The notes under the pieces: generated by a model | Told to the model about the DNA's origin: nothing | Databases searched by the model: none | What the model saw: the letters and a program-made list of their open reading frames with translations, nothing else | Sequence record: NC_054915.1 | Source of the DNA: Escherichia phage vB_EcoM_G8 | Strand: one strand, 5' to 3' | DNA: 64,000 bases | Made by a program: the position numbers and the translations under genes | Shown: positions 1 through 64,000 of the stretch, one piece after another | How positions within the stretch are numbered: position 1 is the stretch's first letter | How the letters are laid out: each line of letters opens with the position of its first letter

Positions 1-2178
1 TTAGGCCGCAAGGGCCTTCATAGTTTTAGCGATTTGGGAAACTTCATCATCACTTAAAGAGTTGCGATAACCGATGAAGTCGGAAACAATACGGAATTTC
101 TTGGTAAACTCAGCAACCATTTTATCACTATTTTTTGAAGCATTACGTGATAATTCATCAAAGAGATTAGTTACTGTCCAGATGTCATGACCGATGGTAT
201 CTTTTCCACCATTAAAATATACACCCTGTAATGAACTAACCATATTAGCAAGTCGTGTATATTCTTCAGAAACTTCATCTACACTGAAGTACTTCATCAT
301 AAAATCTAACTCAGGATACTTGATAATTTTATCAATATATCGTTTAGCTGAACTTGAATAACCTACATACTTATCATAATCTACATCATCAAAAGCATCT
401 ACATATAAATCACGCAAAGCTTCAAAAATACATTGGCACTGACCGAGTTCTTTTACCTTTTTCTGTAAAAGCGGACGAATAACATAAAATTCATTAATGC
501 CAATAAGATTAGCCATACGAATCAAAATATTCATAGATGGATGACAAATAGATGTAGTACCATCCATAGAGAAAATATCAGAACGATGCATATACGCTAC
601 ATAACCAGTAATTTCATCTGCTTCTGACGTAAGTGTAAATAGTTCCTCTTTTTCCCAGCGCCCGTCTTTAATTTCAAATTTAAATGCAGTAGCAGCTTTA
701 GGACGAGGAGCTTTACTTTTAACTACCTTTGGAATATAGCTTTTAACTAAAGCTTCAATTTCTGACAAATAATGAATGTTAACTTCATCACTTTCAAACA
801 TCGCCATAATATCAGGAAGTAAATCAATCTGCGATTCTACTTCTGGATTAATAAACAGAAGACGCTCATTGTGATGAATATTCAAAGTGTTATTAAATTC
901 ACTATCATCTAACGCACGTGCTAATCCACGGACAATATTAACACGATTTTTAATATTATCAATAACGATATTAATTTTTGTTGCATTAATACCAAACAGA
1001 CGATAACTTGATGCAACGGCTGAAGTTTCATGACTTTGCTTAATGCGTTTCAGTCGAGGGTCAAGATTTACTTCATACACAACTCCTGCATTGCATAACT
1101 TACTGTCAGGTTCAAACATGCTCTGCATCTTTTTATATGACAGATTTTTAGTCGTGAATTTGACTGAATTACTAATCATATAATCTCGAGCAGAATATCC
1201 CATCTTCATCAATTCACGATATGTGTGACGAGGAGATGTAGATTCTTTAAATCGTTTTACATCTTCATTAAATGCTTTCTCACTGAGTTCTTTAACCCGT
1301 TCAATAATGTTTTTACGAGTACGATCATCCAGTGAAAGAGCCTCGCGAGATGGAGCAATATCAAGTGAACCCATTGGAAACTTAATGTAATTCACTTCAT
1401 TGCGAATGCTTAGCCAGTTACGGTCTCTAATAACACCATCGATAGGATAAACAATACCGCCATAGATAGCATATAATCCACCACGATCTGGCCAGTATCT
1501 TTCTGGATTTACGCCATAATAATCATCAAAATCCGGAAAATAATCAATTTCGCGGTCAAGACCATTAATGATAGCCAAATCTTTGAACGGTCGCATGATA
1601 TAAGAAACTTCATAAGCAAAGTTTCTAAAGTCTTTTTCTTCAACTGGAACTACAATTTCAATACCAGTTTTATCATCTGGACCCATTTCTTTCACGAATG
1701 TAGGTTTAATCTGTGGGCCATCACCATCCATGTAAGCTACATAACCACGAATTTCACCTTTATGGTATGAAGTAATACTAAACGTATCAGTATAACTAAA
1801 CGGAGATTTAGAACCTAAACCAAATCCGCCAATGAAATCGTTAGATTCAGCCTTAGATGAACTGAAGTATGAATTATACAAACCAGGAGAATTATCATCA
1901 CCCTGAATATCAAAATCACTCATACCCGGACCAAAATCTCGACAAACAAATCGTGGATCTAAACGTCCAGGAACTTGTATGATAAATTTTTCAGGATTTC
2001 CATTGAGAGCATGGGCATCAATCATGTTGGTAATCAATTCACGGACTACTGCGCGAATCTTGTTTGTATACAAATCAGATGACAGAATTTTAAATACTTT
2101 AGGATTTGCTGCGATGCTAAATGCTTTTGATTTAGAACCATTACCAAGAATTGTTTCTTTTTCAGTGGTGATAATCAT
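1..2178 (-). CDS. rIIA: rIIA protein (rapid-lysis / Rex-exclusion locus)
   Basis: 725-aa ORF with stop at window positions 1-3; N-terminus [16 protein letters not shown] and length match remembered T4 RIIA (725 aa). Confidence 0.9.
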
Positions 2179-2188
2179 AATTTCCTCA

Positions 2189-2392
2189 TTAATTCATATT
2201 ACGCTTAATAACTTCAGCAACTTCTAGTAATTCATCTTTAGTTGCGGTGTCGGATTGAATTTTATCTCTAATATCCTTAAAGCGGTTTTTAAATTCTTCG
2301 GCTTCTCCCATATCGAAAAAGCGTTGAATGATTCTATATTCTCGATGAACTGCTTTATCAAAAAGTTCTAAATTTACTTTATATGATTTCAT
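2189..2392 (-). CDS. rIIA.1-like small protein
   Basis: 67-aa ORF immediately upstream of rIIA, served by early promoter at 2418-2447 and a GAGGA RBS; T4 gene order. Confidence 0.6.
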
Positions 2393-2417
2393 TTCAATAT
2401 CCTCATTTGCCCAATTA

Positions 2418-2447
2418 ATTATACCACATCCTTGTGGTAAAGTAAAC
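2418..2447 (-). promoter_or_regulatory. T4-type early promoter (-35 GTTTAC, 18-nt spacer, -10 TATAAT on minus strand)
   Basis: plus strand reads attata...gtaaac; -35 overlaps gene 39 stop codon. Confidence 0.7.
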
Positions 2448-4267
2448 TATTGGCTCATCCATTCTTTACGAAGGTCAGCATTATCTCCCATGAGCATTTC
2501 AAAAAGCTCTTTCCAGTTCTCAGGAAGTTTAACAACATCATATACTGGGTTTTGAATCATCTCACGATATTCAGATTTTTCCAAAGAGCCAAGTCCCTTA
2601 ATATAACGGATGCTATGTTTAGGTAGAGCATCTTTAGCACTCTCATATTCAGCGACTGTATAAAACCATTCTTGTTTTTTACCGACCTGAGCGATGATTA
2701 CAGGAGTTTTGACAAAACGAATTCGTCCTTGCTCAAACAATTCTGGCCAATTACTAAAAAATCCGAGCAGAGAAGGATAAATGCTTCCTAGACCATCATG
2801 GTCAGCATCAGTCATAATAGCAATATTATGATAATTCAAGTTTTCAGCTTTTTCACCAAGAACTAATCCAGTGATTGCGCAAATATCAAATAGTTCTTTG
2901 TTTTTAAGCATATCAGCATATGACATACCCCAACTGTTGAGAACTTTACCACGTAATGGATAACCACCATGAAGTTCTTTATCACGAACATCAATAAGAT
3001 ATCCGATAGCCGAATCACCCTCAGTCAAGAAAAGAGTAGTGTCAGCATCTTTACCACAAAGATTCGCTTTGATATGTTTATGAACCTTAGCTTTAGAAGC
3101 CTTTTTAGCTGCTTTAGTTTCTGCTGCTTTTTCTGCCGCCAATTTACGAGCTAATGCTGCTTCAATAATCGGCATTAAAATTGCTTCATTATTCAAAATA
3201 GCACGTGAAATCTTTTTAGCATCAAGTTGAATATGACTACGGATTTCACCAAATGGAGAAGTCAAACGCTCTTTAGTTTGAGAATCAAATCGCATGTTTT
3301 TCATATCACGAACAAACATAACGATAGTCAAACATTCTTTAACGCGTGCTTTAGTTACATCAATTTTGAACTTGCGTTTGATTTGTGGAATAAGGTCTTC
3401 ACAAATATCATCCATAACACAGTCAATGTGATGGCCACCATTCTTAGTGTGAATGTTATTCACATAAGTTAATTGACGAAAACCGTCGGGTGAACGACCA
3501 ACCGCAATAGAACAATTTTCTTGTTCTTGAACGATAGCATGTTCATCATACTGTCGTGCATATTTCTTAAAATTGCCCTGAACCTTTTTACCATTAAAGG
3601 TAAATTGAATATCAGGATAAACAACAGCAAGTGTCTGGAGACGATCTAGTGTAATGTCAAGATAAACCTGGGACAGCTCATTAGTTTCAAATGACATAAA
3701 ATCAGGAATGAAAGTAACACGGGTTCCTTTCCATTTTCCAGGAATATCTTCCCATGATTTATTTTCCATGCCGTTTGAACAACGAACTACAATATTATTT
3801 TGACCATCGCCAGTTTCACCGACAAACATCACAGAAAAAATGTTTGTCAAACTAGAACCAACACCATTCATACCGCCGGTGACGCGTTCTTTATCATCAC
3901 CGAAGTTACCACCCGCTTTTGGAATAGTCCATGCAGCAACTGGACCAGGAATTTCTTCACCGGTAGGTGTTTTAACCATCGCTTGTGGAATACCACGACC
4001 GTTATCTTCAACTGTTACTTGATTGTTTTTAATAGTAACATTAATTTTATTTGCGAATTTAAACTTAGTACGAATACCTTCATCTACTGAGTTATCGATA
4101 ATTTCATCAATAAGCTTAACAAGACCAGGTACATACTGAACACTTTCCCATTTACCAAACAGAAAGCGCTCATGCATTTCATTAGCAGAAGAGCCAATGT
4201 ACATGCCGCTACGCTTTTTGATATGTTCAATATCGCTCAGAATTTTAATTTCATTCTTAATCATCAC
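2447..4267 (-). CDS. 39: DNA topoisomerase II large subunit, uninterrupted gp39 (GyrB-like ATPase + Toprim; includes the segment that is separate gene 60 in T4)
   Basis: 606-aa ORF; GHKL ATPase and Toprim motifs; C-terminal portion continuous with N-terminal portion; directly adjacent to rIIA.1 with no mobA/gene 60 between. Confidence 0.92.
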   Translation of the reverse strand: MMIKNEIKILSDIEHIKKRSGMYIGSSANEMHERFLFGKWESVQYVPGLVKLIDEIIDNSVDEGIRTKFKFANKINVTIKNNQVTVEDNGRGIPQAMVKTPTGEEIPGPVAAWTIPKAGGNFGDDKERVTGGMNGVGSSLTNIFSVMFVGETGDGQNNIVVRCSNGMENKSWEDIPGKWKGTRVTFIPDFMSFETNELSQVYLDITLDRLQTLAVVYPDIQFTFNGKKVQGNFKKYARQYDEHAIVQEQENCSIAVGRSPDGFRQLTYVNNIHTKNGGHHIDCVMDDICEDLIPQIKRKFKIDVTKARVKECLTIVMFVRDMKNMRFDSQTKERLTSPFGEIRSHIQLDAKKISRAILNNEAILMPIIEAALARKLAAEKAAETKAAKKASKAKVHKHIKANLCGKDADTTLFLTEGDSAIGYLIDVRDKELHGGYPLRGKVLNSWGMSYADMLKNKELFDICAITGLVLGEKAENLNYHNIAIMTDADHDGLGSIYPSLLGFFSNWPELFEQGRIRFVKTPVIIAQVGKKQEWFYTVAEYESAKDALPKHSIRYIKGLGSLEKSEYREMIQNPVYDVVKLPENWKELFEMLMGDNADLRKEWMSQ

Positions 4268-4316
4268 TTATCCTCGTTTGGTTTCGGGAATATTATACTC
4301 CAATAATCATAAAGCT

Positions 4317-4334
4317 AAAGGCCCGAAGGCCTTT
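4317..4334 (-). promoter_or_regulatory. C(UUCG)G tetraloop stem-loop (6-7 bp stem) between lipoprotein gene and gene 39
   Basis: plus strand aaggcc-cgaa-ggcctt; followed on minus strand by ttggagTATAAT -10-like element. Confidence 0.55.
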
Positions 4335-4603
4335 TATTTAAAACGAATAGTCGAATCCTTGAAGAATAGTCCAGAACATACTGTTCCTTCTACTTTCTGC
4401 CCAGTAGGTCCAATAGCACGAAATCCAGTATGCTGGAAATCATTTTCAGAGCAACCGAACCAATTATATCCAGTGATTTCAATATTAGTAAAACCACTTG
4501 AAGACAAAACTTTGGTTGCATTATCAGCATCAGTACATCCTATTAAAGACACTGCTAATACTAATGCTGCAATAGAACGATTAATATATTTCATAATTTT
4601 CAC
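4334..4603 (-). CDS. putative lipoprotein (signal peptide + lipobox LIGC)
   Basis: 89-aa ORF; N-terminal hydrophobic segment ending in LIGC. Confidence 0.6.
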   Translation of the reverse strand: MKIMKYINRSIAALVLAVSLIGCTDADNATKVLSSSGFTNIEITGYNWFGCSENDFQHTGFRAIGPTGQKVEGTVCSGLFFKDSTIRFK

Positions 4604-4977
4604 TTAAATTTAATGGCTTGAAGAAGACTAATAACTCTCAAGCGGCTTCTTTCATCTTTAACTGTAAAGGAAAGAGGGTCACCAGATTTCATAGTGATAG
4701 TGCATTCAAAATCAAAATCTTCAGGAACTTCTTCGAAGAAGTCAAATTCTTCATCATAAATTAGAACATTACTTTGAAAACTGTGAAGAATTTTTCCATC
4801 ATTTCCAGATGCTGTACTAATCATTGTAACATTATTACCTTTCATATCTTCAACGATAAATTCGCTTGTAGATATTACAGCATTAATAGAACCATTCCTA
4901 TAAATAGCAGACATTAGATATTTCTTTTCTTCGCCTTCGCGAATACGATACTTCTTACCGATTTTAAACATAATCAC
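4600..4977 (-). CDS. hypothetical protein
   Basis: 125-aa ORF, start/stop overlap with neighbours typical of T4 early operons. Confidence 0.5.
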   Translation of the reverse strand: MIMFKIGKKYRIREGEEKKYLMSAIYRNGSINAVISTSEFIVEDMKGNNVTMISTASGNDGKILHSFQSNVLIYDEEFDFFEEVPEDFDFECTITMKSGDPLSFTVKDERSRLRVISLLQAIKFK

Positions 4978-5150
4978 CCTTTAAGTAAGTCGTAAAAACC
5001 ACCATTCACATGCTTAGGAGCGGAAACTAACCGAATAGCAATCCGATGACAATCAGGACATACATCAGTATCCCTTTCAGAAATTTTCTTGATTTTTTCG
5101 TATTCTTTTGCGCAGTCTTTGGATTGACATTTATAATCATAAAGAGGCAT
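4974..5150 (-). CDS. FmdB-type zinc-ribbon small protein (58 aa), not in supplied ORF track
   Basis: hand translation MPLYDYKCQSKDCAKEYEKIKKISERDTDVCPDCH...; two CxxC pairs; coordinates approximate. Confidence 0.5.
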   Translation of the reverse strand: MPLYDYKCQSKDCAKEYEKIKKISERDTDVCPDCHRIAIRLVSAPKHVNGGFYDLLKG

Positions 5151-5152
5151 AA

Positions 5153-5572
5153 TTATTCCTTAAAGTGAGCTTTCAACATCTGATACAAGGACCATGCTTG
5201 TTCATTATTTTCAATAGTAACTTTCATTACCGGGAATTCTGTGAAATCTTCTATTTGTTCTTGCTCTTCCTGCTCTTGTTCTTCAGCAGCCTGATATGGA
5301 TTTTCAACTTCATCAAAGAACCCAGCTTCGTTAGTAGAGAGCCAGATAAAGTTTTCGTCAAGGATATCACCGCCGGCACAACGTTTGAGTACACCTATGG
5401 ATGTCATAATTTTAGTAGGACGCCCAAGATAATCAGCATCTAAAATTTTAAAAGGCTCCATACCTAAACGTCGCGCATAAATTCCGTTATCAGTATGGTC
5501 TTTAATAAAATTTTCTTGAGCTTGTTTATTTTTAAATTGATACCATTTATTAACTTCAAATTTAATAGCCAT
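5153..5572 (-). CDS. hypothetical protein with acidic EQ-rich segment
   Basis: 139-aa ORF. Confidence 0.55.
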
Positions 5573-5787
5573 TAATAAATTTCCTTCCAGTAAGTTGTGC
5601 CGTCTTCAGTAATTTCACGAAATACACCGTAAATTGGCTGTTTATCACCGACTTTCTCATACACATAAACAGAAGTCAAGTGAGTAAACTTGCTAGTATG
5701 TTCCTTTTGAACTACTACCAAATTTGGATCAAATAATACATCTTCAAATTCATCATTAGTGCAGTTCTGAACAATTTTACGTTTCAT
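5572..5787 (-). CDS. hypothetical small protein
   Basis: 71-aa ORF, ATGA overlap with downstream gene. Confidence 0.5.
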
Positions 5788-5885
5788 TACAATTTCCTCA
5801 TTAATTAAACATTGGAGCGATGCGTTTCAGAAGAGTATCAGCACCTTTAGCGAATTTCCATTTTATTCTCCAAGTTGTTTTCTGT

Positions 5886-5927
5886 ATCAGTAGTTGATAT
5901 TGATATAGTACCATAATCAACTACTGA
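5886..5927. repeat. 13-bp perfect inverted repeat (atcagtagttgat / atcaactactgat) with 16-nt spacer containing early-promoter-like tatagtacca motif
   Basis: read directly in intergenic region 5788-5958. Confidence 0.6.
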
Positions 5928-5958
5928 TGTATATAGTTTTATGAAAAAATTTTAAACT

Positions 5959-6447
5959 TTATGCATAGAGAGCATTGCTATAGTGTTTAATCCAACTTTC
6001 AGGAATGACTTTGTATGTTCCTAAAAATACCACATTGTACAGCTTAACACCATCTTCTACCCATTGATCAGTAATGTATCCACACATAGCGCGAGTATAA
6101 ACAGCCTTTCCATCATCTTTGATAAATTTAAATTCACAAGGAGCAACGAACTTGATAGCTTGACCGAGTTTCCACTTAAAGTCTACACCTACGTGCGAAG
6201 TATCAATCGTTTCAATTCCTTTAGCGGGAACAGCTTTCAAAAACGCAGATTCAAGAAATTTCGCGCGAACATAACCAAACTGAGGTTTAGACTTTCCATC
6301 TTTAGGAATGATACGCACTTTTACTTCAGAATCTTCATCTTTAACGCCGTGTTTAAGCTGAATGCTTACAATTTCGACCAATTTTCCTGCTGCTTTAGAG
6401 CGGGATTTATCAGATACACGAGCTAATTCACCAATATTAATAATCAT
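5959..6447 (-). CDS. MotB-like protein (162 aa; either motB or motB.1 of T4 order)
   Basis: length equals T4 MotB; position between gene 39 block and dexA; shares C-terminal TDQW-EDGV-L-NVV motif with next ORF. Confidence 0.55.
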   Translation of the reverse strand: MIINIGELARVSDKSRSKAAGKLVEIVSIQLKHGVKDEDSEVKVRIIPKDGKSKPQFGYVRAKFLESAFLKAVPAKGIETIDTSHVGVDFKWKLGQAIKFVAPCEFKFIKDDGKAVYTRAMCGYITDQWVEDGVKLYNVVFLGTYKVIPESWIKHYSNALYA

Positions 6448-6491
6448 AGTTATCTCTCACTTGTTAAAAAGATTTTATACTCCACAGGACC

Positions 6492-6521
6492 ATTATACTC
6501 TGGTCCCAAGAGTTTGTAAAC
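6492..6521 (-). promoter_or_regulatory. T4-type early promoter
   Basis: plus strand attata-18nt-gtaaac upstream of ORF starting at 6447. Confidence 0.65.
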
Positions 6522-6523
6522 TA

Positions 6524-7066
6524 TTAATTCAAAATAGCTACCACTGCACTACGAGGTACTACGCTAAAATCACCCGCATGAACAACGTTCAGAAGTTCAA
6601 CACCATCTTCAATCCATTGGTCTGTTACCCAACCACAGACCGAAATAAATGGGGTCTTAATAGCTACTGCATGAGTCAAAAGGTCAGTAGGATCAACTTC
6701 TTTGAAGAGGATAAGCTCTGCTTCAAAGACTATAGTTTTAATTACTTCATCATTATCTAAACGGTGTACTCGAATCACGTAAGCTTTATTCTTATCATAC
6801 CAGTTACTTTTTGAAAAGCTTTTAACCACAAACTCGCCTTCACCAAAAGCATTAGTCAATGCTTTATAACCCAAATTTAGTTCAGTAGTTTTAATTTCAG
6901 TTTCAACCAGTTTGTAGGTTTTGCCAATTTCGATGGTCCGAGCAGTCATAAATGTTTCCTTAATTTCTAATGGTTTAACAAGAGTGCCGTACATGCTTGC
7001 TATATCCATATCAAACGGTTTAGCTACCGGATTTGGTATGTATTCAGGATTATAATTAAATTTCAT
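6524..7066 (-). CDS. MotB-paralog protein (180 aa)
   Basis: C-terminal 35 aa clearly similar to 5959-6447 product. Confidence 0.55.
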   Translation of the reverse strand: MKFNYNPEYIPNPVAKPFDMDIASMYGTLVKPLEIKETFMTARTIEIGKTYKLVETEIKTTELNLGYKALTNAFGEGEFVVKSFSKSNWYDKNKAYVIRVHRLDNDEVIKTIVFEAELILFKEVDPTDLLTHAVAIKTPFISVCGWVTDQWIEDGVELLNVVHAGDFSVVPRSAVVAILN

Positions 7067-7068
7067 AA

Positions 7069-7608
7069 TTATCTCATTTCAATAAAATCTACGAGTTCAG
7101 CATGCGATTTGCGGAACATTACTTGGTGCCCACCAATGATAACTTCATCTTCAGGAACTTCGTATACAGCGAGATAAAATCCTTTAGAAGATAATTCTTC
7201 CCGCTCTTCTCGCGTGAACCATCTCATCATATCATATTCGCTAGCGAAAGCAAAATGATAAAGACCTATAAACCATCCTGGAATATGATATTCTACTCCA
7301 ACATAATCTTTCTTGAACTTAGTATTAATTACTTTATTAGCGTTTTTAACTAATAGTTTATCTTCGTGTGGTAAAGGAATTCTTTTATTATTATCGCTAT
7401 GATGCATAAAATTAGGTCTGTCATAACCTACGTGTAATAACCACTCTTCGCTCCATGAATCTATTATACTCCTGTATGGCGTTATTTGAACACAAAGATT
7501 TCGACGTATTGTTATAGCATCTTCATAATCAAGAATACTAAACGATGATTCAACGCGATAAATTTTCATTTTATTATCCTCAGTAGCTATGATGTTATAA
7601 TACCACAA
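7069..7608 (-). CDS. hypothetical protein (true start probably internal MKIYRVESS near 7569, downstream of promoter)
   Basis: 179-aa track ORF; early promoter at 7598-7626 lies inside the 5' end of the track ORF; GAGGA RBS before internal ATG. Confidence 0.5.
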   Translation of the reverse strand: MWYYNIIATEDNKMKIYRVESSFSILDYEDAITIRRNLCVQITPYRSIIDSWSEEWLLHVGYDRPNFMHHSDNNKRIPLPHEDKLLVKNANKVINTKFKKDYVGVEYHIPGWFIGLYHFAFASEYDMMRWFTREEREELSSKGFYLAVYEVPEDEVIIGGHQVMFRKSHAELVDFIEMR

Positions 7609-7626
7609 CTAACCGAGGAAGTAAAC
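7598..7626 (-). promoter_or_regulatory. T4-type early promoter (-10 TATTAT)
   Basis: plus strand ataata-18nt-gtaaac just downstream of dexA stop. Confidence 0.6.
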
Positions 7627-7632
7627 AACTTT

Positions 7633-8316
7633 TTATCGTTTTGTTGGAAGAGACAGAGGATCGCACTCTTCCTCTGACGGGGCATCTTCAAGACCCATAG
7701 CATATCGCAAAGCATACTTCATCATCAGGATGTCTTTCGCACAGTCATGAATAGAATTATGCGCAACGAATCCATCTAAAGTTCCTTTTGGAAGAGGACA
7801 TGTGGTCATATCACGAACAAGGAGAAGTGCTTCAATTCTAGTACGAATATCACGCTGATTCCAGAATTTACATGGTTCTAGCTTAAATGTGTCAAGCTCA
7901 TTCTCAGAAACGCCGTTAAGACGTTGAATATCGCGAATGAGATCGACTAAAATTGGAAAATCAAACGACATTCCACGGCACCAACCTTGAGATTTCCAAG
8001 GATCGATATTATGTGCATTGATGTAATCATTAAATTTTGCAATACCATCGATAGTGCTTACATCTTCATCTGATGGTGCAATATTTTTTCGAGCTTCAGG
8101 GGATTGATTCTTCCACCATTCGATAGTGCTTTTAGTAAAAAGACGATGTCCTTTTTGGCTTTTTAAATCAAATTTGATTTTAATGCCGCGTGAAACTAAT
8201 TCATCAAATGTTTCAACTACTTCTGGATTAGGGTCAAAGGCAATAACAGCCAAATCAATAACAGCTGCTTTTTCACCACTTCCCATTGTTTCAAAATCTA
8301 TAATAAAATCAAACAT
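7633..8316 (-). CDS. dexA: exonuclease A (DnaQ-like 3'-5' exonuclease)
   Basis: 227-aa ORF, same length as T4 DexA; DEDDh-type motifs (FDFETMG, HNSIHDCAKD). Confidence 0.85.
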   Translation of the reverse strand: MFDFIIDFETMGSGEKAAVIDLAVIAFDPNPEVVETFDELVSRGIKIKFDLKSQKGHRLFTKSTIEWWKNQSPEARKNIAPSDEDVSTIDGIAKFNDYINAHNIDPWKSQGWCRGMSFDFPILVDLIRDIQRLNGVSENELDTFKLEPCKFWNQRDIRTRIEALLLVRDMTTCPLPKGTLDGFVAHNSIHDCAKDILMMKYALRYAMGLEDAPSEEECDPLSLPTKR

Positions 8317-8573
8317 TAAATTTTCCTTGCTAAATCGCGAATTTGACCTACAGTATAGTCTTGAATATAAACTTTATTAATAGGCTCATCAATAAATTTT
8401 GCCATAGATTCAATATCTTTTTGTATTTCTTCAAGACTGTATACTATCTTTAAAGCTTTTTCGCGAATAGTAATATTTTCAGGACCCTGATTTTCTTGAA
8501 TGACAGCTTTAACATTTGTCATAAGAGATTTAAACTGGTACCAACTTAATTCAATCATTAATAATCGCCTCAT
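8316..8573 (-). CDS. dexA.1-like small protein
   Basis: 85-aa ORF; paralogous to next ORF. Confidence 0.55.
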   Translation of the reverse strand: MRRLLMIELSWYQFKSLMTNVKAVIQENQGPENITIREKALKIVYSLEEIQKDIESMAKFIDEPINKVYIQDYTVGQIRDLARKI

Positions 8574-8811
8574 AAAGATATCTAATTTCGCCTAAAACGT
8601 AATCATTGATTGTAACAGTTTTCACTTCACCACAAAAGAATTCTAACGCAATTAAATCTCGTTCAATTTCTTCTAATTGAAGCATCAACTTACTAGATTC
8701 AATTTTTACAGTTTCACGATTTTTACCATGAGCAATTTCATAAATTTCGCTAACTTTATCCTGAAGAAGATAAAACTGATCTTTAGTTATTTCCACGAAT
8801 AGCTTCCTCAA
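8551..8811 (-). CDS. dexA.2-like small protein
   Basis: 86-aa ORF; shares LEEIxxDL and DYxxGxIR motifs with 8316-8573. Confidence 0.55.
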   Translation of the reverse strand: MRKLFVEITKDQFYLLQDKVSEIYEIAHGKNRETVKIESSKLMLQLEEIERDLIALEFFCGEVKTVTINDYVLGEIRYLYEAIIND

Positions 8812-8817
8812 ATTTAA

Positions 8818-10137
8818 TCATACATAAAATACATCATAACGACCACGGGTAACACCAACATAAAGAAGTTGTTGGGCCAATTCAGCATCTGCATAATGAA
8901 TACAAGGCGTATAGATGAAAGCACGGTCTACAGACATACCCTGAGCTTTATGGAATGTTGATGCAGGAAGTGCTTTCACTTTACTGAACTGTGATTTAGC
9001 ATCCCAAAAATCACTCCATGGAGCTTTTCCGCCTTTATTCCAATTTTTATAAGTTTCTGCCGTTTTACCTAAAAATAAATTAAACTTATATAGCTCTTCA
9101 TCAGATGAAATTATTTTAATCTTTTCACGATAATATTCATCATCGCCGTAAGTTTCTACTGTTAAATCCCAATGACGAATTAAGTATTCTCCAGAAACAC
9201 CACGAGCTTTAACAAAGGTTGATGTATACTCTGCTTCTATAATACGAACTAATTGTCCGTTATTAAAAATAATTTCTGACACAGGCTTTCCATCAATTTT
9301 ATATGTTTTAATTAATGGTTCCTGCATTACAATAATTTCACCAACAATAAAATCTTTATCAGTTTCAAAAATCTTTTTACGAATAATGCTATTTAACTTG
9401 TCAACAGATTTATTCGTAAATGCCATTACGCGATTTTCAAACAAATCATCTAAAGATTTGACGATTGAAAAATAATTTACCATAAAATCGCGTAAAGCGG
9501 TATCACCAGTAAATCCACGTACTCCATGCCCGTCAACAACTTTATCATAAATCCACTTACCGTTACGAACATCAGTAGCTACATCAATAATAGGAGCATT
9601 ACTGCGTTTAACTTCAGTAAGTTCACACTGATAAAAATCTTTGTGTGTAAAGAATGGACTGATATAAGCAGTGTTTTCTCCTGGGTCAACAGGTCTAATT
9701 TGCTTATTATCGCCTATTCCAATTATAGTACACCACGGCGGGATAGTTGAAAGCAGAATTTTAAATAGCTTTCTATCATACATTGACACTTCGTCGCAGA
9801 TTAATACCCTGCATTTAGCTAAATCTGGTACTTCCTTCTGTTCAAAAAGAACGTTTTCTTCATACGTAACTGGGTTAATTTTAAGAATACTGTGAATAGT
9901 ACTCGCTTCTTTCCCCGACAGTTTTGAAAGAATCTTTTTAGCTGCATGAGTAGGAGCTGCTAAAATAATACCAGTTTCACCCGTAGATATTAAAGCTTCA
10001 ATGATGAACTTAGTAAGAGTAGTCTTACCGGTACCGGCAGGTCCATTAATAGTTACATGGTGTTTCTTTTCTTTAATAGCCTTCATAACAATGTTAAAGG
10101 CATTTTTCTGGCCTTCGGTCAAATCATCAAATGTCAT
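8818..10137 (-). CDS. dda: Dda DNA helicase (SF1B)
   Basis: 439-aa ORF matching remembered T4 Dda almost residue for residue (MTFDDLTEGQKNAFNIVMKAIKEKKHHVTINGPAGTGKTT...). Confidence 0.96.
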   Translation of the reverse strand: MTFDDLTEGQKNAFNIVMKAIKEKKHHVTINGPAGTGKTTLTKFIIEALISTGETGIILAAPTHAAKKILSKLSGKEASTIHSILKINPVTYEENVLFEQKEVPDLAKCRVLICDEVSMYDRKLFKILLSTIPPWCTIIGIGDNKQIRPVDPGENTAYISPFFTHKDFYQCELTEVKRSNAPIIDVATDVRNGKWIYDKVVDGHGVRGFTGDTALRDFMVNYFSIVKSLDDLFENRVMAFTNKSVDKLNSIIRKKIFETDKDFIVGEIIVMQEPLIKTYKIDGKPVSEIIFNNGQLVRIIEAEYTSTFVKARGVSGEYLIRHWDLTVETYGDDEYYREKIKIISSDEELYKFNLFLGKTAETYKNWNKGGKAPWSDFWDAKSQFSKVKALPASTFHKAQGMSVDRAFIYTPCIHYADAELAQQLLYVGVTRGRYDVFYV

Positions 10138-10445
10138 CGTAAATTCCCCGCAATTGGTATACTAACAATACGCCCAGTATCTAAAATTCGCTGATATAAT
10201 CTTTGTGTATCTACATCAGGCTTAACATGTTTAACTTCTATTTTATTAAACCAAAACTTGCGTGGAGTCTCAACTAGTCTTGGAATTCCCATACCTAAAG
10301 CTAGTTTATATTGGTCTTTGAGAGTAGTAAAAACTCTATCAGCAATCTCTCTTTCAAAAAACACAGCAGGACGATGTTCATCAAGTGGAACTGGCGCCGT
10401 AAATCCGTCTTTGTCTCGGTAAACTATCGCGTATACATAAACCAT
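10134..10445 (-). CDS. dda.1-like protein
   Basis: 103-aa ORF in T4 dda.1 position. Confidence 0.55.
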   Translation of the reverse strand: MVYVYAIVYRDKDGFTAPVPLDEHRPAVFFEREIADRVFTTLKDQYKLALGMGIPRLVETPRKFWFNKIEVKHVKPDVDTQRLYQRILDTGRIVSIPIAGNLR

Positions 10446-10446
10446 A

Positions 10447-11193
10447 TTATCCTCGGATAAGTTTAAAAATTGAACAATTTAGCGGGTATCCTCTTTTCAG
10501 TTTAAGTTTATCAATAAAAGACAAGTTTTGATACCGCTCTACACCTTGAATAATTTTATCACACATATCATATTGCATTTCTGCTTCTGACAACTTTTTC
10601 ACAATTTTCCAATCCGAGCCTTTAAGAAGAACGTTCAGTTTAACAACTTCAGCGCCTTCTGCTATGCGAGAACCATCAATACGAGCTTTAAGTGCTATAA
10701 TCCTTAGCTTAATGTCAGAGGTCTGTTTTGATTTAGAAAGCTGAGAAATGTGTTCAATTCGATTTTCACGCTTTTTCTGTATAGCTTTAATTTGATTATA
10801 AGTCTTTTTGATTTTAGCCCATTTCTTTTCATCTAAATTTAGTTTATGAACTTTTTTCGCAGATGAACGACCAATTCGCAAAGCAAATAAATCACGCTTT
10901 TCAATCAACTCTTCTAAAGTATAATCAGAACGAAATGTATTATACTTTTTCTTTACTGCAATAACATTCCCTTTAATGTATCCAACGTTATTATCAAAAC
11001 GTTCTAATGATAATTTCTCTCCTTCAATACGATTATCAAAAGGTTCTCCCGAGTAAGCGCAAACTTTCTGATCTAAAATGTTCTTAATGTAATTGAAGTC
11101 TAAGTTAAAATCTTTAGAACGTCTTTTTGCAGATGCCTGAGTATGCTCTAAACGACGTTTAATTTTACGAATTTGATTATTAGACAGCTTCAT
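10447..11193 (-). CDS. srd: Srd-like protein (T4 srd position; basic protein with HNH-like LERFDNNxGYxKGNV segment)
   Basis: 248-aa ORF between dda.1 and modA as in T4; assignment by position and length. Confidence 0.55.
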   Translation of the reverse strand: MKLSNNQIRKIKRRLEHTQASAKRRSKDFNLDFNYIKNILDQKVCAYSGEPFDNRIEGEKLSLERFDNNVGYIKGNVIAVKKKYNTFRSDYTLEELIEKRDLFALRIGRSSAKKVHKLNLDEKKWAKIKKTYNQIKAIQKKRENRIEHISQLSKSKQTSDIKLRIIALKARIDGSRIAEGAEVVKLNVLLKGSDWKIVKKLSEAEMQYDMCDKIIQGVERYQNLSFIDKLKLKRGYPLNCSIFKLIRG

Positions 11194-11229
11194 ATTTTTC
11201 TCACATCTTACGGACGGTTAACTACTTAT

Positions 11230-11259
11230 ACTATAACATTTTTACCTTAACTTGTAAAC
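11230..11259 (-). promoter_or_regulatory. T4-type early promoter (-10 TATAGT)
   Basis: plus strand actata-18nt-gtaaac upstream of 10447-11193. Confidence 0.55.
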
Positions 11260-11316
11260 AACTTTATGTAAAAATGCTTTAAAACTTTCATGGTATAATG
11301 AATCTAAGTCCTTCCA

Positions 11317-11919
11317 TTATAGATTAAATCCTTCAAAATCAAGAGTATAGATAGTGTATGTTGAATACTTTTTATACTCATATCTATTTGCAATTCTAAA
11401 TACACTTCCAGCTGGTATCATTACTTCTTGTTCATCTGAAACTAATTCCATATTACGATAACGATGGCTATCCGGAAACTTAAAGTTTGGATTGTATTCT
11501 TTACAGCGTAGAGCTTTTATAGCATACTCCTGGAAATTGAATACCATAGGAGCTTTGAATTCAAAAATAACCTGTGTGTTATACTCTAAACCGGAAGCAA
11601 AATGTAGAGCTATATTTTTATCATATGAAGCTGATACGACTTTATCAAATGTAATAATATCAATTCCTTGATTTAACACCTGCTTAGTCTCAGCTGGAAC
11701 ACCTCTCCAAAGAGGTTTATCGTTTGGAACCAAACGAGATTTGATTATTTCATTTAACCAAGTATGGTCATCTGGCTTATTAGTAATACAATGAATTAAA
11801 AGTTCAATTTCAGATAAATTAAACCCTTCAGAAAGTAATTCTTCACGAATAGAAGCACGCACCGATGCATCCATTGATTTTATTTTAAAATCTTTTAGTT
11901 GCATTACTGAGTATTTCAT
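11317..11919 (-). CDS. modA: ADP-ribosyltransferase ModA
   Basis: 200-aa ORF (T4 ModA length) paralogous to adjacent 207-aa ORF. Confidence 0.8.
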   Translation of the reverse strand: MKYSVMQLKDFKIKSMDASVRASIREELLSEGFNLSEIELLIHCITNKPDDHTWLNEIIKSRLVPNDKPLWRGVPAETKQVLNQGIDIITFDKVVSASYDKNIALHFASGLEYNTQVIFEFKAPMVFNFQEYAIKALRCKEYNPNFKFPDSHRYRNMELVSDEQEVMIPAGSVFRIANRYEYKKYSTYTIYTLDFEGFNL

Positions 11920-12539
11920 TCAACTACCTCAATATCATACACTTTAAATGTTCCAAATGAATCGTGTAATTTTTCTTTTGAAATAGAAGTTATTCTATAC
12001 TTTCCAATTGGAATCATCCATTCTTGTTCACGCACAATCATCATTAAGTTATCAGTACGCTCTGAATCTAGCCCATCAGTATCTTCATATGTATACTTAA
12101 ACTCAGTATTAGGAGAAGAAAGTATAATATCGCTGATATGGTCAGAATAATTAAAAGCTTTATCAGTTTTTAAGCGAAGTATTATTTTAGTAAAATATTC
12201 AGCGTAAGAAAAAGAACATGCTGTGAGCAAACTAGTAGTAAATGAATCTACTCTATTCGTTGAAAACACTTCTCCAACTTGTAAATCTTTAATAAGTTCT
12301 TCTGTTGATTTTGATATACCACGATATAACTGATAAGGTGATTTAGTTAAATGCTTTTTAATGATTTTATTCAATTGCCGATGAAGAGCTTCATTCTTTT
12401 TAGCTTCCATACATTGCCAAAGAACAGACTGCTCAAAGTCAGTAAATTTTTCACAGACTTTTTTATACATATCATATTGAAAATCAACGCTTTCAGCTTT
12501 TATAGATAACTGTTCAACATCTGCAAGATTAATAATCAT
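11916..12539 (-). CDS. modB: ADP-ribosyltransferase ModB
   Basis: 207-aa ORF (T4 ModB length); GGAGG RBS; tandem with modA. Confidence 0.8.
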   Translation of the reverse strand: MIINLADVEQLSIKAESVDFQYDMYKKVCEKFTDFEQSVLWQCMEAKKNEALHRQLNKIIKKHLTKSPYQLYRGISKSTEELIKDLQVGEVFSTNRVDSFTTSLLTACSFSYAEYFTKIILRLKTDKAFNYSDHISDIILSSPNTEFKYTYEDTDGLDSERTDNLMMIVREQEWMIPIGKYRITSISKEKLHDSFGTFKVYDIEVVE

Positions 12540-12565
12540 GATAGCCTCCGTATACTTCAGAAGCT

Positions 12566-12595
12566 ATCATATCATCGTTGGGAAGGAAAGTAAAC
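12566..12595 (-). promoter_or_regulatory. T4-type early promoter (-10 TATGAT)
   Basis: plus strand atcata-18nt-gtaaac upstream of modB. Confidence 0.5.
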
Positions 12596-12606
12596 AACTT
12601 TTTGAA

Positions 12607-12789
12607 TTATTTTGCCCAGGGAGCCCAGGGCGGAGGGTCAAGATGGTATGAAGCTAGTTCTTCTAGAAGAGCATCTGGGGCTTCAATTCCATAATTCTGT
12701 AATACTATACGGTACTCTTTCTTATAATCACTGGAATCATTCTGGTTATTCGTAGAATGATTATCTTCTAACATCTCAAATAAATCCAT
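12607..12789 (-). CDS. hypothetical small protein
   Basis: 60-aa ORF. Confidence 0.45.
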   Translation of the reverse strand: MDLFEMLEDNHSTNNQNDSSDYKKEYRIVLQNYGIEAPDALLEELASYHLDPPPWAPWAK

Positions 12790-12797
12790 ATTAATTC

Positions 12798-13268
12798 CTA
12801 GCGATAAAAACCAAATTGACGATTAGCTTCAATAATCTTTCTTTCTTCTTCGGACATTCTCCAGCGTAGTCCAACATCAAAATGAGCCCAGACCATCTTA
12901 ACGAATGCATTTATATCTTTAATATCTTCAATAATGAATGTTTTACTTTTAAAAGGTTGACTCGCTAATTTAACTTTATTATCTTCAAACAGGTCAAAAA
13001 GACCGTATTCATGAGCTCTTTTATAGCCTTTAATAGTTAAAGCCTCAGAAGAAGAAAACGGTGAATCGGTATTATGCAAAATATCTTCAGTATGCTTTAT
13101 AATTAGAATAACATTTTCTGGATATTTTCTTTCTTTTATATCTTTAATTAAACTATCTGGATTTTCTGCTAAAGGAATAATCAATGAGCAATTTTTATCA
13201 AGTGTATTTACTGATTTACCTTCTTTAGACATAAATTCTATTGAATAATGTTTTGCTACTTCAATCAT
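12798..13268 (-). CDS. hypothetical protein
   Basis: 156-aa ORF. Confidence 0.55.
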
Positions 13269-13421
13269 GTGATTTCCTTTTGCCTACTAATGGACCGTCA
13301 GGAATTTTGTTTTCCTGAATGTATTTCTCATTTTCTTCCATCATTTTACTACCGATTTTAAGAAGCAAATCTAAGGCTTCATTTGCTTTAGCTTTAGCCT
13401 CTTCTAACGTCATGTTCTTGT

Positions 13422-13625
13422 TCATGATTTATCCCCATAGATGTCTCTCATCAATTTAAGTGCTGAGCGTTCTAATTTCTTTTCTTTCTCGGCACTAATC
13501 ATTGATTTCATCCATTCTTCCGATTCGTTCTGCATTTCTTTATTTGCTTGTTCAACCCAACCATCATCAATGTACATTGAGTTTGGTCTATTGAACCATT
13601 CAAGAATCTTCTTGAGAGCTTTCAT
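13422..13625 (-). CDS. hypothetical small protein
   Basis: 67-aa ORF. Confidence 0.45.
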
Positions 13626-14097
13626 TTATTTTACCTAAAACAATAGTAGGAGCATTGTCAAATTTATGAATTTTTAGCAAATTTGGATTTAAATTATTCC
13701 ATAAAGAGGTAATAAAATATGATAGCGCACTTTCGTCCGTAATTATAAATTTATTTCCTTTATCTATTTTCCAATCATATATTGAATCATATGAATAGAA
13801 GGATAACGGTTTATTATTATAATATGCTTCAGCAACATCAATATAGTTAGATTTAGTAAATGCTTGAATTGCCATAAATGGAGAATTTTGTACAGTTTCA
13901 ATAATTCCGATCTTTTTAAGTTTTATTTCAACATCTTCTGGAATTGGCATTGAAATAAAATCTTCTACTAGATACATGTCATTGTCATATCTTTTATCAA
14001 TCATTACTGCTACGGTAATTGGAACATCCTTGACAAACGCCATACTAATGCTATTGATAGACATTTCAAACAAAATTGCTTCCATAATTTTCCTCAA
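13600..14097 (-). CDS. hypothetical protein
   Basis: 165-aa ORF. Confidence 0.55.
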
Positions 14098-14435
14098 TCA
14101 CAAGATGTAGATGAACAACTAGAATCACAAGAACTTCCACATGAATCGCCCGTCCATACATGAACAGGAACATTTGTATCATATGAATCAGAACTAGACT
14201 GTGTATTCTGTGTGTTAGATGATGTAGTAGGTGTTGACCAGCGCCAAGGATTTTTATAATATTCTTGGGCTTCTTCATAAGTCATAGTAACTGCTTCTAC
14301 TGTTCCATCTCCCATATAAACATATTCAACTACAGTTAAAGGAAGGTAGTCATTTGAAATAGGAACTACACCTTCTCCGGGAGTTGTAGAGAAAAAATCC
14401 GTAAAGAAACTTTTAAACCAATTAAAGATAAACAT
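14094..14435 (-). CDS. hypothetical protein with Ser/Cys-rich C-terminal tail
   Basis: 113-aa ORF; C-terminus [15 protein letters not shown]...[18 protein letters not shown]. Confidence 0.5.
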
Positions 14436-14647
14436 TACAAAAAGCCTCTTTGAAATTCGACTCTTTGAAATCCACCCCAGTCAGTATATCGCATTTCAGC
14501 ATTGAACTCGACTGAACCATCTGCATGCATCATGAATGAATGCGTGACGACATCACAATCCCAGCTTTTCATACCCCATTTATCAGAGATAGCTTTATCA
14601 AGAACCTTCTGAAGGTCTTCATTCGGTTTAATCCAACGATTTAACAT
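14435..14647 (-). CDS. hypothetical small protein
   Basis: 70-aa ORF, ATGA-type overlap. Confidence 0.5.
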   Translation of the reverse strand: MLNRWIKPNEDLQKVLDKAISDKWGMKSWDCDVVTHSFMMHADGSVEFNAEMRYTDWGGFQRVEFQRGFL

Positions 14648-14716
14648 AGTGCTCTCCTCTATAAGATAATTCTATTATACCACACTCATTTTGATATGTA
14701 AACTGCAAAAACGAAA

Positions 14717-14738
14717 AAGGAACCCCGAAGGATTCCTT
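14717..14738 (-). terminator. C(UUCG)G stem-loop followed by U-run on minus strand, downstream of soc
   Basis: plus strand aaaaaggaacc-ccgaagg-attcctt. Confidence 0.5.
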
Positions 14739-14743
14739 AAATT

Positions 14744-14980
14744 TTAACCACCTATTTCTGTGGGCGTAAACATTGCAGCATTCTTAGTTTTCCAGTCAGC
14801 TGCATCAGAAACTACAGTAGAATATGCCGCCTTTTCAGAAGGAAAGGTCTGATAATGAGAATCTGCAATACGATGCTCGTTAGAATAAATTTCAAACGGA
14901 ACAGAAACTTCCATACCTTTAACTTCTTTGCCTTCACCCGCTGGATGAGTAAAGGTCTTGATGTTAACGAAACCACCCAT
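14744..14980 (-). CDS. soc: small outer capsid protein Soc
   Basis: 78-aa ORF; HYQTFPSEKAAYSTV motif matches remembered T4 Soc; late promoter upstream. Confidence 0.88.
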   Translation of the reverse strand: MGGFVNIKTFTHPAGEGKEVKGMEVSVPFEIYSNEHRIADSHYQTFPSEKAAYSTVVSDAADWKTKNAAMFTPTEIGG

Positions 14981-15010
14981 AATAAACTCCTTTATTGTTT
15001 AATTACAGGT

Positions 15011-15018
15011 GTATTTAT
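15011..15018 (-). promoter_or_regulatory. T4 late promoter TATAAATA for soc
   Basis: plus strand tatttata about 30 nt upstream of soc ATG. Confidence 0.7.
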
Positions 15019-15189
15019 ATCAGTCTTCAATGAAAACTTGTGCCAGGAATTCGTGTTCATCTTGAATTTGTTTATATAAAGCCATTACAGCATTTATATT
15101 AGAGCTATCTACTTTAAGTTGATAAGCATACCACTCGTATAAATTAATTAAAGCTTTTTGACGTCTAATAAATTCTTCTTTGGATATTT

Positions 15190-15402
15190 TCATTTTGAAT
15201 GCTCTATAATTAATTTTAAGGCTTCTTCACTGACAAAAATTTCATCAGGACCTTCTTCTACAACCCAATCAACCCAATCAACCGTACGAAGCTGATTAGA
15301 TAAGAGCTCACATACGAGCTCTTTGTCATAATCTTTAAATAGCTGGTTAATACGTTTCTTGCGGGCTTTCTTAAGTTGGCGTTTATTTAAACGAGCCATC
15401 AA
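15190..15402 (-). CDS. hypothetical basic small protein
   Basis: 70-aa ORF. Confidence 0.5.
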   Translation of the reverse strand: MMARLNKRQLKKARKKRINQLFKDYDKELVCELLSNQLRTVDWVDWVVEEGPDEIFVSEEALKLIIEHSK

Positions 15403-15917
15403 TAACCTCGGTCTTGACGTGAGAAATTTTCGGCATTTTTCAGATAATAAAGTTTAAAGATTTCTTCAGCTGACATTCCAAGAGCAATAAATTTATTCAT
15501 GAAAAAGTGAAATTGGTCAATTAGTTCAAATTTAATTTCAAGTTGATCTTCGGGAGATAAATCTTGAATTTTCTTGGATTGCATTTCAGAATAACGTTTC
15601 TTCCAAGGTTTCCATACAGCAGAAGCTTCTTTTTCACCATTACTCATACCACCAAGAGAAGTATATAGCTCGCGAGTTTCGTCTGCGATATAATCGTCTT
15701 GGTTTCGCAACCAAGCAAGAACTTCTCCTGCAGTTTCAAGTGAATCAGGATGACGATTTGTTTCTGGCTTATCATTAGCCAAACGAATCTGTAAAGACCG
15801 CTGCATATCAAGCATAACCTGCAATGGGTCAATATTGTGCATAATATTCTCAGCATATGCACGAGTTGCTTTATCAACACCTTCGATCAAATGAGCACAT
15901 TCATTAAAGTGAGCCAT
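15399..15917 (-). CDS. 56: dCTP pyrophosphatase gp56 (MazG-like)
   Basis: track ORF 177 aa; start set at internal MAHFNECAHLIEG (171 aa, T4 gp56 length). Confidence 0.88.
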   Translation of the reverse strand: MAHFNECAHLIEGVDKATRAYAENIMHNIDPLQVMLDMQRSLQIRLANDKPETNRHPDSLETAGEVLAWLRNQDDYIADETRELYTSLGGMSNGEKEASAVWKPWKKRYSEMQSKKIQDLSPEDQLEIKFELIDQFHFFMNKFIALGMSAEEIFKLYYLKNAENFSRQDRGY

Positions 15918-15977
15918 TATTTTTCCTTTCAATTCATTAATAAGTTAAATAATTATATCATTTGAGTATGTAAGCAA

Positions 15978-16766
<789 letters not shown>

Positions 16767-16867
16767 TCATTTATTGCAGCAAAAATGAATTATACAATTC
16801 TTCATCATATGTATTTGATAGTAATACTAACACGTTTTGCGATAAATATTAATTTAAAGGAGGACAT

Positions 16868-17068
16868 ATGGTACAAAAATTAATGGCACTTGTTAATGCC
16901 ATAAAAGGTAATAAAAAGCGTATAGCTTTTACTATTTCTGCTATGATAGGAATTTTACTTTGGAATTTTGTTTTATCGCCAGTTGCTATTGCTCATGGCG
17001 TTAGTATTCCAGTAGTTACTCTTGATACATTCGTAGATTTAGCATTTGCTTTAGTTGGGTTAATTTAA
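16868..17068 (+). CDS. small hydrophobic membrane protein on the opposite strand
   Basis: 66-aa ORF with strong RBS aaaggagg 5 nt before ATG; no competing minus-strand ORF in 16758-17064; two predicted TM segments. Confidence 0.5.
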   Translation: MVQKLMALVNAIKGNKKRIAFTISAMIGILLWNFVLSPVAIAHGVSIPVVTLDTFVDLAFALVGLI

Positions 17069-18093
17069 ATCTTAGCATATTTAGATAACCGCATTTTAGC
17101 CATCAACCCCTGGGAAATATTATTTTTCATATATTCCATAATTTGTTCAGGGGTTGCACCTTCCTTTCTAATCATATCATTAACATCTTTTGATTTCCAG
17201 GGGGATTTATCCCAAAACATAACCCTTTCTCCTGCATCAACTAATTTAGTCATTCGCTTAATAGTATCAGGATGACGAGGTTCATTATCTAAAACCCACA
17301 CTCGTCTATCTTTAAATGGAACAACTTCTAGGTCTAATTGACCACCTGTAATAGCTATACCATTTTCAATAAAAAGTGAATCTATAGGTCCTTCTAGAAC
17401 ATATACATCACCATCTTTAACTCGTTCGACTCCATAGATTTTTGTTGCCTCAGGATAAGCTTTGATGGTGATATATTTTTGAGGAGCATCTTTCTTTAAT
17501 GCACGTCCTTGAAAAGACTCAGCTTTTCCATTAGCATTATAAATTGGAATAACAAGACGAGGCTCAGAAATTTCCTTTTTGTATGTTCCCGGTGCTATGC
17601 TATTAACTAATTTAGGCCATTCGGTTGTAAACCAAAGATATTTCCATTTATCCTTTGGAATACAACGAGCTTTTACATATTTTATAATTGGATGATCTTC
17701 CGCCAGTTTATCTAATCTAACACATGACGGAAGAGATTTAATTATTTTCTTCTCGGGTTGTTTAGGAAGTTCTTTAGGTTTTTCTACTGGACGACTTTTA
17801 CCTTTTTCTTTTCTTATTTCAAAGATATACTCACGATATAAATCAGGTTCAAACTCCTTTAAATATATTCCGATTGGTGCATGATAGTTACAGTTATAAC
17901 AATGAATATTTCCTTCATTATTATCACCATAATACCATCCACGGGCTTTATTTTGGTCGGTTTTTGAATCTCCACACACTGGGCATCTAAACCGCAATTT
18001 AAAGGTTGAACTATTATTTACTTGTGTGAATTTAGGTAAATGAGCTAATGCACGGTATGCAAACTCATTATCAATCCAAGGTATTGATGACAT
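17065..18093 (-). CDS. 61: DNA primase gp61
   Basis: 342-aa ORF; zinc-ribbon CPVCGDS...CYNC plus Toprim-like region; T4 gp61 length. Confidence 0.95.
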   Translation of the reverse strand: MSSIPWIDNEFAYRALAHLPKFTQVNNSSTFKLRFRCPVCGDSKTDQNKARGWYYGDNNEGNIHCYNCNYHAPIGIYLKEFEPDLYREYIFEIRKEKGKSRPVEKPKELPKQPEKKIIKSLPSCVRLDKLAEDHPIIKYVKARCIPKDKWKYLWFTTEWPKLVNSIAPGTYKKEISEPRLVIPIYNANGKAESFQGRALKKDAPQKYITIKAYPEATKIYGVERVKDGDVYVLEGPIDSLFIENGIAITGGQLDLEVVPFKDRRVWVLDNEPRHPDTIKRMTKLVDAGERVMFWDKSPWKSKDVNDMIRKEGATPEQIMEYMKNNISQGLMAKMRLSKYAKI

Positions 18094-18095
18094 TT

Positions 18096-18260
18096 TTACT
18101 CTTCTTTTTCTTTAGATTCCTCTTTTTTCTTTTTAGGAATCTGCTCAGGACCTTTATTTACTACAGCGCCTGATGTTGTTCCAGTAGAGATATTTTCAGG
18201 ACTACCGCCTGAATCTCCAGCGACCATATCTTCTTTGATAAATTCTTTATATGTTTTCAT
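18096..18260 (-). CDS. 61.1-like small acidic/lysine-rich protein (54 aa), not in track
   Basis: hand translation MKTYKEFIKEDMVAGDSGGSPEN...; coordinates approximate. Confidence 0.4.
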   Translation of the reverse strand: MKTYKEFIKEDMVAGDSGGSPENISTGTTSGAVVNKGPEQIPKKKKEESKEKEE

Positions 18261-18261
18261 A

Positions 18262-18888
18262 TTAACCTCTATTCATAAAAGCATTAAAAATTTGGTCATC
18301 AATAGAAACATTTACTTTAGACTGTTTTTCGGATGGTAATTCATATCCACATATTACAATTTTGTGATCAATATCAAAATACACAGAAGCAATATGATTA
18401 ATGCTGTTTTCAGTAAAGTCTAAATCAACATCAATATCTTTTTGACCAAAGCCCAAAGGATAAATAATGCGAGTAATTCGATTATCTTTAACAAAGATTC
18501 CACCGACATACTCTGTACTGCGTTTAAAGTCTACACGCCGACGAAATGAAAAATATTCAGGCTCTTTATGAGCTCGGCTCATAGGGCACAACGAATAACT
18601 AGAATAAGAGATGTCAAATCCTACGCCTTCAATATGAACTAAATTGTCATGATTAAACCAATTATAATCATATGCCAAGTCCATTAGATTGTCATATGTG
18701 AAAGGCACCGGATTAACATCATTGGTCACAAGCATATAATTAGCAACTGCTATAATTTCATTATTTTTAACGAATACAAACCGTGATTGATGCGAATGGC
18801 CTGGACCTGCGTTTTCACGATTAATGATATAACACTGGGCACCTTTATATTTGTACGTGTCTTTACACTTGTGCATTTGATAAAACAT
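18262..18888 (-). CDS. gp61.2-like protein (reported anti-DarT factor AdfA homolog in T-even phages)
   Basis: 208-aa ORF in T4 61.2 position; function assignment from literature recall only. Confidence 0.6.
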   Translation of the reverse strand: MFYQMHKCKDTYKYKGAQCYIINRENAGPGHSHQSRFVFVKNNEIIAVANYMLVTNDVNPVPFTYDNLMDLAYDYNWFNHDNLVHIEGVGFDISYSSYSLCPMSRAHKEPEYFSFRRRVDFKRSTEYVGGIFVKDNRITRIIYPLGFGQKDIDVDLDFTENSINHIASVYFDIDHKIVICGYELPSEKQSKVNVSIDDQIFNAFMNRG

Positions 18889-19181
18889 TATTCACCTACC
18901 ACTTCAGCAATGATATTTTTGTTATTAAAGTTTTTATCGCAATACAGAACATAATTATACTGCATTACACCACCAGACTTAAGCTGTTTTTGCACTTCAG
19001 CTTTCATTTCAGGACGATCGCGCTCAACGATATTCATAATATCTGCTTCAATTTGGGTTTCAACCTCAGTCTGATCAGCAGTCATAGACCATTCGCACAA
19101 ATCTTTATCATAACCTGCCATAGCAGGCTGAGCAGCACAAGAAGCTAAAGCAAAAATTGTAGCAAAGATAAATTTTTTCAT
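18888..19181 (-). CDS. sp: Spackle periplasmic protein (superinfection exclusion, gp5 lysozyme inhibitor)
   Basis: 97-aa ORF with signal peptide, T4 Sp length and position. Confidence 0.8.
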   Translation of the reverse strand: MKKFIFATIFALASCAAQPAMAGYDKDLCEWSMTADQTEVETQIEADIMNIVERDRPEMKAEVQKQLKSGGVMQYNYVLYCDKNFNNKNIIAEVVGE

Positions 19182-19208
19182 GATAATCTCCTCAGTAGTT
19201 TATGTTTA

Positions 19209-19239
19209 TATAGTATCTCAATTTCCAACAAAAGTAAAC
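19209..19239 (-). promoter_or_regulatory. T4-type early promoter for sp
   Basis: plus strand atagta-18nt-gtaaac; GGAG RBS downstream. Confidence 0.6.
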
Positions 19240-19241
19240 AG

Positions 19242-19541
19242 TTATTTTAAAACTTCTGCATAATCACATGTTACAAACTGTTTCTCTAGCTTGACGATTT
19301 TACGAAAGTATCTTTTGCATTGACGAATCTGCCGCTTCGTAGGACGTACAGCAAACTTAATAAATTCCACTCGACCAAATGGAGGACTTTCTTCTGCTGG
19401 AATATCTAACACCAATTCCCACGTATCTGCAACAAGTGCTTTGAATTGCGTATTTTTCCTGACGTTATACGGAGTAGGTTTAAATAAAACAATATGCATA
19501 TTATCCTCGGCAATCCACTTCACATACTTTCTTGTCATCAA
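19242..19541 (-). CDS. gp61.4-like protein
   Basis: 99-aa ORF. Confidence 0.5.
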   Translation of the reverse strand: MMTRKYVKWIAEDNMHIVLFKPTPYNVRKNTQFKALVADTWELVLDIPAEESPPFGRVEFIKFAVRPTKRQIRQCKRYFRKIVKLEKQFVTCDYAEVLK

Positions 19542-19683
19542 TGAAAGCTTTAACTAATGCTTTATTAACTTCAGCATACTGAGTAGTAGCCCATTGAACG
19601 TCATCTTTCATCATTGTGGTTTCTTTAGTAAACATGCTTTCATTCTTAAACCACCCCATAAAAACTACCTTTACCAATTCCAT
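19501..19683 (-). CDS. dmd: Dmd (antitoxin against RnlA/LsoA)
   Basis: 60-aa ORF MELVKVVFMGWFKNESMF..., T4 Dmd length and position next to gene 41. Confidence 0.75.
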   Translation of the reverse strand: MELVKVVFMGWFKNESMFTKETTMMKDDVQWATTQYAEVNKALVKAFIDDKKVCEVDCRG

Positions 19684-19712
19684 AACAATCTCCTCATTTA
19701 ACCAACAAGACT

Positions 19713-19742
19713 ACTATACCATAGTCTCGTTAGCTTGTAAAC
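19713..19742 (-). promoter_or_regulatory. T4-type early promoter for dmd (-10 TATAGT)
   Basis: plus strand actata-18nt-gtaaac overlapping gene 41 stop. Confidence 0.65.
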
Positions 19743-21169
19743 TAAAATTTTAATTCATTCGCCAAAGCATCTAACTGAGCTCGAGTGGATTCATTTCTTT
19801 GATAGCGATTCTGTTCAGCCTGAATCTGCTGTGAACCTGCTACTTCACTCACTTCAGTTGGAGTAGAATCTTGTTCAATTTCTACCCATTTCTGATTTCC
19901 CTTTTGAACACCCATCAAAAACTTATTCCACTTATTCTTATCACCATATCGTGATTTGATTTGCTTAATGAGTTGTTGTTCAGCAGCTGCTAGCTCCTCG
20001 GTTTCAATGACCGCAAGCATAAAATCAGCTGTCGCTGGAAGACCAGCAGATTCTGCGATATCACTCATGTTAACATCAGAAGAATCCCAAGCTTGTTTGC
20101 CGACCTGCGCTGCAGTCCAAAGAACAGTTTCGGTTTCAACAGCCAAAGCACGCAATTCCTCTGCAATAGCTTTAACAGTTGTGTAACTATTTTCTGAATA
20201 AACTCTAATGCGGCAAGATTTACAAATACCTAGATAGTCGACAATAATGATTGTTGGAACAAAATTCTTTTTGAGCTTTAATTCATTTAAAAGTGATCGA
20301 AATGTATTAGCGTCTGCTCCACCAGTAGGATATTGCTTAACGATTAAACGACCAAGGGTAGATTTCTCACGCCATTTTTCCATTTTTCCTTTATACTCGG
20401 CGTAAGAAATATGTCCATCATCAATATCGTCAAGAGAAACATCGAGCATATTAGCATCAATACGTTTAGCGCAGACTTCTTCTGCCATTTCCATGGAGAT
20501 ATAAAGAACGTTATGACCAAGCTGCAAATAATCTGCTGCTAATGAACACAATCCTAATGATTTACCAACGTTAACGCCAGCCATTAAAACGTTCAATGTT
20601 CCAGTTTCAGCTCCGCCTTTCGTAATTTTGTTTAGAATTCTGAGTTTAAATGGAACTTTACGAGCTTTATTCATATAAGATAGCCAACGTGCTTCATAGT
20701 CATCCATCCAATCATGACCAACGTAACTATCAAATGAAATAGATAATGCTTGCCGCATGATGTCAGGAATAGCACCAACATCCGGCATTTTCTTATTTCG
20801 TTTTTCCGGAGGAAGCTCAGCATTAGTTTGAATTTCGATTATTTTAGACGTAGCATTAAACATCGCCCTTTGCTGAACATATTTTTCTGTTTCTTTTATT
20901 AACCAACTGTGGTCTTCTGGAGAATCAGCCAGTTTTGAAATAAGTGTTTTTACACCAGAATATTCTGTTTCAGTAAATGAACTATTTTCTAATGCAACAT
21001 TTAACGCATTAATAGATGGAACGCTATGGTACTCATTAACATGAGATTTAATTAATTTGAATGTATTTTTAGCTGGACCACTTTCAAAATATTCTGAATC
21101 CATATATGGCCAAACTTTTGAAAAATAAGCTTGATCAAATATGAGATGAGAAAGAATAATTTCTACCAC
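19742..21169 (-). CDS. 41: replicative DNA helicase gp41 (DnaB-like)
   Basis: 475-aa ORF; Walker A GVNVGKS; T4 gp41 length. Confidence 0.95.
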   Translation of the reverse strand: MVEIILSHLIFDQAYFSKVWPYMDSEYFESGPAKNTFKLIKSHVNEYHSVPSINALNVALENSSFTETEYSGVKTLISKLADSPEDHSWLIKETEKYVQQRAMFNATSKIIEIQTNAELPPEKRNKKMPDVGAIPDIMRQALSISFDSYVGHDWMDDYEARWLSYMNKARKVPFKLRILNKITKGGAETGTLNVLMAGVNVGKSLGLCSLAADYLQLGHNVLYISMEMAEEVCAKRIDANMLDVSLDDIDDGHISYAEYKGKMEKWREKSTLGRLIVKQYPTGGADANTFRSLLNELKLKKNFVPTIIIVDYLGICKSCRIRVYSENSYTTVKAIAEELRALAVETETVLWTAAQVGKQAWDSSDVNMSDIAESAGLPATADFMLAVIETEELAAAEQQLIKQIKSRYGDKNKWNKFLMGVQKGNQKWVEIEQDSTPTEVSEVAGSQQIQAEQNRYQRNESTRAQLDALANELKF

Positions 21170-21178
21170 ACTTACTCC

Positions 21179-21541
21179 TTAAAAGAATTTAAATTTTTTC
21201 TTTGACCTTTTATTAAATGCATCTTGTAGTTGCATTGTAATACATTTTTCTACATGAGGAGCTAACTCAGCTTTTCTTTCTTGGTCAAGAACAGCAAAGT
21301 CCATTACAACCTTTCCATCAACCCAATCCAGTTTAGTTACATACACTATATGTGTAGAACCATCTTCTAGTTTAATGACAATCTCCTGGATAACATTTTC
21401 CATAGCGGATTTAATTATCTTAAGAGACTCATTAAAAAGACGTTCTTTTCTTTCTTCTTCCCCCTCCGAAGAGGGGGATTCATCGATAATTTCTAGATCT
21501 AAGTCTAAATCATCTTTATTCATTAAATTCTTCCATATCAC
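21179..21541 (-). CDS. 40: gp40-like protein (head vertex assembly)
   Basis: 120-aa ORF between 41 and uvsX as in T4. Confidence 0.6.
   Translation of the reverse strand: MIWKNLMNKDDLDLDLEIIDESPSSEGEEERKERLFNESLKIIKSAMENVIQEIVIKLEDGSTHIVYVTKLDWVDGKVVMDFAVLDQERKAELAPHVEKCITMQLQDAFNKRSKKKFKFF
21460..21477 (-). other. perfect 7-bp GC-rich C(UUCG)G hairpin embedded in gene 40 coding sequence
   Basis: plus strand ccccctc-cgaa-gaggggg encoding ESPSSEGEE. Confidence 0.6.
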
Positions 21542-22697
21542 TTAACTGTTCTAGGTCAGTTTCTAAATCAGCTGCTGATTTACTTTTACTTTCTGGAGAT
21601 TTAAATTTTTCAACCTTTGAGTTAATCAATTCATCAACTTCAGCTTCAACAATTTCATTACTATCAATAGCACCTAACTGATAAGCACGTTTAATAGCAT
21701 CTCGGAATGGTTGATGCTTAAATAAAGGACCCCAGAATGTAGTGCAGTTAGTATCTTTTGCACGCCAAGATTTTTCTTCGCGAATCATCTCGCCAGTTTC
21801 TTCGTCAAGAAATTCACGAGCATACCAACCATTTTTAGGTTTTACTACAAATCTTAATTCTAGAGCCATATCTAACAATCCAGAATAAGGATCGATACCA
21901 CCGTCAAATTTAACATCAATAAAGAATTTACTTTTTTCTTTAACGGTACGAGATTTTTCTACATTTAGAACAAATTGATACCCCTGAAGATCAGAACCAT
22001 CTTTAATCTGGCGTTTACCGATAATGAATACGGTATCAGCCGAATACATTACGCCTGTACCACCTGTCATCACGGTTTTACTAAACATTTCAATTGTTTC
22101 AATTGTATGGTTAACCGCAACGCACGGAATATTTTTAATGCTAAAATAAGGAGTAACAATACGGAATAATGACTTCAGTGATTTAGCACGAGTCATATCT
22201 GCCACAGATTTTTCATTCAAGGCATCTTCCGTTTCTTTCTTAGAAGCCATATTACCAATTGAGTCGATGAATACTATAACCTTTTCACCACGCTCAATAG
22301 CTTCAAGCTGATTCACCATATCAATTTTCAGCTGTTCAACTGACTGGATTGGCGTATGAATTACTCGTTCCGGGTCAACTCCCATGGATCGCAAATAAGC
22401 TGGAGTAATACCAAATTCGCTATCATAGAATAGACAAACCGCGTCAGGATATTTGTTCAAATACGCTGCAACCATAGTCAAAGACATATTTGATTTAAAG
22501 TGTTTAGAAGGACCTGCAAAAATAGTTAAACCCGACTGCATGCCGCCATCAATCGCACCAGAAATAGCAATATTAAGCATTGGGATTTTTGTACGGATTA
22601 CATCCTTTTCATTAAAGAATTTAGATGTAGTCAGTTCAGCAGTCATTTTAGAAGTGGAAGCTTTAATCAAACGGGATTTTAAATCTGCAATAGACAT
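21516..22697 (-). CDS. uvsX: UvsX recombinase (RecA-like)
   Basis: 393-aa ORF closely matching remembered T4 UvsX. Confidence 0.95.
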   Translation of the reverse strand: MSIADLKSRLIKASTSKMTAELTTSKFFNEKDVIRTKIPMLNIAISGAIDGGMQSGLTIFAGPSKHFKSNMSLTMVAAYLNKYPDAVCLFYDSEFGITPAYLRSMGVDPERVIHTPIQSVEQLKIDMVNQLEAIERGEKVIVFIDSIGNMASKKETEDALNEKSVADMTRAKSLKSLFRIVTPYFSIKNIPCVAVNHTIETIEMFSKTVMTGGTGVMYSADTVFIIGKRQIKDGSDLQGYQFVLNVEKSRTVKEKSKFFIDVKFDGGIDPYSGLLDMALELRFVVKPKNGWYAREFLDEETGEMIREEKSWRAKDTNCTTFWGPLFKHQPFRDAIKRAYQLGAIDSNEIVEAEVDELINSKVEKFKSPESKSKSAADLETDLEQLSDMEEFNE

Positions 22698-22774
22698 TCA
22701 TTTTTTCCATAGGCATCATTATATTTTCCTCACTGGTTAAAGATAGAGTAATTATAACACAATAAATTTAGGCA

Positions 22775-23623
22775 TTAATCAACTGCTATTGGATGAATAG
22801 CATTAAACTTATGAAATGCTTCTGATTTTTCTTTACGCGAAACACACATGCGAAGAACCTTTAATGGCTCGTCTTCTTCACCCAACGATTTTCGTTTTTC
22901 AATATTCGATGTTTTCCAACGAGCTTGCTCTGGAAACTCTCTATTAATCTGCTCAAGCGCTCTATTATGTTTAGAATTACTACGAATTGAACTGCACCCG
23001 CCAGGAGCTTGTGCTTTTCCAGATACAACTAGATATTTGAACAAGGCCAAATGCGGATAACCTTGATTAATTAAATTGAGAAATGCATACATATCTTCGC
23101 ATAAATCAATTTTTCCATACCCAATTTGTTCTGTCGTAAGTTTTCCGAGGTCATACCACGTATTCGTGAATCCATATGAGTTTTCACGATAATTACCCCA
23201 AGATGAAGTAATTTTAAAAATTGGTAGACGAGCATGGCCATGATAATACCCGCAATCCATGGCATCCTCAACGTATTGAATCAATTCATAGAACTGTTCA
23301 CGAGTTAATTGATTAATTTTATCTACGCGCCGTTTATCGTCTCTCTTTCGTATTGAACTCATACGAATAGTAGTATCATCATCAATCATCCAGATTCGTT
23401 GACCTGCATACATATCAGTAATTGCTTTACGAGTACCGGCAATTCCATTAACATCATCAGGAATAGCTATAATTTTAGCTCTAGACCCATAAGCATCATA
23501 ATAAGCTTTTTCTTCATGTTCACGCACTACAATATGGGGTTCATAATCAGTCGGAAACATATTAAGGGCAGAAACTGCCCCGACGCGCTGATAACTTGGA
23601 ATTACGAATTGAATCATTTCCAC
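22775..23623 (-). CDS. GT-A fold glycosyltransferase at the beta-gt locus (candidate T2/T6-type beta-glucosyl-HMC-alpha-glucosyltransferase)
   Basis: 282-aa ORF; VIPSYQR and DDD (DxD) motifs; sits between uvsX and gene 42 where T4 has 351-aa beta-gt. Confidence 0.65.
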   Translation of the reverse strand: MEMIQFVIPSYQRVGAVSALNMFPTDYEPHIVVREHEEKAYYDAYGSRAKIIAIPDDVNGIAGTRKAITDMYAGQRIWMIDDDTTIRMSSIRKRDDKRRVDKINQLTREQFYELIQYVEDAMDCGYYHGHARLPIFKITSSWGNYRENSYGFTNTWYDLGKLTTEQIGYGKIDLCEDMYAFLNLINQGYPHLALFKYLVVSGKAQAPGGCSSIRSNSKHNRALEQINREFPEQARWKTSNIEKRKSLGEEDEPLKVLRMCVSRKEKSEAFHKFNAIHPIAVD

Positions 23624-24354
23624 TCACCGTTATAATCTTTTTTCACAATATGAGTTTCGCCAGTATTCCACCAATGATCAACCAAGTAAAAATGACGAGA
23701 ATATACATGAAGACTTCCAACATTCCATATAATAGAACCTGCTTTATACTGACGAGTTGAATCGCCGGCATTCAAATCAGATACTAATTTATCTAATACG
23801 TATTTTTGCCATGCATAATCATTACGGAATCCGAAGACCACGTCATTTGAGCGCATGCTTACTACTGCATTGACTTTCTTATCACGAATCAGATACTGTA
23901 CTGTATTAGTACACATGAAATCTGACATGCCATCTTTATTATAGTCAAACTGCATAGATGGACGAGTATAAATCATGATACCACGTCGAGAATCAGGATT
24001 TTGACCAAGTTCAGCTAAACACATATCATACTGGGCATAGTTATCTTCTGACCAGATAGCCCAACCATAATTCGAGTTAATTTCGCCTTTAGAAGATGCT
24101 ACTTGCTGCCAAATCTTCGGTGTTTCACCCGGAATATCTTTAACGAACAAGCTCTTAGATTTATACCATTCAAGTTCACGCTGAATGTATTCATCATTAA
24201 GAGCGCCAAAAATAAACGGTTCATCTGCTACAAATGATGCGCCAATAATTTCAATAGTTTTAACACCAGTTTTATCAACTACGAAATCTTTTTCCTTTAA
24301 TGCAGTTCCCAAATGAAGACGGATTTCTTCAACTGTCATAGAGTCACTAATCAT
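23614..24354 (-). CDS. 42: dCMP hydroxymethylase gp42
   Basis: 246-aa ORF; thymidylate-synthase-like fold motifs; T4 gp42 length. Confidence 0.93.
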   Translation of the reverse strand: MISDSMTVEEIRLHLGTALKEKDFVVDKTGVKTIEIIGASFVADEPFIFGALNDEYIQRELEWYKSKSLFVKDIPGETPKIWQQVASSKGEINSNYGWAIWSEDNYAQYDMCLAELGQNPDSRRGIMIYTRPSMQFDYNKDGMSDFMCTNTVQYLIRDKKVNAVVSMRSNDVVFGFRNDYAWQKYVLDKLVSDLNAGDSTRQYKAGSIIWNVGSLHVYSRHFYLVDHWWNTGETHIVKKDYNGEWK

Positions 24355-24507
24355 TTAAACCTCAATTGATATATTCATATTTAACTTGTAACAGTAATAA
24401 ACCCCAACCTAAAATAATAGTTGGAATCATAAGAGGAACCGTTACACTATAGTATATACTTATTATAATCATCAAGATTAAAAGCAATGCTGCTATAATT
24501 TTGCTTT

Positions 24508-24759
24508 TCATTCCTTCTCTCTGATGATAATTACCTGATTTGGCTGCGCAGACTTTTTAGTTTCACCTGCAATTGACCAAATAAATGTAATAAACCAACC
24601 AATAATTGACCAGTTAAACAGTAAAGACGTGAAAAAGATTCCTACTGTCGATTTTGACCCACGCATCAAGGCGATAAACCATGGAAGCATGTATATAATA
24701 ATAGCCAACACACCTGAAACTAAAACCATAAAAATTGAACCTGCTACTAAAGTTTCCAT
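24508..24759 (-). CDS. imm: Imm superinfection immunity membrane protein
   Basis: 83-aa ORF with two TM segments, T4 Imm length/position. Confidence 0.85.
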   Translation of the reverse strand: METLVAGSIFMVLVSGVLAIIIYMLPWFIALMRGSKSTVGIFFTSLLFNWSIIGWFITFIWSIAGETKKSAQPNQVIIIREKE

Positions 24760-24766
24760 GTTTTCC

Positions 24767-25147
24767 TCACTTAGTCAAATTTTTTACACATGAATTATAA
24801 GAATTCACTACATACTCCATCGGAGCATTTTTACCGGTACGCCATTGGTAATTATTAGCCCAATTAGCCCAAATTTCGGCGCAGTAGTTTTCAATTTTTT
24901 CTTCGCGTGTAATTACATCCGAATTACGATATGCTTGAGCAGATTCATCTGGACGAATAGCTTCGTCAAAATTCGCCTGCATTTGTTCGACTGTTTGCTT
25001 TGGAGCTTCTTTATAACACTTGACATTAGGATTATAAAATTTGCTTGAACAGTTTACAATTTTTCCTACATTAGACTGATTTACTACCGGTCCTTGAGCT
25101 ACACAACCAGTAAGACCTAATGCAATAACCAAAATAGCGATTTTCAT
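24767..25147 (-). CDS. putative lipoprotein (signal peptide + lipobox LTGC)
   Basis: 126-aa ORF. Confidence 0.6.
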   Translation of the reverse strand: MKIAILVIALGLTGCVAQGPVVNQSNVGKIVNCSSKFYNPNVKCYKEAPKQTVEQMQANFDEAIRPDESAQAYRNSDVITREEKIENYCAEIWANWANNYQWRTGKNAPMEYVVNSYNSCVKNLTK

Positions 25148-25157
25148 AATAATTTCC

Positions 25158-25406
25158 TCAAATGCAAGTAGTAATTACTCCAGTAGTGCTTATGCAGGTA
25201 TTACCTAATTGAACACCCAGCGTTCCATTAGTATTCATATGAAGATTATCATCAATTTTTGTTGATACTTTACCATTCATGTGAATAACAGTATTAGATT
25301 CAATCACATTCTGAGTATCATTTTCAATATCAATAAATGGAACAGCTGCTAATGCAACTAAACAAACTGCTAAGCATCCCATAACAATTTTCATTTTATT
25401 CTCCAA
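25158..25406 (-). CDS. small secreted protein (signal peptide); true start probably M5 MKIVMG
   Basis: 82-aa track ORF; GGAG RBS lies inside first codons; downstream of early promoter. Confidence 0.55.
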   Translation of the reverse strand: MENKMKIVMGCLAVCLVALAAVPFIDIENDTQNVIESNTVIHMNGKVSTKIDDNLHMNTNGTLGVQLGNTCISTTGVITTCI

Positions 25407-25428
25407 ATCCGTATTAGTTGATAGTTGT

Positions 25429-25458
25429 ATAGTACCATAGAAGAACAGGGATGTAAAC
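25429..25458 (-). promoter_or_regulatory. T4-type early promoter within repeated promoter cassette
   Basis: plus strand gttgatagttgtatagtaccat...gtaaac. Confidence 0.65.
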
Positions 25459-25545
25459 AGTTTTGTGAAAAATTTTTAGGGAATCCAAAGGGTCCAGAAT
25501 CATCTCTTTTTCATAAGTATAGATTTATATTACTTGTATGAAAAA

Positions 25546-25561
25546 GGGACCTGGAGGTCCC
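25546..25561 (-). terminator. intrinsic terminator downstream of gene 43 (GC stem gggacc/ggtccc followed by U5 on minus strand)
   Basis: plus strand aaaaa-gggacc-tgga-ggtccc. Confidence 0.6.
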
Positions 25562-25574
25562 TAGATTTATTCTA

Positions 25575-28271
25575 TCAGCCAAACAGGAAGTCTAACGAAG
25601 CTTTTTCTTCATAGTCCATGCCAGCCGATTCACACATACCCGCAAGCGGTTTAACAAACGATTTTTGGAACAAAGTTGAGTGGTCAATCCAAGATAGTAC
25701 ATCAGAACGAATTTCTTTTGGAAGTTCTGTACCCGACGGCCAAGCAATGCACTTGTCACCAAATGGATTTCCTTCACGTAATGGAAGAACCATTACTTTA
25801 TTTCCATCCAAAATTGGAGCTACACCCAGACCACTAACAGCTCGACGATAAGTTAGCACCCCACGAATGTGGAACGGGCATTTAAATCCTGGCCAACCTT
25901 TATCATCATATTTCGCTATATCGTTCGCAGTTTTTACTTCAGCAATAACTTTATAGTCAAGTTGACGATATTCTTTCTCGAAGTTCTTGTAATATTCTTG
26001 GACAGACTCTTCACCTTCCTGAAGAATACGACGAATACTTTCTTCGAGAGCTTCTTGCACTGCTTTTGGTGTTGAACTCTGCTGAGTTTCCATACCCATG
26101 ATTTTTAGATGCGGTTCAGCAAATCGTTTATCTTCCATATCATAAACGTTCAGAGCATAACGCTTTTTCGCTTTCCAAAATCCACCTACGCCCTTTGAAC
26201 CAAGCGGAGGGCAAGAAATAGCTTCACGGTCCATATGCATCAGATGCTCGCGGTTATTCATATAATCACATAACTCACGATATGCAACATCAATCATAGG
26301 TTCCATCTTTTTCTTACCGAACTGATTCATGAATTCAACTAAATCGTTCTGCTCTTTGAATCGGTCAAGACCAACTTTTTCAATAACTTTATCTACGCAA
26401 ACATATACCGAATCAGTATCACCTGCTGCGATGAAATCTTCACCGTTAGTTCCGCATACTTTATTCAGATATTCATTAATTTTACGAGCAATCCACTGAA
26501 TACCGACTTGACCAAAAATTGTGATAGCAGTAGCATTTCGCAAATCATAGTAACGGAAATGAATATTACCAAGAGCACCATAAAGACTGTTAATAAGAAT
26601 TTTACGGTTCAGCTGATTTGTGTTAGCAAGTGTAGCTGCTTTTTCACATTCCTCAATCAGACTATTGAGAACAGATTCAGTATAATTCGATAGTTCATTT
26701 AAGAAATCATCACTGAACTTAACATATCGTTCAACTTCTGGTTTAGTTGAACAAGACCCTGCGCCTTTCATAATAATCTTTTTAATAGCTTCGGCATTCA
26801 TTTCTTCAGCGAACATTTTCTTTTTCCAGTCTTTACGCTGGAAAAATACTTTAGCAATTTCCTTTGGAATGATACCTTCTTGATGCTTATCATACATCCA
26901 TCCATTCGGAGAACAAGAATATTCATCACTCGGTTTAGGAGCTGTTCCTGCGATATATTCATGAATTGGATGAACTTTAAACTGACCACGAATAGTTTCA
27001 GGACTAATGTTAACCTGGCGAATAATGCTCGGATACAGAGAAGTCAAGTCAAAACTCATAATGTATCGACGAGCAATTGGCTTAGGTTCAAACACAAATG
27101 CACCCGGAAAACTCTGTTTAACATGCGAACCTTGTTGAGGAATAACCTTATGTTCACCTTTCAATGAGTTAAAAATAATAGCATCCCAAGTTTTAATAGG
27201 ACTCATTACACCAGAAAAAGGCATTTTAGCATAATAAGACATACTTAAAACTAGATCGATAAACCCGCGAATTTTATCAATTGCTTGAACTGATTCTACG
27301 TCAATGATGTTATAACTAATGTATCGTTGATGATTAGTCTCACGAAGTTTATTAATAGGACCGTCGTATGGTAATTTACCTTTTTTGGTTTCATGTTGAG
27401 CAACTGATTCCAAAGAGAATGACGGCAAATTAGTAAAAGCGAATTTCTTGTACAAATCTAAATAATCAAGAATAGATACGCCATCAATAGAATAAATTTC
27501 TTTGCTACCGTACATATTTTGAATTAGTTTAGATTTTACCCGACCGATTGGAGAGAAACGTTTCATACTGCGTTCGCCCAGAATCATTTTAACACGATTC
27601 ATGATATACGGAACGTCAAACCCCTCAATATTCCAACCAGTAAAAATAGCAGGTCGTTTCTGTTCCCAGAGATTGATATATTCCATGAGCATATCACGCT
27701 CATTATCGAATGGCATATAAATTACTCGGTCAAGAATTTCTTGAGGAACTTCATCACCACCTTCACAGTCAAGCTTAGCAGCTAACTTTGCATCCCATTT
27801 TGATACTGAACCATACATTGAATTCAAAAGGTCGAAAACATAAAAACGATCGTCAATTGAATCGTAATGAGTGATAGCATCAATTTCATATTCAGCTTTC
27901 ATTGGGTCAGGAAATTTATCACCAGTAACCTCAATGTCACAGTTAGCTACACGAACAAATTTTCGGTCATAAACAATTTCTGAACCATACGTATCACTGA
28001 TATAAGCGAGTTTAAAATCGTTCATACCGAGAGCTTCGAGACCGATGTCTTCCATTCGCTTCATCCAATCTCGAGCATCTTTCATTGATGGAAATTTTTG
28101 AGGAGCGCAATTTTTACCATAAATGTCTTTGTATTTTGACTCTTCCTTACAATGCCTAAACATAGTTGGAAGATATTCTACTTCACGAGTACGTTCCTTT
28201 CCGTTTTCATCAATATAACGTTCAACAATGTTATTTCCGACTGTTTCGATAGAGATATAAAATTCTTTCAT
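25575..28271 (-). CDS. 43: DNA polymerase gp43 (family B)
   Basis: 898-aa ORF, T4 gp43 length; exonuclease and polymerase motifs (DTDS, YGG). Confidence 0.97.
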   Translation of the reverse strand: MKEFYISIETVGNNIVERYIDENGKERTREVEYLPTMFRHCKEESKYKDIYGKNCAPQKFPSMKDARDWMKRMEDIGLEALGMNDFKLAYISDTYGSEIVYDRKFVRVANCDIEVTGDKFPDPMKAEYEIDAITHYDSIDDRFYVFDLLNSMYGSVSKWDAKLAAKLDCEGGDEVPQEILDRVIYMPFDNERDMLMEYINLWEQKRPAIFTGWNIEGFDVPYIMNRVKMILGERSMKRFSPIGRVKSKLIQNMYGSKEIYSIDGVSILDYLDLYKKFAFTNLPSFSLESVAQHETKKGKLPYDGPINKLRETNHQRYISYNIIDVESVQAIDKIRGFIDLVLSMSYYAKMPFSGVMSPIKTWDAIIFNSLKGEHKVIPQQGSHVKQSFPGAFVFEPKPIARRYIMSFDLTSLYPSIIRQVNISPETIRGQFKVHPIHEYIAGTAPKPSDEYSCSPNGWMYDKHQEGIIPKEIAKVFFQRKDWKKKMFAEEMNAEAIKKIIMKGAGSCSTKPEVERYVKFSDDFLNELSNYTESVLNSLIEECEKAATLANTNQLNRKILINSLYGALGNIHFRYYDLRNATAITIFGQVGIQWIARKINEYLNKVCGTNGEDFIAAGDTDSVYVCVDKVIEKVGLDRFKEQNDLVEFMNQFGKKKMEPMIDVAYRELCDYMNNREHLMHMDREAISCPPLGSKGVGGFWKAKKRYALNVYDMEDKRFAEPHLKIMGMETQQSSTPKAVQEALEESIRRILQEGEESVQEYYKNFEKEYRQLDYKVIAEVKTANDIAKYDDKGWPGFKCPFHIRGVLTYRRAVSGLGVAPILDGNKVMVLPLREGNPFGDKCIAWPSGTELPKEIRSDVLSWIDHSTLFQKSFVKPLAGMCESAGMDYEEKASLDFLFG

Positions 28272-28274
28272 AGA

Positions 28275-28309
28275 TATTCCTTAGTTTATAGCCCGAGTTA
28301 TTAGGCTCT
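28275..28309 (-). promoter_or_regulatory. gene 43 translational operator (hairpin plus adjacent RBS region bound by gp43)
   Basis: minus strand reads AAGAGCCUAAUAACUCGGGCUAUAAACUAAGGAAUAUCUAUG, matching remembered T4 operator. Confidence 0.7.
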
Positions 28310-28331
28310 TGATATATTATACTCCAAATAA

Positions 28332-28345
28332 GGGGCCGAAGCCCC
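28332..28345 (-). promoter_or_regulatory. C(UUCG)G stem-loop between regA and gene 43, followed by ttggagTATAAT
   Basis: plus strand ggggc-cgaa-gcccc. Confidence 0.55.
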
Positions 28346-28349
28346 TTGC

Positions 28350-28718
28350 TTAATTACCAATCGTATATTTAGGAACGAGTTTCCATTCATGTTTTTGTTT
28401 AAAAGAAATAACTCGGAAGTTATTAGTTAAATCTTTCATAAAAGTTCTTTGACCAGGAACGATTTCAATCAGTCCCCAATCTTCTAACAACCATGCAATC
28501 GAATCACGACGAACTTCATCTTCTTCTGTCATTTCAACTTGGCGACCATCCATACGAAGCATTTCTTTAAAATGAACGATATAGTATAGTCCTTTTTTCT
28601 GAAGAATATGACAGGACTGATACAGAACTTTATCTTTATTATTAGCAATTCCCATACGAGTCAAAGTTTCTTTTACTTTCAGAAAATCTTCAGGTTTTTT
28701 AAGAGTAATTTCAATCAT
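28350..28718 (-). CDS. regA: RegA translational repressor
   Basis: 122-aa ORF, T4 RegA length and position. Confidence 0.9.
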   Translation of the reverse strand: MIEITLKKPEDFLKVKETLTRMGIANNKDKVLYQSCHILQKKGLYYIVHFKEMLRMDGRQVEMTEEDEVRRDSIAWLLEDWGLIEIVPGQRTFMKDLTNNFRVISFKQKHEWKLVPKYTIGN

Positions 28719-28719
28719 T

Positions 28720-29283
28720 TTACCATTCCAATGCTAGTTTTTTGAGTTGTTTCTGTTCTTTTACGTTCTTAGTCACTTCTTTCAAAAAATCATCCGTGAC
28801 TAAACCTTTAAGTTCTTTTAATACTAAAGGAAGTTTTCCATTTTTAGTAAGAATTGATTTATAGTTAATTGCATCATTTGTATTAACTTGATACCGCTTA
28901 GCAAGTAACTTAATAATCAATACTTCGGTGGAATCTTCAACTAGTTTTGCCCATTTACCATATCTTTTACCACGAGGAACTGCAGCCATTAGATAATTAA
29001 AATGAGCTTCATCACTTAAGCCTGATCCAATTAAATTCATAGCATATACAGCTGGCATGCACTCTGGAAATTGTGATAATGCATTTTCAACCATGAATTT
29101 TGAATAATCTTTTTGAGCAATAGAGCATTTAGTTTTATTATTAATAGCTCCAATTATTTCAAAAAATTCATTTTCAGCTTTTTCTTTAAAAGTATCAGCA
29201 GCAGATTGGACAGCTGTCCAATCTTTAGAATACCAAGCAACTTGATGCTCGTTTAATTGAATATCATCTTCAAATAAGCTCAT
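28720..29283 (-). CDS. 62: clamp loader subunit gp62
   Basis: start set at internal MSLFEDD (187 aa, T4 gp62 length). Confidence 0.85.
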
Positions 29284-29284
29284 A

Positions 29285-30244
29285 TCACTTCCACTGCATT
29301 TCACATGCTAATTGAATGAAAAGATAAGCTAAATGCAATTCAGTATTAGCTGCAATACCATGATACTGATTATTTTCGCCGACAATTTCGTACATACGAA
29401 TAATACTCTGTGGAGTTACACGTGAATAGATTTCTTCGGCAAGTTTACCTACGAACCACGAATAATCGGCTGCATATTTTGGTGCTAAAGCTCTGAGTTG
29501 TTTAACATCTTTATTTTTGAGAGACTCAAGAACATCATCAATAGCACCACGATCGTTAGTAACCAGTGATAAAATACCAGCATCCAAAACACCTTTAGAT
29601 GAATAACTATCGAGCTCGCCAATAGTTTTACGAAAATCAGGAAAATTCTTTTTAACCAAAGCTGCTACAACTTTCATATCAGCTATAGCAATACCTTCAT
29701 GTTTACAGATTTCGGTCAACCGACGAATCATCTGCTTCATCATTTCAATTTTATCTTCATCGGTCGGTTGACCGAATGTGATAACTCGGCAGCGTGACTG
29801 AAGCGGTTTAATAATACCATCAATATTGTTAGCAGTAATAATAATACTACAGTTTGAGCTGTAAGCTTCCATAAAGGAACGAAGATGTCGCTGAGATTCT
29901 GCTAAACCTGAACGGTCAAATTCATCAATAACGATTACTTTTTGACGACCATCAAATGAAGCGGCGCTGGCAAAATTAGTCAAAGGACCACGAACGAAAT
30001 CAATTTTACAATCTGAACCATTCACAAACATCATATCAGCATTTACATCATGACACAATGCTTTTGCTACAGTTGTTTTACCTGTTCCTGGAGAAGGAGA
30101 ATGAAGAATAATATGTGGAATCTTACCTTTACTTGTAATAGATTTAAAGGTTTCTTTATCAAAGGCGGGAAGAATACATTCATCGATAGTAGATGGACGA
30201 TATTTCTGTTCAAGAATGTGTTCTTTTTCATTTACGGTAATCAT
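29285..30244 (-). CDS. 44: clamp loader ATPase gp44 (AAA+)
   Basis: start set at MITVNEKEH (319 aa); Walker A GTGKTT. Confidence 0.93.
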
Positions 30245-30275
30245 AATTTCCTCATTCAAGTTTTAGTGTAAATTA

Positions 30276-30295
30276 TAGAGGGCCGAAGCCCTCTA
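30276..30295 (-). promoter_or_regulatory. 8-bp C(UUCG)G stem-loop between genes 45 and 44
   Basis: plus strand tagagggc-cgaa-gccctcta. Confidence 0.55.
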
Positions 30296-30982
30296 TTAAA
30301 AATCGTGGGTAGAATCAGCTTCAAGAGCTACTACATAATTCGCGTGTTCACCTTCAAATTTAGCAGCGCCTTGTTTACCTTTTGCCCAGAGCAGAAGTTT
30401 ATAATTTCCTGGTTGCATTTTCATATTTGCCATATTGATAATGAAATTAAATGTATTTTCACCATCATAATCACCAAGAGTCAAAGAATATTTAACACGG
30501 GTCAGAGCAGAATCTTCTACTTTATTAAAACCGTTAATTACGATTTTACCTTCTTTTACCGTGATAGCAATTGTATCAATTTGCAGACCACGAGATACAC
30601 GCAACAGTTGTTGAAGGTCTTCAGCTTTAATTTCAGTAACAACAGATGCTACCGGGAATGGAATTGGTTTATTAGGAGCAACTACTGTACTCGGATCGGC
30701 TGCTGGCCAAAAAATTGTTGAGCGGGCATCAGCAATTTTAATATTTCCATCTTCTGACTGGGAAATTTCTGCATCATCATTAACTAGAGACAGAATACCG
30801 AGAAAACCATTCAAATCGTAAATTGCTACATCAAAATCAATAACGTCAGAAATATTTGCTTCCGCATAAGTTGTACCATTAACTGCGCGAGTCATAATAA
30901 ATTGACCGGATTTAAGCATAATTCCAGAGTTAATAGTAGCGAAATTTTTCAAAATATTCAGTGTATCTTTAGACAGTTTCAT
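30296..30982 (-). CDS. 45: sliding clamp gp45
   Basis: 228-aa ORF matching remembered T4 gp45. Confidence 0.95.
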   Translation of the reverse strand: MKLSKDTLNILKNFATINSGIMLKSGQFIMTRAVNGTTYAEANISDVIDFDVAIYDLNGFLGILSLVNDDAEISQSEDGNIKIADARSTIFWPAADPSTVVAPNKPIPFPVASVVTEIKAEDLQQLLRVSRGLQIDTIAITVKEGKIVINGFNKVEDSALTRVKYSLTLGDYDGENTFNFIINMANMKMQPGNYKLLLWAKGKQGAAKFEGEHANYVVALEADSTHDF

Positions 30983-31007
30983 GTAATTTCCTTCAATTCA
31001 AATGAGA

Positions 31008-31037
31008 TTTAATTTTATAACTAATTTAATAAAGCAA
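31008..31037 (-). promoter_or_regulatory. candidate MotA-dependent middle promoter for gene 45 (MotA box TTGCTTTA, -10 TATAAA)
   Basis: minus strand TAATTGCTTTAT...TATAAAAT about 25 nt upstream of gene 45 ATG. Confidence 0.5.
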
Positions 31038-31427
31038 TTAACGATTAAAATCAGCAGCAATTGTTTCCGCAACAATTTGAGCAGCAACAATTAGACGTTC
31101 ATCTGCATTACCGCAATAATCATCTTCAAGACGTTCACCGCATGAAGTCATAATAAATTTAGCACCGGCGTTTAGGGATTCTGTAGTATGTTTGCGCATT
31201 AGTTCAATCCATTTATTACTTACTTCACGATCGATAGCTTCATAATACGCATGACGAGCAGGTGCAGATTTAATTTTGTTCTGAATAACTTCCATTGCGT
31301 TATCAGAAAGAGACAAAACCCATGCTCGACGAATTTTATTTTGGTTTTGTGGATTTGATTCAGAACGCACGTGTTTTGGCTGAATATCTTTTACGTCAAC
31401 AGTATAATTCACAGTAATTTTAGTCAT
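31038..31427 (-). CDS. rpbA: RNA polymerase binding protein RpbA
   Basis: 129-aa ORF in T4 rpbA position/length. Confidence 0.75.
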
Positions 31428-31436
31428 AATACACCT

Positions 31437-31625
31437 TTAGTCATAATAATCAGTAACAGTCCAAGATTCATTTCTATTGGACATTATTTTTGTATATTCT
31501 GCTTTAAATGCATTCCTAAGCATAGATTCAGTAACTATATGCTCTTCATTAGAAAAATTATTTCTCAGAATATATCGTTTTATTTCAGGAATAGTTAATA
31601 GATGCTGTCCAGTTGAATATTCCAT
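31437..31625 (-). CDS. 45.2-like small protein
   Basis: 62-aa ORF. Confidence 0.5.
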   Translation of the reverse strand: MEYSTGQHLLTIPEIKRYILRNNFSNEEHIVTESMLRNAFKAEYTKIMSNRNESWTVTDYYD

Positions 31626-31680
31626 GTTTTTCCTCCATAGAGATTATACTCTAATAAATTAAAGCATAATCTCTTATAAA

Positions 31681-33363
31681 TTAAACCATTACAGTAAATC
31701 GACCAACTTTCTTCATTTGAAGATGCTGACCATATTCTTGCGGGTCATGGTCTTTATGCGAAATTATAAAAACATTAGTGTTTTTCATTGAATTTATAAT
31801 ATTAGCTACACCTTTAATACCTTCGGCATCAAATGACCCATCAAACACTTCATCGAGTATTAATGTACTAATACTAACACCAGATACAATAGAAGCAATA
31901 TCACGCCAAGTAAATAAAAGAGCAATATCAATTCTTGCTTTTTCACCTTCACTAAATGAAGCATAACTAAAATCTTCGCGACCACGGGATTTAATTGTCT
32001 CATTAAATTCTTCATCTAATGTAAACACATAATCCGCTTCCATTATTTTAAGATAATGGTTAATCTGCTTATTAAATAATGGAATGTACTTTTTAATAAT
32101 AGCACCTTTAATACCAGAATCTTTGAGCATATCAGTCAAAATTCCTCGGTGGTATTTTTCCATTACTAAATTAGTTTTTGTCTTAACAATTTTATCAAGT
32201 TCTTCTTGAAGCAGTGCTATTTCATCAGCATGGTCAATAAACTCAGAAGATGCTTTTTCTATAGCCGCTTTAACTTTTTTAGCTTTATCTACTGCTGCGA
32301 TCAGAGATTGCTTTTTATTGCGAATATCATTTGCCAACGACTGCTGAGTTTTAATATTATCTCGGTATTCATCAACAAGAACTTTTAAATTATCACGATG
32401 TGTTGAAAGCTGTTCAAACGAATGCGTGCATTCAGAAACTTTATCTTTAATTTTAGAAACAACTTTATCACCGGAACTCAATTGTGACAAACAGGTTGGA
32501 CATAATCCACCTTCGTGATACATATTAATGACTTTATTATACGAGTCAATTTTTGATTTAATTAAAACTGCTTCTTGACCGATTTTATTAAATGCATCAG
32601 TCGGGTCTTCATCTAAAACAATATTAACTAATCTTTCATTAGCTTCTTCTATTTCCGATTTTAGCGTTCTAGCTTCTTTTGCCAAATCATCATACATATT
32701 TTGCAGACGAGTAAGGTTGTCACCAGTTAATTTTTTCTGGCGTTCAACATTATCATTATATATTTTAATTTGTTGGATAATACTATCTTTTTTAACATCA
32801 AGCACTTGGTTTTGTGAATTTAATTCACGTATTAGTGCTTTATTAAGCTTATCCATTTCAGCTAATGTTCCTACCTCAAGCAGGTCTTCCACAAGCTTTC
32901 TTCGTGCAGGGGTCGACAAACCCATGAAAGGGGTATACCCTGCTGTACCAAGGACAACAATCTGCTTGAAACTGGCATATGACATTCCGATAAGCTGTTC
33001 AAATTCTGCTTGGAAATCTTTACTGCTGGCAGATTCATTAAGACGTGTACCGTTAACGGTGATTTCAAAAACGTTCGGTTTTTGTCCTCTTTTGATATAG
33101 TACTTTTTCTCATCATATTCCATCCACAGTTCAACTAAAAGTTCTTTCTTATTTGTGCTGTTTATTAATTGACCTTTCTTTACATCACGAAATGGCTTGC
33201 CAAAAAGCCCAAATGTGATGGCTTCTAACATAGTAGACTTACCACCGCCATTTCGGCCAGTAATAAGAGTTTTTTGAACCTTATCTAATTGAATGTCAAT
33301 CCCATTTTGACCAACTGACATTATATTTTTATATTTTACTCTATTAAGTTTAAAATTCTTCAC
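31681..33363 (-). CDS. 46: recombination endonuclease subunit gp46 (Rad50/SbcC-like ATPase)
   Basis: 560-aa ORF; Walker A GRNGGGKST, coiled-coil middle, signature/Walker B at C-terminus. Confidence 0.95.
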   Translation of the reverse strand: MKNFKLNRVKYKNIMSVGQNGIDIQLDKVQKTLITGRNGGGKSTMLEAITFGLFGKPFRDVKKGQLINSTNKKELLVELWMEYDEKKYYIKRGQKPNVFEITVNGTRLNESASSKDFQAEFEQLIGMSYASFKQIVVLGTAGYTPFMGLSTPARRKLVEDLLEVGTLAEMDKLNKALIRELNSQNQVLDVKKDSIIQQIKIYNDNVERQKKLTGDNLTRLQNMYDDLAKEARTLKSEIEEANERLVNIVLDEDPTDAFNKIGQEAVLIKSKIDSYNKVINMYHEGGLCPTCLSQLSSGDKVVSKIKDKVSECTHSFEQLSTHRDNLKVLVDEYRDNIKTQQSLANDIRNKKQSLIAAVDKAKKVKAAIEKASSEFIDHADEIALLQEELDKIVKTKTNLVMEKYHRGILTDMLKDSGIKGAIIKKYIPLFNKQINHYLKIMEADYVFTLDEEFNETIKSRGREDFSYASFSEGEKARIDIALLFTWRDIASIVSGVSISTLILDEVFDGSFDAEGIKGVANIINSMKNTNVFIISHKDHDPQEYGQHLQMKKVGRFTVMV

Positions 33364-33623
33364 AAAAGATTCCTTTTAATGTATCTTTTAGACCATTCTA
33401 TCATATCATCATAATCTAAAAAGTATTCATCAAATTCAGCCATGCAAACAACACCTTGTGCTGCTTTTGATGTGATATAAATTATTCCAACATATCTAGA
33501 ATCTTCTTCGGTATAATCAATATTTGCTATGAATTCATCATTAATGTCAAATGTCGAAAACTTCACAGTATGCATCCTTAATACAAGATACAGCCATATC
33601 TCGTAATGATTTAGGCGTGTCAT
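33360..33623 (-). CDS. 46.1-like small protein
   Basis: 87-aa ORF. Confidence 0.5.
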   Translation of the reverse strand: MTRLNHYEIWLYLVLRMHTVKFSTFDINDEFIANIDYTEEDSRYVGIIYITSKAAQGVVCMAEFDEYFLDYDDMIEWSKRYIKRNLL

Positions 33624-33810
33624 TATCTAAAATGTTGAAGTTAAAAGATACAGCCCAGTCAGTGCAGACTGTAACCTTTTTAATACAATTATCTTCAACC
33701 TCTAGTGGTTCAAACCAATATTCAATAATTTCTTTATGACCAATATCATCTTTTACTTCACATTCAAAATGCTGACTCATCACAACATTTTTAAATTCAT
33801 CAAAAGTCAT
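33547..33810 (-). CDS. 46.2-like small protein
   Basis: 87-aa ORF (overlaps 46.1 ORF in another frame; one of the two may be shorter). Confidence 0.45.
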   Translation of the reverse strand: MTFDEFKNVVMSQHFECEVKDDIGHKEIIEYWFEPLEVEDNCIKKVTVCTDWAVSFNFNILDNDTPKSLRDMAVSCIKDAYCEVFDI

Positions 33811-34826
33811 TGTGTTGCCTCTACATATAGCTGATTTGCATATTGAATAAGTGCTTCACGGTCAGAATCAGTGATGTCTGGAATTGCATTAATATACTCT
33901 TCCATCAACGTCTGAAGAGATTGAACTTCAACTTCTTCACTGTCATCTGACTCGACAGAGTTATCAATTTTTGACACAACTCGTAATGAATGCACAACTT
34001 TTTCTAGTTCAGATTCGAACTTCGTCAGATTTTTGTCTACCTCAGTTACTATAACACGTACTGATAGATTTGTAAAATCTTTATAGTCAATTTTTCCTTT
34101 AAATGGATAATGAATTCTACGATGCCAGGTAGTATTGTTTGGAATAAATTCCATTCGTTCTGTTTCTGTATCAAACATCCAGAACCCACGAGGGTCATTC
34201 TCGTCACCTGCAGTTAGTGTCCATGGTGTCCCAATATATCTGACGTTAGCAGCCTCAGAGATAGTATGGAAGTGACCAGACCACACTTCTTTATAAGTCT
34301 TAAGGAAATCAGGTTCAAGACCATGAGATTTCATTCCTTTATAAAAATAAAATCCGTTCAGTTCCCAGTGACCAACGCAAAAAGAAGCAGATGAAGTTTT
34401 GATGTGTTCAAGAATTTCACCAGTATTTTCTTCACACATCCAAGGAATTAAATCAATTAAACATCCGTCAAAATCTACTGTAGTAGGCTTATCATATACT
34501 TTAACATTAGGATATTTAGCCAAAAGCTCAGTAGAGGCATTTGGATGCATTACATTTTTGTAGTGGAGATCGTGATTTCCTACAATAGTATGTAATGTGA
34601 TTCCAGCATCATCAAGCATTTGAACTATTTCGCGAGCGAACTCCATAGTTTTATGCGTGATTGCTTTTCGCACATCAAAAATATCGCCGTATTGAATCCA
34701 TGTAGTAATTCCATTTTTCTTAGAATATTCTATTGCTTGTTTAATTCCATCAATTTGAATACCGCGAATCCACTCATCATCAGCTTTAACGCCTAAATGC
34801 CAATCACCTAAATTTAAAATTTTCAT
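33807..34826 (-). CDS. 47: recombination nuclease subunit gp47 (Mre11/SbcD-like)
   Basis: 339-aa ORF; calcineurin-like phosphoesterase motifs (GDWH, GNHD). Confidence 0.95.
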   Translation of the reverse strand: MKILNLGDWHLGVKADDEWIRGIQIDGIKQAIEYSKKNGITTWIQYGDIFDVRKAITHKTMEFAREIVQMLDDAGITLHTIVGNHDLHYKNVMHPNASTELLAKYPNVKVYDKPTTVDFDGCLIDLIPWMCEENTGEILEHIKTSSASFCVGHWELNGFYFYKGMKSHGLEPDFLKTYKEVWSGHFHTISEAANVRYIGTPWTLTAGDENDPRGFWMFDTETERMEFIPNNTTWHRRIHYPFKGKIDYKDFTNLSVRVIVTEVDKNLTKFESELEKVVHSLRVVSKIDNSVESDDSEEVEVQSLQTLMEEYINAIPDITDSDREALIQYANQLYVEATQ

Positions 34827-34986
34827 ATATCAAGAACCGTCATTGAAATGCAAAATAAAATTATTGAAATAAATCCATCTGGAGTGCTAAAGAACCCAAT
34901 CCAACATGCTTTAGTGAATAGATAAAATGCAAGAAAAAGTATCACATATCCAAGAAATATCATTATATCAAACTCCGTATAAAGCT

Positions 34987-35004
34987 AAAGGGCCGAAGCC
35001 CTTT
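34987..35004 (-). promoter_or_regulatory. C(UUCG)G stem-loop downstream of agt
   Basis: plus strand aaagggc-cgaa-gcccttt; same flanks as the 4317 copy. Confidence 0.55.
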
Positions 35005-36205
35005 ATTTTGTAATAATGTCAAACTGTTCTTTAAAGCAGAAGCTTGAATCTTGATGCTGATACAAAAATTCATAAGCTTTTTCGCGTTCACGGTCATAAA
35101 GAGTTCGGTCAGATGACAGTTCTTTAATACGCTCGAATGTTGATTCCATGTCATTTTCATCAAACCAAATGATACCGCTATCATGCGAGGTCAAAGGAGT
35201 ATTATCAACACGGAATTTTAAATTTTCGCCAGTAGATTTCCAAAATACCGGAATTGTTCCACATGCACCAAGCTCGAGATGAGTATATTCTAAAGAGCGC
35301 TGTAGATATTTTTTATCCAACTTACTCAACTGATAACCAAATCCGGATTTACTCATGCGTTCAAGCATTTCGCTATTTACATAACGGTCAAGAATTTGCG
35401 TTGGCAAATTAGGAGCAATTTTAATTTGGTCTACTTGATGAAGACGATAATACTCGTATGGAATTCCTTTTTCTTTAATAGGAATGAACGCTGGAGAACG
35501 TTCCAGACCTTCCATAATAGTACTTAGTCCTGCAGGTTTAAGATGTTTTTCATGAAAATCAAACATCTGATAAAAACCTTTCCATGTAGTCGTACGACCA
35601 ATCCAACGGTTGATATTCATGTTAATTTCAGAAACATCTTTCCAGTAGGTTGATCGAACCTTCGCAATATCCATAGGAGGCTGAAAGTTGTATACAGTCG
35701 GTGCTTCTTCAATATCATCAAACAGAGAAACTGTTTCTGGATACCATTCTTTCATCAGAACTTTATTAAAATCGCCATTATCAGAATGACTAAAAATAAC
35801 ATCAGCTCGACGAACAGTTTCTTCTAATCCCAAATTTCGGCGCAAAGAAAGAGAAGAATGGTCATGTTGATAAACTACAACACGAACCGAAGGTTTAATG
35901 TTATCAATAATTTTTTTATAGTTATTAATAGTGTCTTCTTCAACTGAAGTAGCAGGAACTGAATTGATAATTAGAATATCACAATCATTTACCAGCTTAA
36001 GTGTTTTATCGTATTCTTTTGCCAATAAAACCGGAATTGAAAATGATTTATAATCATGCGCACAGTTACGAGTAAATGATTTATCTTTAGCATAAACCAA
36101 AGTTACTTCATGACCATTTTTAATAAACCAATCACGCTGCTCAAGAGAAAATTTAGTTACACCGCAACCTTCAAGACCCCGAGCCATAAAAATGCAAATA
36201 CGCAT
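35003..36205 (-). CDS. agt: DNA alpha-glucosyltransferase
   Basis: start set at MRICIFMARGLEGCG (400 aa) matching remembered T4 alpha-gt. Confidence 0.9.
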   Translation of the reverse strand: MRICIFMARGLEGCGVTKFSLEQRDWFIKNGHEVTLVYAKDKSFTRNCAHDYKSFSIPVLLAKEYDKTLKLVNDCDILIINSVPATSVEEDTINNYKKIIDNIKPSVRVVVYQHDHSSLSLRRNLGLEETVRRADVIFSHSDNGDFNKVLMKEWYPETVSLFDDIEEAPTVYNFQPPMDIAKVRSTYWKDVSEINMNINRWIGRTTTWKGFYQMFDFHEKHLKPAGLSTIMEGLERSPAFIPIKEKGIPYEYYRLHQVDQIKIAPNLPTQILDRYVNSEMLERMSKSGFGYQLSKLDKKYLQRSLEYTHLELGACGTIPVFWKSTGENLKFRVDNTPLTSHDSGIIWFDENDMESTFERIKELSSDRTLYDREREKAYEFLYQHQDSSFCFKEQFDIITK

Positions 36206-36263
36206 AGTTTTCCTCTTTTCATTCAATAAATCATGTAAATAATATTTTATTTTCTATAAAACG

Positions 36264-37058
36264 CTACGAATAGGCCCAAACATATCCATAAGCAATTTTG
36301 CTTTTTCCAGATATGCACTTTTTAATATTAGACATGCATCCTTTAACGGATACAGCTGCGTCTTTAATTTTAGGAAATACTCGTAATAATTTTCCAGTAG
36401 TATCATATTGAAATACTGGCACATTTCTTTTCTGAGTTATCCCACGTTTAGATTTAGACATTTTTTGTTTAGTTGCATTAGACATCCTAGAGGGCTTTCC
36501 TATGTTATCAGAATAATAATATTTCCATTGAAATCCTCCAGCGGTTTTCCTTTTCCCATCTACACATTGTTTAATTGAACTTGAACAGCTATATGACATA
36601 TCTTCTGCAGCATCTGTAATACATCTATATTTGCGAATAAAATTTCCATTTAAATCATATTGATAAATTGGTTTTCCAGCATTTCGTCTAGCGTTAGACA
36701 TGTATTTTTTATTATCATCATCTTTCCAGAACTCTTTCATGCCTTCCGATATTGAGGAAGATACGGCTGTTTTAATCCATCCATACATTTTATTATTTAG
36801 TCTTGTTCCGTCAGAACTATAACACATCATACGAATAGCTAAAGCCAATTTAGGAAGTCTATAAATTTTAAATAATAATAAATGCGCGGTAAAATGTTCT
36901 TCTGGTGTCAAAAGAACTAAATTAGTTTTATCATCTGTACCACCCATACATCTAGGAATTATATGATGAGTTTCAGTATAGTATGTTAAAAGACTTTTAT
37001 CATTGCCTCTGTTTAGTCCTTTTTCGATCAGTAAATTATATATGTTTAAATAATTCAT
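36264..37058 (-). CDS. HNH homing endonuclease with tandem NUMOD-like DNA-binding repeats
   Basis: 264-aa ORF; HNH core HHIIPRCMGGTDDKTNLVLLTPEEH; two repeats of ...QYD..G..+..+.+I.DAA... Confidence 0.8.
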   Translation of the reverse strand: MNYLNIYNLLIEKGLNRGNDKSLLTYYTETHHIIPRCMGGTDDKTNLVLLTPEEHFTAHLLLFKIYRLPKLALAIRMMCYSSDGTRLNNKMYGWIKTAVSSSISEGMKEFWKDDDNKKYMSNARRNAGKPIYQYDLNGNFIRKYRCITDAAEDMSYSCSSSIKQCVDGKRKTAGGFQWKYYYSDNIGKPSRMSNATKQKMSKSKRGITQKRNVPVFQYDTTGKLLRVFPKIKDAAVSVKGCMSNIKKCISGKSKIAYGYVWAYS

Positions 37059-37091
37059 TTTAATTATTTTACCAAAAATTTATAAAGCAAT

Positions 37092-37111
37092 ATAGGAGCC
37101 GAAACTCCTAT
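37092..37111 (-). promoter_or_regulatory. stem-loop upstream of HNH endonuclease gene
   Basis: plus strand ataggag-ccgaaa-ctcctat. Confidence 0.4.
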
Positions 37112-37284
37112 CCGCATAATACGCCATACAAAGGCTCGTTAGAGCTTCTAAATTTTATACGCTTATATGTTATAGTTCCTTCTGCTTTAGCTTTATCATG
37201 AGACTCTTTAAAGCGTCTCATCATTTCTACTTTAGAGGAACGAATTTTATTATAATCTATTTCAGAAGTTTGGGTGTTCATCTT

Positions 37285-37491
37285 TCACAGTTGCCACCAA
37301 TTTTTGACTTGATAAGAATCAACCCACACTTTCATATTAGGGTCTGCTCTTACAATAGGAGGATTAACTTCTTTAATTGAACTATCATGGTATTCTTTTT
37401 CAGAAATTTTCACACAAAGATGACCATTCAAAGATTCAGTAAATCCTGCATTAATTTTAAGACGCTTGAATTTTACGTGTGTAAGCATCAA
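37285..37491 (-). CDS. hypothetical small protein
   Basis: 68-aa ORF. Confidence 0.4.
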   Translation of the reverse strand: MMLTHVKFKRLKINAGFTESLNGHLCVKISEKEYHDSSIKEVNPPIVRADPNMKVWVDSYQVKNWWQL

Positions 37492-37774
37492 TCATATCCT
37501 CAATCTGCGATCTAGTAGTCTTCCAAAGAATACTGATGAGTTCATCGTTATATGGCTGTTTTAGAATATCCCGACTTTTCTTGATAGCATATTCGTATTG
37601 AGCAAAATTATTATTTTCAGCTGCAATCTGAGCGTGCTTATAAAGACGATTCAGTTCGCGTTTGTTTTTAGACAATAACTTATTTGCTTTTCTTTCTGCT
37701 TCAAGACGGTTCTTTTCTTCAATAGAAGAAATAAGCTTTTCCACTTCATCATTAATTTCGGGTTTATCAGTCAT
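37457..37774 (-). CDS. hypothetical protein
   Basis: 105-aa ORF. Confidence 0.5.
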   Translation of the reverse strand: MTDKPEINDEVEKLISSIEEKNRLEAERKANKLLSKNKRELNRLYKHAQIAAENNNFAQYEYAIKKSRDILKQPYNDELISILWKTTRSQIEDMIDAYTRKIQAS

Positions 37775-37775
37775 A

Positions 37776-38021
37776 TTATTTCTCTAATATAAAATAAAAA
37801 TCATCATCTGTTAAATGATACCGATAGTTTAATTCTACACCATTAGATTTAAAAGCGGTATCATACGGATTTTCTGGATCAATATCAATGTCAAGAGCTA
37901 AAACTTCCCTGAGATACATTTTAAGTAAATAGGGAATAGCTTCAACTTCAGGTATTTCTTCCAAGAATCCGGAGAGGTTAATCGTTAGCCTCATATAAAA
38001 AATCCAAACTAGGAGAATCAT
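37776..38021 (-). CDS. hypothetical small protein
   Basis: 81-aa ORF. Confidence 0.45.
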
Positions 38022-38535
38022 CTACAACACTTTTCTTTTCAGCCCCCGGTGTTCTATAGGTTGATTCTTCGTAATGCGTCATTTTATCGTAGATGTCTTG
38101 AATAAAAGTTTCATCTACTAACGCAACCATATCGTCGTCACGACTGTCATAGACATTGTGAACGAAGTAACTATATTTCTTTGCAACTTCCTTACGTTCT
38201 TTTTTAATACGTTGGACGAATGCATTAAAACAAGCTTGAGTTATATACGCATGTGGGTTTTTATATTTCGTTTCATCAAAATTATGAAGCCCCTTAATAG
38301 AAGCTTCTATACCATCTGCAATCATTTCTTGTTTCCAAGACTGGGTGTATCCTGAAAAGTTGAAACGTTTAGATAAGCCTTCTGCAATAAGCATAATGGC
38401 TAATCCGATAGTATCATTCTGACGAACTACTTTATTTGGGTCTTTATTATTTGCTAATTCTGTTTTCCAATCAATAATAGCCTGTAAAAGCTCTTTATTG
38501 TTTACGTAATTATATTTAGGCTTAGTTTCTGACAT
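37978..38535 (-). CDS. 55: late-transcription sigma factor gp55
   Basis: start set at [23 protein letters not shown] (185 aa), matching remembered T4 gp55. Confidence 0.95.
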
Positions 38536-38613
38536 TTTCACCTCTTAGCTCAATTCATAGATCTATTATATCATAATATTTGAAGATCTATCTTAAAGCA
38601 TAGAGGATATCAG

Positions 38614-38883
38614 TTATCTAAGTAAGCAGTATGCTTGGAACACTTTCTCCATCATCTTTTTAAATTCATGAATATCTATGTAATGATCATTAATATCAGC
38701 GCGATATAAAAAGTCTAAAAACTTTTTATGGGTATTAGAATATTTACTTCCAGTTAATTCAGAAACATGGCTTTCCCAATATCCAACACCAGTTTTATTT
38801 GGGAAAAATGAAATTTTCATGTATTGGTCAACATAGAAAATACCAAAATTTTCAATAGCAATAGAAATATTAATTAATTTCAT
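38614..38883 (-). CDS. hypothetical protein (55.x series)
   Basis: 89-aa ORF. Confidence 0.5.
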   Translation of the reverse strand: MKLINISIAIENFGIFYVDQYMKISFFPNKTGVGYWESHVSELTGSKYSNTHKKFLDFLYRADINDHYIDIHEFKKMMEKVFQAYCLLR

Positions 38884-39095
38884 ACATTCATCAACTTAGC
38901 CGCTTCAAGAGCTGCATCTAGTGAATCAAATTGGTCAACATATTCAATCAATTCGCCGTAATTGGCATATAACCACCATTGGCTAAATTCATACTCAAGG
39001 ATGAATCCATTTCCTTCAATTTGAGTTAAACCAATGCCATTTGTATTTACTTCATATCCAGCAAGACGCAAATCGTTAATAAGAGCTTCGTTCAT
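38880..39095 (-). CDS. hypothetical small protein
   Basis: 71-aa ORF. Confidence 0.5.
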   Translation of the reverse strand: MNEALINDLRLAGYEVNTNGIGLTQIEGNGFILEYEFSQWWLYANYGELIEYVDQFDSLDAALEAAKLMNV

Positions 39096-39097
39096 AA

Positions 39098-39424
39098 TTA
39101 TACCTTAGTAATTTTCAGGTCTGCAAATTTTTTCTTGCGTTGATTTTTCATACGACGAATAGTTTTATCGGAAATTTCATGCTTTTGATAAGCTTTAGAT
39201 TCTACGCCAAAAGCTTTAACATCAAATTCTGACAAGATATATTGAACCAACAATTCACGGACAGTGTTGCGTCCAATCTTCTGATCATTCTGTTTCATCA
39301 TTTGATGAAGCTCTTTTTCCCATTTATCCAAAATTTGAGGAGTTACAATATCGCCTTTTTCTAGCAAAGAAACTACTTTATCATATGCGTAAGAATTAAT
39401 GACGTTTTTAATTTGAATAGTCAT
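39098..39424 (-). CDS. hypothetical protein
   Basis: 108-aa ORF with GAGG RBS. Confidence 0.55.
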   Translation of the reverse strand: MTIQIKNVINSYAYDKVVSLLEKGDIVTPQILDKWEKELHQMMKQNDQKIGRNTVRELLVQYILSEFDVKAFGVESKAYQKHEISDKTIRRMKNQRKKKFADLKITKV

Positions 39425-39463
39425 ACATTATCCTCAATTACGTTAAAATTTTATTATCCAAAA

Positions 39464-39479
39464 AAGGGCCGAAGCCCTT
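39464..39479 (-). terminator. intrinsic terminator: C(UUCG)G stem-loop followed by U6 on minus strand
   Basis: plus strand aaaaaa-gggcc-gaa-gccctt. Confidence 0.6.
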
Positions 39480-39678
39480 AGCTAAACTTTTTGGCACCCT
39501 TCCAGCCTTCGTACATCATTGCGGCTGATATTAATATTGCTCCTGAGCAACTTGAATATTTGTGATTCCAAAACCAGTTTAGAAAAACTTCGTCATCAAT
39601 ACCTTGTGCTATCATATTTTCAAAGAACTGACGACGAGCTTCAGCAATTCGCTGCGATAATTTAGATTCAGGATTCAT
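39478..39678 (-). CDS. hypothetical small protein
   Basis: 66-aa ORF. Confidence 0.5.
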   Translation of the reverse strand: MNPESKLSQRIAEARRQFFENMIAQGIDDEVFLNWFWNHKYSSCSGAILISAAMMYEGWKGAKKFS

Positions 39679-39894
39679 TTAAATTTTCCAGTTACCGTTT
39701 TCATCAATAAATTTAATCCAGTCATTTACTGACCACTTGGTCGTATCGCCTTTTGGAGCAATATTTAAAGTGTATAATCCTTGTTTAAAAAGCATTCGTT
39801 TGATATTCATATTTTCCTCAGCTGTAACGATAACACTCGTTTGATTTACGTTTAGCAACTCGTTGAGAAGTATTATAATCAAAATCATCGTCAA
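39679..39894 (-). CDS. hypothetical small protein
   Basis: 71-aa ORF. Confidence 0.45.
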   Translation of the reverse strand: MTMILIIILLNELLNVNQTSVIVTAEENMNIKRMLFKQGLYTLNIAPKGDTTKWSVNDWIKFIDENGNWKI

Positions 39895-40156
39895 TGTAAA
39901 CTGATTTTTTCAACTTTCTTACTTCACCACGTAATTGGCGATTTAGCTCATCTTTAACTTCTGAATCAATACCTTTCATTCTACGCCATTTATCTGAGCG
40001 AAAAATGTTTTCAACCATATCTTTATGACTTACACCATCAGGAGCTTTACGCTTTCCGAAATAGTCATAATCACGTACTTTTAAATCTTTACGACGATAC
40101 GTTTTACCCATGGAGTTTAATTTCCTTAGCAACTGAACTAAATACAGCACGATCAC
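39818..40156 (-). CDS. basic protein (true start probably internal MGKTYRR near 40109 with AAGGA RBS)
   Basis: 112-aa track ORF. Confidence 0.5.
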   Translation of the reverse strand: MIVLYLVQLLRKLNSMGKTYRRKDLKVRDYDYFGKRKAPDGVSHKDMVENIFRSDKWRRMKGIDSEVKDELNRQLRGEVRKLKKSVYIDDDFDYNTSQRVAKRKSNECYRYS

Positions 40157-40280
40157 AAACCATGCGTTTGTTCCATTTAATCACAGTATAATGAACATCT
40201 AGATCATCGACTGCTGTAACAATAACGATATGTCCGTTAACACGATAGTACTGGTCAATTTTAATCTCTTTATCAACCAT
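40107..40280 (-). CDS. small ORF (about 58 aa) downstream of early promoter, not in track
   Basis: hand translation MVDKEIKIDQYYRVNGHIVIV...; GAGG RBS; coordinates approximate. Confidence 0.4.
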
Positions 40281-40310
40281 ATCAATTCCTCAAAGGTAAT
40301 TCATATGTTA

Positions 40311-40340
40311 ATAATACCACGGTTTGAACTTGTTGTAAAC
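40311..40340 (-). promoter_or_regulatory. T4-type early promoter (-10 TATTAT) in repeated cassette
   Basis: plus strand ataata-18nt-gtaaac followed by conserved gtaaacaactttgtgaaaaat. Confidence 0.6.
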
Positions 40341-40421
40341 AACTTTGTGAAAAATATTTTAGGGAATGATAAGAAAGGAACGATAGCTTAGAATGGTAAT
40401 ATACAGAATGTGAGAAAGAAA

Positions 40422-40435
40422 GGCCCAGAGGGCCC
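40422..40435 (-). terminator. GC stem-loop immediately downstream of nrdH-like gene
   Basis: plus strand ggccc-aga-gggcc. Confidence 0.45.
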
Positions 40436-40438
40436 GTC

Positions 40439-40762
40439 TTAATCTTCTATGATATCTCTATCATATCCAAGTGAAATGAGAGTTTCTTTGAAGTGTTTAA
40501 TGTTCTTTTGTCTAGAATCATTAATGAAAATGACTGGATAACGAATGTTAAGAGATGTGAATCCAGCGCGTTTAGCAAGAGATACAATCAGTGGACGATC
40601 ATACTCAATCTTACCGTTATTTGTAAGAACTTTATAGAAAGTAAAAGGAGCATTGAGCTCCTTTAGAAGTTTTGTAACTGATTGACATCCAGGACAACGA
40701 CCTACTTCATCTGGAATTCCATAGACTTCAATCTTATTCTTTAAGTTCGAGTTTTGTTCCAC
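40439..40762 (-). CDS. nrdH: NrdH-like glutaredoxin; start uncertain (possibly GTG at about 40762)
   Basis: C-terminal about 95 aa of track ORF has glutaredoxin CPGC motif; N-terminal part of the 150-aa track ORF is low-complexity and overlaps a better ORF in another frame. Confidence 0.55.
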   Translation of the reverse strand: MEQNSNLKNKIEVYGIPDEVGRCPGCQSVTKLLKELNAPFTFYKVLTNNGKIEYDRPLIVSLAKRAGFTSLNIRYPVIFINDSRQKNIKHFKETLISLGYDRDIIED

Positions 40763-41045
40763 GAGAAATAATTCCTTGGTAAGCCCAATAAGGAGGATTA
40801 ACAGAATCCTCACCAGAGTTTTCTTCAGGAAAATAAACCTGGATAACAAATCCAGACGCATCAAAGGTAAAATAAACCGTAGGTAGTTCACCTAACAATT
40901 CGGCACGAGTATTAATTTCTTCGAGATCTCGTTCACGTCCAGCCCAAAAACTAGGATTTAGACTACATTCGTAAAAATAATAGTCATTACCGAACATATC
41001 AAAACCCTTCCAACTCTCTACCACATACCGCTCAAAACTAATCAT
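40734..41045 (-). CDS. hypothetical protein
   Basis: 103-aa ORF. Confidence 0.55.
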   Translation of the reverse strand: MISFERYVVESWKGFDMFGNDYYFYECSLNPSFWAGRERDLEEINTRAELLGELPTVYFTFDASGFVIQVYFPEENSGEDSVNPPYWAYQGIISRGTKLELKE

Positions 41046-41047
41046 AA

Positions 41048-41263
41048 TTAAGCCTTTTTATCAAGAACAGAATTCAGCTTGTTAGTAATTTTATCCAGAC
41101 GCTCATTGAACTCACTAGAAGATAAGCCCTTTTCTGGAGAAATCAAACTAATCACGAAAAATATAGCAATAAAAGGAATAAGGAAAATAGCTCCAACTGC
41201 CATAAACAAAAAGAATGTTACAGTTGTAAGAAAATCAGCTAAACCTTTACGAAATTTATACAT
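41048..41263 (-). CDS. small membrane protein
   Basis: 71-aa ORF with one long hydrophobic segment. Confidence 0.5.
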   Translation of the reverse strand: MYKFRKGLADFLTTVTFFLFMAVGAIFLIPFIAIFFVISLISPEKGLSSSEFNERLDKITNKLNSVLDKKA

Positions 41264-41378
41264 ATTTTACCCTTAATTGATTAACCAAGCATTGATAAGC
41301 ACTAAACTATATTGCGAATAAAATTCTGGACCAAAATGAAAAATCATATCATTTATAGTATCCATAATGCAATTCAAT

Positions 41379-41849
41379 TTAATCATGTTTCCACACCCCA
41401 TCGGTATTTGACCAAAGTCGCTGATTATCTGATCCTCGCCACAGCTTTTTAGTCGGAAGATTTTTCTCATACTTCCCATCAATAATAACATCAACATATT
41501 TAAGCATTTCTAGTTGTTTAATATCTTCAAACTTATATCCTGCCCACAACCAAATGCTTTTATTGGGATAAAGATTTTTAATAGTTTGAACCACAGAGTG
41601 AATCACGTCTCTGTTATCAGGATAAAGAGGGTCACCTCCGGTTATAGTCAATCCTTCTATATAATCATTATTCAAACATTCAATTAATTGTTCTAGTGTT
41701 TCACCAGTGAATGGAATACCATTTCTAGCATTCCATGTTGATTTATTATAACACCCTTCACATTTATGCAAACAACCCGTAACGAAAAGAACGACCCTGC
41801 AACCAGGGCCATTCACAAAATCGCAAGGATAAAATCTATCGTAATTCAT
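41379..41849 (-). CDS. nrdG: anaerobic ribonucleotide reductase activating protein (radical SAM)
   Basis: 156-aa ORF; CxxxCxxC cluster in FVTGCLHKCEGCYN. Confidence 0.9.
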   Translation of the reverse strand: MNYDRFYPCDFVNGPGCRVVLFVTGCLHKCEGCYNKSTWNARNGIPFTGETLEQLIECLNNDYIEGLTITGGDPLYPDNRDVIHSVVQTIKNLYPNKSIWLWAGYKFEDIKQLEMLKYVDVIIDGKYEKNLPTKKLWRGSDNQRLWSNTDGVWKHD

Positions 41850-43119
41850 TGATGCTTAACCCTATGCATGATTTCTTTATTTTTACCGAGATTAAATCCG
41901 CGTTCGTTCGGGTTTCCAAGATATCCGCATGTTCTTCTTATTGTGTTCATCTTTTTAGGATCAGTTTCTCCACAAATAGAACAAACAAATCCGTTTTCAG
42001 TAGGAGTCATTTCATGGGTACTTCCGCATGTAAAACATTTATCTACCGGCATGTTAACACCAAAATAATCTAAATGTTGTGCAGCATAATCCCACACAGC
42101 CTCAAGACCTTTTAAGTTATTTTTCATATCAGGAAGTTCAACATAAGAAATGTGACCACCTGTCGCAATGAAATGATATGGCGCTTCACGAGAAATCTTT
42201 TCAAACGGAGTAATATTTTCTTCTACTGAAACATGGAAACTGTTAGTGTACCAGCCTTTATCGGTAACATCTTTTACACTTCCATATTTTTCTGTATCGA
42301 GTTTACAGAAGCGATAACAAAGGTTTTCAGCAGGAGTAGAATATAAACTAAAAGCAAATCCGGTTCTTTCAGTCCACTGTTTAAGATGAGCATTCATTTT
42401 AGTTAAAATTTCTCGTCCAATACCACGACCAACAAGAATATTCAATTCGTGAATACCTATGTATCCTAGGGACACTGAACTTCTACCGTTTTTAAATAAC
42501 TCAATTATATCGTCATCAGGTTTAAGACGAACCCCGAATGCACCTTCTTGGTAAAGAATAGGAGCAACAGTCGCTTTAACTCCTTTTAAGGAATTGATTC
42601 TACACATCAATGCTTCAAAACATAAATCCATTCGTTCATTGAACAATTCGGCAAATTTCTGTTCATTGAACTGTGTTCCAATATAAGAATCTAACGCAAT
42701 ACGAGGAAGATTCAATGTTACAACGCCAAGATTATTACGTCCATCAAGAATTTCATTACCAGTCGAATCTTTCCATACGCTCAAGAAACTACGGCAACCC
42801 ATTGGAGAAACAGGAATAGATGAACCAGTGATAGCTTTATTATTCTTAGCTGAAATAATATCAGGATACATTCTTTTGCTTGCACACTCTAGAGCAAGCT
42901 GCTTAATATCATAGTTCGGATCGTCTTTATAAAGATTAACACCTTCTTCAACGAACATAACAAGTTTAGGGAAAATAGGAGTTATCCCGTCACGACCAAG
43001 ACCTTTAATACGATTTTTCAGAATTGCTTTCTGAATCATTCGTTCAGTCCAGTCAGTTCCCGTACCAAATGTAATTGTTACAAAAGGTGTTTGCCCGTTT
43101 GAACTGAATAACGTGTTCA
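41846..43119 (-). CDS. nrdD: anaerobic ribonucleotide reductase NrdD, exon 2
   Basis: contains glycyl-radical motif RRTCGYLG and C-terminal Zn-ribbon cysteines; joined to exon 1 gives 605 aa. Confidence 0.88.
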
Positions 43120-43146
43120 CTTCATCAATGTGTTCAGTAGAGTTCG

Positions 43147-43923
43147 CTACTTCTCTACCCGTTTATATGAAACAATGTAATTTGGATAATTGTCATCTAA
43201 ACACAAATCTTTAATACGACTTGGGTGGAGTTTTAAATCTTTAGCAGCATCCACAAATGATTTATAGATATTGTCATTTATTTTAACATATTCTGGGACG
43301 GGATGAATTGTTATTTTTATATCTATAACATTTGGATGATTACTAACCTGTTCTTCAGAGCATTTAAGAAATTTTGCAGCTGATTTAAAACTTCTAAATT
43401 TATTTCCGGATTTTAAAGCTATAGAAACAGTCTTTTTAGCCGTTCTACTACCAATATTATTTTTAACATGAGCTTCACTTCTACTATTATTTTTATAATG
43501 CTCAATCAATTTCTCTCGTATCTTATCTTTATGTTTTAAAGATAAGATTTTACCTTTATGGGCATTACTAAGTTTTTGCTTATGTTCTTCTGAATCCGGA
43601 TATTTGTTAAATTTATATCCACCTATAGATTTATTAAGAATAAATTCGTTATTAAAATATTTCCTAATAAGCATTTCTTCATGTTTAAGGGCCGATTCAT
43701 AAGAATCAAAAACTTGAAGAATTATCCACTTAGCTTTATAATCTTTAAGCTTTTCTTTAACAAGCTTAGATGACGAATTGTATTCTTTCCAATTTGTATC
43801 TTTACCATATATAGTTTTGAATTTTTTAAAACCTATATAAAAAGACTTATCAGGAAATCTTACCATATAGGTAAATGCTACAGAATTGGCAAGTTTTAAG
43901 CTTTTTCTTAATTTCCATTTCAT
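43147..43923 (-). CDS. intron-encoded GIY-YIG homing endonuclease (I-TevII-like)
   Basis: 258-aa ORF inside intron; GIY-YIG-like FTYMV...FYIG N-terminus; length equals I-TevII. Confidence 0.8.
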   Translation of the reverse strand: MKWKLRKSLKLANSVAFTYMVRFPDKSFYIGFKKFKTIYGKDTNWKEYNSSSKLVKEKLKDYKAKWIILQVFDSYESALKHEEMLIRKYFNNEFILNKSIGGYKFNKYPDSEEHKQKLSNAHKGKILSLKHKDKIREKLIEHYKNNSRSEAHVKNNIGSRTAKKTVSIALKSGNKFRSFKSAAKFLKCSEEQVSNHPNVIDIKITIHPVPEYVKINDNIYKSFVDAAKDLKLHPSRIKDLCLDDNYPNYIVSYKRVEK

Positions 43924-43930
43924 CGTTTCA

Positions 43931-43955
43931 CCTCGTATTCATATTTATACGAGGA
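43931..43955 (-). promoter_or_regulatory. late promoter TATAAATA inside an 8-bp hairpin that would sequester the I-TevII RBS in read-through transcripts
   Basis: plus strand cctcgtat-tcatattta-atacgagg; tatttata at about 43942-43949. Confidence 0.65.
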
Positions 43956-44152
43956 TAAACAGCTGCATGTCACCATGCAGTTCAGACTATATCTTCAACT
44001 CTTAGAGTTGTCTGCCGTTTCGGGTCGCTTGACCCTACTCCCTTACATTCATCAGGGATAGTCGTTGGGCATTTACAGCTACTGCTGATTTAGCAACGGA
44101 TTGTCTCAGTGAGAGTTTCCCGTTTTAGGCAGATTTTACATGAGCTTGACTT

Positions 44153-44696
44153 ACGTTAACTCATAAGCTTGGAATGCATCGTATACGTCTTTTTCTGTTT
44201 TAGATTGAGCATAATTCAACGCATCAGCGATTTGCCATTTTTCTGCATCCTCAATATGTTTTGCATAGGTGCGTTTAACATAAGGAGAAAGTACTTTATC
44301 TACATTCGCAAATGTAGTTCCGCCATACTGGTGTGAAGCAACTTGTGCAGTAATTTGTGCCATAATTGCAGTAGCAACACCAATCGATTTAGGCGTTTCA
44401 ATTTGAGCATTGCCTAATTTAAATCCGTTCTCAAGCATCCCCTTTAAATCGACTAAACAGCAATTAGTAAAAGGCAATGATATACTGTAATCTAAATCAT
44501 GAAAATGAATTAATCCAACATTATGGGCATTTACAATATGACTTGGAAGAATACGACAAGCGATATGTTTAGAAACAATACCGGCCATTAAATCTCTTTT
44601 TGTTGGAAAGACGCGAGAATCTTTGTTGGCGTTTTCTGTATTTAATTCTTTATCTTTATTTGAAATAAAATTTAAAACATCTTTTTCTAAAGACAT
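44153..44696 (-). CDS. nrdD: anaerobic ribonucleotide reductase NrdD, exon 1
   Basis: 181 codons from MSLEKDVLNF... to ...AYELT before the inferred 5' splice site. Confidence 0.85.
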
Positions 44697-45508
44697 AATT
44701 CTAATTTATCCTTTTGAAATTCTTCGTCTAAATATGGGTTCCAACCCATTTTAAACCTTTTGATGAAATTATCAATTCTAAATTTCGGTAAGTTTAAATC
44801 CACAAAAATAGATGATTTACTTTTAAAATCTGGACTTAAATAATCATATAAAATTTCTGCGTATTTTAACCATAATATACAAGTACCAGATTTAATTGCT
44901 CTCGGAGTTTTCCAAGGTTTTACACCATACATCGGATTTCCACTTCCTTTATGCCTGATAGAAGATGAAATTCCAATTTTAATTTTAGCTTCCTTTGTAT
45001 GCGAAAATCCACGATGTGGATTTTCTTTCCAGTATTTTTTAGAAGCTTCTGATATTTTCTTTCTGGCTAAATTAGTATGATGCTTTCCATAAAATCCATG
45101 ATTTTTGCCTTTATTACGATTTCTTTTAATCATGGTTATTGATTGCTTTTCTCTAGTTTCTTTAGAAGGAGAAACACCGTACGTTGTAAATTGACCATCA
45201 GCATATGCTAAATTAAAATACTCTTTATTCCATATATCTTTTTCTATATTCTTTTGAAATTCAGCTTCAATGCTAGTTATTTGCTCATCTCCGACTAATT
45301 GAAAATATAATATTTCAACTTTCGGCGTTTCTTTCAACAGGGCTTTTTGAAATTCGGAAGATGACGAAGACGAATAATAAAATTTACCATTTTTATCAAT
45401 AATATTCGTTCCGTCAAAAGTGCAATTAGTTTTACTTCCAATGTAATAATATGGCGGGGTTTTAGCATTAATTCTATTAATAAATGATAGTTTATATACT
45501 ACATTCAT
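44687..45508 (-). CDS. Seg-like GIY-YIG homing endonuclease with NUMOD3-like motifs
   Basis: 273-aa ORF; VYKLSFINRINAKTPPYYYIGSKT GIY-YIG module; overlaps gene 49 start side and nrdD start. Confidence 0.75.
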   Translation of the reverse strand: MNVVYKLSFINRINAKTPPYYYIGSKTNCTFDGTNIIDKNGKFYYSSSSSSEFQKALLKETPKVEILYFQLVGDEQITSIEAEFQKNIEKDIWNKEYFNLAYADGQFTTYGVSPSKETREKQSITMIKRNRNKGKNHGFYGKHHTNLARKKISEASKKYWKENPHRGFSHTKEAKIKIGISSSIRHKGSGNPMYGVKPWKTPRAIKSGTCILWLKYAEILYDYLSPDFKSKSSIFVDLNLPKFRIDNFIKRFKMGWNPYLDEEFQKDKLELCL

Positions 45509-45978
45509 TTTAAACTCTTTCTAAGCTGCTTCTTGAATGAAGCTATTAATTGTGTTTTGGTGTCAGATTCATTATATTCAAATCCTCTTTGAAGCATCTC
45601 GGCCATCATTTCCTCTTTTCCTAAACGAGAAAATTCCTTTGATTTATCTCCAACGAAGTTAGGGTGAATATTATTTTGGGTGTAATCGGATTTTAAATAA
45701 GTAAGTAAATTTTCTAACCATTCAAGATAATCAACACCTTGCCCCTTTAAGCCAGAACGATTAAATTTATGTTTCATTTGACCTTCTGCGGCATTGCAGA
45801 GATTACAAAGCAATCCACGTACCTTTCCTGCTTTTGGTCCATTTAATTCATGGTCATGGTCGAGGTGATTAGCTTGAACATCAGGATTTAGTTCTCGTTG
45901 GCAAATTAAGCATTTACCATTTTGTGCATCATAAAATTTCTGTTTTTCTTCTTTATATAATTTGCCAGTCAATAACAT
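45505..45978 (-). CDS. 49: endonuclease VII (Holliday junction resolvase) gp49
   Basis: 157-aa ORF; zinc-binding CxxC..HLDHDH..CNLCN; T4 gp49 length. Confidence 0.9.
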   Translation of the reverse strand: MLLTGKLYKEEKQKFYDAQNGKCLICQRELNPDVQANHLDHDHELNGPKAGKVRGLLCNLCNAAEGQMKHKFNRSGLKGQGVDYLEWLENLLTYLKSDYTQNNIHPNFVGDKSKEFSRLGKEEMMAEMLQRGFEYNESDTKTQLIASFKKQLRKSLK

Positions 45979-46019
45979 AATAAACCCTTACCTTAAATAG
46001 ATAAGGGTATTTATTATTT

Positions 46020-46523
46020 TCAAGTATTGTAAAACATTTGATTCAATCGCTTATATTGCCGAATCTTTTGGTCAGAAAAAGAAATTTGAGTTTCAAGCCA
46101 TTCAATATATTCTGCCGCAGCTTGCATCAAATTTCCTTCATAGCCATCGTTATTTTCTTGTGCAGCTAATTTAGCTAATGCGTATGAAATACGTTCACCT
46201 TGAAAATCGGCTTTAGGTTTATGAATAGCTTGATCAACTCGTTCTACAACTTCTTCAATTTCGCCATTTTCGACTGATTCAGTATTCCACAAACACCAAT
46301 ACGTAATTAGCTTATCGTAGATGTTAATAATCTTTCCATCAGAAAGTTCAATTTCAATAATTCCAGTATCAGGTTCTATATCATCTTCACATTCTTTTAC
46401 AAGTTCACGAACTTTAAAGACAGTACCTGCACTAAGTTCCGGCCAGTAATTACATAGCTCTTTATCAGCACGATTAATTCTAAACCACTTATCTACTGTA
46501 ATCATGTCCCATCTCCATATCAA
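46020..46523 (-). CDS. hypothetical protein (possibly pin-like by position)
   Basis: 167-aa ORF. Confidence 0.5.
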   Translation of the reverse strand: MIWRWDMITVDKWFRINRADKELCNYWPELSAGTVFKVRELVKECEDDIEPDTGIIEIELSDGKIINIYDKLITYWCLWNTESVENGEIEEVVERVDQAIHKPKADFQGERISYALAKLAAQENNDGYEGNLMQAAAEYIEWLETQISFSDQKIRQYKRLNQMFYNT

Positions 46524-46627
46524 TTAAGTCATTTATCGTTGGTTCATTATATACTGTTTCTTCATCAGTGTAAACCGGTTCTTCCGGCTCTGGCTCTACA
46601 GTTTCCCATCTAGCCGCCCACCAAGGT

Positions 46628-46837
46628 TTAACCCCGAAGCTTATTAAGTTCTTCATAATCAATCCAGGATTCTAATCCTGATGGCAAATCAGATTCAATT
46701 TCCCAAAGAAGTTCTTCAATTTTATGAAGACGATCTAGTTCTTCAGCAGGAATAGTAACCACTGACGGAGCTCTTGCTACATTAATATCGTAAATCATAT
46801 TTACCCCAGTTTGACCATACAATCGCCGTATTTCCAC
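46628..46837 (-). CDS. hypothetical small protein
   Basis: 69-aa ORF. Confidence 0.45.
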   Translation of the reverse strand: MEIRRLYGQTGVNMIYDINVARAPSVVTIPAEELDRLHKIEELLWEIESDLPSGLESWIDYEELNKLRG

Positions 46838-47016
46838 TTAGAAATAGACTTTTCACCATTAGAATAATAAACTTCAAGTTTAGCACGATTATTTTTAATT
46901 TGAATAACCTTTGCTGTCATCAAAGTTCCATACCCATAATAAACTGCAACTTCATCACCTACATATACCGCGCTTCCGCGGTAGTCATGGATATAATCAG
47001 TTCCTTCAAGCATCAT
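46801..47016 (-). CDS. hypothetical small protein
   Basis: 71-aa ORF. Confidence 0.5.
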   Translation of the reverse strand: MMLEGTDYIHDYRGSAVYVGDEVAVYYGYGTLMTAKVIQIKNNRAKLEVYYSNGEKSISKWKYGDCMVKLG

Positions 47017-47276
47017 TTAAAGTATTCCCGCAATTGGTCAAATCCACCAATATGACTTCCATCAGGAGCAAATACCTGAGGCATTGTTAAGCCGATTTGA
47101 GTATCACGACCTAGTTTAGTCAGAAGCTCAGCAATTTTCTCATCATCAAAAACACCTTTTTCCGGCATAATGTTGATAAATTCAAACGGTTGTTTCTTCA
47201 CTGTCAAAAGACGTTTTGCATTATCGCAATACACGCATTTGTGGATGTTGCTATCATAACCATATACTTTAAACAT
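47013..47276 (-). CDS. nrdC: thioredoxin NrdC
   Basis: 87-aa ORF MFKVYGYDSNIHKCVYCDNAKRLL... matching remembered T4 thioredoxin. Confidence 0.95.
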   Translation of the reverse strand: MFKVYGYDSNIHKCVYCDNAKRLLTVKKQPFEFINIMPEKGVFDDEKIAELLTKLGRDTQIGLTMPQVFAPDGSHIGGFDQLREYFK

Positions 47277-47277
47277 A

Positions 47278-47535
47278 TTATTCCTTAATTCCTAGTACTT
47301 GTTTAAAAGTCTCGTCGTAATCAAGACTTTGGCCCGTTTGTTCTTTATGTTTGTATATAATATCACTTACTTCCGATAGCATATTTTTATATGAACGAGT
47401 TAAAGCTGATTTAAGCACGCTGTATCTATCAGGAAATTTACCGTGTTCATTATAATAAGCTATTGCTAATTCACGGACTGCCTTTTCAGCAGTCTCCATA
47501 TATTCTTTACGCTTTGTCATTTTCTTCTCGGTCAA
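47278..47535 (-). CDS. hypothetical protein
   Basis: 85-aa ORF. Confidence 0.5.
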
Positions 47536-47803
47536 ATCGGTGTTTACAATGGCGACATTTATAACGAAGATTACTAGTCTGCCAATGAACTAATTGTACC
47601 TGTTCAGTACCGCATTCAGGACAATTAGGAACGTTTTTAGAAGCCCTTTCGCGACGTTTAACCATAGCCATAATGGCATCCCATGCTGGAGGTTTAAAAT
47701 CTAAATCGTCAGTAACTAGCAGTCCTTTATCAAACCCAACGCATGGAGTCCATTCAGGAAAATCTGAAGCTTCGGCAATATCTTCTAATAGACGCTTTTT
47801 CAT
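47507..47803 (-). CDS. zinc-ribbon protein
   Basis: 98-aa ORF; CPECG...CRHCKHRF. Confidence 0.5.
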
Positions 47804-48729
47804 TTCAATACCTCAATAGCATTGCGTAAACCATTTGCTTTTGCATTAAGAGCTTTTAACAATTTGGTGTGTTCTGCAATTTGGGCTTCAACTTCAATCA
47901 AACGAGCATTGAGATATTCGCGTTCTTCACTCAGATTATCAGCCTTTTCTGCTTTAGGTTCTTTTACAACTTGCTTATATGTATTAGGGTTCTTCAGTTT
48001 AATTAGAATGCGTGAACTGTATAACATTGAACCATTATCTTCGGTTTCGTCATACATTTCCACTACGTCCATCATCTCCACCATCGTGCAGAGTTTATAA
48101 GACAACGAACGAATAATTTTGTTGTGCTTATTAATTTCTCTAGCTGTCATGGTGCCGAGATTACGTGAGTAATAATAAGGAACCTGGATATTAATTAATA
48201 CTGATGAACCACCTGGCTTGTGTGTTACTTCATCAGCAATAACCCAATCCTTAACATGAACTGTATTTGTACGGTCATCGCCCGCGGTAAATAGTTTACG
48301 AGCATGCTTAAAAAGCATATTCACTTGGTCATTGAATTGACAAGCGAATTTATCAGCAAATTTAGTTTCGGGAATGGTAGATAACCAATCAGCCAAATGG
48401 GTCTTTTTAACATCGTTAACAATAGTAAATTCAACCAAATCGGTTATAGATGTCTCAGATTTAATGAAGCTCGGCTTCATAAAGTTTTTAATGTTATCAC
48501 TAGCTACAGTAGAAGATAACAGACGAGAACGTTTAAACCATTGAAGCAAATTGCCTAACGAATGAGAATAAGCGTTTTGAGTATCTTTACAGATATGATT
48601 TTCCTGGCCAACATATTGAAGGAAATCACGAAGAATATTATTGATTACTGCCCTGTGTCCTATCTGATAATTACGATGTTTAGTAATAAGACTGTCAAAA
48701 TAATCAATATAATGTTTACGAGTTTTCAT
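47800..48729 (-). CDS. hypothetical protein with C-terminal coiled coil
   Basis: 309-aa ORF. Confidence 0.6.
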   Translation of the reverse strand: MKTRKHYIDYFDSLITKHRNYQIGHRAVINNILRDFLQYVGQENHICKDTQNAYSHSLGNLLQWFKRSRLLSSTVASDNIKNFMKPSFIKSETSITDLVEFTIVNDVKKTHLADWLSTIPETKFADKFACQFNDQVNMLFKHARKLFTAGDDRTNTVHVKDWVIADEVTHKPGGSSVLINIQVPYYYSRNLGTMTAREINKHNKIIRSLSYKLCTMVEMMDVVEMYDETEDNGSMLYSSRILIKLKNPNTYKQVVKEPKAEKADNLSEEREYLNARLIEVEAQIAEHTKLLKALNAKANGLRNAIEVLK

Positions 48730-48781
48730 GTTCTTCTCACTTTGTTAATGATTTGTACTCCGAGCTATCCTTGGCTTTAAA

Positions 48782-49258
48782 TTACTTAATTAACTGTAAA
48801 GCTTGTTCTAGACGATCAAGACGATTAACGGATTCTTCCCAAATCTTTTTAGCCTGCTCATATTCTTTCTGCGCTTTATTAGAAATTTCTAGAACTTCCT
48901 TATAAGCTTTTTCTAATGCAATAACTTCTGGACGAATTTCTACCGGTTCAGGTGAATCATCAAGACATTCCATTAGTTCCTCAAGGGTAGTTTCTTCTTT
49001 AGGAGTATTCACAATTTCATCACATTTTTGTTGGTAAATTTCTTTATCAGTAGGTGAATAAGCACATTTCACTTCACGAAGACTAATTACAATTTTATAT
49101 CCTTCCCAACCGCATATATTCTTAAAAGGATAAGTATGAATATTTTCTACTGTTTCCATACAAAGTAATGCGGTCTCTAATTGACGAGTTATAGTGCTAG
49201 CAATTGAGAAAAATTTATTAATGTTCTTTTGGTTAGCTTCTGGTGTAAAAAAATCCAT
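48782..49258 (-). CDS. hypothetical acidic protein
   Basis: 158-aa ORF. Confidence 0.55.
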   Translation of the reverse strand: MDFFTPEANQKNINKFFSIASTITRQLETALLCMETVENIHTYPFKNICGWEGYKIVISLREVKCAYSPTDKEIYQQKCDEIVNTPKEETTLEELMECLDDSPEPVEIRPEVIALEKAYKEVLEISNKAQKEYEQAKKIWEESVNRLDRLEQALQLIK

Positions 49259-49835
49259 AATTCACAAAAATAGATACTTTATTTTTATCAAGTTCATATT
49301 CTTTTATGATAATCATATCAGAAGCCAAAGGATGAATTTGACGATAATCGCCATAACATAATTTAGAAGCTGATTTTAGAATTTGTCCTTTGAAAAGTCT
49401 GAAATTACTAATCCAACGACGAGTAAAAACATTCTCAGGGTCTTCTTTGACATTAAGATGATAAGAATTAACATCACCGAACCAATTATATCCTACTACA
49501 TCTTTGGTTCGTTTAATTTCTTTCCCAAAATTACCAAGAATATCCCGATTAACCAAATATGAAAGAAGACGAGACTCTTTAAAGGTTTTCTTGATAACAT
49601 CTTTATCTACACGGCTAGAAATTTTACGAATTTCATGAATAAATTTAGTAGAAGAAACAATACTTGCATCAACACTATTGAGCCATTGATTTATAATAGA
49701 AAGAACGATATTTTGACCAAACATCGGTATAGCTTTATCATCAATAACGCTATTGAATGATTTGATATATTCGTTACGAGTCATAATAATCTCCTCAGTA
49801 GAAAGTAAAAACATTATACCACATCCTTGTGGCAA
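49233..49835 (-). CDS. hypothetical protein (true start probably internal MTRNEYIKS near 49784)
   Basis: 200-aa track ORF; promoter overlaps its 5' end; GAGGAG RBS before internal ATG. Confidence 0.55.
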   Translation of the reverse strand: MPQGCGIMFLLSTEEIIMTRNEYIKSFNSVIDDKAIPMFGQNIVLSIINQWLNSVDASIVSSTKFIHEIRKISSRVDKDVIKKTFKESRLLSYLVNRDILGNFGKEIKRTKDVVGYNWFGDVNSYHLNVKEDPENVFTRRWISNFRLFKGQILKSASKLCYGDYRQIHPLASDMIIIKEYELDKNKVSIFVNYGFFYTRS

Positions 49836-49842
49836 AGTAAAC
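49813..49842 (-). promoter_or_regulatory. T4-type early promoter, near-identical to the 2418-2447 copy
   Basis: plus strand attataccacatccttgtggcaaagtaaac. Confidence 0.65.
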
Positions 49843-50867
49843 TAGTTCAGTGCATTTAGTGCATTGTTCAGTTTAGAACGTTGCTTTGTCAGATTTTGAA
49901 CCCTTGACTGAGCTTGTTCTAACGCCTTTTCAGCTTCTAGCACTTCATTGGTCGCTTTAACGAGTTCATCATCTACTGCCTTAAGAGACTTCTCAATCGC
50001 GTCAGCGTGCCATTTTTCTACAGGTTTAAAATTTGAATTTTCAGTAGGAAGAAAATTCACTTTATTGAATTTCCATGCATCCTTATTACCTGAACTATAC
50101 ATCCAAAATTTAGGATCGTTTGATAAGTAATTGGATAAATTTAAATTTAAGTTATCTTGTACTTCTTGCTTTTTCTCTTGCGGGACTTCGTCCTTTCTCA
50201 AAAAATCGTATTTAAATGAAACGATCATATCAAGTTCATATGATGTTGTATCTAACTTAAATCGTTCAAAACGATGTAAAATCTTAGATTGAACAGCAGC
50301 AACAACATCCATATACTTAAATGCTTCTGTCAACTGTGATTTAAGGCATTCACAAATTGAAAGAGAATTTTTTGTATTAGGTTTAAAGCTAATTTGTGCA
50401 GTTCTATTATTTTCTTTAGATGGTCTTACTTCCATCTGAAGAGTATAACCATCAAATTTCAGATTCTTTAAGTTAATATCAGAACCTTTTAATCGACTAG
50501 CAGTAGACAAAATTTGCTTTAATTGTTTACGGAATAGAGCAATAAATCTCCATTCAAGACGATAATGATTTGGATTAAAAAATCCTGTTGATAAATCGAC
50601 CTTACTCTGACCAACGCCTTGAACAAATAGAGGATTTTTATAATCAATAGTTTTACAGAAATCGGTGAGCTGCTCACGAGCAGTCATTTGTGTAATATAT
50701 CCCGCTTTACTAAAATGACGTAACCATTCACTGCTATTCATATACTTAAAGTGAATGGAACTATTAACTCTATCAGGGTCTAAATTATTTTCACACAAAA
50801 ATGTCATAACATTACGGGTATAGCTGGCATTACGAACCATATCTTCAATTTGAGAACGAGTTTTCAT
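49842..50867 (-). CDS. hypothetical protein with C-terminal coiled coil
   Basis: 341-aa ORF. Confidence 0.6.
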   Translation of the reverse strand: MKTRSQIEDMVRNASYTRNVMTFLCENNLDPDRVNSSIHFKYMNSSEWLRHFSKAGYITQMTAREQLTDFCKTIDYKNPLFVQGVGQSKVDLSTGFFNPNHYRLEWRFIALFRKQLKQILSTASRLKGSDINLKNLKFDGYTLQMEVRPSKENNRTAQISFKPNTKNSLSICECLKSQLTEAFKYMDVVAAVQSKILHRFERFKLDTTSYELDMIVSFKYDFLRKDEVPQEKKQEVQDNLNLNLSNYLSNDPKFWMYSSGNKDAWKFNKVNFLPTENSNFKPVEKWHADAIEKSLKAVDDELVKATNEVLEAEKALEQAQSRVQNLTKQRSKLNNALNALN

Positions 50868-50875
50868 GGTGTTCC

Positions 50876-51799
50876 TTAAGATTTAAGTAAATCAACAATT
50901 TTAATTAATTTTTCACGTTCAGATTTAGCTTTACTACTCAATCCAGATAGTCTGAAAATTTCATCGTCATATTGTTGAATAGAAATATTCAGCTCTTCAA
51001 TTTGCTTATTAAAATAATCAATTTGTTCAGAATGTTTTTCGTTACTACGAACTGGTGCAGGTTTTGTAGGCAATTTAGTTGAACTGGATTCATCCGGGCG
51101 ATAAATTAAAATACAACTTGAACCAATCGGACATTTAGCACCAGACACATATTCTAATGTTCCAGCTTCTTTTAAAATTTCAAAAGCTAAACAGAGATGA
51201 TGACCCATATTGGCATAATCTGTAGAGTGAGCTCTGACGTAATAATCATCTCCACGAGTGCTAAATTTAAAGCATTTAAGGTCTTCTGTATTATTGGTCT
51301 TAAAAATCATTTGTTTATCTAGACCTTTAGCCAATCGAGCGCCTAATGCTAATAATCGTCGTTGATTTTCCCACAAATCTGCGATCATTTGGTCAAATGA
51401 TAATTTTGGCATTAGTCGACCATAAAGGTCATATCCTTTATTATAATTGCGAAGAATTTCACTCGCGTTAATGCGAGACAACGCTCCAATTTTATTAAGG
51501 GCTTTCATGATGCGATTAGATAAAAGCATTCCAGATCCGTTTGTTCGTTGTAAATGTTTTTCTAATCCAAATCCAATATCAACTTTAAACTTATCTAAAA
51601 TTTCGGCGTGAACATCTTTATCAATAACATTTAAATTTAGTACTGGGTTAAATTTATGAAAAAATTTATCTGACTCGTCGCGTTGAAGTACAGTCCATTC
51701 ATTTGATTTTTTATTAACTAAAGATTTAATTACTGCATTGACATTATTAATTGCTACTGACATATTTTCCTCACTCAATTTCAATTTTACTAAATACAC
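50876..51799 (-). CDS. hypothetical protein with C-terminal coiled coil
   Basis: 307-aa ORF. Confidence 0.6.
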   Translation of the reverse strand: MYLVKLKLSEENMSVAINNVNAVIKSLVNKKSNEWTVLQRDESDKFFHKFNPVLNLNVIDKDVHAEILDKFKVDIGFGLEKHLQRTNGSGMLLSNRIMKALNKIGALSRINASEILRNYNKGYDLYGRLMPKLSFDQMIADLWENQRRLLALGARLAKGLDKQMIFKTNNTEDLKCFKFSTRGDDYYVRAHSTDYANMGHHLCLAFEILKEAGTLEYVSGAKCPIGSSCILIYRPDESSSTKLPTKPAPVRSNEKHSEQIDYFNKQIEELNISIQQYDDEIFRLSGLSSKAKSEREKLIKIVDLLKS

Positions 51800-52178
51800 A
51801 GAATATGATGGAACAGACTATATAAGCACCACACACAGATTGAACTAATACCATTCCAAAGAACCAAATAATATTATCAAACAATGTCTGTTTTACGTCG
51901 AAAGGACGTAAACTTACAGTAATATTATCGCCTTTTTCTATTGAAGAATACATCTCTGGTGAAATATATTCACTAAATCTATAACCGTCATTTAGTTCAT
52001 ATACAGCAATAAACGATAAACTAGACCCCTTTCCTTGAGTTCCTGTAAGGGTATTAACTACAGTAACATCATAATCTTTATAATGCATATAATCATTAAT
52101 AGCATAATAACCATATGCAATTACTATACATAAACAACATATCAATAAATTCAATCTTTTAATTATCAACTGTTTCAT
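51771..52178 (-). CDS. membrane protein (N- and C-terminal TM segments)
   Basis: 135-aa ORF. Confidence 0.5.
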   Translation of the reverse strand: MKQLIIKRLNLLICCLCIVIAYGYYAINDYMHYKDYDVTVVNTLTGTQGKGSSLSFIAVYELNDGYRFSEYISPEMYSSIEKGDNITVSLRPFDVKQTLFDNIIWFFGMVLVQSVCGAYIVCSIIFCVFSKIEIE

Positions 52179-52233
52179 AATAATCTCAATTAAAAGGGCT
52201 TAGAACCATTATACCATCCTTGGTATAAAGCGG

Positions 52234-52761
52234 TTATGCGAGTACCGTCTTTAACCGTTCTTCAAATTTCCGAAGAGTATTCTGGCGTTCAGCTCTTTGC
52301 TTTTTGTAAGTTTCAATACGCTCTGAAATGAGAGTGTATCGTTCATTTACTGATTCTTTCATAAAATCAGGAATTTCACGAGAAGCTTTAATCTCGTCAA
52401 ATTTATCAATAACAGCTTGCTCTTCAGCAATTAAGTTATCATACATCAAAATATCTTTCTTGATGAACTCAATATCTTCTTGAGTTACACGAGATAATTT
52501 AGATGCTTTATCCTTTTTGTACTGTTCATTAGTATCACGAGACCAGTGTAATGTACGATTTTTATTCGTATTCTTGTAAATTTCTACAATACCAATCTCA
52601 TCAATAATAACGATCCAATTCCAACGGGATTTGTAAATTTGTCCTCCATCAACCGTGATTTCACCTCCGATTGAGATGTCATTAAAGAACTTGCTTTGCG
52701 CTTCAGATTTAAATTTACCATCATTGTAATTTACCAAGTTGAAAATATCTTTAGCGTTCAT
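52234..52761 (-). CDS. hypothetical protein
   Basis: 175-aa ORF with GGAGG RBS downstream of early promoter. Confidence 0.6.
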   Translation of the reverse strand: MNAKDIFNLVNYNDGKFKSEAQSKFFNDISIGGEITVDGGQIYKSRWNWIVIIDEIGIVEIYKNTNKNRTLHWSRDTNEQYKKDKASKLSRVTQEDIEFIKKDILMYDNLIAEEQAVIDKFDEIKASREIPDFMKESVNERYTLISERIETYKKQRAERQNTLRKFEERLKTVLA

Positions 52762-52789
52762 TTTGTGTTCCTCCGTAGTTGATAGTTGT

Positions 52790-52819
52790 ATAGTACCACA
52801 GAGGAACGGTCTTGTAAAC
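52790..52819 (-). promoter_or_regulatory. T4-type early promoter in repeated cassette
   Basis: plus strand gttgatagttgtatagtaccaca...gtaaac. Confidence 0.65.
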
Positions 52820-52821
52820 CA

Positions 52822-53136
52822 CTAAAAGAAACTTCTTTCACAATTTTTTCCACTGAACCAAGCGCTCACTGCTTTCTTAGTCTCAGGAGCAGTGTTATCC
52901 ATAAACCATTCAAAGGCAGCCTTTTTATGATTCTGGAGGGCTTCTCGGGCTTTAATCTGCTCACGGTCTATTAACACTAACATATGAGCCTTTCTTGTCA
53001 CCATGGGCTTCTTATGATTTTTTGAATACTCCCAATCATTTGTCCATCGCATCGTTGTTGCGAATTGAAGTACAGCTTCTTTAATTTTAGTTTCGTAAAT
53101 TTCACGAGCCTTTGAGTATAACATCATTACCTCCAT
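52822..53136 (-). CDS. hypothetical protein
   Basis: 104-aa ORF. Confidence 0.5.
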   Translation of the reverse strand: MEVMMLYSKAREIYETKIKEAVLQFATTMRWTNDWEYSKNHKKPMVTRKAHMLVLIDREQIKAREALQNHKKAAFEWFMDNTAPETKKAVSAWFSGKNCERSFF

Positions 53137-53226
53137 TTACCAGTTTAATTCTAGTCATCTTTTTAATGGCAGTCCATATAATCTATTTCTGAACTGCCTT
53201 TTTGTCTTAGAAGTCCTCTTATGAAT

Positions 53227-54207
53227 TTATTTCAGAAGAGTAACCGTAGCAATTTCTTCCCAATGGTTTTTGTCGGTCATAATAAAGTCAGCAAGATAAA
53301 GAGCAGTACGCAGTGAAACATTGCGTAAACGATTAACATTGACTTTCATCCATGATAATGCTTTATAAGTTTCTTCATCAGAAAGACCGCGCTTTTGCAT
53401 CATGTCGGTTGAAAGAATAACATCTTCAACCCTGACCATAATTTCTTCATTAGTGTGAACACCCAAATCCAAATAAACTGAGCGGGACACTAATGCTTGT
53501 AAATGTGGAGCAAGTTTAGTACCACGGTCTAATTCGCGGTCAATGTCAACGTTTGTGATAAAAACAATCGTTCCTTTAAATTCAAACTCACGCTCAATGC
53601 CTTTTTCTTCTAAGTAAGAAGATGCAGTGCTCCAGCAGACTTTACGGGTCTCTCCAGTGTCCAGAGCGGCTTTTAGAAGATTAAGAATGTCCATATCAGA
53701 GAAAACATCCACATCATCAATCAAAAGGACAGAATTCTCTTCACGATTATTCCAAAGCTGTTCATAAAGACCGATACCAGAGATTTTACCATTAATGCTT
53801 TTATACTCAATGTATCCATTATCATTTGCTTTATTTAAAGCTTTATCTAAAGAATATGTTTTACCAATACCTGCTGCACCAGAGATAATTAATGAACGAA
53901 TGTTTCCGTTAATAATACCATTCGTCATCATTCCCATAACATTAAATCTTTTATTAATGCGGGTTTTCATATCTTCATACGATTCTTTAACTTCTTCAAC
54001 TTTTACACCATCATATGAAATGTCTGATTTGTAAACCCAAACACCGCGACGTTTACCGTCAATTTCAACAAAAACTTTACCATCTCCTTGTGCATCTACC
54101 GGAGCATTATCTGGGAACCATTCACCTAAGAGCTCAAAAGTTCCAGAGATTTCTTTACCAAAGTAGATACCCTTATTGATAGTTACAGTTTTCATTTTAT
54201 TCTCCAA
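53227..54207 (-). CDS. P-loop (AAA-like) ATPase; true start probably M5 MKTVTIN
   Basis: 326-aa track ORF; Walker A GAAGIGKT, Walker B LLIDDVD. Confidence 0.65.
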   Translation of the reverse strand: MENKMKTVTINKGIYFGKEISGTFELLGEWFPDNAPVDAQGDGKVFVEIDGKRRGVWVYKSDISYDGVKVEEVKESYEDMKTRINKRFNVMGMMTNGIINGNIRSLIISGAAGIGKTYSLDKALNKANDNGYIEYKSINGKISGIGLYEQLWNNREENSVLLIDDVDVFSDMDILNLLKAALDTGETRKVCWSTASSYLEEKGIEREFEFKGTIVFITNVDIDRELDRGTKLAPHLQALVSRSVYLDLGVHTNEEIMVRVEDVILSTDMMQKRGLSDEETYKALSWMKVNVNRLRNVSLRTALYLADFIMTDKNHWEEIATVTLLK

Positions 54208-54229
54208 ATCCGTATCAGTTGATAGTTGT

Positions 54230-54259
54230 ATAGTACCATAAAGCTTTATGCTTGTAAAC
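54230..54259 (-). promoter_or_regulatory. T4-type early promoter in repeated cassette (about 85 percent identical over about 95 nt to the 25390-25480 copy)
   Basis: direct sequence comparison. Confidence 0.65.
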
Positions 54260-54289
54260 AGTTTTGTGAAAAATTTTTGAAATAAAAAA

Positions 54290-54307
54290 GGGAGCCCGAA
54301 GGCTCCC
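54290..54307 (-). terminator. intrinsic terminator: 7-bp C(UUCG)G stem-loop plus U-run, downstream of nucleotidyltransferase gene
   Basis: plus strand aaaaaa-gggagcc-cgaa-ggctccc. Confidence 0.6.
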
Positions 54308-54309
54308 TA

Positions 54310-55320
54310 TCATTTATAATAACTTCGGTGGTTTTCAAGATAGACCTTCTCAAGGAAGTCATCCCAGAAACTCATGTCTACTGTTTTAGGCATACCATTC
54401 TTAGAAGCTTCAGTAGATGCTGCTTCTACTTGATCGACCACATCTTCCAAAAACTCTTGAACTGTTTTAAATGGATGTTTACCCAACTTCACGTCGAGAA
54501 TAAATGGAGCATCTTGGAGTGGATAAATCAAGTCGCCAGTTTTGTAAATTTCCAATAGTTGAAGTCCACCACGACAAGCATGACTTAGTGCTTTCCAATC
54601 AATACCTTCATTAGCTTCGGCCTTACGAGCACGTTCACCATATTCAGCATCTAATTTGTTCAGTGACTGCTTAAGCTCAATAAGAGAAAGCGTTGTCTGA
54701 TATTTACGACCCAGCACTGTATAGAACGTTTGTGGACCTGTTTTCTCATGATTATGGAACACCCATTCACAGAATTCGTTTTCTGGAAGACGATGCTTAA
54801 TATCTTCAACTTTAGTACGACGCTGCTTAATGGAACCGTCTTCTTGGTAATCAACCCATTGCTCAGGGATTTGATTAACTACTTTCAATACATCATGTAA
54901 TGCAGCCAAACGAGAACCCTTGACGCCGTATTTAGAAGCTTGCTTGCGGACATATCCTAAATAGGATTTCATGTTAGTCGTATAAAAACGAGAACGGTTG
55001 TCTTGAATAAACTTCCACACATCAGGCAAATCAGATTTAACTACTAGTTCAGGTGGAGTGTGAAGCATATCCAATGCTACAGTTTCACCATCTGCTGCTA
55101 ATTTAAAGAAATATTTAAGACTGTATAGTTCATGGTCAATATCATCTTTAGTGTTTTTAGATGATGTGTTGTTGGTGTTTTTACTCATGTGCTCTTTAAC
55201 GTTACCGGTCAAGATATCACGAGCATGAGGGACATAAATTTCTTTAAAATCGACGTCAGATTCAGGAGTAGACGTTCCATAAAGGTGGCTACCAAAATAA
55301 GACTTAACTACAGTTTTCAT
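54310..55320 (-). CDS. nucleotidyltransferase-fold protein (Pol-beta superfamily GS...D.D motif)
   Basis: 336-aa ORF; N-terminal YFGSHLYGTSTPESDVDF. Confidence 0.6.
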   Translation of the reverse strand: MKTVVKSYFGSHLYGTSTPESDVDFKEIYVPHARDILTGNVKEHMSKNTNNTSSKNTKDDIDHELYSLKYFFKLAADGETVALDMLHTPPELVVKSDLPDVWKFIQDNRSRFYTTNMKSYLGYVRKQASKYGVKGSRLAALHDVLKVVNQIPEQWVDYQEDGSIKQRRTKVEDIKHRLPENEFCEWVFHNHEKTGPQTFYTVLGRKYQTTLSLIELKQSLNKLDAEYGERARKAEANEGIDWKALSHACRGGLQLLEIYKTGDLIYPLQDAPFILDVKLGKHPFKTVQEFLEDVVDQVEAASTEASKNGMPKTVDMSFWDDFLEKVYLENHRSYYK

Positions 55321-55504
55321 TATTCCACCTAATCATTTCAAGATATTGAACTAACTTAGCTTTAGATTTATCCAAATCCTTTTTAGCTGCTTCTATACCG
55401 TCGTATGAATATCCTTCACAATGCTCAACTGCTAATTGATATGAATCTATTTCAATATCACGTGCTAATTTAATGATTTTTTCAAACTGTTCGCGTGTTA
55501 GCAT
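55304..55504 (-). CDS. small helical protein (MxTREQ family)
   Basis: 66-aa ORF. Confidence 0.5.
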   Translation of the reverse strand: MLTREQFEKIIKLARDIEIDSYQLAVEHCEGYSYDGIEAAKKDLDKSKAKLVQYLEMIRWNNENCS

Positions 55505-55506
55505 AC

Positions 55507-55746
55507 TTAAACTCTCGTATTATGATCGATAATTTCATCAAGAAACATATCTAACGCTTCTACAGCATTATTAACTTTATCTTCAAGTTCTTCAATACTT
55601 TTATTTGCAATGCCTGACGAAAACCAAGCAAAGTCACTAAGTTCCTCATCTGCTTTACGAATTAAAGCTACCAATTCCTTAATTTTATCCGCTTGTTCGA
55701 TACTAATCATTATTCCACCACATATGAAAGAGAGAATATTGCACAC
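55507..55746 (-). CDS. small helical protein (paralog family; start probably internal MISIEQ)
   Basis: 79-aa track ORF. Confidence 0.5.
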
Positions 55747-55943
55747 GCCATGTGAGTTGCAACTTCATCACACATATTATAACGTTTCTTAAGAAGTTCT
55801 ACAAGTTCTTCACTAGTAACTTCATCCATGTCGACGAAAAAATCACCATTAATGATGACGTAGATATTTCCTTCTTGATTGAGTGCTTCAATTTTCATGA
55901 TGTTCTCCTCTTTATCCGATAGTTGTATAGTACCACAGCTCAA
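55710..55943 (-). CDS. small protein (start probably internal MKIEALNQ, downstream of promoter)
   Basis: 77-aa track ORF; promoter overlaps its first codons. Confidence 0.45.
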
Positions 55944-55956
55944 ACGGAAAGTAAAC
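55927..55956 (-). promoter_or_regulatory. T4-type early promoter in repeated cassette
   Basis: plus strand gatagttgtatagtaccaca...gtaaac. Confidence 0.6.
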
Positions 55957-55970
55957 CGGTAAAATGAAAA

Positions 55971-55988
55971 AAGTCTCCCGAAGGAGAC
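55971..55988 (-). terminator. intrinsic terminator: 7-bp C(UUCG)G stem-loop plus U6
   Basis: plus strand aaaaaa-gtctcc-cgaa-ggagac. Confidence 0.6.
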
Positions 55989-55993
55989 TAACG

Positions 55994-56380
55994 TTATTCG
56001 AGGGAAAGAAGATATTTACTCTGGTAAAACATTCCAGTAATATCATCTATCGTGCTTTGAATGGCTGGAGGCATTTCTTTGTAAATGCTGTTAGATTGGT
56101 CTAGTATGCGATCAATCATTTTAATTGTGTCGGTAGGAAGTTTACTAGCATCTGGAATTGAAGGTGTGTATTTTCTACCAGAATACCCCAAATATTGCTC
56201 ACCAAATTTATCAATCAAATCTGGCAACTCGGAAAAAATAAAATCGTATGCTTTGTGTCTAGCATAACTTTTAGTTTCAAAATGTGCAGAATGAAAATAA
56301 GCTTGTGCAGCCATTAATAAACCTAAGTATTCATCTGCCTTTGAAGGTTTTCCACTTTGTGAAAAGTCGCTGAATTTCAT
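55994..56380 (-). CDS. hypothetical protein (rI.-1 position)
   Basis: 128-aa ORF. Confidence 0.55.
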
Positions 56381-56670
56381 TCAGTCTCCAATTTAATGTT
56401 CATAATTCTAGCGTATGATTGTGCCATCTCCGCGCCTCGCTCTATACATTCAAAATCAGAAGAGCACGGGTCATTTTTATAGGTCGTTCTCATAAAACTA
56501 TAGAATTGTTCAGACGATTCTACGCTTTTATTTTCAAAAAGCATATAAACGTGCCTAATACCAGATTCCATAAATTTATCAAAATGAGGATCGACATTCG
56601 CTTCAATCGATGGAGATAAAACAAATGACAATCCTAGCATGGCAAATAGTGCCGTTGCTTTTAAGGCCAT
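56377..56670 (-). CDS. rI: lysis inhibition regulator RI-like periplasmic protein
   Basis: 97-aa ORF with N-terminal signal-anchor, T4 RI length, located just upstream of tk as in T4. Confidence 0.7.
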   Translation of the reverse strand: MALKATALFAMLGLSFVLSPSIEANVDPHFDKFMESGIRHVYMLFENKSVESSEQFYSFMRTTYKNDPCSSDFECIERGAEMAQSYARIMNIKLETE

Positions 56671-56682
56671 AAAGGCCTCCTA

Positions 56683-56895
56683 TCATTTTTGCCCTGTATT
56701 TACTTTATGCCGGTGCACGGCCTTAACTTTATCAAGGTATTTTTCAAAATTTCGCAATCTAGTATAGTCTGCCGGAGATTGGTTGAGTGATACTTCTCGA
56801 CGCAAAGCTGAAATGATATTTCCAACTTCCCTACGAATTTCATCTAATTGAAGAACAGTAAGATTGCGAAGTTGCTTTTCAGTTAATTGTAGCAT
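56683..56895 (-). CDS. hypothetical small protein (rI.1 position)
   Basis: 70-aa ORF. Confidence 0.5.
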
Positions 56896-56937
56896 ATATA
56901 CCCCTTTAGTTAGATAAACCTATTTATAACTTTTGCA

Positions 56938-57519
56938 CTAACCGAGCTTTTTAGTTAATTCATTCCAATGTTTTCTACACAAAGAAACATAAATTTCATC
57001 ACCAATACAGATTTGATTACCTTCTTTAACTGGTGTTCCATCTTCCATTAATCGAGCTGTCATAATCGCTTTTTTACCGCAATGACAAACTGCCTTTAGT
57101 TCAATAAGTTTATCTGCAATCGCCAAAAGTTCTTTAGAACCTTCAAACAATTTTCCAGCGAAATCAGTCCTTAATCCATAAGCCATAACAGGAACATTAT
57201 ATGTATCAACAATTCGGCTCAATTGATGCACCTGTTCAGTTTTTAAAAACTGGGCTTCATCTACAAATACGCAATGAATATCTTTTTGTGCTTCAGCCCA
57301 TTTATAGAACTCGAAAATATCCATATCATCTGTAATAATATTCGCTTCCTGTTTAATTCCAATGCGAGAAACAACTTCACAGACAGAATCGCGAGTATCA
57401 ATAGCAGGCTTAAGAACTAATACACTCATTCCACGTTCTTTATAATTATGTGCAGCAGTCAAAAGAGAAGCAGATTTTCCAGCATTCATTGCTGCATAAG
57501 TAAAAATTAAACTCGCCAT
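56938..57519 (-). CDS. tk: thymidine kinase
   Basis: 193-aa ORF; P-loop AAMNAGKS and zinc-ribbon cysteines; T4 Tk length. Confidence 0.95.
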   Translation of the reverse strand: MASLIFTYAAMNAGKSASLLTAAHNYKERGMSVLVLKPAIDTRDSVCEVVSRIGIKQEANIITDDMDIFEFYKWAEAQKDIHCVFVDEAQFLKTEQVHQLSRIVDTYNVPVMAYGLRTDFAGKLFEGSKELLAIADKLIELKAVCHCGKKAIMTARLMEDGTPVKEGNQICIGDEIYVSLCRKHWNELTKKLG

Positions 57520-57520
57520 C

Positions 57521-57709
57521 TTAGTCCTTAGTTAAATTTTCTAAATATGTTTCTAAATCATTTTCAGCTTTATCGATAGATTTTACTAATTCGTAATATG
57601 TTTCGTCATCTCCGTATTCAGAAGATAATTCAAAAGACAAATCCTTTTCTAAACTAATAATTTCACTAACTAAAAATAATATTTCGTTCTTTTGTTCGCG
57701 AGTAATCAT
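57521..57709 (-). CDS. tk.1-like small helical protein
   Basis: 62-aa ORF; paralog of next ORF. Confidence 0.5.
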   Translation of the reverse strand: MITREQKNEILFLVSEIISLEKDLSFELSSEYGDDETYYELVKSIDKAENDLETYLENLTKD

Positions 57710-57891
57710 AAGGAATTTATATAATCAATGAGTTCTTGTTCTTTATTATCGAATTCTTTAGAAAGTTCTTCGTACTCGTTTGCACTAAAAGGACCGCATT
57801 CATTACAAACTTTTTCCAATTCACTATTTTTATCCATAACTTCGTGGATAAGAGAAAAGAGTCTGTCTTTTTGTTCTTTACTTAAACTCAT
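57706..57891 (-). CDS. tk.2-like small helical protein
   Basis: 61-aa ORF. Confidence 0.5.
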   Translation of the reverse strand: MSLSKEQKDRLFSLIHEVMDKNSELEKVCNECGPFSANEYEELSKEFDNKEQELIDYINSL

Positions 57892-58057
57892 ATATTAATT
57901 TCCAGAAGTTTTAAAATAATTCGCTTTTGCTTAAATATTTCCATAGTTAAATGATCAGTATCTTTTTGGCCAATTCCAATGGCAAAACCTTTATTAGCAG
58001 CGAGTTCAATTAAATTATCAAGTTCACGTGACACTTCATATTGTAACTCAGAACTAT

Positions 58058-58270
58058 TCATTTCGGTTTACCTTCTTTAACGAAATCTGGATAAGGATAA
58101 AATCCCGAATAAAATCCTTCACCTTTATGATTGATGCATCCTTTATTAGAACAATAGCACCAATAATCGAAATCACAAGCCATTTCATCGTTGCATAAAG
58201 CAAAAACAACTGGCCATTTACACTTTTCACAGTGGGCATTTTTAAGAATACTAGTTTGGCTCATAACCAT
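58058..58270 (-). CDS. cysteine-rich small protein (putative metal-binding)
   Basis: 70-aa ORF with 9 Cys; preferred over overlapping 58054-58239 frame. Confidence 0.45.
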   Translation of the reverse strand: MVMSQTSILKNAHCEKCKWPVVFALCNDEMACDFDYWCYCSNKGCINHKGEGFYSGFYPYPDFVKEGKPK

Positions 58271-58488
58271 GTCACCTTTAAGCAGTATTCTTCTACATGC
58301 TGTTTACGACCTTTCTTATCAATAAAGGTATATTCAACGAATGTTCCAATGTAGTCTTTATCTACATCATGTGGACTATTAATTGGACATTTAGTACGGC
58401 AAATGCGCTCCCATTGACGAATAATTACTGCCTTATTCTTTGGGTCATATGGATGTGGATAATGTATATTCATAATAATGGTTCCCAA
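58261..58488 (-). CDS. hypothetical small protein
   Basis: 75-aa ORF. Confidence 0.45.
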   Translation of the reverse strand: MGTIIMNIHYPHPYDPKNKAVIIRQWERICRTKCPINSPHDVDKDYIGTFVEYTFIDKKGRKQHVEEYCLKVTWL

Positions 58489-58937
58489 TCAACAATCACA
58501 ATTTCTAATTTAGAGGAATATGTATCTAAAATCCCCTCAATAATATCCCAGTTCCCTTTACCTATGCCTGCACCAATCCTAGGCATATAGATTGTAGGTT
58601 TAATCAGTTTATTTTCACCAAACTCATTTAATTCTAACATACAATTCATTAAAGCGGAATATTCAAAATTTGGTCCTGGTTGAAATTGAGTATAAAGATT
58701 AAAGCAGTAAGCTTTATGAGTCCTAAAGTATTTTTCATAGACTGAATAAGAACCAAGTTTAGTTACATCACCCCATTCAGTCTGTAATTTATCAGCTTCC
58801 AAAATTTTAGGGAAAGCTTTGGTTAATTGACCTGCGACTCCAGCTTTCATCGTATGAAAACAATTGCATCCATGCGCAATATTTTTACCTTCAGTGAAAA
58901 GGGCGACAATATCGCCCTTGATATATTTTACAATCAT
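58470..58937 (-). CDS. macro-domain-like protein (putative ADP-ribose binding/hydrolase)
   Basis: 155-aa ORF; glycine-rich motifs GCNCFHTMKAGVAGQ and IGAGIGKG resembling macro domain loops. Confidence 0.5.
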   Translation of the reverse strand: MIVKYIKGDIVALFTEGKNIAHGCNCFHTMKAGVAGQLTKAFPKILEADKLQTEWGDVTKLGSYSVYEKYFRTHKAYCFNLYTQFQPGPNFEYSALMNCMLELNEFGENKLIKPTIYMPRIGAGIGKGNWDIIEGILDTYSSKLEIVIVDWEPLL

Positions 58938-59275
58938 TTAGTACTCAATCCTCGATTATAAGAATCTACCAAACGGTCAACCATTGAATGACAAGCGGCT
59001 TTATCTTTCTCCTCCGCAACTGAACATTCTAAGGTATTCCACTTTTTAGCATATCGTTTTAATAATGTATCGTTTTTGTATCTGCTTGATTTATCTCTTT
59101 CTCCGTCTTTATATGCATATATTAATTTCTGCGCAAATTCAGCTTGGCATGCTTTATTTTTCCCACAATAATCTGCCGCAGTGCGATTTACATATTCTCT
59201 AATTTCAGTATATGATGTATCTGCTAACGCAGAAAATGAAATTAATCCTATACATAAAACCAAAATTTTAGTCAT
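58934..59275 (-). CDS. secreted protein (signal peptide, 4 Cys)
   Basis: 113-aa ORF. Confidence 0.55.
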   Translation of the reverse strand: MTKILVLCIGLISFSALADTSYTEIREYVNRTAADYCGKNKACQAEFAQKLIYAYKDGERDKSSRYKNDTLLKRYAKKWNTLECSVAEEKDKAACHSMVDRLVDSYNRGLSTK

Positions 59276-59813
59276 TTACTATTTCCAAAAGTTTATTATT
59301 TTTAAGGTAATTAGCCTTTTCTAGGACTTCAGAAGCATATTTAGAACCTGCTTTAACATTCCATCCCGAATTATAAGAGGATATTGCTTTTCTTATATCG
59401 CCCTTATGTATATTTAACCAATAAGAAAGTTCAATGTACGCCCAGGAAGCTGAATTGGACCGTTTATTCAACATTCTTTTTATTTCAGCATCGGTCATAT
59501 TATAACCAAGTTCCTTAACTCTTGCTCGCATAGTAGGCAAATAATTTTGGAACATTCCGTAGGCGTGATGCTTTGGTTTAGATTTTAAATTAACTCCGCC
59601 AGAGCTTTCTTGCCATAAAATAGCAGCCATTATATGACCTAATCCGCTCTTGTGGATATTTTTGTGTGTTTTATATTTTCCATCCTTAGAAAATTGTTCC
59701 CCGAATTGATACGCGTAACGCATGTTATCGAGTTGGACATTACTGAAAGTATGCTCGGAGCTATGTGCCATCATTGAAATGGCCAATAGACCAGCGAGTA
59801 GTGCTTTTCTCAT
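59268..59813 (-). CDS. secreted lytic-transglycosylase-like protein
   Basis: 181-aa ORF; signal peptide; ESSGG...YGMFQ resembling SLT catalytic motif. Confidence 0.5.
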   Translation of the reverse strand: MRKALLAGLLAISMMAHSSEHTFSNVQLDNMRYAYQFGEQFSKDGKYKTHKNIHKSGLGHIMAAILWQESSGGVNLKSKPKHHAYGMFQNYLPTMRARVKELGYNMTDAEIKRMLNKRSNSASWAYIELSYWLNIHKGDIRKAISSYNSGWNVKAGSKYASEVLEKANYLKNNKLLEIVND

Positions 59814-59820
59814 GCTTACC

Positions 59821-60282
59821 TCATTGAGTTTTAATTACTGCTTTAGAAGCCTTTCCTGGTAAACGACGACTGTTGATAATTGCCATCCTGCATTGAAGTG
59901 ACGGGTTTTTGAACTTCTCATTAGGCTTACAAACCGTAAATCCAAGCCAAAGATTTCCATCTGTAATTTCCAAACGCCCAGGACGATATTCAACCCCATC
60001 AATAAAATCCTCGTCAATGTCAGGACGCGGAGGCATACTCAGGAATTCATTAACTTCTAAAACATGGTCTTTTATTTTATGGAATAATTCAAAAACATAT
60101 GTCTCATCAATCTCCCGTTGAATTGCACGATCAAGAAGATGTTGAGAATATTTTAGATGAAACGATGAGACTCCTGCTGCTTTTGATGCCTCACGAATCT
60201 CATTGTTAATTTGACGAAACTCCGACTCAAAGTGACGACGAAGCTTATTTCGACGGATAAAAACTTCTGTATTGATAGTCAT
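59821..60282 (-). CDS. regB: RegB endoribonuclease
   Basis: 153-aa ORF, T4 RegB length; early promoter and GGAG RBS upstream. Confidence 0.88.
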   Translation of the reverse strand: MTINTEVFIRRNKLRRHFESEFRQINNEIREASKAAGVSSFHLKYSQHLLDRAIQREIDETYVFELFHKIKDHVLEVNEFLSMPPRPDIDEDFIDGVEYRPGRLEITDGNLWLGFTVCKPNEKFKNPSLQCRMAIINSRRLPGKASKAVIKTQ

Positions 60283-60309
60283 GTTATTCTCCTCTTAACT
60301 GATAGAAAA

Positions 60310-60339
60310 ATTATACCACAGTCAAGAGGAAAAGTAAAC
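60310..60339 (-). promoter_or_regulatory. T4-type early promoter for regB
   Basis: plus strand attataccacagtcaagaggaaaagtaaac. Confidence 0.65.
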
Positions 60340-60341
60340 AG

Positions 60342-60662
60342 TTATTCTTTAAATCTGATCAATTTATTCATAGACTTTGAAACTTCTGCACGAACCTCAT
60401 GTAAGTTTTTAAGCTGTTCAAGACGCTGTTCATAGTAAGCAATTTCATCTTCTTCGAGACAGTCCTGTGAATCTTCTTTAAGATAGCGTGCATAGTCCTG
60501 GAAAGCTTTACGGACTACTTCCTGGAAGTCATCAAGACTTTGAATTTTCTTAGGAGCGGCAGATACACGACGAGGGGCAGTATAATACTCATAACCAAAC
60601 CCTGCACTTAATTGAGCCATTAGTATTTTTCCTCTGGTTGGAACACAGCACGGCAAGCCCAC
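60342..60662 (-). CDS. hypothetical protein (vs.x series)
   Basis: 106-aa ORF. Confidence 0.5.
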
Positions 60663-60922
60663 ATACTTGCTTCTTTGAGTTTCGTTTTAGCAATAGTTAA
60701 CTGATCGAGGCTTTCGGCGTAATTCTTCGCGAGTTCATCATCTTCACAGCTATCAAATGCTTCCCAGAATTCATCGTATAAAGCGTCAAAGATAAGTCCT
60801 AAACGAACTTCAGCGTCTTTGATAGCATTCACTTTACCGATTTTCTCTTCAGTATGCGGCTTATAACCCTTAATATCTTCAATCATATTTGACTTCCTCA
60901 CCAGTACATAAATCATATTCAA
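60620..60922 (-). CDS. hypothetical protein (vs.x series)
   Basis: 100-aa ORF. Confidence 0.5.
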
Positions 60923-61100
60923 CTAAACGAATAGGTTCATGAATGCCATATCCCTGAACAGAAATTTCTGTCGTAGGATAAATTCCATCAATATCACCCA
61001 TATTCCACGCTTCGTTAAATTGCTGTTCGCCTGAATTACTAAACCATTCGGCGAAAGCATTTAGCACATCTTCAGAACCTTCAATAATTATCTTTGCCAT
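60879..61100 (-). CDS. hypothetical small acidic protein
   Basis: 73-aa ORF. Confidence 0.5.
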   Translation of the reverse strand: MAKIIIEGSEDVLNAFAEWFSNSGEQQFNEAWNMGDIDGIYPTTEISVQGYGIHEPIRLVEYDLCTGEEVKYD

Positions 61101-61462
61101 TACAAACTCTCGGTAAAGGTACGAGCGATAACGTCGCGCTGCTGTTCCGGAGTCAGAGAGTTAAAGCGAACTGCATAACCGGATACACGGATGGTCAGCT
61201 GCGGATATTTTTCCGGATGCTTAACTGCATCTTCCAGAGTTTCACGACGCAGAACGTTAACGTTCAGGTGTTGACCACCTTCAATTTTAACTGTAGGCTG
61301 TTGCTCAATTTCAATTTCACGGGCATGCAAACCATAGAAAATTTCTGGGTCTACAAAAGAGTCCTCTTTAAAGGTTTTAGAGACAATAATTCGTGCTTGA
61401 ATACCATCTTCAAAATAAATAGTACCTTTATGTGTGCCTTCAAGAATTTGATATGCTTTCAT
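61100..61462 (-). CDS. autonomous glycyl radical cofactor (GrcA/YfiD-like; T4 Y06I-type)
   Basis: 120-aa ORF; C-terminal 60 aa ...[59 protein letters not shown] matches remembered E. coli GrcA and PFL glycyl-radical domain. Confidence 0.9.
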
Positions 61463-61469
61463 ATAAACC

Positions 61470-61850
61470 TCAATTAGAAAATAAATTTATCCAAGATTGT
61501 TCTTTAATTAAAAATGGCTCAGAATCATATGCCATTAAACTCTGTGTGATTAGTCCTTTAAAAGGCCCATCAATAAATTCCATGGTAAAATATGGAATTT
61601 TATTCATTAGCCGTGCATTAGGAGCAGTACATAAAACTCTGCATCCTTTGAATACACCTTTTTGTAATTTGTATTGCTTGGGATAAAATTCGCTCAAAAT
61701 GTTATTATTTGCTAAAATTTCAAAATGATTCACCAATTTATTTTTAATAGTTTTTGGCGAAAAATAAAGATATTCGAAAAGCTGAGTGTCTGTCATCATT
61801 GCATTCCGATTACGAAAAACTGTGGACGAGTAATACCACCAATACAACAT
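61470..61850 (-). CDS. hypothetical protein
   Basis: 126-aa ORF. Confidence 0.5.
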
Positions 61851-62338
61851 TTAATATTACAGCAGCAGCAGTGTACAGTGTCAATATGGACACTATAAAT
61901 CTTATCCATATCAGGAGATTTGACAGGCTCATCAATTATATACAAAATTCGCGAAAGCGATAAACCTCTGAACTTGCTTCCTTTATTACCAATAAAACTG
62001 CGTACAGAATCAGTAAATAAACGAAAACGTATATCATCATTAGAATAACGCGAAAATTCCTTTTTAATGTTATTTGCAGAAATTTTAGCGTAAGCTGAAG
62101 TATTAGAAAGAACAATAACTGTTCCGCCATCATACAACCAATTAGCAGCAAAGTTAGTCACAGCAATTGATTTACCGGATTGACGTCCACCGTCTAGTCG
62201 AAGTGTGCAATACTGTTTAAGTAAGTCTTCAAATGGCGGGATATATTCGTTTTTACAAATTTCTTCTACTCTAGCATCAGAATGGTGTGTAAAAGCATTC
62301 ATCAGGGATAGATAAGGACCAGTTAAAAATGTTCTCAT
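61796..62338 (-). CDS. hypothetical protein with P-loop-like GGRQSGKS and C-terminal CCCC cluster
   Basis: 180-aa ORF. Confidence 0.5.
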   Translation of the reverse strand: MRTFLTGPYLSLMNAFTHHSDARVEEICKNEYIPPFEDLLKQYCTLRLDGGRQSGKSIAVTNFAANWLYDGGTVIVLSNTSAYAKISANNIKKEFSRYSNDDIRFRLFTDSVRSFIGNKGSKFRGLSLSRILYIIDEPVKSPDMDKIYSVHIDTVHCCCCNIKCCIGGITRPQFFVIGMQ

Positions 62339-62503
62339 TTCTTCTCTCTAAATTTGGGCCATTCCGTGGCGCATGAATTGTCCATTTCTGTATTTACCCA
62401 TTACCGCACTTGGGCTCGACCTTATTACAGGTTGGCGGGAATCCCTCATAGAATCATGAGGTCCAGGTTGTTCCCATTTTATTTGAATGTAAATAGGTCT
62501 GAG
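62339..62503 (-). other. GC-rich structured intergenic region (nested stem: GGGAA...CCUCAU-loop-AUGAGG...UUCCC)
   Basis: read directly; no ORF on minus strand; composition contrasts with AT-rich flanks. Confidence 0.5.
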
Positions 62504-63082
62504 TTAGGAATTACGGGCTGCATTAGCAACGGCGTAAGCGTACTGGACATTAGCGTCTTTAAACGTACCTTTAGAGGTATCTATTTCTGCCTTAAAGCCG
62601 CCTTTAGCCATAACATCGGCAAATTCTTTACGGAAAGCCATTGCATCAAGACCTTTCCATGATGATTTATGCTTGGCAAATTCAAGACCAGCGTAGTTGA
62701 CAGCCTTAGCTAATTTATTATCAATAACCCATTTACCGGCTTTAGGCACAAACTTCGGGCCTTTTTGTTTAGAGAACAGTTTTAAATTCCAGCGACGAAG
62801 GTCACTGTCGGCTTTAACAAAAGCTGCGTCTAAGTTACTAGCAACAACATCTTCAATATGGGCAAATTTAAGTCCGTCAACTTCAATATTTAGATCGTTA
62901 CGCCAGCGAAGTCCTTCCCAAGCGAAGGCTTTAAAGTCGGAAGCCTTTGTAGCTAAGTACCGTTCAATAGGAGCTGTTTTAGGGTCAAAGCCGTTTCCCG
63001 ATCGGTAGGTCCACTCATCTTTATTAATGCCTTTGGCCTTTACTATAGAAGCTTCGGCAATAAATTCTTGATAGGTTTTCAT
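62504..63082 (-). CDS. internal protein, IPIII-like, with N-terminal capsid targeting sequence
   Basis: 192-aa ORF starting MKTYQEFIAEA (CTS shared by T4 internal proteins). Confidence 0.75.
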   Translation of the reverse strand: MKTYQEFIAEASIVKAKGINKDEWTYRSGNGFDPKTAPIERYLATKASDFKAFAWEGLRWRNDLNIEVDGLKFAHIEDVVASNLDAAFVKADSDLRRWNLKLFSKQKGPKFVPKAGKWVIDNKLAKAVNYAGLEFAKHKSSWKGLDAMAFRKEFADVMAKGGFKAEIDTSKGTFKDANVQYAYAVANAARNS

Positions 63083-63143
63083 GTGTTTCCTTGTTTGTTT
63101 TGATAGAGTAATTATACCATATTAATACTTAAGCGTAAACCGT

Positions 63144-63404
63144 TTAAGCTTTACTGCCAGAAATAATTCCGAAGTTGTTAAAATCATATCCAATATCGTC
63201 AACATCTACTTTAGGACTTGCTACAACATAAGCAATTTCACTACGTTTTGCACAGGTGTTGATTTCTTTACCATCGCCACCTAAGAAAGAATACCCATTA
63301 CGTTTTAATGAGCCAAAGTCTTCCGCATCACCAATGAAAGCTTTAACTTTAAATTTAGAACCTCTGGCATCTGCTTCAACGATAAATTCTTGATACATTT
63401 TCAT
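63144..63404 (-). CDS. internal protein with capsid targeting sequence
   Basis: 86-aa ORF starting MKMYQEFIVEA. Confidence 0.7.
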   Translation of the reverse strand: MKMYQEFIVEADARGSKFKVKAFIGDAEDFGSLKRNGYSFLGGDGKEINTCAKRSEIAYVVASPKVDVDDIGYDFNNFGIISGSKA

Positions 63405-63410
63405 TTTTCC

Positions 63411-63524
63411 TTAGTAAATTGATTTACCAAAGTATTTGTACCAAGTCGGACGTTGATCAATTTTTTCATCTAAGCGTGCTTGATTTATCGCAATGGACGC
63501 TTCGGACGGGTCATAATTTCCTCC
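63411..63524 (-). pseudogene. denV: 3' remnant of denV (endonuclease V / pyrimidine dimer glycosylase), last about 37 codons only
   Basis: frame reads ...[37 protein letters not shown] matching remembered T4 EndoV C-terminus ...[38 protein letters not shown]; upstream part replaced by promoter sequence. Confidence 0.6.
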
Positions 63525-63541
63525 AAGTAGTTGATGAATGT

Positions 63542-63571
63542 ATAGTATCAAAACCCTTGGAGGAAGTAAAC
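63542..63571 (-). promoter_or_regulatory. T4-type early promoter immediately upstream of denV remnant
   Basis: plus strand atagta-18nt-gtaaac. Confidence 0.6.
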
Positions 63572-63573
63572 AA

Positions 63574-63855
63574 CTATTTTTCTGAAGCGCCTGAAATATA
63601 TTTTTCAAGACGTTGTTTCATCAGTGAGCCGTTCTTAGCGATTTCTTCCGGTTTATCGCACATACGCAACAAGGCTTCAAGCTTAACGATATCACTGGTG
63701 CGCTCAAATTTGCGAGTATCTATCTTACTAGCAAGTTCAGAAATACGTGCTAATAGACTTTCAGCTTCAACCAAAGCTGCACCTAGCTTAGTTGCAAATG
63801 TGTCAGTAGCTTCGTTAAGAATAGATTCTGATAAAAATTCACTATATGTTTTCAT
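63574..63855 (-). CDS. internal protein with capsid targeting sequence
   Basis: 93-aa ORF from [11 protein letters not shown]; ATGA overlap with stop of gene e. Confidence 0.65.
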
Positions 63856-64000
63856 ATATACGCTTTCCAAGTTCCTGTTTTAAATGTTGAGATTACGCGT
63901 TTCGCGCGATTAGGTGTCTGACGATACCATTTAGATTGGGCTAGATTTACTGCTGCTTCATCCCAGCGTTTTTGTTGGAGCATACGTAAAGAATTAGTAA
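63852..64000 (-). CDS. e: lysozyme e, C-terminal 49 codons (gene continues beyond window end)
   Basis: translation ...[47 protein letters not shown] matches remembered T4 lysozyme C-terminus. Confidence 0.85.

Follow-up and report, generated by a model that had tools for sequence, protein, structure and literature searches.

A probable T2/T6-type beta-glucosyl-HMC-alpha-glucosyltransferase in the beta-glucosyltransferase position of Escherichia phage vB_EcoM_G8

The gene lying between uvsX and gene 42 in Escherichia phage vB_EcoM_G8 very probably encodes a T2/T6-type beta-glucosyl-HMC-alpha-glucosyltransferase (ba-gt, also ggt or TAGT), a DxD-dependent GT-A-fold member of the TAGT family that makes gentiobiosyl-hmC. 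Its identity, fold, intact motifs, synteny and partner genes were all established in the window, by which we mean the whole stretch of DNA analysed, 64 kb of a genome of ~167 kb (Table 1). The protein is matched by PHROG 842 ('beta-glucosyl-HMC-alpha-glucosyltransferase') at E = 1.6e-88 across profile positions 3-269 of 270, and by the Pfam TAGT profile (TET-associated glycosyltransferase, PF20691) at 42.1 bits across positions 2-205 of 205, where the gathering score of the profile is 27.5 bits. A tblastn search of the window with the T6 enzyme aligned all 280 residues of the query (96.4% identity), and this locus was the sole match in the 64 kb. DNA of the gene is present at 90% or greater nucleotide identity in 475 phage records, many of which annotate the product as beta-glucosyl-HMC-alpha-glucosyltransferase, and all 475 also list an adjoining dCMP hydroxymethylase or 'thymidylate synthase' gene.

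Table 1. Positions in the 64-kb window of the genes and codons on which the assignment of ba-gt draws.
Feature	Position	Strand	Basis or remark
ba-gt / ggt / TAGT (probable beta-glucosyl-HMC-alpha-glucosyltransferase), 280 aa	22775..23617	-	ORF, PHROG 842, Pfam TAGT, alignments
DxD motif of ba-gt, codons D79-D80-D81 (GAT GAT GAT)	23375..23383	-	predicted metal and UDP-sugar binding site, GT-A fold
Codon R11 (CGC) of ba-gt	23585..23587	-	alignment; invariant family residue, intact in window, His in T2
uvsX recombinase, downstream neighbour bounding the slot	21516..22697	-	ORF; synteny with T4, T6, T2, BGP
gene 42, dCMP hydroxymethylase, directly upstream of ba-gt	23614..24354	-	Pfam thymidylate synthase family
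alpha-gt, DNA alpha-glucosyltransferase, 400 aa	35003..36205	-	Pfam AGT PF11440, 786 bits
gene 56, dCTPase/dUTPase, 172 aa from ATG	15399..15917	-	position and length as gene 56 of T6, BGP, T2
dam, D12-class N6-adenine methyltransferase, 259 aa	15978..16757	-	also in T4, T2, BGP

The minus strand from 23623 down to 22775 is a single uninterrupted open reading frame, as the earlier note had described it, and counts 282 aa if read from a GTG at 23623. That length probably does not stand. Translation most likely begins two codons further in, with the ATG at 23617..23615, giving 280 aa; we prefer this ATG because it overlaps gene 42 by 4 nt (ATGA, with TGA as the stop of that gene), because MIQF or MxxIQF opens the homologues at 48-97% identity, and because it is the annotated start in the T2, BGP, T6 (AP018814) and RB32 records. 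On the same three grounds the GTG was rejected. The GC content of the interval, 0.35-0.37, is that of the surrounding genome, and the plus-strand reading frames within it (43-78 aa) were judged incidental beside a minus-strand gene so well supported. Gene order in the window runs gp41, gp40, uvsX, ba-gt, 42, imm, 43, and the 24.5 kb around ba-gt match many Tequatrovirus genomes at 96-97% identity, including those of vB_EcoM_112, Yersinia phage fPS-65, BGP and EL.

Several smaller features of this neighbourhood deserve mention in their own right. A GC-rich hairpin (GGGGCAG-TTT-CTGCCCT; 23565..23581, minus strand) falls within codons 13-18 of ba-gt, and T2, T6 and RB32 have it too; a scan had flagged it as terminator-like, and we set it aside as a regulatory element after the surrounding 96 nt folded no better than shuffled controls (z = -0.94). 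Between ba-gt and uvsX lie 77 nt (22698..22774, minus strand) that contain TAATGCCTAAATTTATTGTGTTATAAT, with a TATAAT -10 element and TGCCTA ~12 nt upstream of it. This arrangement resembles a MotA-dependent middle promoter of T4, which would make it a candidate driver of uvsX. Between gene 42 and imm there is a strongly hydrophobic 49-aa open reading frame (24362..24511, minus strand) whose stop overlaps the imm start; it has no Pfam match, is annotated as 'Phage protein' in BGP, and corresponds to an unannotated gap of ~150 nt in the T4, T2 and T6 records.

In the structure model of ba-gt, the motif D79-D80-D81 comes after a strand at residues 74-78. This is the DxD motif that had been read from the letters alone, and it is indeed there (GAT GAT GAT, 23383..23375); its three residues are conserved at 98%, 100% and 97% across 153 aligned family sequences and are invariant among close homologues. 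The thirteen most conserved positions of that alignment (I6, P7, R11, R63, D79, D80, D81, E174, D175, G186, G206, G207 and R212) are all kept in the window protein. What was found is a GT-A fold with its DxD motif and other conserved residues intact, and not the two-domain GT-B fold of the T4 beta-glucosyltransferase (b-gt). Inverting GT-A enzymes of the GT2 family (WrtF, 9omh; AvpGT, 9jma; TarS, 5tze; SpsA, 1h7l) share 8-16% identity with ba-gt, a likeness that fits a beta-linked product made from UDP-alpha-glucose. Unlike them, ba-gt has as its acceptor a sugar carried on duplex DNA, and R11, R63, E174-D175, G206-G207 and R212 are conserved residues specific to TAGT.

The TAGT family is broad. 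Word-indexed searches for homologues gave 10 and then 15 proteins; the extent of the family became apparent with an exhaustive profile search, which returned 2022 representatives at E <=1e-3 and 698 at <=1e-10. In so large and diverse a family a transferase might have another specificity, glycosylating hmC directly, adding another sugar or forming a different linkage, a possibility raised for the solitary TAGT homologues of phages that lack both alpha-gt and b-gt; a 2026 survey found a solitary TAGT of unknown function in 288 of 753 transferase-encoding phages (PMC13216743). For the window gene we consider this very unlikely, given its 96-98% protein identity to the enzymes of T6, T2 and BGP, whose product is gentiobiosyl-hmC, its identical genomic slot and its co-occurrence with alpha-gt.

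The residue counts behind these identities are small. The window protein differs from that of BGP at 5 of 280 positions, and the alignment to the T2 and T6 enzymes by which the earlier note had proposed to check its reading returned 8 and 10 substitutions, respectively, in 280 aa. Two residues, N19 and A51, are absent from all three relatives; both positions are poorly conserved, and N19 is the commonest residue in its column among the 153 family sequences.

T4 does have a 351-aa b-gt between gene 42 and uvsX, as had been stated, together with a homing endonuclease, segA, that is missing from the window. T4 b-gt (PF09198, PDB 1JG7) resembles ba-gt in its slot, in its UDP-glucose donor and in the beta linkage it forms on phage DNA, but it has a GT-B rather than a GT-A fold and its acceptor is hmC itself, whereas that of ba-gt is the glucose of alpha-glucosyl-hmC. 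The two proteins are unrelated, as had been claimed: BLASTP of the window protein against T4 b-gt gave E of 8.9 or worse, and neither to b-gt nor to alpha-gt did any similarity appear (E of 1.6 or worse). A homologue of T4 b-gt was likewise not found by tblastn anywhere in the 64-kb window (E of 1.4 or worse). The T4 pairing of alpha-gt with b-gt occurs in only 6 of the 753 transferase-encoding phages of the 2026 survey, most of which pair either alpha-gt or b-gt with a TAGT, and all three transferases occur together in one (PMC13216743). It is T4 that is the exception, and the ba-gt state is the default among Tequatrovirus phages. The original inference from the window sequence, that its slot is filled by an enzyme other than b-gt and that its DNA is modified in the T2/T6 style, is correct but was already known for such phages, and the window does not depart from a known system.

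The alpha-glucosyltransferase on which ba-gt would depend is also present. It had been described as T4-like, and it is 91.75% identical to the T4 enzyme; the allele, however, is of the T2 type, with 3 differences in 400 residues from T2 as against 33 from T4 and 36 from T6. BGP carries a T4/T6-type alpha-gt, which differs from that of the window at 34 of 397 positions. There are thus two allele classes of alpha-gt ~8-9% apart, one comprising the window and T2 and the other T4, T6 and BGP, with the class differences (33-36 substitutions from the window) clustered at residues 254-276. The window gp42, 246 residues long, differs at 1 residue from that of T2, 5 from T6 and 9 from T4. Since alpha-gt and gp42 are T2-like while ba-gt is BGP-like, the region is mosaic. 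Gene 56 was recognised by its place and length; its match to Pfam dUTPase_2 is weak, just under the cut-off.

Other genes near these partners vary among the relatives. The T6 record has no dam at the corresponding position. T2 and BGP have a gene of 181-186 aa after dam that is missing from the window (16758..16867); it sits where the Durham paper places a 'restriction enzyme-like' gene, which that paper assigns to Geo, EL and BGP alone (PMC13390438). Directly upstream of alpha-gt is a 264-aa HNH/NUMOD1 homing endonuclease gene (36264..37058, minus strand) that matches mobB of T4 in position and length, and the T2 and T6 records have none there. The nrdD frame (41846..43120, minus strand) encodes 424 aa, compared with ~605 aa in T2 and T6; an interruption may account for this, perhaps an intron like that of T4 nrdD or a homing endonuclease such as segH of T6.

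The ba-gt of T6 and T2 is likewise 280 aa long, fills the same slot, overlaps gene 42 through the same 4-nt ATGA, has the DDD motif and co-occurs with alpha-gt; the window protein is 96.4% identical to the former and 97.1% to the latter. BGP and EL, of the Durham collection, are among the genomes closest to the window (96.4-96.6% over 24.5 kb), and the BGP ba-gt, in the same slot and with the same gene 42 overlap, is closest of the T2, T6 and BGP proteins. BGP differs in its T4/T6-type alpha-gt, where the window has the T2 type, and in the extra 186-aa gene beside dam. With a T2-type alpha-gt and a ba-gt closest to that of BGP, the window has no exact model among characterised phages.

Two T6 records carry lesions in ba-gt. 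In MH550421 codon 10 is an amber (CAG to TAG, ~7951-7953) and the coding sequence is annotated from Met20, at 261 aa; in AP018814/NC_054907 (~1144) the GATGATGAT tract has lost 3 nt, which reduces DDD to DD and the protein to 279 aa. Both lesions may be mutations of the particular stock or errors of sequencing. That laboratory stocks of T6 harbour such lesions raises the thought that the window frame, too, might be a decayed or non-expressed remnant, a notion to which we give hardly any credence: the window copy has neither the amber nor the deletion, reads through at full length, is free of stop codons and indels when compared with T2 and BGP, and retains every conserved residue, while the overlap of its ATG with the gene 42 stop is consistent with coupled translation. 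By analogy with its near-identical relatives, the window allele is probably active.

How active it is may be another matter, and here T2 is instructive. Gentiobiosyl-hmC amounts to ~5% in T2, ~40% in BGP, EL and Geo, and ~67-72% in T6 and seven other Durham phages (PMC13390438, PMC11078745). The T2 ba-gt (MH751506 8096-8098; AP018813) carries two private substitutions, R11H and P251S, neither of which is in the window protein. R11H results from a single CGT-to-CAT transition at the codon corresponding to 23585..23587 of the window. Among 443 phage records, 100% identity to T2 over a 76-nt stretch that includes this codon is confined to the seven T2 records and SV76, and RB32, among the next-best matches, differs from T2 at the R11H base only. 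Arginine is found at position 11 in 151 of the 153 family sequences, the other two having gaps there, which makes R11H the likeliest source of the low T2 activity; from the alignment, we regard it as a candidate cause of the difference between ~5% in T2 and ~72% in T6. The cited literature on these transferases makes no mention of R11H.

It is conceivable that the window enzyme, though a genuine ba-gt, works as weakly in vivo as that of T2, leaving mostly alpha-glucosyl-hmC and only a few percent of gentiobiosyl-hmC. T2 reaches its low level with an identical gene set, and the modification genes flanking the window ba-gt are T2-like, as their 3 of 400 (alpha-gt) and 1 of 246 (gp42) differences attest. 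We nevertheless consider this improbable, in that R11, the residue most plausibly at fault in T2, is intact in the window along with P251, and that the nearest ba-gt is the one of BGP, where ~40% of cytosines are gentiobiosylated. If R11H does limit T2 to ~5%, the window phage would be heavily gentiobiosylated in spite of its T2-like neighbourhood, and ba-gt alleles would set the glucosylation pattern; this extension we offer tentatively, and somewhat doubt.

We hypothesize that the phage modifies its DNA as follows, taking the chemistry of ba-gt and its consequences for defence from published work on near-identical enzymes. The products of genes 56 and 42 would replace dCTP with hmdCTP, gp56 removing dCTP and thereby leaving hmdCTP alone for incorporation. 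After replication, alpha-gt would add an alpha-linked glucose to most hmC residues, and ba-gt, using UDP-glucose, would attach to the first glucose a second one in beta-1,6 linkage, yielding gentiobiosyl-hmC. In the predicted DNA unmodified hmC would make up roughly one quarter to one third, the other species being alpha-glucosyl-hmC and gentiobiosyl-hmC; beta-glucosyl-hmC would be absent. LC-MS of BGP, EL and Geo detected hmdC, alpha-glucosyl-hmdC and gentiobiosyl-hmdC at ~1:2:2 with no beta-glucosyl form, and the authors ascribed the disaccharide to a TAGT in the T4 b-gt position (PMC13390438). Near-identical enzymes, partner genes and relatives whose DNA bears gentiobiosyl-hmC together lend support to the T2/T6-style modification that the earlier note had predicted.

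Studies of related phages indicate what the second glucose may do. T6 without ba-gt retains only alpha-glucosyl-hmC, and its sensitivity to the Brig1 glycosylase rises (PMC11078745). BapA frees glucose from the DNA of T6 lacking g-gt and not from that of wild-type T6 (bioRxiv 10.64898/2026.02.25.707755). GmrSD targets DNA with gentiobiosyl-hmC as well as both stereoisomers of glucosyl-hmC (PMC13216743), and Durham phages with these modifications are susceptible to BrxU (PMC13390438).

The finding matters only as a correct annotation, one that predicts T2/T6-style modification for the window phage. The pattern of hmC, alpha-glucosyl-hmC and gentiobiosyl-hmC has known effects on how sensitive a phage is to Brig1, BapA/Brig3, GmrSD and BrxU, and a prediction of it is useful in choosing therapeutic phages or restriction enzymes. 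Should the tentative role proposed here for ba-gt alleles hold true, then R11H in T2, and the amber and the DDD-to-DD deletion in T6, would set sensitivity to defences of the Brig1, BapA and GmrSD types.

What the first reader, a model, noticed from the sequence alone, without database searches (positions are those of the whole stretch)
24767..25406. Lipoprotein plus small secreted protein directly downstream of imm
Two envelope-targeted ORFs (126-aa lipoprotein with LTGC lipobox; about 78-aa signal-peptide protein) sit next to the superinfection-immunity gene and are bounded by a promoter/terminator cassette. They are candidates for superinfection exclusion, receptor masking or periplasmic host modulation. 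I do not recall equivalents in T4.
Basis: inference. Interest (0 to 1): 0.5.

Follow-up and report, generated by a model that had tools for sequence, protein, structure and literature searches.

The report
T4 imm.1 lipoprotein plus variable neighbour
Both ORFs are real early phage genes: one is the known but uncharacterised T4 gene imm.1, a lipoprotein that sits next to the superinfection-immunity gene imm in every T4-type locus sampled; the other is a small exported protein in a slot that T4 leaves empty. The find is largely ordinary, but it points to an untested partner for Imm.

Summary
The window is a Tequatrovirus (T4-like) genome. On the minus strand the order is gene 43, terminator, early promoter, 78-aa ORF, 126-aa ORF, imm, 49-aa ORF, gene 42. 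Both ORFs lie upstream of imm, not downstream.

The 126-aa ORF is T4 imm.1 (122/125 identical; Pfam DUF5481; PHROG 1754). It has a full PROSITE-type lipobox (Cys15), no Asp at +2, and two invariant C-terminal cysteines. In T4 it is made early and is non-essential. Its function is untested.

New here: in all 23 T4-like IMG/VR loci that carry imm, a PHROG-1754 lipoprotein lies immediately beside imm. It is upstream in some genera and downstream in others, and the pair sits in at least three genomic contexts. None of 18 non-T4-like imm loci has one. I infer that Imm.1 is a periplasmic partner of Imm (about 0.45).

The 78-aa ORF is absent from T4 through a 247-bp indel at a repeated ATGAAAAT. About 320 Tequatrovirus records have it, and T2 carries an unrelated ORF in the same slot. 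It encodes a hydrophobic N-terminus plus a beta-rich, two-cysteine domain with no known fold. It looks like an exchangeable early accessory gene.

The parts
25545..25562 (-). Intrinsic terminator hairpin (AGGGACCTCCAGGTCCCT + TTTTC) just after the gene 43 stop codon
   Evidence: The same sequence occurs in T4 and is annotated as a terminator in fPS-90.
25429..25457 (-). T4 early-type promoter: GTTTACA -35, 17-nt spacer, TG-extended TACTAT -10
   Evidence: Conserved in T4 and annotated as 'predicted early promoter' in fPS-90. T4 imm.1 is classed as early RNA and early protein (PMC9697503 supplement).
25158..25394 (-). 78-aa ORF (PHROG 4189). It has an N-terminal hydrophobic signal peptide or signal anchor, then a ~47-residue beta-rich domain with two conserved C-terminal cysteines. 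It occupies a polymorphic slot that is empty in T4.
24767..25147 (-). imm.1: 126-aa lipoprotein precursor (DUF5481, PHROG 1754) with lipobox LTGC (Cys15), Val at +2, invariant Cys89/Cys120, and Cys33/Cys44 that are present or absent together
24508..24759 (-). imm: 83-aa superinfection-immunity inner-membrane protein (PF14373). It is the conserved neighbour of imm.1.
   Evidence: Imm binds the T4 tape-measure protein gp29 (bioRxiv 10.64898/2026.03.06.709160).
24362..24511 (-). 49-aa very hydrophobic ORF (PHROG 3610). Its ATG overlaps the imm stop codon (ATGA). It is the last small envelope gene before gene 42.
   Evidence: The sequence is present in T4 DNA but is not annotated there.

Best explanation
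SHOWN. The region is the start of an early transcription unit in a T4-like phage: terminator of gene 43, early promoter, 78-aa ORF, imm.1, imm, 49-aa ORF, gene 42. The 126-aa ORF is the orthologue of T4 imm.1. It carries a canonical lipobox.

INFERRED. Imm.1 is exported by Sec, lipid-modified at Cys15 and, lacking Asp at +2, sorted by Lol to the inner leaflet of the outer membrane. There it exposes a roughly 110-residue, disulfide-stapled, largely helical domain in the periplasm. Because this lipoprotein stays immediately adjacent to imm wherever imm occurs in the T4-type phages sampled, I propose that it is the periplasmic arm of the Imm superinfection-immunity module. Imm in the inner membrane blocks the incoming tape-measure protein. 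Imm.1 acts one step earlier or alongside, either by engaging the incoming tail tip or tape-measure protein in the periplasm, or by positioning or stabilising Imm at injection sites.

The 78-aa ORF is a separate, exchangeable early accessory gene. It sits in the slot behind the promoter and encodes a membrane-anchored or secreted beta-rich mini-protein of unknown target. It is not an obligatory part of the module.
For: IDENTITY
- 122/125 identical to T4 Imm.1.
- DUF5481 E=1.3e-70, above the Pfam cut-off; PHROG 1754 E=1e-43.
- Gene order matches T4.

LIPOPROTEIN
- The PS51257 rule is met.
- Leu-x-Gly-Cys is kept in 12 of 13 family members that are otherwise only 15-44% identical. None has Asp at +2. 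Cys89 and Cys120 are invariant. Their spacing varies through insertions between them, which fits two helices around a loop. Cys33 and Cys44 are present or absent together.
- AlphaFold2 gives a confident C-terminal helical hairpin (residues 81-125, pLDDT about 90).

EXPRESSION
- T4 imm.1 is classed as early RNA and early protein.
- It is non-essential, like imm (31/31 and 20/20 TA sites hit).

LINKAGE TO imm
- Context 43-imm.1-imm-42 in Tequatrovirus, two divergent metagenomic lineages and Klebsiella phage Roth66; Serratia phage Muldoon has 43, three other ORFs, imm.1, imm, two more ORFs and the dCMP hydroxymethylase gene.
- Context 61.4-imm.1-imm-sp in Mosigvirus.
- Context frd.3-imm.1-imm.
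- Context 43-imm-imm.1, with the order inverted, in Gaprivervirus and Dhakavirus.
- All these neighbours match PHROG 1754 over essentially its full length, E from 1.9e-15 to 4e-52.
- In a scan of IMG/VR, 23 of 23 T4-like imm loci have the lipoprotein within 8-151 bp on the same strand. None of 18 non-T4-like imm loci has one.
- Record counts match almost one to one: 500 vs 500 in Tequatrovirus, 155 vs 156 in Mosigvirus, 52 vs 54 for the Dhakavirus type.

SMALL ORF
- Absent from T4, with the T4 junction lying exactly at a repeated ATGAAAAT.
- An unrelated ORF fills the slot in T2.
- Its Dhakavirus homologue lies in another locus.
- Purifying selection.
- Beta-rich domain with pLDDT about 85.
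Against: - No experiment links Imm.1 to exclusion.
- Imm expressed alone from a plasmid excludes T4 and binds gp29 without Imm.1, so Imm.1 is not required for the core activity.
- Imm homologues in non-T4-like phages work without any Imm.1.
- Gene order in T4-like genomes is generally conservative, so adjacency can partly reflect descent rather than function.
- One family member (P0021) lacks the lipobox Cys.
- The lipobox pattern also hits Sp, which is regarded as a soluble periplasmic protein, so the pattern alone can mislead.
- The AlphaFold2 model is poor for residues 1-80, and no fold match gives a functional clue.
- No physical interaction could be modelled.
- For the small ORF, neither cleavage nor a target is known.
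Confidence: 0.45

Rival explanations
1. Imm.1 shares an early promoter and ancestry with imm but has an unrelated envelope function, for example countering a host envelope-based defence or changing outer-membrane or peptidoglycan properties for the phage's own cycle.
For: It is non-essential and was not flagged as conditionally essential in the HIDEN-SEQ text and tables seen. Imm alone suffices for exclusion. T4-like gene order is conservative. No structural or sequence clue ties Imm.1 to the injection machinery.
Against: The pair stays adjacent through at least three relocations and one order inversion, while protein identity falls to about 15-20%. Co-occurrence is close to one to one. In Mosigvirus the pair lies directly beside sp, the third exclusion gene.
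Confidence: 0.25
2. Imm.1 acts on its own, like Spackle. It would be a periplasmic protector against damage from secondary adsorptions (lysis from without, collapse of lysis inhibition), for example by inhibiting a tail-associated enzyme or stabilising the wall, independently of Imm.
For: Periplasmic location is inferred from the lipobox and cysteine pattern. It is expressed early, like sp. It clusters with sp in Mosigvirus. imm and sp mutants both affect lysis from without and lysis inhibition (review PMC6832632).
Against: No similarity to Sp or to known lysozyme inhibitors in sequence or fold. The tight linkage is to imm, not sp, in most genera.
Confidence: 0.15
3. One or both proteins mask the phage receptor from the periplasmic side, as the T5 Llp and phi80/N15 Cor lipoproteins do for FhuA. 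This would prevent adsorption or inactivation of progeny.
For: Imm.1 is an early, small, disulfide-containing lipoprotein predicted to be outer-membrane-sorted, as Llp is (PMC9586334 listed). The small ORF is variable between phages, as expected of a receptor-specific factor.
Against: Imm.1 is nearly identical in T4 and T2, which use different receptors (OmpC versus OmpF/FadL, established knowledge). T-even exclusion is known to act after adsorption. There is no PHROG, Pfam or fold similarity to Cor or Llp beyond the signal peptide. The small ORF is not linked to receptor-binding genes in either context seen.
Confidence: 0.08
4. The 78-aa ORF is a decaying or selfish filler with no function of its own.
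For: It is missing from T4 and from about a third of Tequatrovirus records, and T2 has a different ORF in its place. It evolves faster than its neighbours. Truncated and rearranged copies exist.
Against: dN/dS is 0.10-0.50, including 0.10-0.20 against a Dhakavirus copy at saturating dS. The C-terminal motif LGVQxGNTCxSTTG...TC is strictly conserved. The Shine-Dalgarno sequence is good. AlphaFold2 gives a confident beta domain.
Confidence: 0.05

Closest known systems
Bacteriophage T4 gene imm.1 (NP_049661, UniProt P18057; Pfam DUF5481; PHROG 1754)
   Same: The 126-aa ORF is this gene: 98% identical, with the same position between gene 43 and imm and the same promoter and terminator upstream.
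   Different: There are 3 substitutions and one extra C-terminal residue. Here a 78-aa ORF separates it from the promoter. The family has no assigned function. RefSeq's label 'iduronate sulfatase' and other records' 'immunity' labels have no support in any search run here.
T4 Imm (PF14373) and other inner-membrane exclusion proteins that target the tape-measure protein (HK97 gp15)
   Same: Imm is the immediate neighbour and the proposed functional partner. Both are early, non-essential and envelope-located.
   Different: Imm.1 shows no sequence relationship to Imm. It is a lipoprotein with a soluble domain, not a polytopic membrane protein.
T5 Llp and Cor (phi80, N15) receptor-blocking lipoproteins
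   Same: They are small, early or lysogeny-expressed phage lipoproteins of the outer-membrane type that act in superinfection exclusion.
   Different: No sequence or fold similarity was found. Llp and Cor are receptor-specific, whereas Imm.1 is conserved across T-even phages with different receptors.
T4 Spackle (Sp, gp61.3)
   Same: It is an early exported periplasmic exclusion protein. It is adjacent to imm.1-imm in Mosigvirus.
   Different: It is unrelated in sequence, and its known target (gp5 lysozyme) is not implicated for either ORF here.
Two-component spanins (Rz/Rz1; T4 PseT.3/PseT.2)
   Same: The architecture is similar: adjacent genes encode an inner-membrane protein and an outer-membrane lipoprotein with periplasmic cysteines.
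   Different: The function and timing differ (late lysis genes). There is no homology, and Imm has almost no periplasmic domain. This is an analogy only.

Membership tests
Imm.1 / DUF5481 / PHROG 1754 | Score above the Pfam gathering threshold for PF17578 | tested here: met
   234.7 bits against a cut-off of 27, E=1.3e-70, residues 22-124 on model positions 1-103 of 103.
Imm.1 / DUF5481 / PHROG 1754 | Orthology to T4 imm.1: near-identity and the same genomic position | tested here: met
   122/125 identical, and located between gene 43 and imm as in NC_000866.
Imm.1 / DUF5481 / PHROG 1754 | Family hallmarks: lipobox Cys, conserved Tyr38, and two C-terminal Cys | tested here: met
   K2, G14, Y38, C89 and C120 are invariant, and C15 is present in 12 of 13 diverse members.
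Bacterial-type lipoprotein precursor | PROSITE PS51257 lipobox with Cys at positions 15-35 and K/R in the first 7 residues | tested here: met
   ILVIALGLTGC, Cys15, Lys2.
Bacterial-type lipoprotein precursor | Actual lipid modification and LspA cleavage (palmitate labelling, globomycin sensitivity) | not testable with these tools
As a caution, the same pattern also hits Sp.
Outer-membrane-sorted lipoprotein (Lol pathway, +2 rule) | No Asp at position +2 after the lipid-modified Cys | tested here: met
   The +2 residue is Val here, and Gly, Ala, Gln or Ser in the other members, never Asp. Localisation itself was not tested.
Sec signal-peptide protein (78-aa ORF) | Positively charged n-region, hydrophobic h-region, and a small-x-small cleavage site | tested here: inconclusive
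   MK, a 19-residue apolar run and ALA|A / LAA|V sites are present. However, the h-region is long enough for an uncleaved anchor and is 7 residues longer in some homologues. The N-terminal Cys residues are not conserved, so it is not a lipoprotein here.
Llp / Cor receptor-blocking lipoproteins | Sequence or fold similarity to Llp or Cor | tested here: not met
Llp / Cor receptor-blocking lipoproteins | Specificity that tracks the phage's receptor | tested here: not met
   Imm.1 of T2 and T4 differ at 3 non-synonymous sites although their receptors differ (established knowledge).
Spackle (Sp) | Sequence similarity to T4 Sp | tested here: not met
   Neither ORF has a paralogue in the window, which contains sp at 18888-19181, and the PHROGs are different.

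The most novel reading that the evidence does not exclude
Imm.1 is an overlooked second component of T-even superinfection immunity. It would be an outer-membrane-tethered periplasmic protein that, together with inner-membrane Imm, forms a two-membrane trap for the incoming tail tip or tape-measure protein. This would account for the fast, efficient exclusion seen in infected cells. The variable 78-aa protein in front of it, with its 8-residue beta repeats, would be a strain-specific add-on that tunes which competitors are excluded.
Probability: 0.25. Interest if true: 0.65.

Novelty: already known. Interest (0 to 1): 0.35.

Why it matters
Superinfection exclusion by T4 is a classic problem. 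The mechanism of Imm, binding the tape-measure protein, is only now being worked out (2026 preprint), and that work does not mention imm.1.

A lipoprotein gene accompanies imm in every T4-type locus sampled, through relocations and an order inversion, down to about 15-20% protein identity. That is a concrete and cheap-to-test lead for a missing periplasmic component.

If instead Imm.1 acts independently, it is still one of the few conserved phage-encoded lipoproteins of T-even phages without a role. The polymorphic slot in front of it is a natural insertion site for small early accessory genes. It is also a clean example of cassette loss through an 8-bp repeat.

Tried and rejected
- SEQUENCE LIBRARIES. 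PDB profile searches, NCBIfam and PADLOC gave nothing meaningful.
- DEEP HOMOLOGY. A search of Imm.1 against 1.8 billion representative proteins found only 6, all phage-type. No bacterial homologues turned up to borrow a function from.
- SlyB. The motif after the lipid Cys (GD[IV]VxAS[ES]VGK) resembles the SlyB N-terminus, but hhalign gives 4.6% probability. Rejected.
- SUBFAMILY HOMOLOGY. hhalign between Imm.1 subfamilies aligned confidently only over the N-terminus. Homology of the whole proteins was instead established through full-length PHROG 1754 matches.
- RECIPROCAL LOCUS SCAN. A scan with the full-family alignment failed because no conserved 7-10-residue stretch exists. It was replaced by record counts.
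- RNA. Rfam found no RNA family in 24200-25700. Plus-strand ORFs in the region are short and have no support.
- LITERATURE. No paper in the searchable library discusses imm.1. The Lu and Henning papers on imm (1989, 1993) are not held. My recollection that they suggested a helper for Imm therefore could not be checked and is not used as evidence.
- LIPOPROTEIN READING OF THE SMALL ORF. Rejected for the window copy. Its Cys7 and Cys11 lack a canonical lipobox and are replaced by Ser/Val in Dhakavirus. An 85-aa variant with a 7-residue duplication does create LAAC, which explains a UniRef 'Lipoprotein' label.

Full report
WHAT IS THERE

The window is a Tequatrovirus genome. The 1.3-kb region matches more than 500 T4-like phage records at 90-99% identity. 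All genes here are on the minus strand. In order of transcription they are:
- gene 43, DNA polymerase (28271-25575)
- a G+C-rich hairpin followed by a T run (25562-25545)
- an early-type promoter (-35 TTTACA at 25457, TG-extended -10 TACTAT ending at 25429)
- a 78-aa ORF (ATG 25394 to 25158)
- a 126-aa ORF (25147-24767)
- imm (24759-24508)
- a 49-aa hydrophobic ORF whose ATG overlaps the imm stop codon (24511-24362)
- gene 42, dCMP hydroxymethylase (24354-23614)

The two ORFs are therefore upstream of imm, not downstream. No terminator-like site separates them from imm or gene 42, so they appear to open an operon. The ATG at 25394, which has GGAG 7-8 nt upstream, is the start annotated in relatives. 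Rfam finds no RNA family here, and plus-strand ORFs are short and unsupported.

ARE THE ORFS REAL?

Yes. Both match phage protein families: PHROG 1754 at E=1e-43 and PHROG 4189 at E=2e-28. Codon-level comparison with four to six other phages gives dN/dS of 0.02-0.14 (one near-identical pair 0.25) for the 126-aa ORF and 0.10-0.50 for the 78-aa ORF. The latter includes 0.10-0.20 against a Dhakavirus copy at saturated dS.

THE 126-AA ORF IS T4 imm.1

It is 122/125 identical to NP_049661 and lies in the same position as in NC_000866. It scores 235 bits on Pfam DUF5481, whose cut-off is 27. The statement that T4 has no equivalent is wrong for this ORF. RefSeq's product name 'iduronate sulfatase' and the 'immunity' labels in other records have no support in Pfam, NCBIfam or PADLOC.

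Published data on T4 place imm.1 in the early RNA and early protein classes (PMC9697503 supplement). They also show it is dispensable: all 31 TA sites tolerate transposon insertion, as do all 20 in imm (bioRxiv 10.1101/2025.11.20.689424 supplement). No paper in the searchable library discusses its function.

ANATOMY OF Imm.1

The N-terminus meets the full PROSITE lipoprotein rule (ILVIALGLTGC, Cys15, Lys2). Only 4 of 241 ORFs of at least 50 aa in the window do so, and one of those is Sp. Sp is regarded as soluble, so the pattern alone is not proof.

Conservation is stronger evidence. Thirteen members of the family are only 15-44% identical to the window protein. Even so, Leu12-x-Gly14-Cys15 is retained in twelve of them, Tyr38, Cys89 and Cys120 are invariant, and no member has Asp at +2. 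Cys33 and Cys44 are present or absent together. The spacing between the two invariant cysteines varies through insertions between them. This fits two helices around a variable loop.

THE LINKAGE TO imm: THE MAIN NEW RESULT

In the 32 sampled T4-like loci that carry imm (23 IMG/VR, 9 others), a lipoprotein sits next to it. The arrangements seen are:
- 43-imm.1-imm-42 in Tequatrovirus, two divergent metagenomic lineages and Klebsiella phage Roth66; in Serratia phage Muldoon three other ORFs precede the pair and two follow it
- 61.4-imm.1-imm-sp in Mosigvirus, which places all three exported early proteins side by side
- frd.3-imm.1-imm-orf49 on a metagenomic contig
- 43-imm-lipoprotein-uvsX in Gaprivervirus, and the same inverted imm-lipoprotein order after gene 43 in Dhakavirus

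All these neighbours carry a lipobox. Representatives of each divergent type match PHROG 1754 over essentially its whole length, with E from 1.9e-15 to 4e-52. They are therefore homologues of Imm.1, although direct profile-profile alignment is confident only over the N-terminal motif.

A scan of IMG/VR with an Imm alignment returned 41 loci. All 23 from T4-like contexts have the lipoprotein 8-151 bp from imm on the same strand. None of the 18 from other phage types has one.

Record counts in GenBank phages agree almost one to one:
- Tequatrovirus band: 500 records with Imm.1 and 500 with Imm
- Mosigvirus band: 155 and 156
- Dhakavirus type: 52 and 54

Imm itself is far more widespread (more than 1,200 records), so Imm can work without Imm.1. 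Within the T4-type phages sampled, however, the two stay together.

HOW IT MOST LIKELY WORKS

A 2026 preprint shows that Imm binds the helical-bundle domain of the tape-measure protein gp29. It also shows that Imm alone, expressed from a plasmid, lowers T4 plating (10.64898/2026.03.06.709160). Imm.1 is not mentioned there.

Combining that result with the anatomy and the linkage, my best-supported reading (about 0.45) is that Imm.1 is an accessory periplasmic arm of the same module. [quoted passage not shown] Alternatively, it would help place or stabilise Imm. Everything after 'lipoprotein beside imm' is inference.

The rivals are:
- An unrelated envelope function that shares only the promoter (0.25).
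- An Sp-like independent protector against lysis from without (0.15).
- Receptor masking in the manner of T5 Llp or Cor (0.08). This is disfavoured because T2 and T4 Imm.1 differ at only three non-synonymous sites although the phages use different receptors, and because there is no similarity to Llp or Cor.

THE 78-AA ORF

T4 does lack it. In T4 the leader that precedes the small ORF here runs straight into imm.1. The junction lies within ATGAAAAT, which in the window occurs at the start of both ORFs, 247 bp apart. The T4 state is most simply a deletion between these repeats.

The protein is found in 324 phage records: about 320 Tequatrovirus, roughly 64% of those with Imm.1, and four Dhakavirus. 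In Dhakavirus the gene lies in a different region, near nudix hydrolase, lysozyme e and denV.

T2, RB27, RB51 and about 30 other records carry an unrelated 83-aa ORF without an export signal (PHROG 18567) in the same slot. That ORF shares the right-hand boundary GAGGAAATTATTATG. The slot behind this early promoter is therefore polymorphic, and the small ORF is not tied to imm.

The product has MK followed by a 19-residue apolar segment with ALA/AV sites. Some homologues duplicate seven residues of this segment, and the N-terminal cysteines are not conserved. It is thus a signal peptide or signal anchor, not a lipoprotein, in this phage.

The remaining roughly 47 residues are Asn/Thr/Gly-rich. 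They end in the strictly conserved motif LGVQxGNTCxSTTG...TC. They also show an 8-residue hydrophobic periodicity (lag-8 autocorrelation 0.34, reached by 0.3% of shuffles). AlphaFold2 predicts six short strands with pLDDT about 85. Foldseek against PDB and BFVD finds only members of its own family. Its target is unknown. I treat it as an exchangeable early accessory gene that acts at the envelope.

VERDICT

Both genes are already catalogued, one of them in T4 itself, so the finding as written is ordinary. Its value lies in the conserved Imm.1-Imm pairing, which gives a specific and easily tested hypothesis about T-even superinfection immunity.

Noticed in passing
window 24362-24511 (-): A 49-aa, almost entirely hydrophobic ORF whose ATG overlaps the imm stop codon (ATGA). 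It matches PHROG 3610 (E=1.8e-23) and is annotated in teqsoen and T2. It is present but unannotated in the T4 RefSeq gap between imm and gene 42, and it also follows imm on a metagenomic contig (L007). It may be a fourth small envelope protein of the same operon.
   Followed up: partly
window 25148-25394 (-); L001 5014-5030; L012 533-900: The slot between the early promoter and imm.1 is polymorphic. It is empty in T4 (a 247-bp difference bounded by a repeated ATGAAAAT), holds the 78-aa exported ORF here, and holds an unrelated 83-aa ORF (PHROG 18567) in T2, RB27 and RB51 with the same right-hand boundary.
   Followed up: yes
L011 (Shigella phage CT01) 409-1246: A rearranged hybrid. A truncated imm.1 5' end is followed by the 3' part of the small ORF, which is fused in frame through a second copy of the leader to a complete imm.1 (annotated as a 179-aa CDS). 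It looks like recombination between repeated leaders or an assembly artefact.
   Followed up: no
window 18888-19181 (-) and L021 2813-3106: Spackle (Sp) also matches the PROSITE lipobox pattern (ALASC in the window, AVSC in Mosigvirus), although it is treated as a soluble periplasmic protein. Either the pattern gives a false positive or Sp processing deserves another look.
   Followed up: no
window 4334-4603 (-): A second ORF in the window with a canonical lipobox: 89 aa, ALVLAVSLIGC, Cys23. It was not identified.
   Followed up: no
window 25031-25059 (-): A sigma-70-like site (TTGTAA, 17 nt, TATAAT; 10 of 12 matches) lies inside the 5' part of imm.1. It could be an internal promoter for imm, or it could be chance.
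   Followed up: no
window 22775-23623 (-): The glucosyltransferase gene after gene 42 encodes 282 aa and overlaps the end of gene 42. T4 b-gt encodes 351 aa. T4's segA homing-endonuclease gene between b-gt and uvsX is absent here.
   Followed up: no
Imm.1 family, residues 15-30 (alignment A7): The conserved motif just after the lipid-modified Cys (GD[IV]VxAS[ES]VG[KQ]) resembles the N-terminus of the E. coli outer-membrane lipoprotein SlyB (SGDVYTASEAKQ). Profile comparison does not support homology (hhalign 4.6%).
   Followed up: yes

Follow-up and report, generated by a model that had tools for sequence, protein, structure and literature searches.

Repeated early-promoter cassettes in the Tequatrovirus vB_EcoM_G8: a probable paralogous promoter family that serves as recombination crossover points at some sites

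Between gene 43 (DNA polymerase; 25575-28271, minus strand) and the small ORF preceding imm.1, the genome of Escherichia phage vB_EcoM_G8 has a gap (25381-25565) that contains a sequence unit recurring at several distant loci. This raises the questions of what the repeated units are, whether they are related by descent or only resemble each other, and whether the genes next to them have been shuffled. The window that we analyzed is a 64-kb stretch of record NC_054915.1 that covers the early-gene region of a Tequatrovirus (T4-like phage), collinear with positions 12-66657 of T4 (NC_000866) at 92-98% identity, from rIIA to the start of gene e. The minus strand carries all genes here, with 121 minus-strand ORFs making up 93% of the sequence. 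Roughly 15 indels or replacements break the collinearity with T4, and the closest records in the phage collection match the window at approximately 97% identity over 93-100% of the query, none being identical to it. The phage is a mosaic Tequatrovirus that is distinct from T4, and relative to T4 it has an extra ORF at the locus in question.

An earlier sequence-only reading had listed five sites for the repeat, and all five hold the feature that it described, to within about 10 nt (cassettes A to E below). The most conserved part is an 18-mer, TGGTACTATACAACTATC, with four exact copies in the window, all on the minus strand: 25420-25437 (A), 52781-52798 (C), 54221-54238 (D), and 55918-55935 (E). 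Even with up to three mismatches allowed, the chance expectation for this 18-mer is 0.04 matches, and five matches were reached in none of 100 shuffles. The two-part unit that had been quoted for all five sites is complete at A (25384-25477) and D (54185-54278), the sole such pair, which are 88% identical over 94 nt and differ in the spacer, all other parts being common to both; the remaining three sites share half of it. C and E have the half composed of the TGG, the -10, and the initially transcribed region, with C additionally sharing part of the leader, while B has only the UP/-35 half in common with A and D (TTTTTCACAAAGTTGTTTAC). Two further relatives had not been listed. One of these, F, is 61% identical and has a core (5896-5913) with three mismatches, and the other, G (-35 at 63571), carries TACTATACAnnCATCAACTAC and is more distant. 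The tally of the core in 64 kb is four exact and two to three diverged copies. A BLAST search with the 94-nt unit found the repeat at 3966 places in 551 phage records, or about eight places per genome, and almost all of these records are Tequatrovirus-like phages of Escherichia, Shigella, Yersinia, and Salmonella. In the 25 nt that follow the -10, pairs among A, C, D, and E have a mean identity of 0.69, and pairs drawn from the remaining 14 early promoters of the window one of 0.34, so the family shares more than a -35/-10 consensus, as the sequence-only reading had supposed. Gene duplication was ruled out as the source of the repeats, as the likeness ends a few codons past the ATG and the downstream proteins are unrelated.

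The anatomy of the copies is that of T4-type early promoters. In the window, 18 minus-strand sites fit GTTTAC-N18-TAnnnT with the same spacing, mostly with a TGG extension, where N18 corresponds to 17 bp between the sigma-70 hexamers. Cassettes A, B, C, D, E, and G fit this pattern with TGG (TGA in G), while F has a degenerate -35, ATATAC; the -10 is TACTAT in all of them except B, where it is TATTAT. An A/T-rich UP region, AAAAATTTTTCACAAAAC, is found in A, D, and B, and it is weaker at C and E, where a terminator U-run or coding sequence abuts the -35. An ATG preceded by a Shine-Dalgarno (SD) sequence lies 25-44 nt downstream of every promoter, and all copies are on the minus strand. Each unit can therefore be read, as had been proposed, as a complete predicted minus-strand early promoter consisting of UP, GTTTAC, TGn, TAnnnT, leader, SD, and ATG. 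The promoter and terminator activities of the cassettes are predicted here by homology to annotated T4 promoters. On the same basis, the unmodified RNA polymerase of the host would start transcription from them right after infection.

In cassette A, the -35 GTTTAC (25453-25458) follows a UP-like A/T tract and is separated from the -10 TACTAT (25429-25434) by an 18-nt spacer with TGG; an invariant core then extends through 25420 and is followed by a leader with a GGAG Shine-Dalgarno and the ATG at 25392-25394. Downstream lies a 78-aa, signal-peptide-like ORF (MKIVMGCLAV...; 25158-25394, minus strand), which we refer to as ORFx. Cassette B (approximately 40278-40359; -10 TATTAT at 40311-40316) has an unrelated leader and would serve the 55.6 homologue as promoter. 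The nrdC.8 homologue is preceded by cassette C (52745-52838; -35 at 52814-52819, -10 at 52790-52795, ATG at 52759-52761) and the nrdC.10 homologue by cassette D (-35 at 54254-54259, -10 at 54230-54235, ATG at 54193-54195), which has a palindrome, CATAAAGCTTTATG, in its spacer and a leader near-identical to that of A. The mobD.5 homologue has cassette E (55894-55964; -35 at 55951-55956, -10 at 55927-55932, ATG at 55896-55898) as its predicted promoter. F (5859-5953), which precedes the cef homologue, is a decayed member whose SD and ATG open only a four-codon ORF (MEIR*), and G (63512-63571; TACTATACAttCATCAACTAC) belongs to the internal-protein locus. The early promoter of regB (60270-60339) falls outside the TACTAT sub-family. 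All of these lie on the minus strand.

Annotated relatives support this identification. In T4, the early promoter of motA (-35 and -10 annotated in Z48569.1) belongs to the family by its core and leader, with the layout GGGAGAGCC-GA-GGCTCTCCC, T-run, AAAAATTTTTTCACAAAACGGTTTAC, spacer, and TGGTACTATACAACTATCAACTACTGATACAG...GGAG...ATG. Phage ASO78A has an orthologue of A whose annotation gives a rho-independent terminator and, after it, a T4-type early promoter. Across T4 and IMG/VR contigs, family members occur upstream of imm.1, nrdC.10, nrdC.8, mobD.5, e.8, cef, motA, frd.3, and the denB-ndd spacer.

The stem-loops associated with the cassettes are of two kinds, namely upstream intrinsic terminators and hairpins that enclose the -10. 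At D, 29 nt upstream of the -35, the nrdC.11 unit is closed by a hairpin of the form AGGGAGCC-UUCG-GGCUCCCU with a U-run (54289-54308, minus strand; -16.2 kcal/mol, z -3.7), which is a predicted terminator, as is AGUCUCC-UUCG-GGAGACU with its U-run (55972-55989, minus strand; -10.8 kcal/mol, z -3.5), 15 nt upstream of the -35 of E. At A, the stem-loop is the predicted intrinsic terminator of gene 43, AGGGACC-UCCA-GGUCCCU plus a U-run (25545-25562, minus strand; -12 kcal/mol, z -3.0), which has a UCCA loop and sits 86 nt upstream of the -35; its orthologue is the terminator annotated in ASO78A. A terminator-like hairpin, GGGCCC-UCU-GGGCCU, is found 80 nt upstream of B, and C has no upstream hairpin of the terminator kind. 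The statement that the repeats usually stand next to a C(UUCG)G stem-loop was thus too broad, being true at only two of the five sites (D and E). Another UUCG hairpin stands immediately upstream of the promoter P14703. At C, F, and G, the hairpin encloses the -10, and there is no upstream terminator. An Rfam scan of the whole window matched only the nrdD group I intron, with no match at the cassettes.

Hairpins of the second kind form between the -35/-10 spacer and the promoter's own 5' leader, which are complementary in about 40% of early promoters. Among the 18 promoters of the window, the complementarity is strong in seven (G, P-regB, C, P19742, P7626, P6521, and F) and moderate in E. In those seven, the duplex of a spacer with its own leader has an energy of -17 to -22 kcal/mol, compared to -7.0 +/- 3.2 with the leaders of other promoters; the observed mean was reached in none of 20,000 permutations, and fold z-scores for the promoter-embedded hairpins range from -4.5 to -6.3. 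The same signal is present in 13 T4 early promoters outside the region equivalent to the window, five to six of which show strong complementarity (own -10.8 vs. cross -6.9, p=2e-5; p=1.4e-4 after removal of a duplicated pair). At C, a spacer arm (52795-52807) pairs with a leader/SD arm (52767-52779) and encloses the -10 (-19.4 kcal/mol, z -5.4), while at F the -10 is enclosed by a 13-bp inverted repeat (-20.1 kcal/mol, z -6.3). The spacer of G, TTCCTCCAA, is complementary to its SD sequence, TTGGAGGAA (-18.9 kcal/mol, z -5.5), and the strongest spacer/SD hairpin is that of P-regB (-21.4 kcal/mol, z -4.5).

Because these hairpins enclose the -10 and the predicted start, both arms would be present only in read-through RNA, and in about half of them the SD falls within the 3' arm. 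SD accessibility with the promoter's own rather than foreign upstream sequence is lower at C, D, G, P-regB, P6521, P7626, and P12595, but over the whole set it is not significantly lower (p=0.095), and we therefore do not claim general SD masking. A comparison of accessibility between read-through and own-start RNAs (p=5e-5) was set aside, since longer RNAs are less accessible anyway. Among the seven to ten close relatives compared, we found only a few one-sided changes and no compensatory pair, a pattern that says little either way. It is possible, if somewhat doubtful, that about 40% of T4-type early promoters are built into a hairpin such that read-through RNA from early or middle promoters located upstream folds and hides or processes the ribosome binding site, while RNA from the promoter's own start is translatable. 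If so, such immediate-early proteins would be made only in the brief period of early-promoter firing, and, provided that the hairpins are functional, the T4 early-to-middle switch would have a further level of regulation.

The locus with which we began shows how the cassettes change. T4, PST, W143, and T6 are without ORFx (window 25148-25380); its deletion joins both start regions at a shared ATGAAAAT and leaves cassette A directly upstream of imm.1. In T2, an unrelated 83-aa ORF occupies the same place, and the slot between cassette A and imm.1 is thus variable. Of about 551 related phage records, 320 contain ORFx, for the most part with identities of just 80-90%, while the flanks are at 95-99%, and a Pfam search with ORFx and the ORF inserted in T2 matched no family. 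The indel of ORFx needs just the 8-nt microhomology at the start codons, so the promoter itself is not required for it. The cassette is variable as well. When the A locus was compared in 12 genomes, anchored on the gene 43 terminator, there were three spacer types (ATCCC..., AAGAC/A..., and a C-type, AAGACYGTTCCTCTG), two leader types, and three downstream states, and most combinations of these occur. T2 has a whole C-type cassette at locus A, and in RB18 a C-type spacer is joined to an A-type leader there, which places the crossover in the invariant core. Similarly, the T4 frd.3 promoter has the spacer of D, while other phages have an ATCC-type spacer at that locus. This reassortment of spacers and leaders across loci requires that paralogous copies have exchanged segments by crossing over within the invariant core, and locus A provides a sequence-level case of spacer, leader, and downstream-gene modules reassorted across 12 genomes.

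A second locus with indels is cassette D. T2 and W143 have an extra 161-aa ORF between nrdC.11 and nrdC.10, as part of a module of 570-590 bp. The module starts with a -35, which is followed by a -10 of its own, the ORF, and a second terminator, and it has 39-50 bp direct repeats of the T-run/UP/-35 part on either side. At D, T2 and W143 thus have an ORF that lies between two cassette direct repeats, an arrangement absent from the window itself. The module occurs in 44 records, and the label "ModA-like / ADP-ribosylase" for the ORF comes only from the annotations of other records. Two phages of other genera, Citrobacter phage Moon and Salmonella phage STML-198, have a module that matches that of T2 at about 97% identity, compared to 67-76% for the neighboring nrdC.11 and nrdC.10 homologues. 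The block of high identity runs from the -35 hexamer to the next terminator/UP region, and STML-198 keeps a fragment of the Tequatrovirus core and leader. From promoter to promoter, the module has passed between phage genera with hardly any change. Site D is also an insertion hot spot in other phages, though its gene is conserved. A further promoter-associated event is a 3.5-kb deletion in the T6 record (window 60340-63857), with a crossover inside TGTTTACTTT, which is common to the regB promoter and the one that follows gene e; the -35 of the regB promoter is the crossover point. In phage Shinka, a deletion has one end in the -10 of E and the other inside nrdC.10. Cassette-to-cassette exchange was ruled out for this event, as its other end lies within a gene, which indicates illegitimate recombination.

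We chained the window against six genomes (T4, PST, W143, F26, T2, and T6) and found that indel breakpoints hit five of nine promoter-bearing junctions, compared to 23 of 69 others, an enrichment that is not significant among these genomes (OR 2.5, one-sided p=0.17). Nearly all indel breakpoints fall at gene junctions, whether these carry a promoter or not, and many of the indels in the window are homing-endonuclease genes unrelated to the cassettes; several insertions specific to the window are homing-endonuclease-like genes (36264-37058, 44687-45508). Indels occur at A, D, and three other early promoters and are absent at B, C, and E. The B junction is intact in all six compared genomes, and the junctions are contiguous in 497 of 501 records at C, 497 of 500 at E, and 469 of 526 at D. 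The idea that the cassettes mediate gene shuffling is therefore borne out at A and D, inside which indels end, but not at the conserved B, C, and E or in the overall test, and the synteny comparison with T-even genomes that the sequence-only reading had called for is divided in the same way, with breakpoints at A and D and none at B, C, and E. Its further suggestion, that the ORFs flanked by cassettes are the likeliest recent acquisitions, fails for four of the five: all six genomes contain the 55.6, nrdC.8, nrdC.10, and mobD.5 homologues that follow B, C, D, and E, and only ORFx after A fits. The cassettes serve as crossover points at some sites, not at most, and as most of the promoters lie at stable junctions, a cassette alone is no mark of a recently acquired neighbor. 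The examples help to annotate transcription units and to recognize variable "slots" in the genomes of Tequatrovirus phages, among them the ones used for phage therapy.

We consider it very likely that the repeats are a paralogous sub-family of T4-type early promoters that sometimes act as recombination crossover points. The anatomy, copy number, mosaicism, and crossover positions described above are read directly from the sequences, while the recombination pathway is inferred. A terminator located directly upstream (D, E) or 80-86 nt upstream (A, B) would end one early unit, and the promoter would start the next. With the copies, each genome has about eight places that provide 20-95 bp of near-identical DNA, and the homologous and short-homology recombination of the phage itself may therefore sometimes cross between or within copies. 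Three outcomes are observed, namely mosaic cassettes, in which UP/-35, spacer, invariant core, and leader are reassorted between loci; the gain, loss, or replacement of the adjacent ORF; and, occasionally, the passage of a promoter-to-promoter module between phages.

Alternatively, the copies could have converged on the RNA-polymerase consensus of strong T4 early promoters, without shared ancestry and without exchange. The known consensus of T4 early promoters is an extended one that includes UP, -35, TGn, -10, and extra conserved positions, and the UP/-35 likeness of B and P11259 to A and D is of the kind that convergence would give. However, the exact match of 18-22 nt spans TGn through +15, where the other 14 early promoters differ (0.34 vs. 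0.69), A, D, motA, e.8, and F share leaders of 25-35 nt, and spacer and leader types reassort between loci across phages, which is not what convergence predicts. This explanation, to which we attach very little probability, is largely refuted by the core counts, leader identity, and mosaicism. It seems just as improbable that the cassettes are the sites of a dedicated mobile-element system, in which a site-specific recombinase would move them in the manner of integron attC sites or MITEs. A discrete ORF module with cassette repeats at its ends did move between phage genera, and Arbiol et al. detected mini-circles and suggested a possible helper protein (PMC2839356), but the crossover points vary from event to event (-35 hexamer, UP tract, invariant core, or ATG), there is no target-site duplication, and no recombinase gene is associated with the cassettes. 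Moreover, general recombination in T4 needs less than 50 bp of homology according to the papers on PeSL, or promoter-early stem-loop, elements (PMC2839356, PMC4122927).

A further explanation, which we regard as unlikely but clearly stronger than either of these, is that the conserved part is mainly an RNA element, with a leader (ACAACUAUCAACU...GGAG...AUG) under post-transcriptional selection and recombination being incidental. Candidate functions would be recognition of the SD GGAG by RegB/S1, translational efficiency, or start-site-dependent masking of the SD. The SD of motA, a member of the family, is a classical RegB site; the copies have freely varying spacers and near-identical leaders; and in each of two independent promoter sets, spacer-leader complementarity far exceeds that of the cross-pair control. 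The lack of a significant overall difference in SD accessibility with own and foreign upstream sequence (p=0.095) and of compensatory substitutions among close relatives argues against it, and it leaves both the UP/-35 direct repeats that flank the T2 module and the mosaic reassortment unexplained. Selection on the leader RNA is nevertheless compatible with a paralogous promoter family that recombines at some sites, and does not exclude it.

Compared with the early promoters of T4 (Pe), such as P-motA and P-regB, the cassettes have the same recognition elements and the same spacing and do not differ in kind; A to F are 95-100% identical to T4 sites at about 27.0, 41.7, 53.9, 55.4, 58.8, and 6.6 kb, respectively. 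For the hairpins around the -10, the closest known counterparts are the late-promoter hairpins of e, soc, 49, and I-TevI, in which the promoter is also located inside a hairpin with the SD in its 3' arm, and where read-through RNA can fold the hairpin while internally started RNA cannot (reviewed in PMC3014915). Those are late promoters with experimental support, whereas the hairpins described here involve early promoters, have the SD in an arm in about half of the cases, and are predicted from sequence. We found no description of an early-promoter hairpin for T4 in the searchable literature.

Highly exchangeable small genes flanked by T4-type early promoters and shared N-terminal leaders are also known from the internal-protein (IP) loci of T-even phages, for which repeated promoter/leader elements were described by Repoila et al. 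1994, as cited in PMC2839356. The IP locus of the window (62.5-63.9 kb) has the promoters P63140 and G at breakpoints, while copies A to E differ in lying outside IP loci and flanking unrelated genes. Integron gene cassettes and lambdoid "morons" are similar in that a single ORF with its own expression signals occupies a permissive intergenic slot, but the cassettes described here have no integrase, attC site, or fixed crossover, and they have the same orientation as the neighboring genes.

The best match is to the PeSL, which was first described from RB49/phi1 and then from T4/PST (Arbiol et al. 2010, PMC2839356; Comeau et al. 2014, PMC4122927), and which has been tied to indels in RB49/phi1, T4/PST, and KVP40/nt-1 in the same papers. 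The T4/PST consensus given there, TTTACW-N17-TAYWAT, fits all copies here, and the composite of A/T-rich tract, early promoter, stem-loop, SD, and start codon is the same, so that the label PeSL-like given by the sequence-only reading is apt. Like PeSLs, the cassettes are repeated in intergenic spaces of plastic early regions, those at A and D occur at the ends of indels between close relatives, and the T2/W143 module between two cassette repeats has the configuration needed by the mini-circle model. The elements of RB49/phi1 differ in using near-perfect sigma-70 hexamers (TTGACA/TATAAT) and stems of G-tracts and C-tracts, whereas here the -35 is GTTTAC and the stems are upstream UUCG-type terminators or spacer/leader hairpins around the -10; the geometry of the latter resembles the "-10-overlapping" subclass of RB49/phi1 PeSLs. 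The repeats are thus already-known biology, and they belong to the published picture of PeSLs and T4 early promoters.

Likeness beyond the consensus is also found in early-promoter sub-families other than the cassettes, the repeated PeSL-like promoter units of this region. The early promoters P2447 (window 2418-2447) and P49842 (window 49813-49842), both on the minus strand, have near-identical spacers between -35 and -10 (TTTRCCACAAGGATGTGG), which contain a CCACA/TGTGG hairpin, and the T4 promoters at record positions 136336 and 123093 have both spacer and leader in common. Across the 18 minus-strand early promoters of the window and the T4 set, about 40% have a 5' leader that is complementary to their own spacer (p<5e-5 in the window; p=2e-5 in the independent T4 set, drawn from T4 66.7-72 kb and 119-169 kb), and the hairpin predicted from this pairing encloses the -10. 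Another repeat family spans the start codon, and the codons that follow it, in genes of the internal-protein type (window 63052-63085, 63374-63407, 63825-63858, and 18230-18263) and encodes MKTYQEFIAEA-like leaders; the internal-protein locus itself (window 62.4-63.9 kb) is different in each genome compared.

Some copies of the cassette are decayed. In cassette F, upstream of the cef homologue (window 5859-5953, minus strand), the -35 is degenerate (ATATAC), and the SD and ATG lead only into MEIR*, while a copy between denB and ndd in T4 (record position ~167086) stands at the start of an 8-codon ORF, MKIAEIEL*, that is similar to the start of imm.1. Both look like relics of earlier duplications of a cassette together with a gene start. 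In the 168-kb IMG/VR genome IMGVR_UViG_2974787500_000001, two distinct cassettes, one on the motA side and one on the nrdC.11 side, are without the U-run, UP, and -35, with the spacer remnant and -10 joined directly to the terminator hairpin; the loss of this part occurred twice in this one genome.

Phage Shinka (MZ502379) has lost 2.4 kb, comprising the mobD.5-to-nrdC.11 homologues together with part of nrdC.10. The junction of this deletion (~1501-1512 of the stretch examined; ends at window 53525 and 55925) joins the -10 of cassette E, the promoter of the mobD.5 homologue, to the interior of a gene, with an overlap of ~12 nt. The nrdD homologue contains a group I intron (window 43963-44194, minus strand; Rfam RF00028, 105 bits) that W143, T2, and T6 lack, window 43123-44161 being unmatched in these three. 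Two minus-strand ORFs of ~265-273 aa (window 36264-37058 and 44687-45508) are unmatched at the corresponding sites of T4: one carries an HNH-like motif (HHIIPRCMGG...EEH) and the other a GIY-YIG/Seg-like N-terminus (YYYIGSK). They are probably homing endonucleases and explain two of the window's indels.

Cassette sequence also occurs in other phage records. In T6, the orthologue of cassette A, which lies upstream of imm.1 (AP018814, 24507-24546; 1508-1547 of the stretch examined), is labelled 'attL'; the label is most likely an artefact, produced when a prophage-finding tool caught the direct repeat between cassette copies. The Salmonella phage STML-198, a Gelderlandvirus, carries a piece of the core and leader from the Tequatrovirus cassette, TATGATACTATACAACTATCAACTGATACGGATTCGGAGAATAAAAT (3519-3565 of the stretch examined), which is predicted to drive a small ORF directly after the imported module, the extra ORF unit also found in T2 and W143.

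Follow-up and report, generated by a model that had tools for sequence, protein, structure and literature searches.

The mobB gene of a T4-like phage and a candidate target of its HNH homing endonuclease at the start of a-gt

The mobB locus

An open reading frame (ORF) of 795 bp, which runs from an ATG start to a TAG stop and encodes 264 aa, occupies positions 36264..37058 on the minus strand of the 64-kb stretch of phage DNA analysed here (the window). The original prediction had placed an ORF at exactly these coordinates, between a-gt and gene 55. The ORF is real and its position holds, with four small ORFs (a-gt.2 to a-gt.5) intervening between mobB and gene 55. The genes that frame the locus are the following.

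36264..37058, minus strand: mobB coding sequence, 264 aa plus stop, from the ORF list
35003..36205, minus strand: a-gt (DNA alpha-glucosyltransferase), downstream of mobB; its first four codons are part of the cassette described below
37978..38541, minus strand: gene 55

The encoded protein is identical to MobB of phage T4 (NP_049674) at 261 of its 264 residues in a gap-free alignment, which makes the gene a T4 mobB orthologue; the three changes, from window to T4, are G106S, S160T and K230R. T4 MobB, which is also 'orf D' of entry X01804 and was once called a-gt.1, has the same length of 264 aa, the same locus and the same orientation, and T4 has the same upstream hairpin, middle promoter and recoded a-gt start as the window. 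In T4, mobB (795 bp, minus strand, 37885..38679) lies directly between a-gt and a-gt.2, and the synteny comparison of the agt-55 interval suggested with the original prediction returned this T4 order of a-gt, mobB and a-gt.2 for the window. When positions 35000-38600 were searched by megablast, 720 phage records matched. T4 (NC_000866, AF158101 and others) covered 100% of this query with 95.5% identity, and the features beneath the T4 match were a-gt, mobB, a-gt.2 to a-gt.5 and gene 55. Colinearity of the window with T4 starts at T4 coordinate 12 and spans 25381..38608 around mobB. Furthermore, a 100% identical protein was found by tblastn in Yersinia phage fPS-2, Tequatrovirus BCH953P4, Escherichia phage 215Ecol030PP, Shigella phage TB004 and UoN_LDJ77_1. 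Since protein identity, synteny and colinearity with T4 agree, the gene is T4's mobB in a close relative of T4. The phage is T4-like (genus Tequatrovirus), and both the ORF and its locus are those of T4 mobB.

Accordingly, the gene is already known. It was present as 'orf D' in the T4 entry X01804 of 1985, has belonged to the T4 sequence since then, and all T4 annotations give it a name and a class. The idea of the original prediction that T4 has no endonuclease at this place is wrong. The reading of the ORF as a new mob-like endonuclease at a site unoccupied in T4 could draw on the absence of mobB from most T4 relatives, but it is refuted by the gene that T4 itself carries there, with 99% protein identity. 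A shorter gene starting at M38, as in 'orf D*' and in the fPS-2 annotation, was also rejected. Residues 1-37, including the invariant H31 and H32, are conserved in homologues, and a start at M1 is favoured because the N-terminus from M1 onwards is conserved. No further MobB paralogues were found in the 64-kb window at E ≤ 1e-3, so that mobB stands there as the sole detectable HNH gene of the MobB-like kind.

Other differences between the window and T4 were recorded alongside. Between gene 49 and the 5′ end of nrdD the window has a 273-aa minus-strand ORF (44687..45508) at a place where T4 has nothing; the nrdD-gene 49 gap measures 869 bp in the window versus 57 bp in T4. This ORF matches NUMOD3 (5.5e-8) and, weakly, a group-I-intron-endonuclease model, and its N-terminal 'YYYIGS' looks GIY-YIG-like. 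At the same place it is annotated as 'homing endonuclease' in fPS-2, fPS-90, the Pu-Krd-SF phages and others, and full-length copies occur in 48 records. The nrdD intron region (the I-TevII site in T4) aligns continuously with T4. The topoisomerase large subunit is encoded by one uninterrupted 606-aa ORF (2447..4267, minus strand), whereas T4 has the split arrangement of gene 39, mobA, 60.1 and gene 60 with a 50-nt translational bypass; T4 2793-3911 is replaced by ~65 bp in the window, with the junction near 2782-2847. T4 segA and the beta-glucosyltransferase gene (b-gt) are absent from 22685..23632, and their place is taken by a 282-aa glycosyltransferase (22775..23623, minus strand; Pfam TAGT, 1.2e-10), which in relatives is annotated as beta-glucosyl-HMC-alpha-glucosyltransferase. 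Because of this replacement, the phage probably lacks T4's a-gt plus b-gt glucosylation pair. The T4 genes segF and mobC and the block from mobD to mobD.2a are missing as well (~14925-15412, ~41849 and ~55320). At a BLAST filter of E ≤ 1e-20 and pieces of at least 200 bp, T4 denV and ipII (T4 64939-65718) had no counterpart at their position (window 62475..62504), and the last ~900 bp of the window (63092..64000, with small ORFs at 63144..63870) had no match to T4 1-70000. Small minus-strand ORFs lacking a T4 counterpart segment were seen at 4600..4977, 25158..25406, 38614..38883, 40734..41045 and 58058..58270. One of these small ORFs, located upstream of gene 55, encodes a DUF7200 protein of 89 aa (Pfam, 5.4e-33), and as a group they resemble the differences typically seen between T-even phages in hyperplastic regions.

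Domain architecture of MobB

The protein divides into a catalytic region and a DNA-binding arm, the parts of which were delimited as follows.

36873..36989, minus strand: HNH (beta-beta-alpha-metal) catalytic core, aa 24-62, TETHHIIPRCMGGTDDKTNLVLLTPEEHFTAHLL; from Pfam, alignment and model
36513..36674, minus strand: NUMOD1 repeat 1, aa ~129-182, predicted DNA-binding module; best NUMOD1 stretch at 129-166, and model
36426..36488, minus strand: basic linker helix, aa ~191-211; sub-threshold NUMOD3 match, and model helix at 194-211
36267..36422, minus strand: NUMOD1 repeat 2, aa ~213-264; second NUMOD1 stretch, alignment to repeat 1, and model

An HNH core had been claimed in the original prediction, and the profile searches proposed with it brought up both HNH and NUMOD1 above threshold. 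For Pfam HNH (PF01844) the match covered aa 24-50 with E 1.2e-4 and exceeded the gathering score by a small margin (22.6 bits versus 21.4). MobB was then aligned with 42 homologues of 29-41% identity and one 98%-identical cluster representative from a large protein collection. Across these 43 aligned sequences E29, H31, H32, I33, P35, G40, N46, L50, E54, H55, H59, L61 and L62 were invariant, in a pattern that fits the HH...N...H...H arrangement of HNH nucleases. Careful alignment thus found the HNH histidines in place (H31, H32, H55 and H59), although their lack had been named as a point against the original prediction, and E29 and N46 add to the invariant core. Within this arrangement H32 is likely the general base and N46 the structural Asn, and H55 and H59 are likely metal ligands. 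In a sequence search of the PDB, McrA and a group II intron maturase aligned with this stretch through their HNH motifs, and in PHROGs MobB was assigned to phrog_655 'homing endonuclease' (1.6e-52).

The DNA-binding arm was recognised with larger scores. Pfam NUMOD1 (PF07453) matched in two stretches with 86.6 bits against a cut-off of 22.8 (E 9.5e-25), and I-HmuI_NUMOD-like (PF22083) matched aa 141-177 with 2e-7 (30.9 bits against 27). The NUMOD3 profile remained below threshold (14.7 bits versus 20.4, E 0.03), leaving a basic helix that is NUMOD3-like only. The two internal repeats described in the original prediction are borne out by these stretches and by an internal alignment, in which aa ~123-180 and ~209-263 share 24 of 57 positions; the alignment score of 119 was reached by none of 2000 shuffles (23.5 ± 4.6), which corresponds to a z of ~20.

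An AlphaFold2 model built on the homologue alignment had a mean pLDDT of 82.8. In the model, the beta-beta-alpha core is formed by strands 29-32 and 47-50 followed by helix 52-66, with pLDDT > 90 in this part, and more helices follow up to about residue 126 to complete the N-terminal domain. A strand-strand-helix-helix-strand module then occurs twice, at 131-180 and at 215-263, and the two are joined by a long helix (194-211) that follows a stretch of low pLDDT (184-192). The top Foldseek match of this model in the PDB was I-HmuI (PDB 1u3e), with probability 1.00, E 1.1e-3 and 169/174 columns, although the global TM was only 0.23/0.34 and the identity 14%. This low global TM is attributable to differing domain orientations and is expected for a beads-on-a-string protein that was modelled without DNA. 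I-HmuI was not found when the PDB was searched by sequence with phmmer, which retrieved only generic HNH motifs (best E 0.042). I-HmuI, from Bacillus phage SPO1, is an HNH nicking endonuclease that is encoded by an intron and has one C-terminal helix-turn-helix module, whereas the free-standing MobB has two NUMOD1 modules, and its HNH lies right at the N-terminus. An extended modular architecture of nuclease plus helix-turn-helix is probably common to both. From sequence profiles and the structure model, MobB is therefore described as an N-terminal HNH (His-Me finger) domain tethered to a C-terminal arm of two predicted NUMOD1 helix-turn-helix modules and a basic helix. Pfam, PHROG 655, the alignment, the model and the I-HmuI fold match agree in this respect with the NUMOD-type repeats and the mob-like, free-standing HNH class that the original prediction had proposed.

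Distribution of mobB and the cassette at a-gt

The presence of mobB among related phages was assessed with an empty-site probe, consisting of 321 bp from phage RB32 that comprise the a-gt 5′ end, the intergenic region and a-gt.2. A site was counted as empty when one place covered at least 80% of the probe. The probe matched 506 phage records, and the site was uninterrupted in ~476 of these; T4-type records matched the RB32 probe as two half-length places. MobB of at least 95% identity was present in only ~22 records (~4%), many of which are T4 laboratory stocks, and mobB was missing from ~95% of the relatives that retain a-gt. IMG/VR contigs with an a-gt 99-100% identical to that of the window were likewise without mobB. 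Because the IMG/VR scan with the a-gt protein yielded only 6 loci, too few for statistics, GenBank phage records were drawn on as well. Being missing from most close relatives, mobB is not the conserved T4 core gene that had been weighed against the original prediction. The next-best proteins were ~40% identical (37-42%) and adjoin nrdA; the nrdB/nrdA junction is the position of mobE (PMC2988022). These MobE-type HNH endonucleases of T-even phages resemble MobB in being free-standing with an N-terminal catalytic domain, and are most similar to it towards the N-terminus, but they differ in locus (nrdA/nrdB) and in target (nrdB). MobE has been proven to be a homing endonuclease that nicks DNA (PMC2988022). 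The occurrence of mobB is thus sporadic and confined to one fixed site, the distribution that marks homing endonuclease genes in populations.

The junctions were compared in seven genomes with mobB (window, T4, fPS-2, CJY920, 215Ecol030PP, TB004 and BCH953P4) and nine without it (RB32, C2-3, ECML-134, NIC06P2, SH7 and four IMG/VR contigs). Relative to the empty-site genomes, mobB is part of a larger cassette.

36194..37063, minus strand: mobB cassette of 870 bp, consisting of mobB, a 58-bp spacer and the recoded a-gt start
36212..36215, minus strand: new Shine-Dalgarno GAGG for a-gt, within the spacer
36194..36205, minus strand: recoded a-gt start ATG CGT ATT TGC

The cassette stands in for 34 bp that hold the a-gt ribosome-binding site, the start codon and codons 2-4. 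It reads, in transcription order, TTAAA, mobB, the 58-bp spacer with GAGG, and ATG CGT ATT TGC, after which a-gt continues with ATT TTT. Empty sites read ACCAAAACAA[A/T]GAGGATATTAA ATG AAA GTA TGT/C, followed by ATT TTT ATG GCT. As a result, the N-terminus of the a-gt protein is MRIC in mobB carriers versus MKVC in non-carriers. In 1.5 kb upstream and 1.25 kb downstream, no fixed differences linked to mobB, such as a co-conversion tract or a distant target would leave, were found among the 16 genomes, and the best difference in allele frequency between carriers and non-carriers in these flanks was 0.57. The only consistent difference between carriers and non-carriers was thus the cassette together with the 34 bp it replaces.

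Upstream of the cassette lie a promoter and a terminator-like element.

37066..37091, minus strand: middle-type promoter upstream of mobB, the putative middle-mode promoter of orf D in X01804; common to 16/16 genomes
37083..37091, minus strand: MotA-box-like ATTGCTTTA
37066..37071, minus strand: -10 TAAAAT
37092..37111, minus strand: terminator-like hairpin where a-gt.2 ends, immediately before the promoter; from a terminator scan

The -10 region reads GGTAAAATAA in the compared genomes and GATAAAATAA in BCH953P4, and in genomes lacking mobB the same promoter sequence stands before a-gt. The fPS-2 annotation gives the hairpin as a terminator and X01804 gives it as a dyad symmetry; it is present in 16/16 genomes. 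A sigma-70 promoter scan gave 14 matches versus 8.8 ± 2.4 expected in AT-rich DNA and was uninformative; our statements on promoters therefore rest on the annotation of X01804 and on the literature. According to the latter, a-gt shares a polycistronic transcript with mobB from the middle promoter (PMC13216743), and mobB has a promoter in its upstream non-coding region as well as embedded promoters for downstream genes (PMC2988022).

The leader of mobB proved to be polymorphic. In the window and T4 alleles no Shine-Dalgarno precedes mobB, the -10 box ends only 7 nt ahead of the ATG with a leader of 5-6 nt between the -10 region and the start codon, and the sequence before the ATG is TTAAA in the window versus ACTAAA in T4. 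Translation of mobB may be poor in these alleles because they lack a Shine-Dalgarno and the -10 box is so near the ATG, and such a leader fits the theme of down-regulated endonuclease expression in the review of mobile DNA elements in T4 and related phages (PMC2988022). MobB was detected by proteomics among the early-synthesised T4 nucleases (PMC9697503). The CJY920 allele of mobB (PQ349265, an UNVERIFIED record) occupies the same site and shows 95% aa identity, but its leader differs. From the promoter through ...GAGGATATTAA ATG AA it matches the empty site exactly, and mobB runs on from that ATG, so that the full empty-site a-gt leader (ACCAAAACAAAGAGGATATTAA) and start codon are retained and fused to mobB codon 2. 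The CJY920 mobB thereby has a Shine-Dalgarno, in contrast to the T4 and window alleles, which are without those ~17 nt.

Selection on the gene was estimated by the Nei-Gojobori method, with dN/dS values that rest on few substitutions.

Window versus T4 mobB: 5 synonymous, 3 nonsynonymous, dN/dS 0.15
Window versus CJY920 mobB: 17 synonymous, 13 nonsynonymous, dN/dS 0.18
T4 versus CJY920 mobB: 17 synonymous, 14 nonsynonymous, dN/dS 0.19

The mobB ORF was full length in every carrier examined. Together, the dN/dS values, the intact ORFs, the invariant catalytic residues and the detection of the protein by proteomics argue against a decaying pseudogene, and they argue for mobB encoding a functional protein under purifying selection.

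Proposed homing of mobB, its candidate target and alternative readings

The same review of mobile elements lists mobB as free-standing, of the HNH type and inserted at a-gt/a-gt.2, with activity 'ND' and target 'unknown' (PMC2988022), and we found no literature reports of MobB cleavage, nicking, homing or a target. For the related MobA and MobE, nicking of the target and over-inheritance in crosses are documented (PMC2988022). By analogy with these relatives, we infer that MobB would be catalytically active, nick a target site and home. That the gene is the T4 mobB orthologue and that MobB is a free-standing HNH homing endonuclease that presumably homes into the a-gt/a-gt.2 junction is a reading in which we have good confidence.

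The course of such homing can be outlined. During mixed infection MobB would bind a long asymmetric site in the DNA of a relative lacking mobB, via its two NUMOD1 modules and the linker helix, and the HNH domain would nick one strand there, as MobA, MobE and I-HmuI do. Recombination-dependent repair from the mobB-carrying genome would then copy the 870-bp cassette into the a-gt/a-gt.2 junction, and a-gt would be restored by the ribosome-binding site and the first codons that the cassette brings along. As judged from the junction sequences, the MobB target probably overlaps the translation-initiation region of a-gt. The a-gt start is the best candidate because it is the only consistent difference between genomes with and without mobB, there being no fixed differences in the flanks. 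It stays a candidate, since free-standing endonucleases often cut hundreds of bp away from their insertion site. In its empty-site form this candidate target reads ...TAAAATAA ACCAAAACAA[A/T]GAGGATATTAA ATG AAA GTA TGT, then ATT TTT..., and the candidate cleavage neighbourhood in empty-site DNA is ...GAGGATATTAAATGAAAGTATGT... With the replacement ribosome-binding site and the recoded codons of the cassette, a-gt would stay functional and a mobB-carrying genome would be immune. Taken as a whole, the account in which MobB is an active nicking homing endonuclease that targets the a-gt initiation region of mobB-less T-even phages, the cassette protects itself, and the lineage of T4 and the window lost the mobB Shine-Dalgarno is put forward tentatively, its chances lying somewhat short of even.

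Two other readings were weighed against it. Conceivably, mobB could be a catalytically dead or no longer mobile remnant, kept since its removal would disturb a-gt expression; such retention could be explained by the position of mobB between a-gt and its promoter and by the promoter-like elements for a-gt that it carries. Other T4 endonuclease genes are defunct, namely mobA, which is annotated as defective, and I-TevIII (PMC2988022). The 'ND' entry for MobB activity in that review would suit a remnant, as would the lack of a Shine-Dalgarno before the T4 and window mobB and the rarity of the gene, which at ~4% of records gives little sign of ongoing spread. However, mobB is full length in all carriers examined, its catalytic residues are invariant, dN/dS values of 0.15-0.19 indicate selection on the protein and not merely on the DNA, and the protein was seen in T4 proteomics (PMC9697503), so that we regard a remnant as unlikely.

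Still far less probable, to the point that we give it very little weight, is the co-option of MobB for the exclusion of competing phages' markers near a-gt or for the promotion of recombination or amplification of neighbouring anti-defence loci. This idea gains some appeal from the fact that a-gt, which adjoins mobB, is a counter-defence gene (PMC13216743), and from SegB, which was recently reported to promote the amplification of anti-defence loci (PMC13096335). Purifying selection and the early expression of MobB would also be in agreement with it. Nevertheless, the 1.5 kb upstream and 1.25 kb downstream showed no signature of co-conversion or marker exclusion, and mobB is missing from ~95% of the relatives that keep a-gt.

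For the preferred reading of MobB as a homing endonuclease, the present analysis adds two small points to what was known of mobB, namely a candidate target narrowed to ~34 bp at the a-gt start and the polymorphism of the mobB leader. The narrowed candidate target and the CJY920 allele with its ribosome-binding site ease the design of a cleavage or cross experiment. If true, the loss of the Shine-Dalgarno in the lineage of T4 and the window would damp the expression of the endonuclease.

Follow-up and report, generated by a model that had tools for sequence, protein, structure and literature searches.

The nrdD locus in the 64-kb stretch of NC_054915.1 analysed here (the window) raises the question of whether nrdD is one gene or two and, if one, where exactly it is interrupted. 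On the minus strand, the list of open reading frames holds a 181-aa frame corresponding to the N-terminus of NrdD (44151-44696), a 258-aa frame corresponding to I-TevII (43147-43923) and a 424-aa frame with a GTG start corresponding to the C-terminus of NrdD (41846-43120). We are highly confident that the explanation is a T4-type nrdD (sunY) group I intron, complete with I-TevII and the hairpin over its ribosome binding site, lying on the minus strand at 43126-44158 in a Tequatrovirus other than T4. This reading is carried by what was observed here of the sequence identity, the structure-model match, the P1 helix, the junction peptide, the hairpin and the co-conversion patch, and no evidence contradicting it was found in this analysis. 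The system has been textbook material since the late 1980s, and the discovery value is small. The practical value is a corrected, single-gene annotation of nrdD. The locus is also a clean case, from nature, of homing into a backbone other than that of T4 with only a very short tract of exon co-converted.

Identity of the Intron and Its Catalytic Core

The whole 64-kb window was scanned against Rfam. The single match at the gathering threshold is to the group I intron model RF00028 (44194->43963, minus strand), at 105.3 bits (gathering score 50 bits; E 2.8e-26) and over the full length of the model (1-253 of 253). By BLAST, the interval 43120-44152 has one mismatch (99.9% identity) to each of T4, T4T, RB55, RB59, PST and Manna. 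A base-by-base comparison places the sole mismatch to T4 at window position 43893, with C instead of A; phage fPS-2 shares the C at this position of the intron (266). In the T4 record, the same interval lies inside a two-piece nrdD CDS and holds a feature described as 'I-TevII homing endonuclease... encoded by group 1A intron in nrdD'. The preliminary description, made without database searches, had proposed an nrdD group I intron, and both the structure match and the alignment to the T4 sunY intron bear it out.

From Rfam, BLAST, the base comparison and the frame scan described below, the intron is 1033 nt long and runs from UAACGUAAGUC... to ...ACACAUUG (43126..44158, minus strand). The catalytic core comes first. 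Elements P1-P9 occupy 43963..44165, as determined from the covariance-model alignment, a minimum-energy fold and a test for a P1 helix anchored by a U·G pair; the part within the intron is positions 1-196 (44158-43963), with P3-P9 extending down to 43963. Next are the hairpin, promoter and ribosome binding site (intron positions ~198-235, 43961-43924) and the I-TevII frame (positions 236-1012, 43923-43147). Folding the last 75 nt of the intron gives a 7-bp hairpin over the I-TevII stop codon (positions 1000-1023, 43159-43136). The last 10 intron nucleotides, UGAACACAUUG, follow that hairpin and end in the terminal G (position 1033, 43126) set by the frame scan. The frame thus follows the core on its 3' side, with ~840 nt separating P9 from the 3' splice site.

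The core modelling that the preliminary description had proposed as a check gave a clear outcome: when the exon end and the core were folded together without constraints, the minimum-energy structure contained P1, P3, P4, P5, P6, P7.1, P7.2, P8 and P9. The P1 drawn in the Rfam alignment falls wholly within exon sequence, and it was dropped in favour of the U·G-anchored P1 on the basis of the fold and the pairing test. Inspection by eye for a classical P10, in which the start of exon 2 would pair with the guide sequence, gave nothing convincing. The core sequence is fully identical to that of T4. Self-splicing of the T4 intron is well established, reportedly by the work of Gott et al. in 1986 and Shub et al. 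in 1988, and by virtue of the complete core identity the intron in the window would be expected to do so too.

The core also has more distant likenesses. The segment 43960-44135 (minus strand) shows ~80% identity over ~115-175 nt to unannotated sequence of the Salmonella phage GRNsp7 and of AY262155.1, a second record for phage U5. Both matches probably represent a related core belonging to a different T-even intron, for instance that of nrdB.

The Splice Junction

The preliminary description had split the gene at a U-ending exon 1 and a G-ending intron, placing the intron at 43120-44152, and had noted that this gives a 1033-nt intron and a 605-aa NrdD. The intron length and the 605 residues stand, but both boundaries are off by 6 nt. 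We slid the two splice sites jointly from -12 to +12 with the length fixed at 1033 nt. Only two frames combine a U-ending exon with a G-ending intron, shifts 0 and -6, and both encode 605 aa. Shift 0, 43120-44152, gives the junction peptide AYELTLNTLF; shift -6, 43126-44158, gives AYEYEVNTLF. A U-ending exon, a G-ending intron and a preserved length do not, then, define a unique junction, and a check of P1 and an intronless homologue are needed as well.

The protein sequences decide for the shifted frame. T4 NrdD in PDB 1H78 (605 aa) reads ...DAFQAYEYEVNTLFSSNGQ..., in agreement with an AYE|YEV junction, and the bacterial NrdD 9d3x reads ...LEYEINTLFTSNGQ... (LEYEINTLF), which is close to it. 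The intronless alleles of Shinka, RB27, D5505 and SG1 are collinear and encode YEYEV; nrdD of Shinka is 1818 nt, equal to the spliced gene of the window. The RNA structure points the same way. At the shifted site, P1 is a 7-bp helix of exon UAUGAGU (44165-44159) with GCUCAUG (44145-44139), and its U·G pair (44159/44145) falls at the 5' splice site. We chose 43126-44158 because the 1H78 and 9d3x peptides, the intronless alleles and the P1 with its U·G pair all favour it, and on this comparative evidence we place the intron 6 nt upstream of the earlier assignment on both sides.

Insertion at this point falls between codon bases, GAG U|AU GAA. Exon 1, defined by the frame list, the frame scan, P1 and the junction peptide, is 538 nt long and ends ...GCUUAUGAGU (44159..44696, minus strand). 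Exon 2, defined by the frame list and the frame scan, is 1280 nt including the stop codon and starts AUGAAGUGAACACG (41846..43125, minus strand). The corrected annotation is one 605-aa gene, nrdD = complement(join(41846..43125, 44159..44696)). The predicted spliced junction is ...UAUGAGU|AUGAAGUG..., corresponding to ...GCUUAUGAGU|AUGAAGUGAACACG in DNA. Under the standard group I mechanism, guanosine would attack after the exon 1 U held in the U·G pair of P1, and exon ligation after the terminal G at 43126 would then produce the 605-aa NrdD reading ...AYE|YEVNTLF.... The spliced product and 1H78 align over their whole length, with a score of 1329 bits. Its C-terminal glycyl-radical motif, RRTCGYLGNP, is present; the crystallised 1H78 is a G-to-A mutant there.

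An intron lying exactly at 43120-44152 would have exon 1 ending ...UUAACGU, exon 2 starting UGAACACG and NrdD reading ...AYELTLNTLF; its spliced junction would be ...GAGUUAACGU|UGAACACG. This frame is stop-free, with a U-ending exon, a G-ending intron, 1033 nt and 605 aa, and it coincides with the ends given in several GenBank split-nrdD records, which derive from open reading frames. Against it, its peptide conflicts with the YEYEV of 1H78, with every intronless allele examined and with bacterial NrdD, and a U·G-anchored P1 there has only 2 bp, compared with 7 bp when the splice site is moved 6 nt upstream. Its apparent fit arises because the exon 1 frame reads 6 nt into the intron before reaching TAA (44153-44151) and because a GTG codon (43120-43118) spans the supposed boundary between intron and exon 2. 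The two junction regions (UAUGAGU|... and ...|AUGAAGU) are themselves alike because the protein reads Y-E-Y-E there. With the 43120-44152 junction, the co-conversion comparison against intronless Shinka yielded 12 differences bunched at -8..+14, a cluster that proved spurious, and the peptide showed the odd YELTL; these two oddities led to the 6-nt correction. We consider this placement very improbable. The preliminary description had itself counted a junction at a different position against its proposal; the junction does lie elsewhere, so the boundary detail fails and the identification of the intron stands.

Less probable still, to the point of being negligible, is that nrdD is truly two polypeptides of 181 and 424 aa flanking an endonuclease gene, with no splicing. 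Gene callers do return the frames 44151-44696 and 41846-43120 (GTG start), and three public records, Manna, PST and fPS-2, carry a split nrdD. The sequence separating the two frames, however, contains a group I core of full length, with P1 properly formed and a terminal G; the T4 record annotates one joined CDS on identical sequence, and in the T4 crystal structure one 605-aa chain continues across the junction. The split annotations are artefacts of the frame callers. In the Manna, fPS-2 and PST records, the two CDSs ("nrdD-A/nrdD-B") have frame-derived ends: the first runs 6 nt past the 5' splice site to an intronic stop codon, and the second opens at a GTG that lies 6 nt into exon 2. Since those ends come from calling open reading frames, the residues at the junction are wrong.

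The I-TevII Gene

The 258-aa frame matches T4 I-TevII at 257 of 258 residues, the sole change being I11L, and on this near-identity we identify it as I-TevII, an endonuclease of the GIY-YIG type. The preliminary description had recognised an I-TevII-like frame in the 3' part of the intron, which agrees with its location at intron positions 236-1012, after a core at 1-196. In profile searches, the frame matches PHROG 314, 'homing endonuclease', at 8.9e-28. Its match to Pfam SegE_GIY-YIG is weak, at 20.5 bits under a curated cut-off of 25, and NUMOD1 and NUMOD3 give weak Pfam matches just under their cut-offs. In the translation, residues 17-31 show an FTY...YIG motif. By analogy with its near-identical T4 counterpart, the protein would be expected to retain cleavage activity in the phage of the window.

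I-TevII is said, from the work of Bell-Pedersen et al. in 1990, to cut downstream of the insertion site, 13-15 nt past it. The motif TGAACAC occurs twice on the minus strand in this vicinity, at 43127-43133 (in the last 8 intron nt, just before the terminal G) and at 43113-43119 (exon 2, +7..+13). As a candidate I-TevII operator, we compared the homing site with the late-promoter region just upstream of the I-TevII frame (43924-43943, minus strand); the two are identical at 14 of 20 positions, a value reached in 74 of 2000 shuffles, and no weight is placed on the candidate. As far as the citation in PMC3984707 conveys it, Loizos et al. 1994 reported that sequences flanking the frame resemble the I-TevII target. 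The TGAACAC repeat and the 14/20 likeness agree with that report as it is relayed there, though statistically the agreement is weak.

The Hairpin and the Late Promoter

Immediately upstream of the I-TevII frame, folding gives a hairpin that sequesters the ribosome binding site (43924..43961, minus strand). It has an 8-bp stem of CCUCGUAU (43954-43947) with AUACGAGG (43938-43931) and a 5-bp outer helix of 43961-43957 with 43928-43924. The order on the minus strand is ...UGUUUAU CCUCGUAU AAAUAUGA AUACGAGG UGAAACG AUG. By sequence and fold, the 3' arm contains the Shine-Dalgarno GAGG of I-TevII (43931..43934), at a distance of 7 nt upstream from the AUG. The fold is at -15.6 kcal/mol against a shuffle mean of -6.0 (z -4.3), and 0 of 200 shuffles were as stable. 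In a 90-nt context, the 8-bp stem is kept (z -3.8).

A pattern match finds the T4 late-promoter box TATAAATA at 43942..43949, where it takes in three nucleotides at the end of the 5' arm and five of the loop. The box shows no enrichment in the 64-kb window, with 4 copies against 11.6 ± 4.0 expected from shuffles, and its weight as a late promoter comes from position and literature, not from statistics. Its under-representation is consistent with the presence of mainly early and middle genes in the window. The usual T4 late-promoter spacing puts the start near 43936. From that spacing and the T4 literature, late transcription would be expected to begin at about this position, and an RNA starting at 43936 folds with the ribosome binding site and AUG unpaired (-2.7 kcal/mol).

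In transcripts starting upstream of nrdD, the hairpin and outer helix would bury the GAGG, and I-TevII would consequently not be translated. Late in infection, transcription from TATAAATA inside the hairpin would start at ~43936, and since that RNA lacks the 5' arm, the ribosome site would be free. The same arrangement is described for I-TevII in PMC2988022, which cites the primer extension of Gott et al. 1988 for a late promoter whose position prevents late transcripts from forming the hairpin, and again in PMC2330249. The late promoter within an 8-bp occluding hairpin that the preliminary description had picked out is thus upheld by the fold statistics, by the position of the box and by both of these papers.

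Homing Footprint and Distribution

How the intron reached a non-T4 phage can be read from the flanking exons. Over -150..+150 around the insertion point, the window equals intronless D5505 except at -2, +8, +11, +14, +15, +17, +20 and +137. At the seven that run from -2 through +20, it has the bases of the intron-containing phages, and at +32, +35 and +38 it has those of D5505, not those of T4. The bases at +32 and +38 also differ from Manna and fPS-2. All 4 of the 4 intron-containing phages compared have the exon sequence GAGT|ATGAAGTGAACACGTTATTCAGTTC, and the common intronless allele is GAAT|ATGAAGTAAA(C/T)ACTCTCTTTAGTTC. The diagnostic sites (T4, Shinka, RB27, D5505, SG1) delimit a minimal co-converted block of the intron plus exon -2 to +20 (43106..44160, minus strand).

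We read the -2..+20 patch as the footprint of homing co-conversion on a D5505-like recipient, a reading drawn from the pattern of shared bases. The right end of the conversion tract lies between +21 and +31; on the left, donor and recipient are the same out to ~-150, hence that end is not locatable. I-TevII would have cut an intronless nrdD near the insertion site, and repair would have copied the intron and a short stretch of flanking exon into the cut allele. T4 introns are known to carry adjoining exon sequence along when they home, which is a characteristic mark of the process (PMC2988022).

Identity to T4 is 99.9% in the intron, 80.5% in exon 1 and 96.2% in exon 2. Sandegren and Sjöberg reportedly described, in 2004, a "recent transfer" pattern in which the intron is closer than the exons, and the contrast seen here appears to be that pattern.

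About 23 records carry the intron at a minimum of 99.1% identity, among them all T4 records, T4T, RB55, RB59, PST, Manna, fPS-2 and U5, and 621 have an uninterrupted junction. Exact-pattern scans of IMG/VR returned 0 matches for the spliced T4-type junction and 0 for the exon 1/intron junction, so these counts owe nothing to that collection. Two types of homing site are found: that of T4 and SG1 is GAGTATGAAGTGAACACGTTATTC, and that of RB27 and D5505 is GAATATGAAGTAAATACTCTCTTT. The intronless Salmonella phage SG1 (MF001354.1 156200-156499) is identical from -7 to +31 to the flanks of the intron-containing phages, and its site is either a susceptible empty site or the product of precise intron loss. 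Unlike SG1, most intronless phages carry the variant site. The RB27/D5505/Shinka-type allele has 6-7 synonymous differences from the T4-type target, clustered at -2 and from +8 to +20. The +8 to +20 cluster surrounds what we take to be the I-TevII cut position. We entertain, as a tentative suggestion that is more doubtful than not, that this allele has been selected as a poor I-TevII substrate that keeps the intron rare, and that the window holds one rare successful invasion. If so, it records an invasion with a tract ending between +21 and +31.

There is also a slim chance, somewhat better than that of either reading weighed at the junction, that the intron splices and is immobile, either because I11L inactivated I-TevII or because the intron is a decaying remnant. 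The protein does carry that one amino-acid change relative to T4 I-TevII, and decay occurs in this family, given that the endonuclease of the T4 nrdB intron is defunct (PMC1865063). The frame is nevertheless full length at 258 aa, without a frameshift or stop; the change from I to L is conservative, and fPS-2 shares the base. The hairpin, promoter and ribosome binding site are intact as well, and the small extent of the co-converted patch, in a phage whose backbone is not that of T4, speaks for recent successful homing.

Comparison with Other T-Even Introns

The T4 nrdD (sunY) intron, of subgroup IA2, is in the same gene at the same insertion site with the same length of 1033 nt, and 1032 of 1033 bases are shared. 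Its frame has the same place 3' of the core, with the same hairpin, late promoter and ribosome binding site. The window differs from T4 in its genome backbone and in I11L of I-TevII. The nrdD introns of Manna, fPS-2, PST and U5, which are likewise non-T4 Tequatroviruses, are the same intron at 99.1-99.9% identity, and across the surrounding 4.7 kb Manna and fPS-2 also have their genes in the same order, with ~97% identity to the window. The intron, its endonuclease and the hairpin enclosing the late promoter are therefore already known; the window departs from the published system in two respects, the host backbone and a single conservative substitution.

The T4 td intron with I-TevI is a parallel case, a group I intron in a nucleotide-metabolism gene that encodes a GIY-YIG endonuclease. 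The td intron frame is looped out of the core. Unlike td, the frame in the window follows P9. In the td system, a late promoter and a hairpin that sequesters the ribosome binding site are likewise described, along with homing accompanied by exon co-conversion (PMC2988022). I-TevI cuts upstream of its insertion site.

The Host Backbone and the Neighbouring Genes

The 64-kb window (NC_054915.1) belongs to a Tequatrovirus related to T4 but not T4 itself. Over the 4.7 kb around the intron, identity to T4 is 95.2%. The record collection holds no identical counterpart of the window, the best over those 4.7 kb being 97.1% (Manna and fPS-2). A further 21 kb of the window is ~97% identical to fPS-2.

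By the list of open reading frames, the minus-strand neighbours are endonuclease VII (gene 49, 45505-45978) and a 273-aa frame (44687-45508) on one side of nrdD and nrdG (41379-41849) on the other. The T4 mobC, an HNH endonuclease gene in the interval between nrdG and nrdD, is absent here, and nrdG directly overlaps the nrdD stop codon (41846-41849). In contrast to the window, fPS-2 has endonuclease genes at all three positions around nrdD.

The 273-aa frame between gene 49 and nrdD overlaps the start codon region of nrdD by 10 nt. It resembles a free-standing homing endonuclease, with matches to PHROG 7504 (4e-34), PHROG 314 and Pfam NUMOD3 (5.5e-8). In T4, gp49 abuts nrdD with no gene between, whereas Shinka, fPS-2 and many other Tequatroviruses carry an endonuclease gene of the 273-aa type there. 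Next to this frame, NrdD residues 2-73 (44480-44696, minus strand) are strongly diverged from T4 and hold 29 of the 33 amino-acid differences; codons 2-73 in the window follow the Shinka-type allele. The divergence in the 5' part of nrdD resembles the boundary of a replaced segment, linked to the endonuclease gene beside it.
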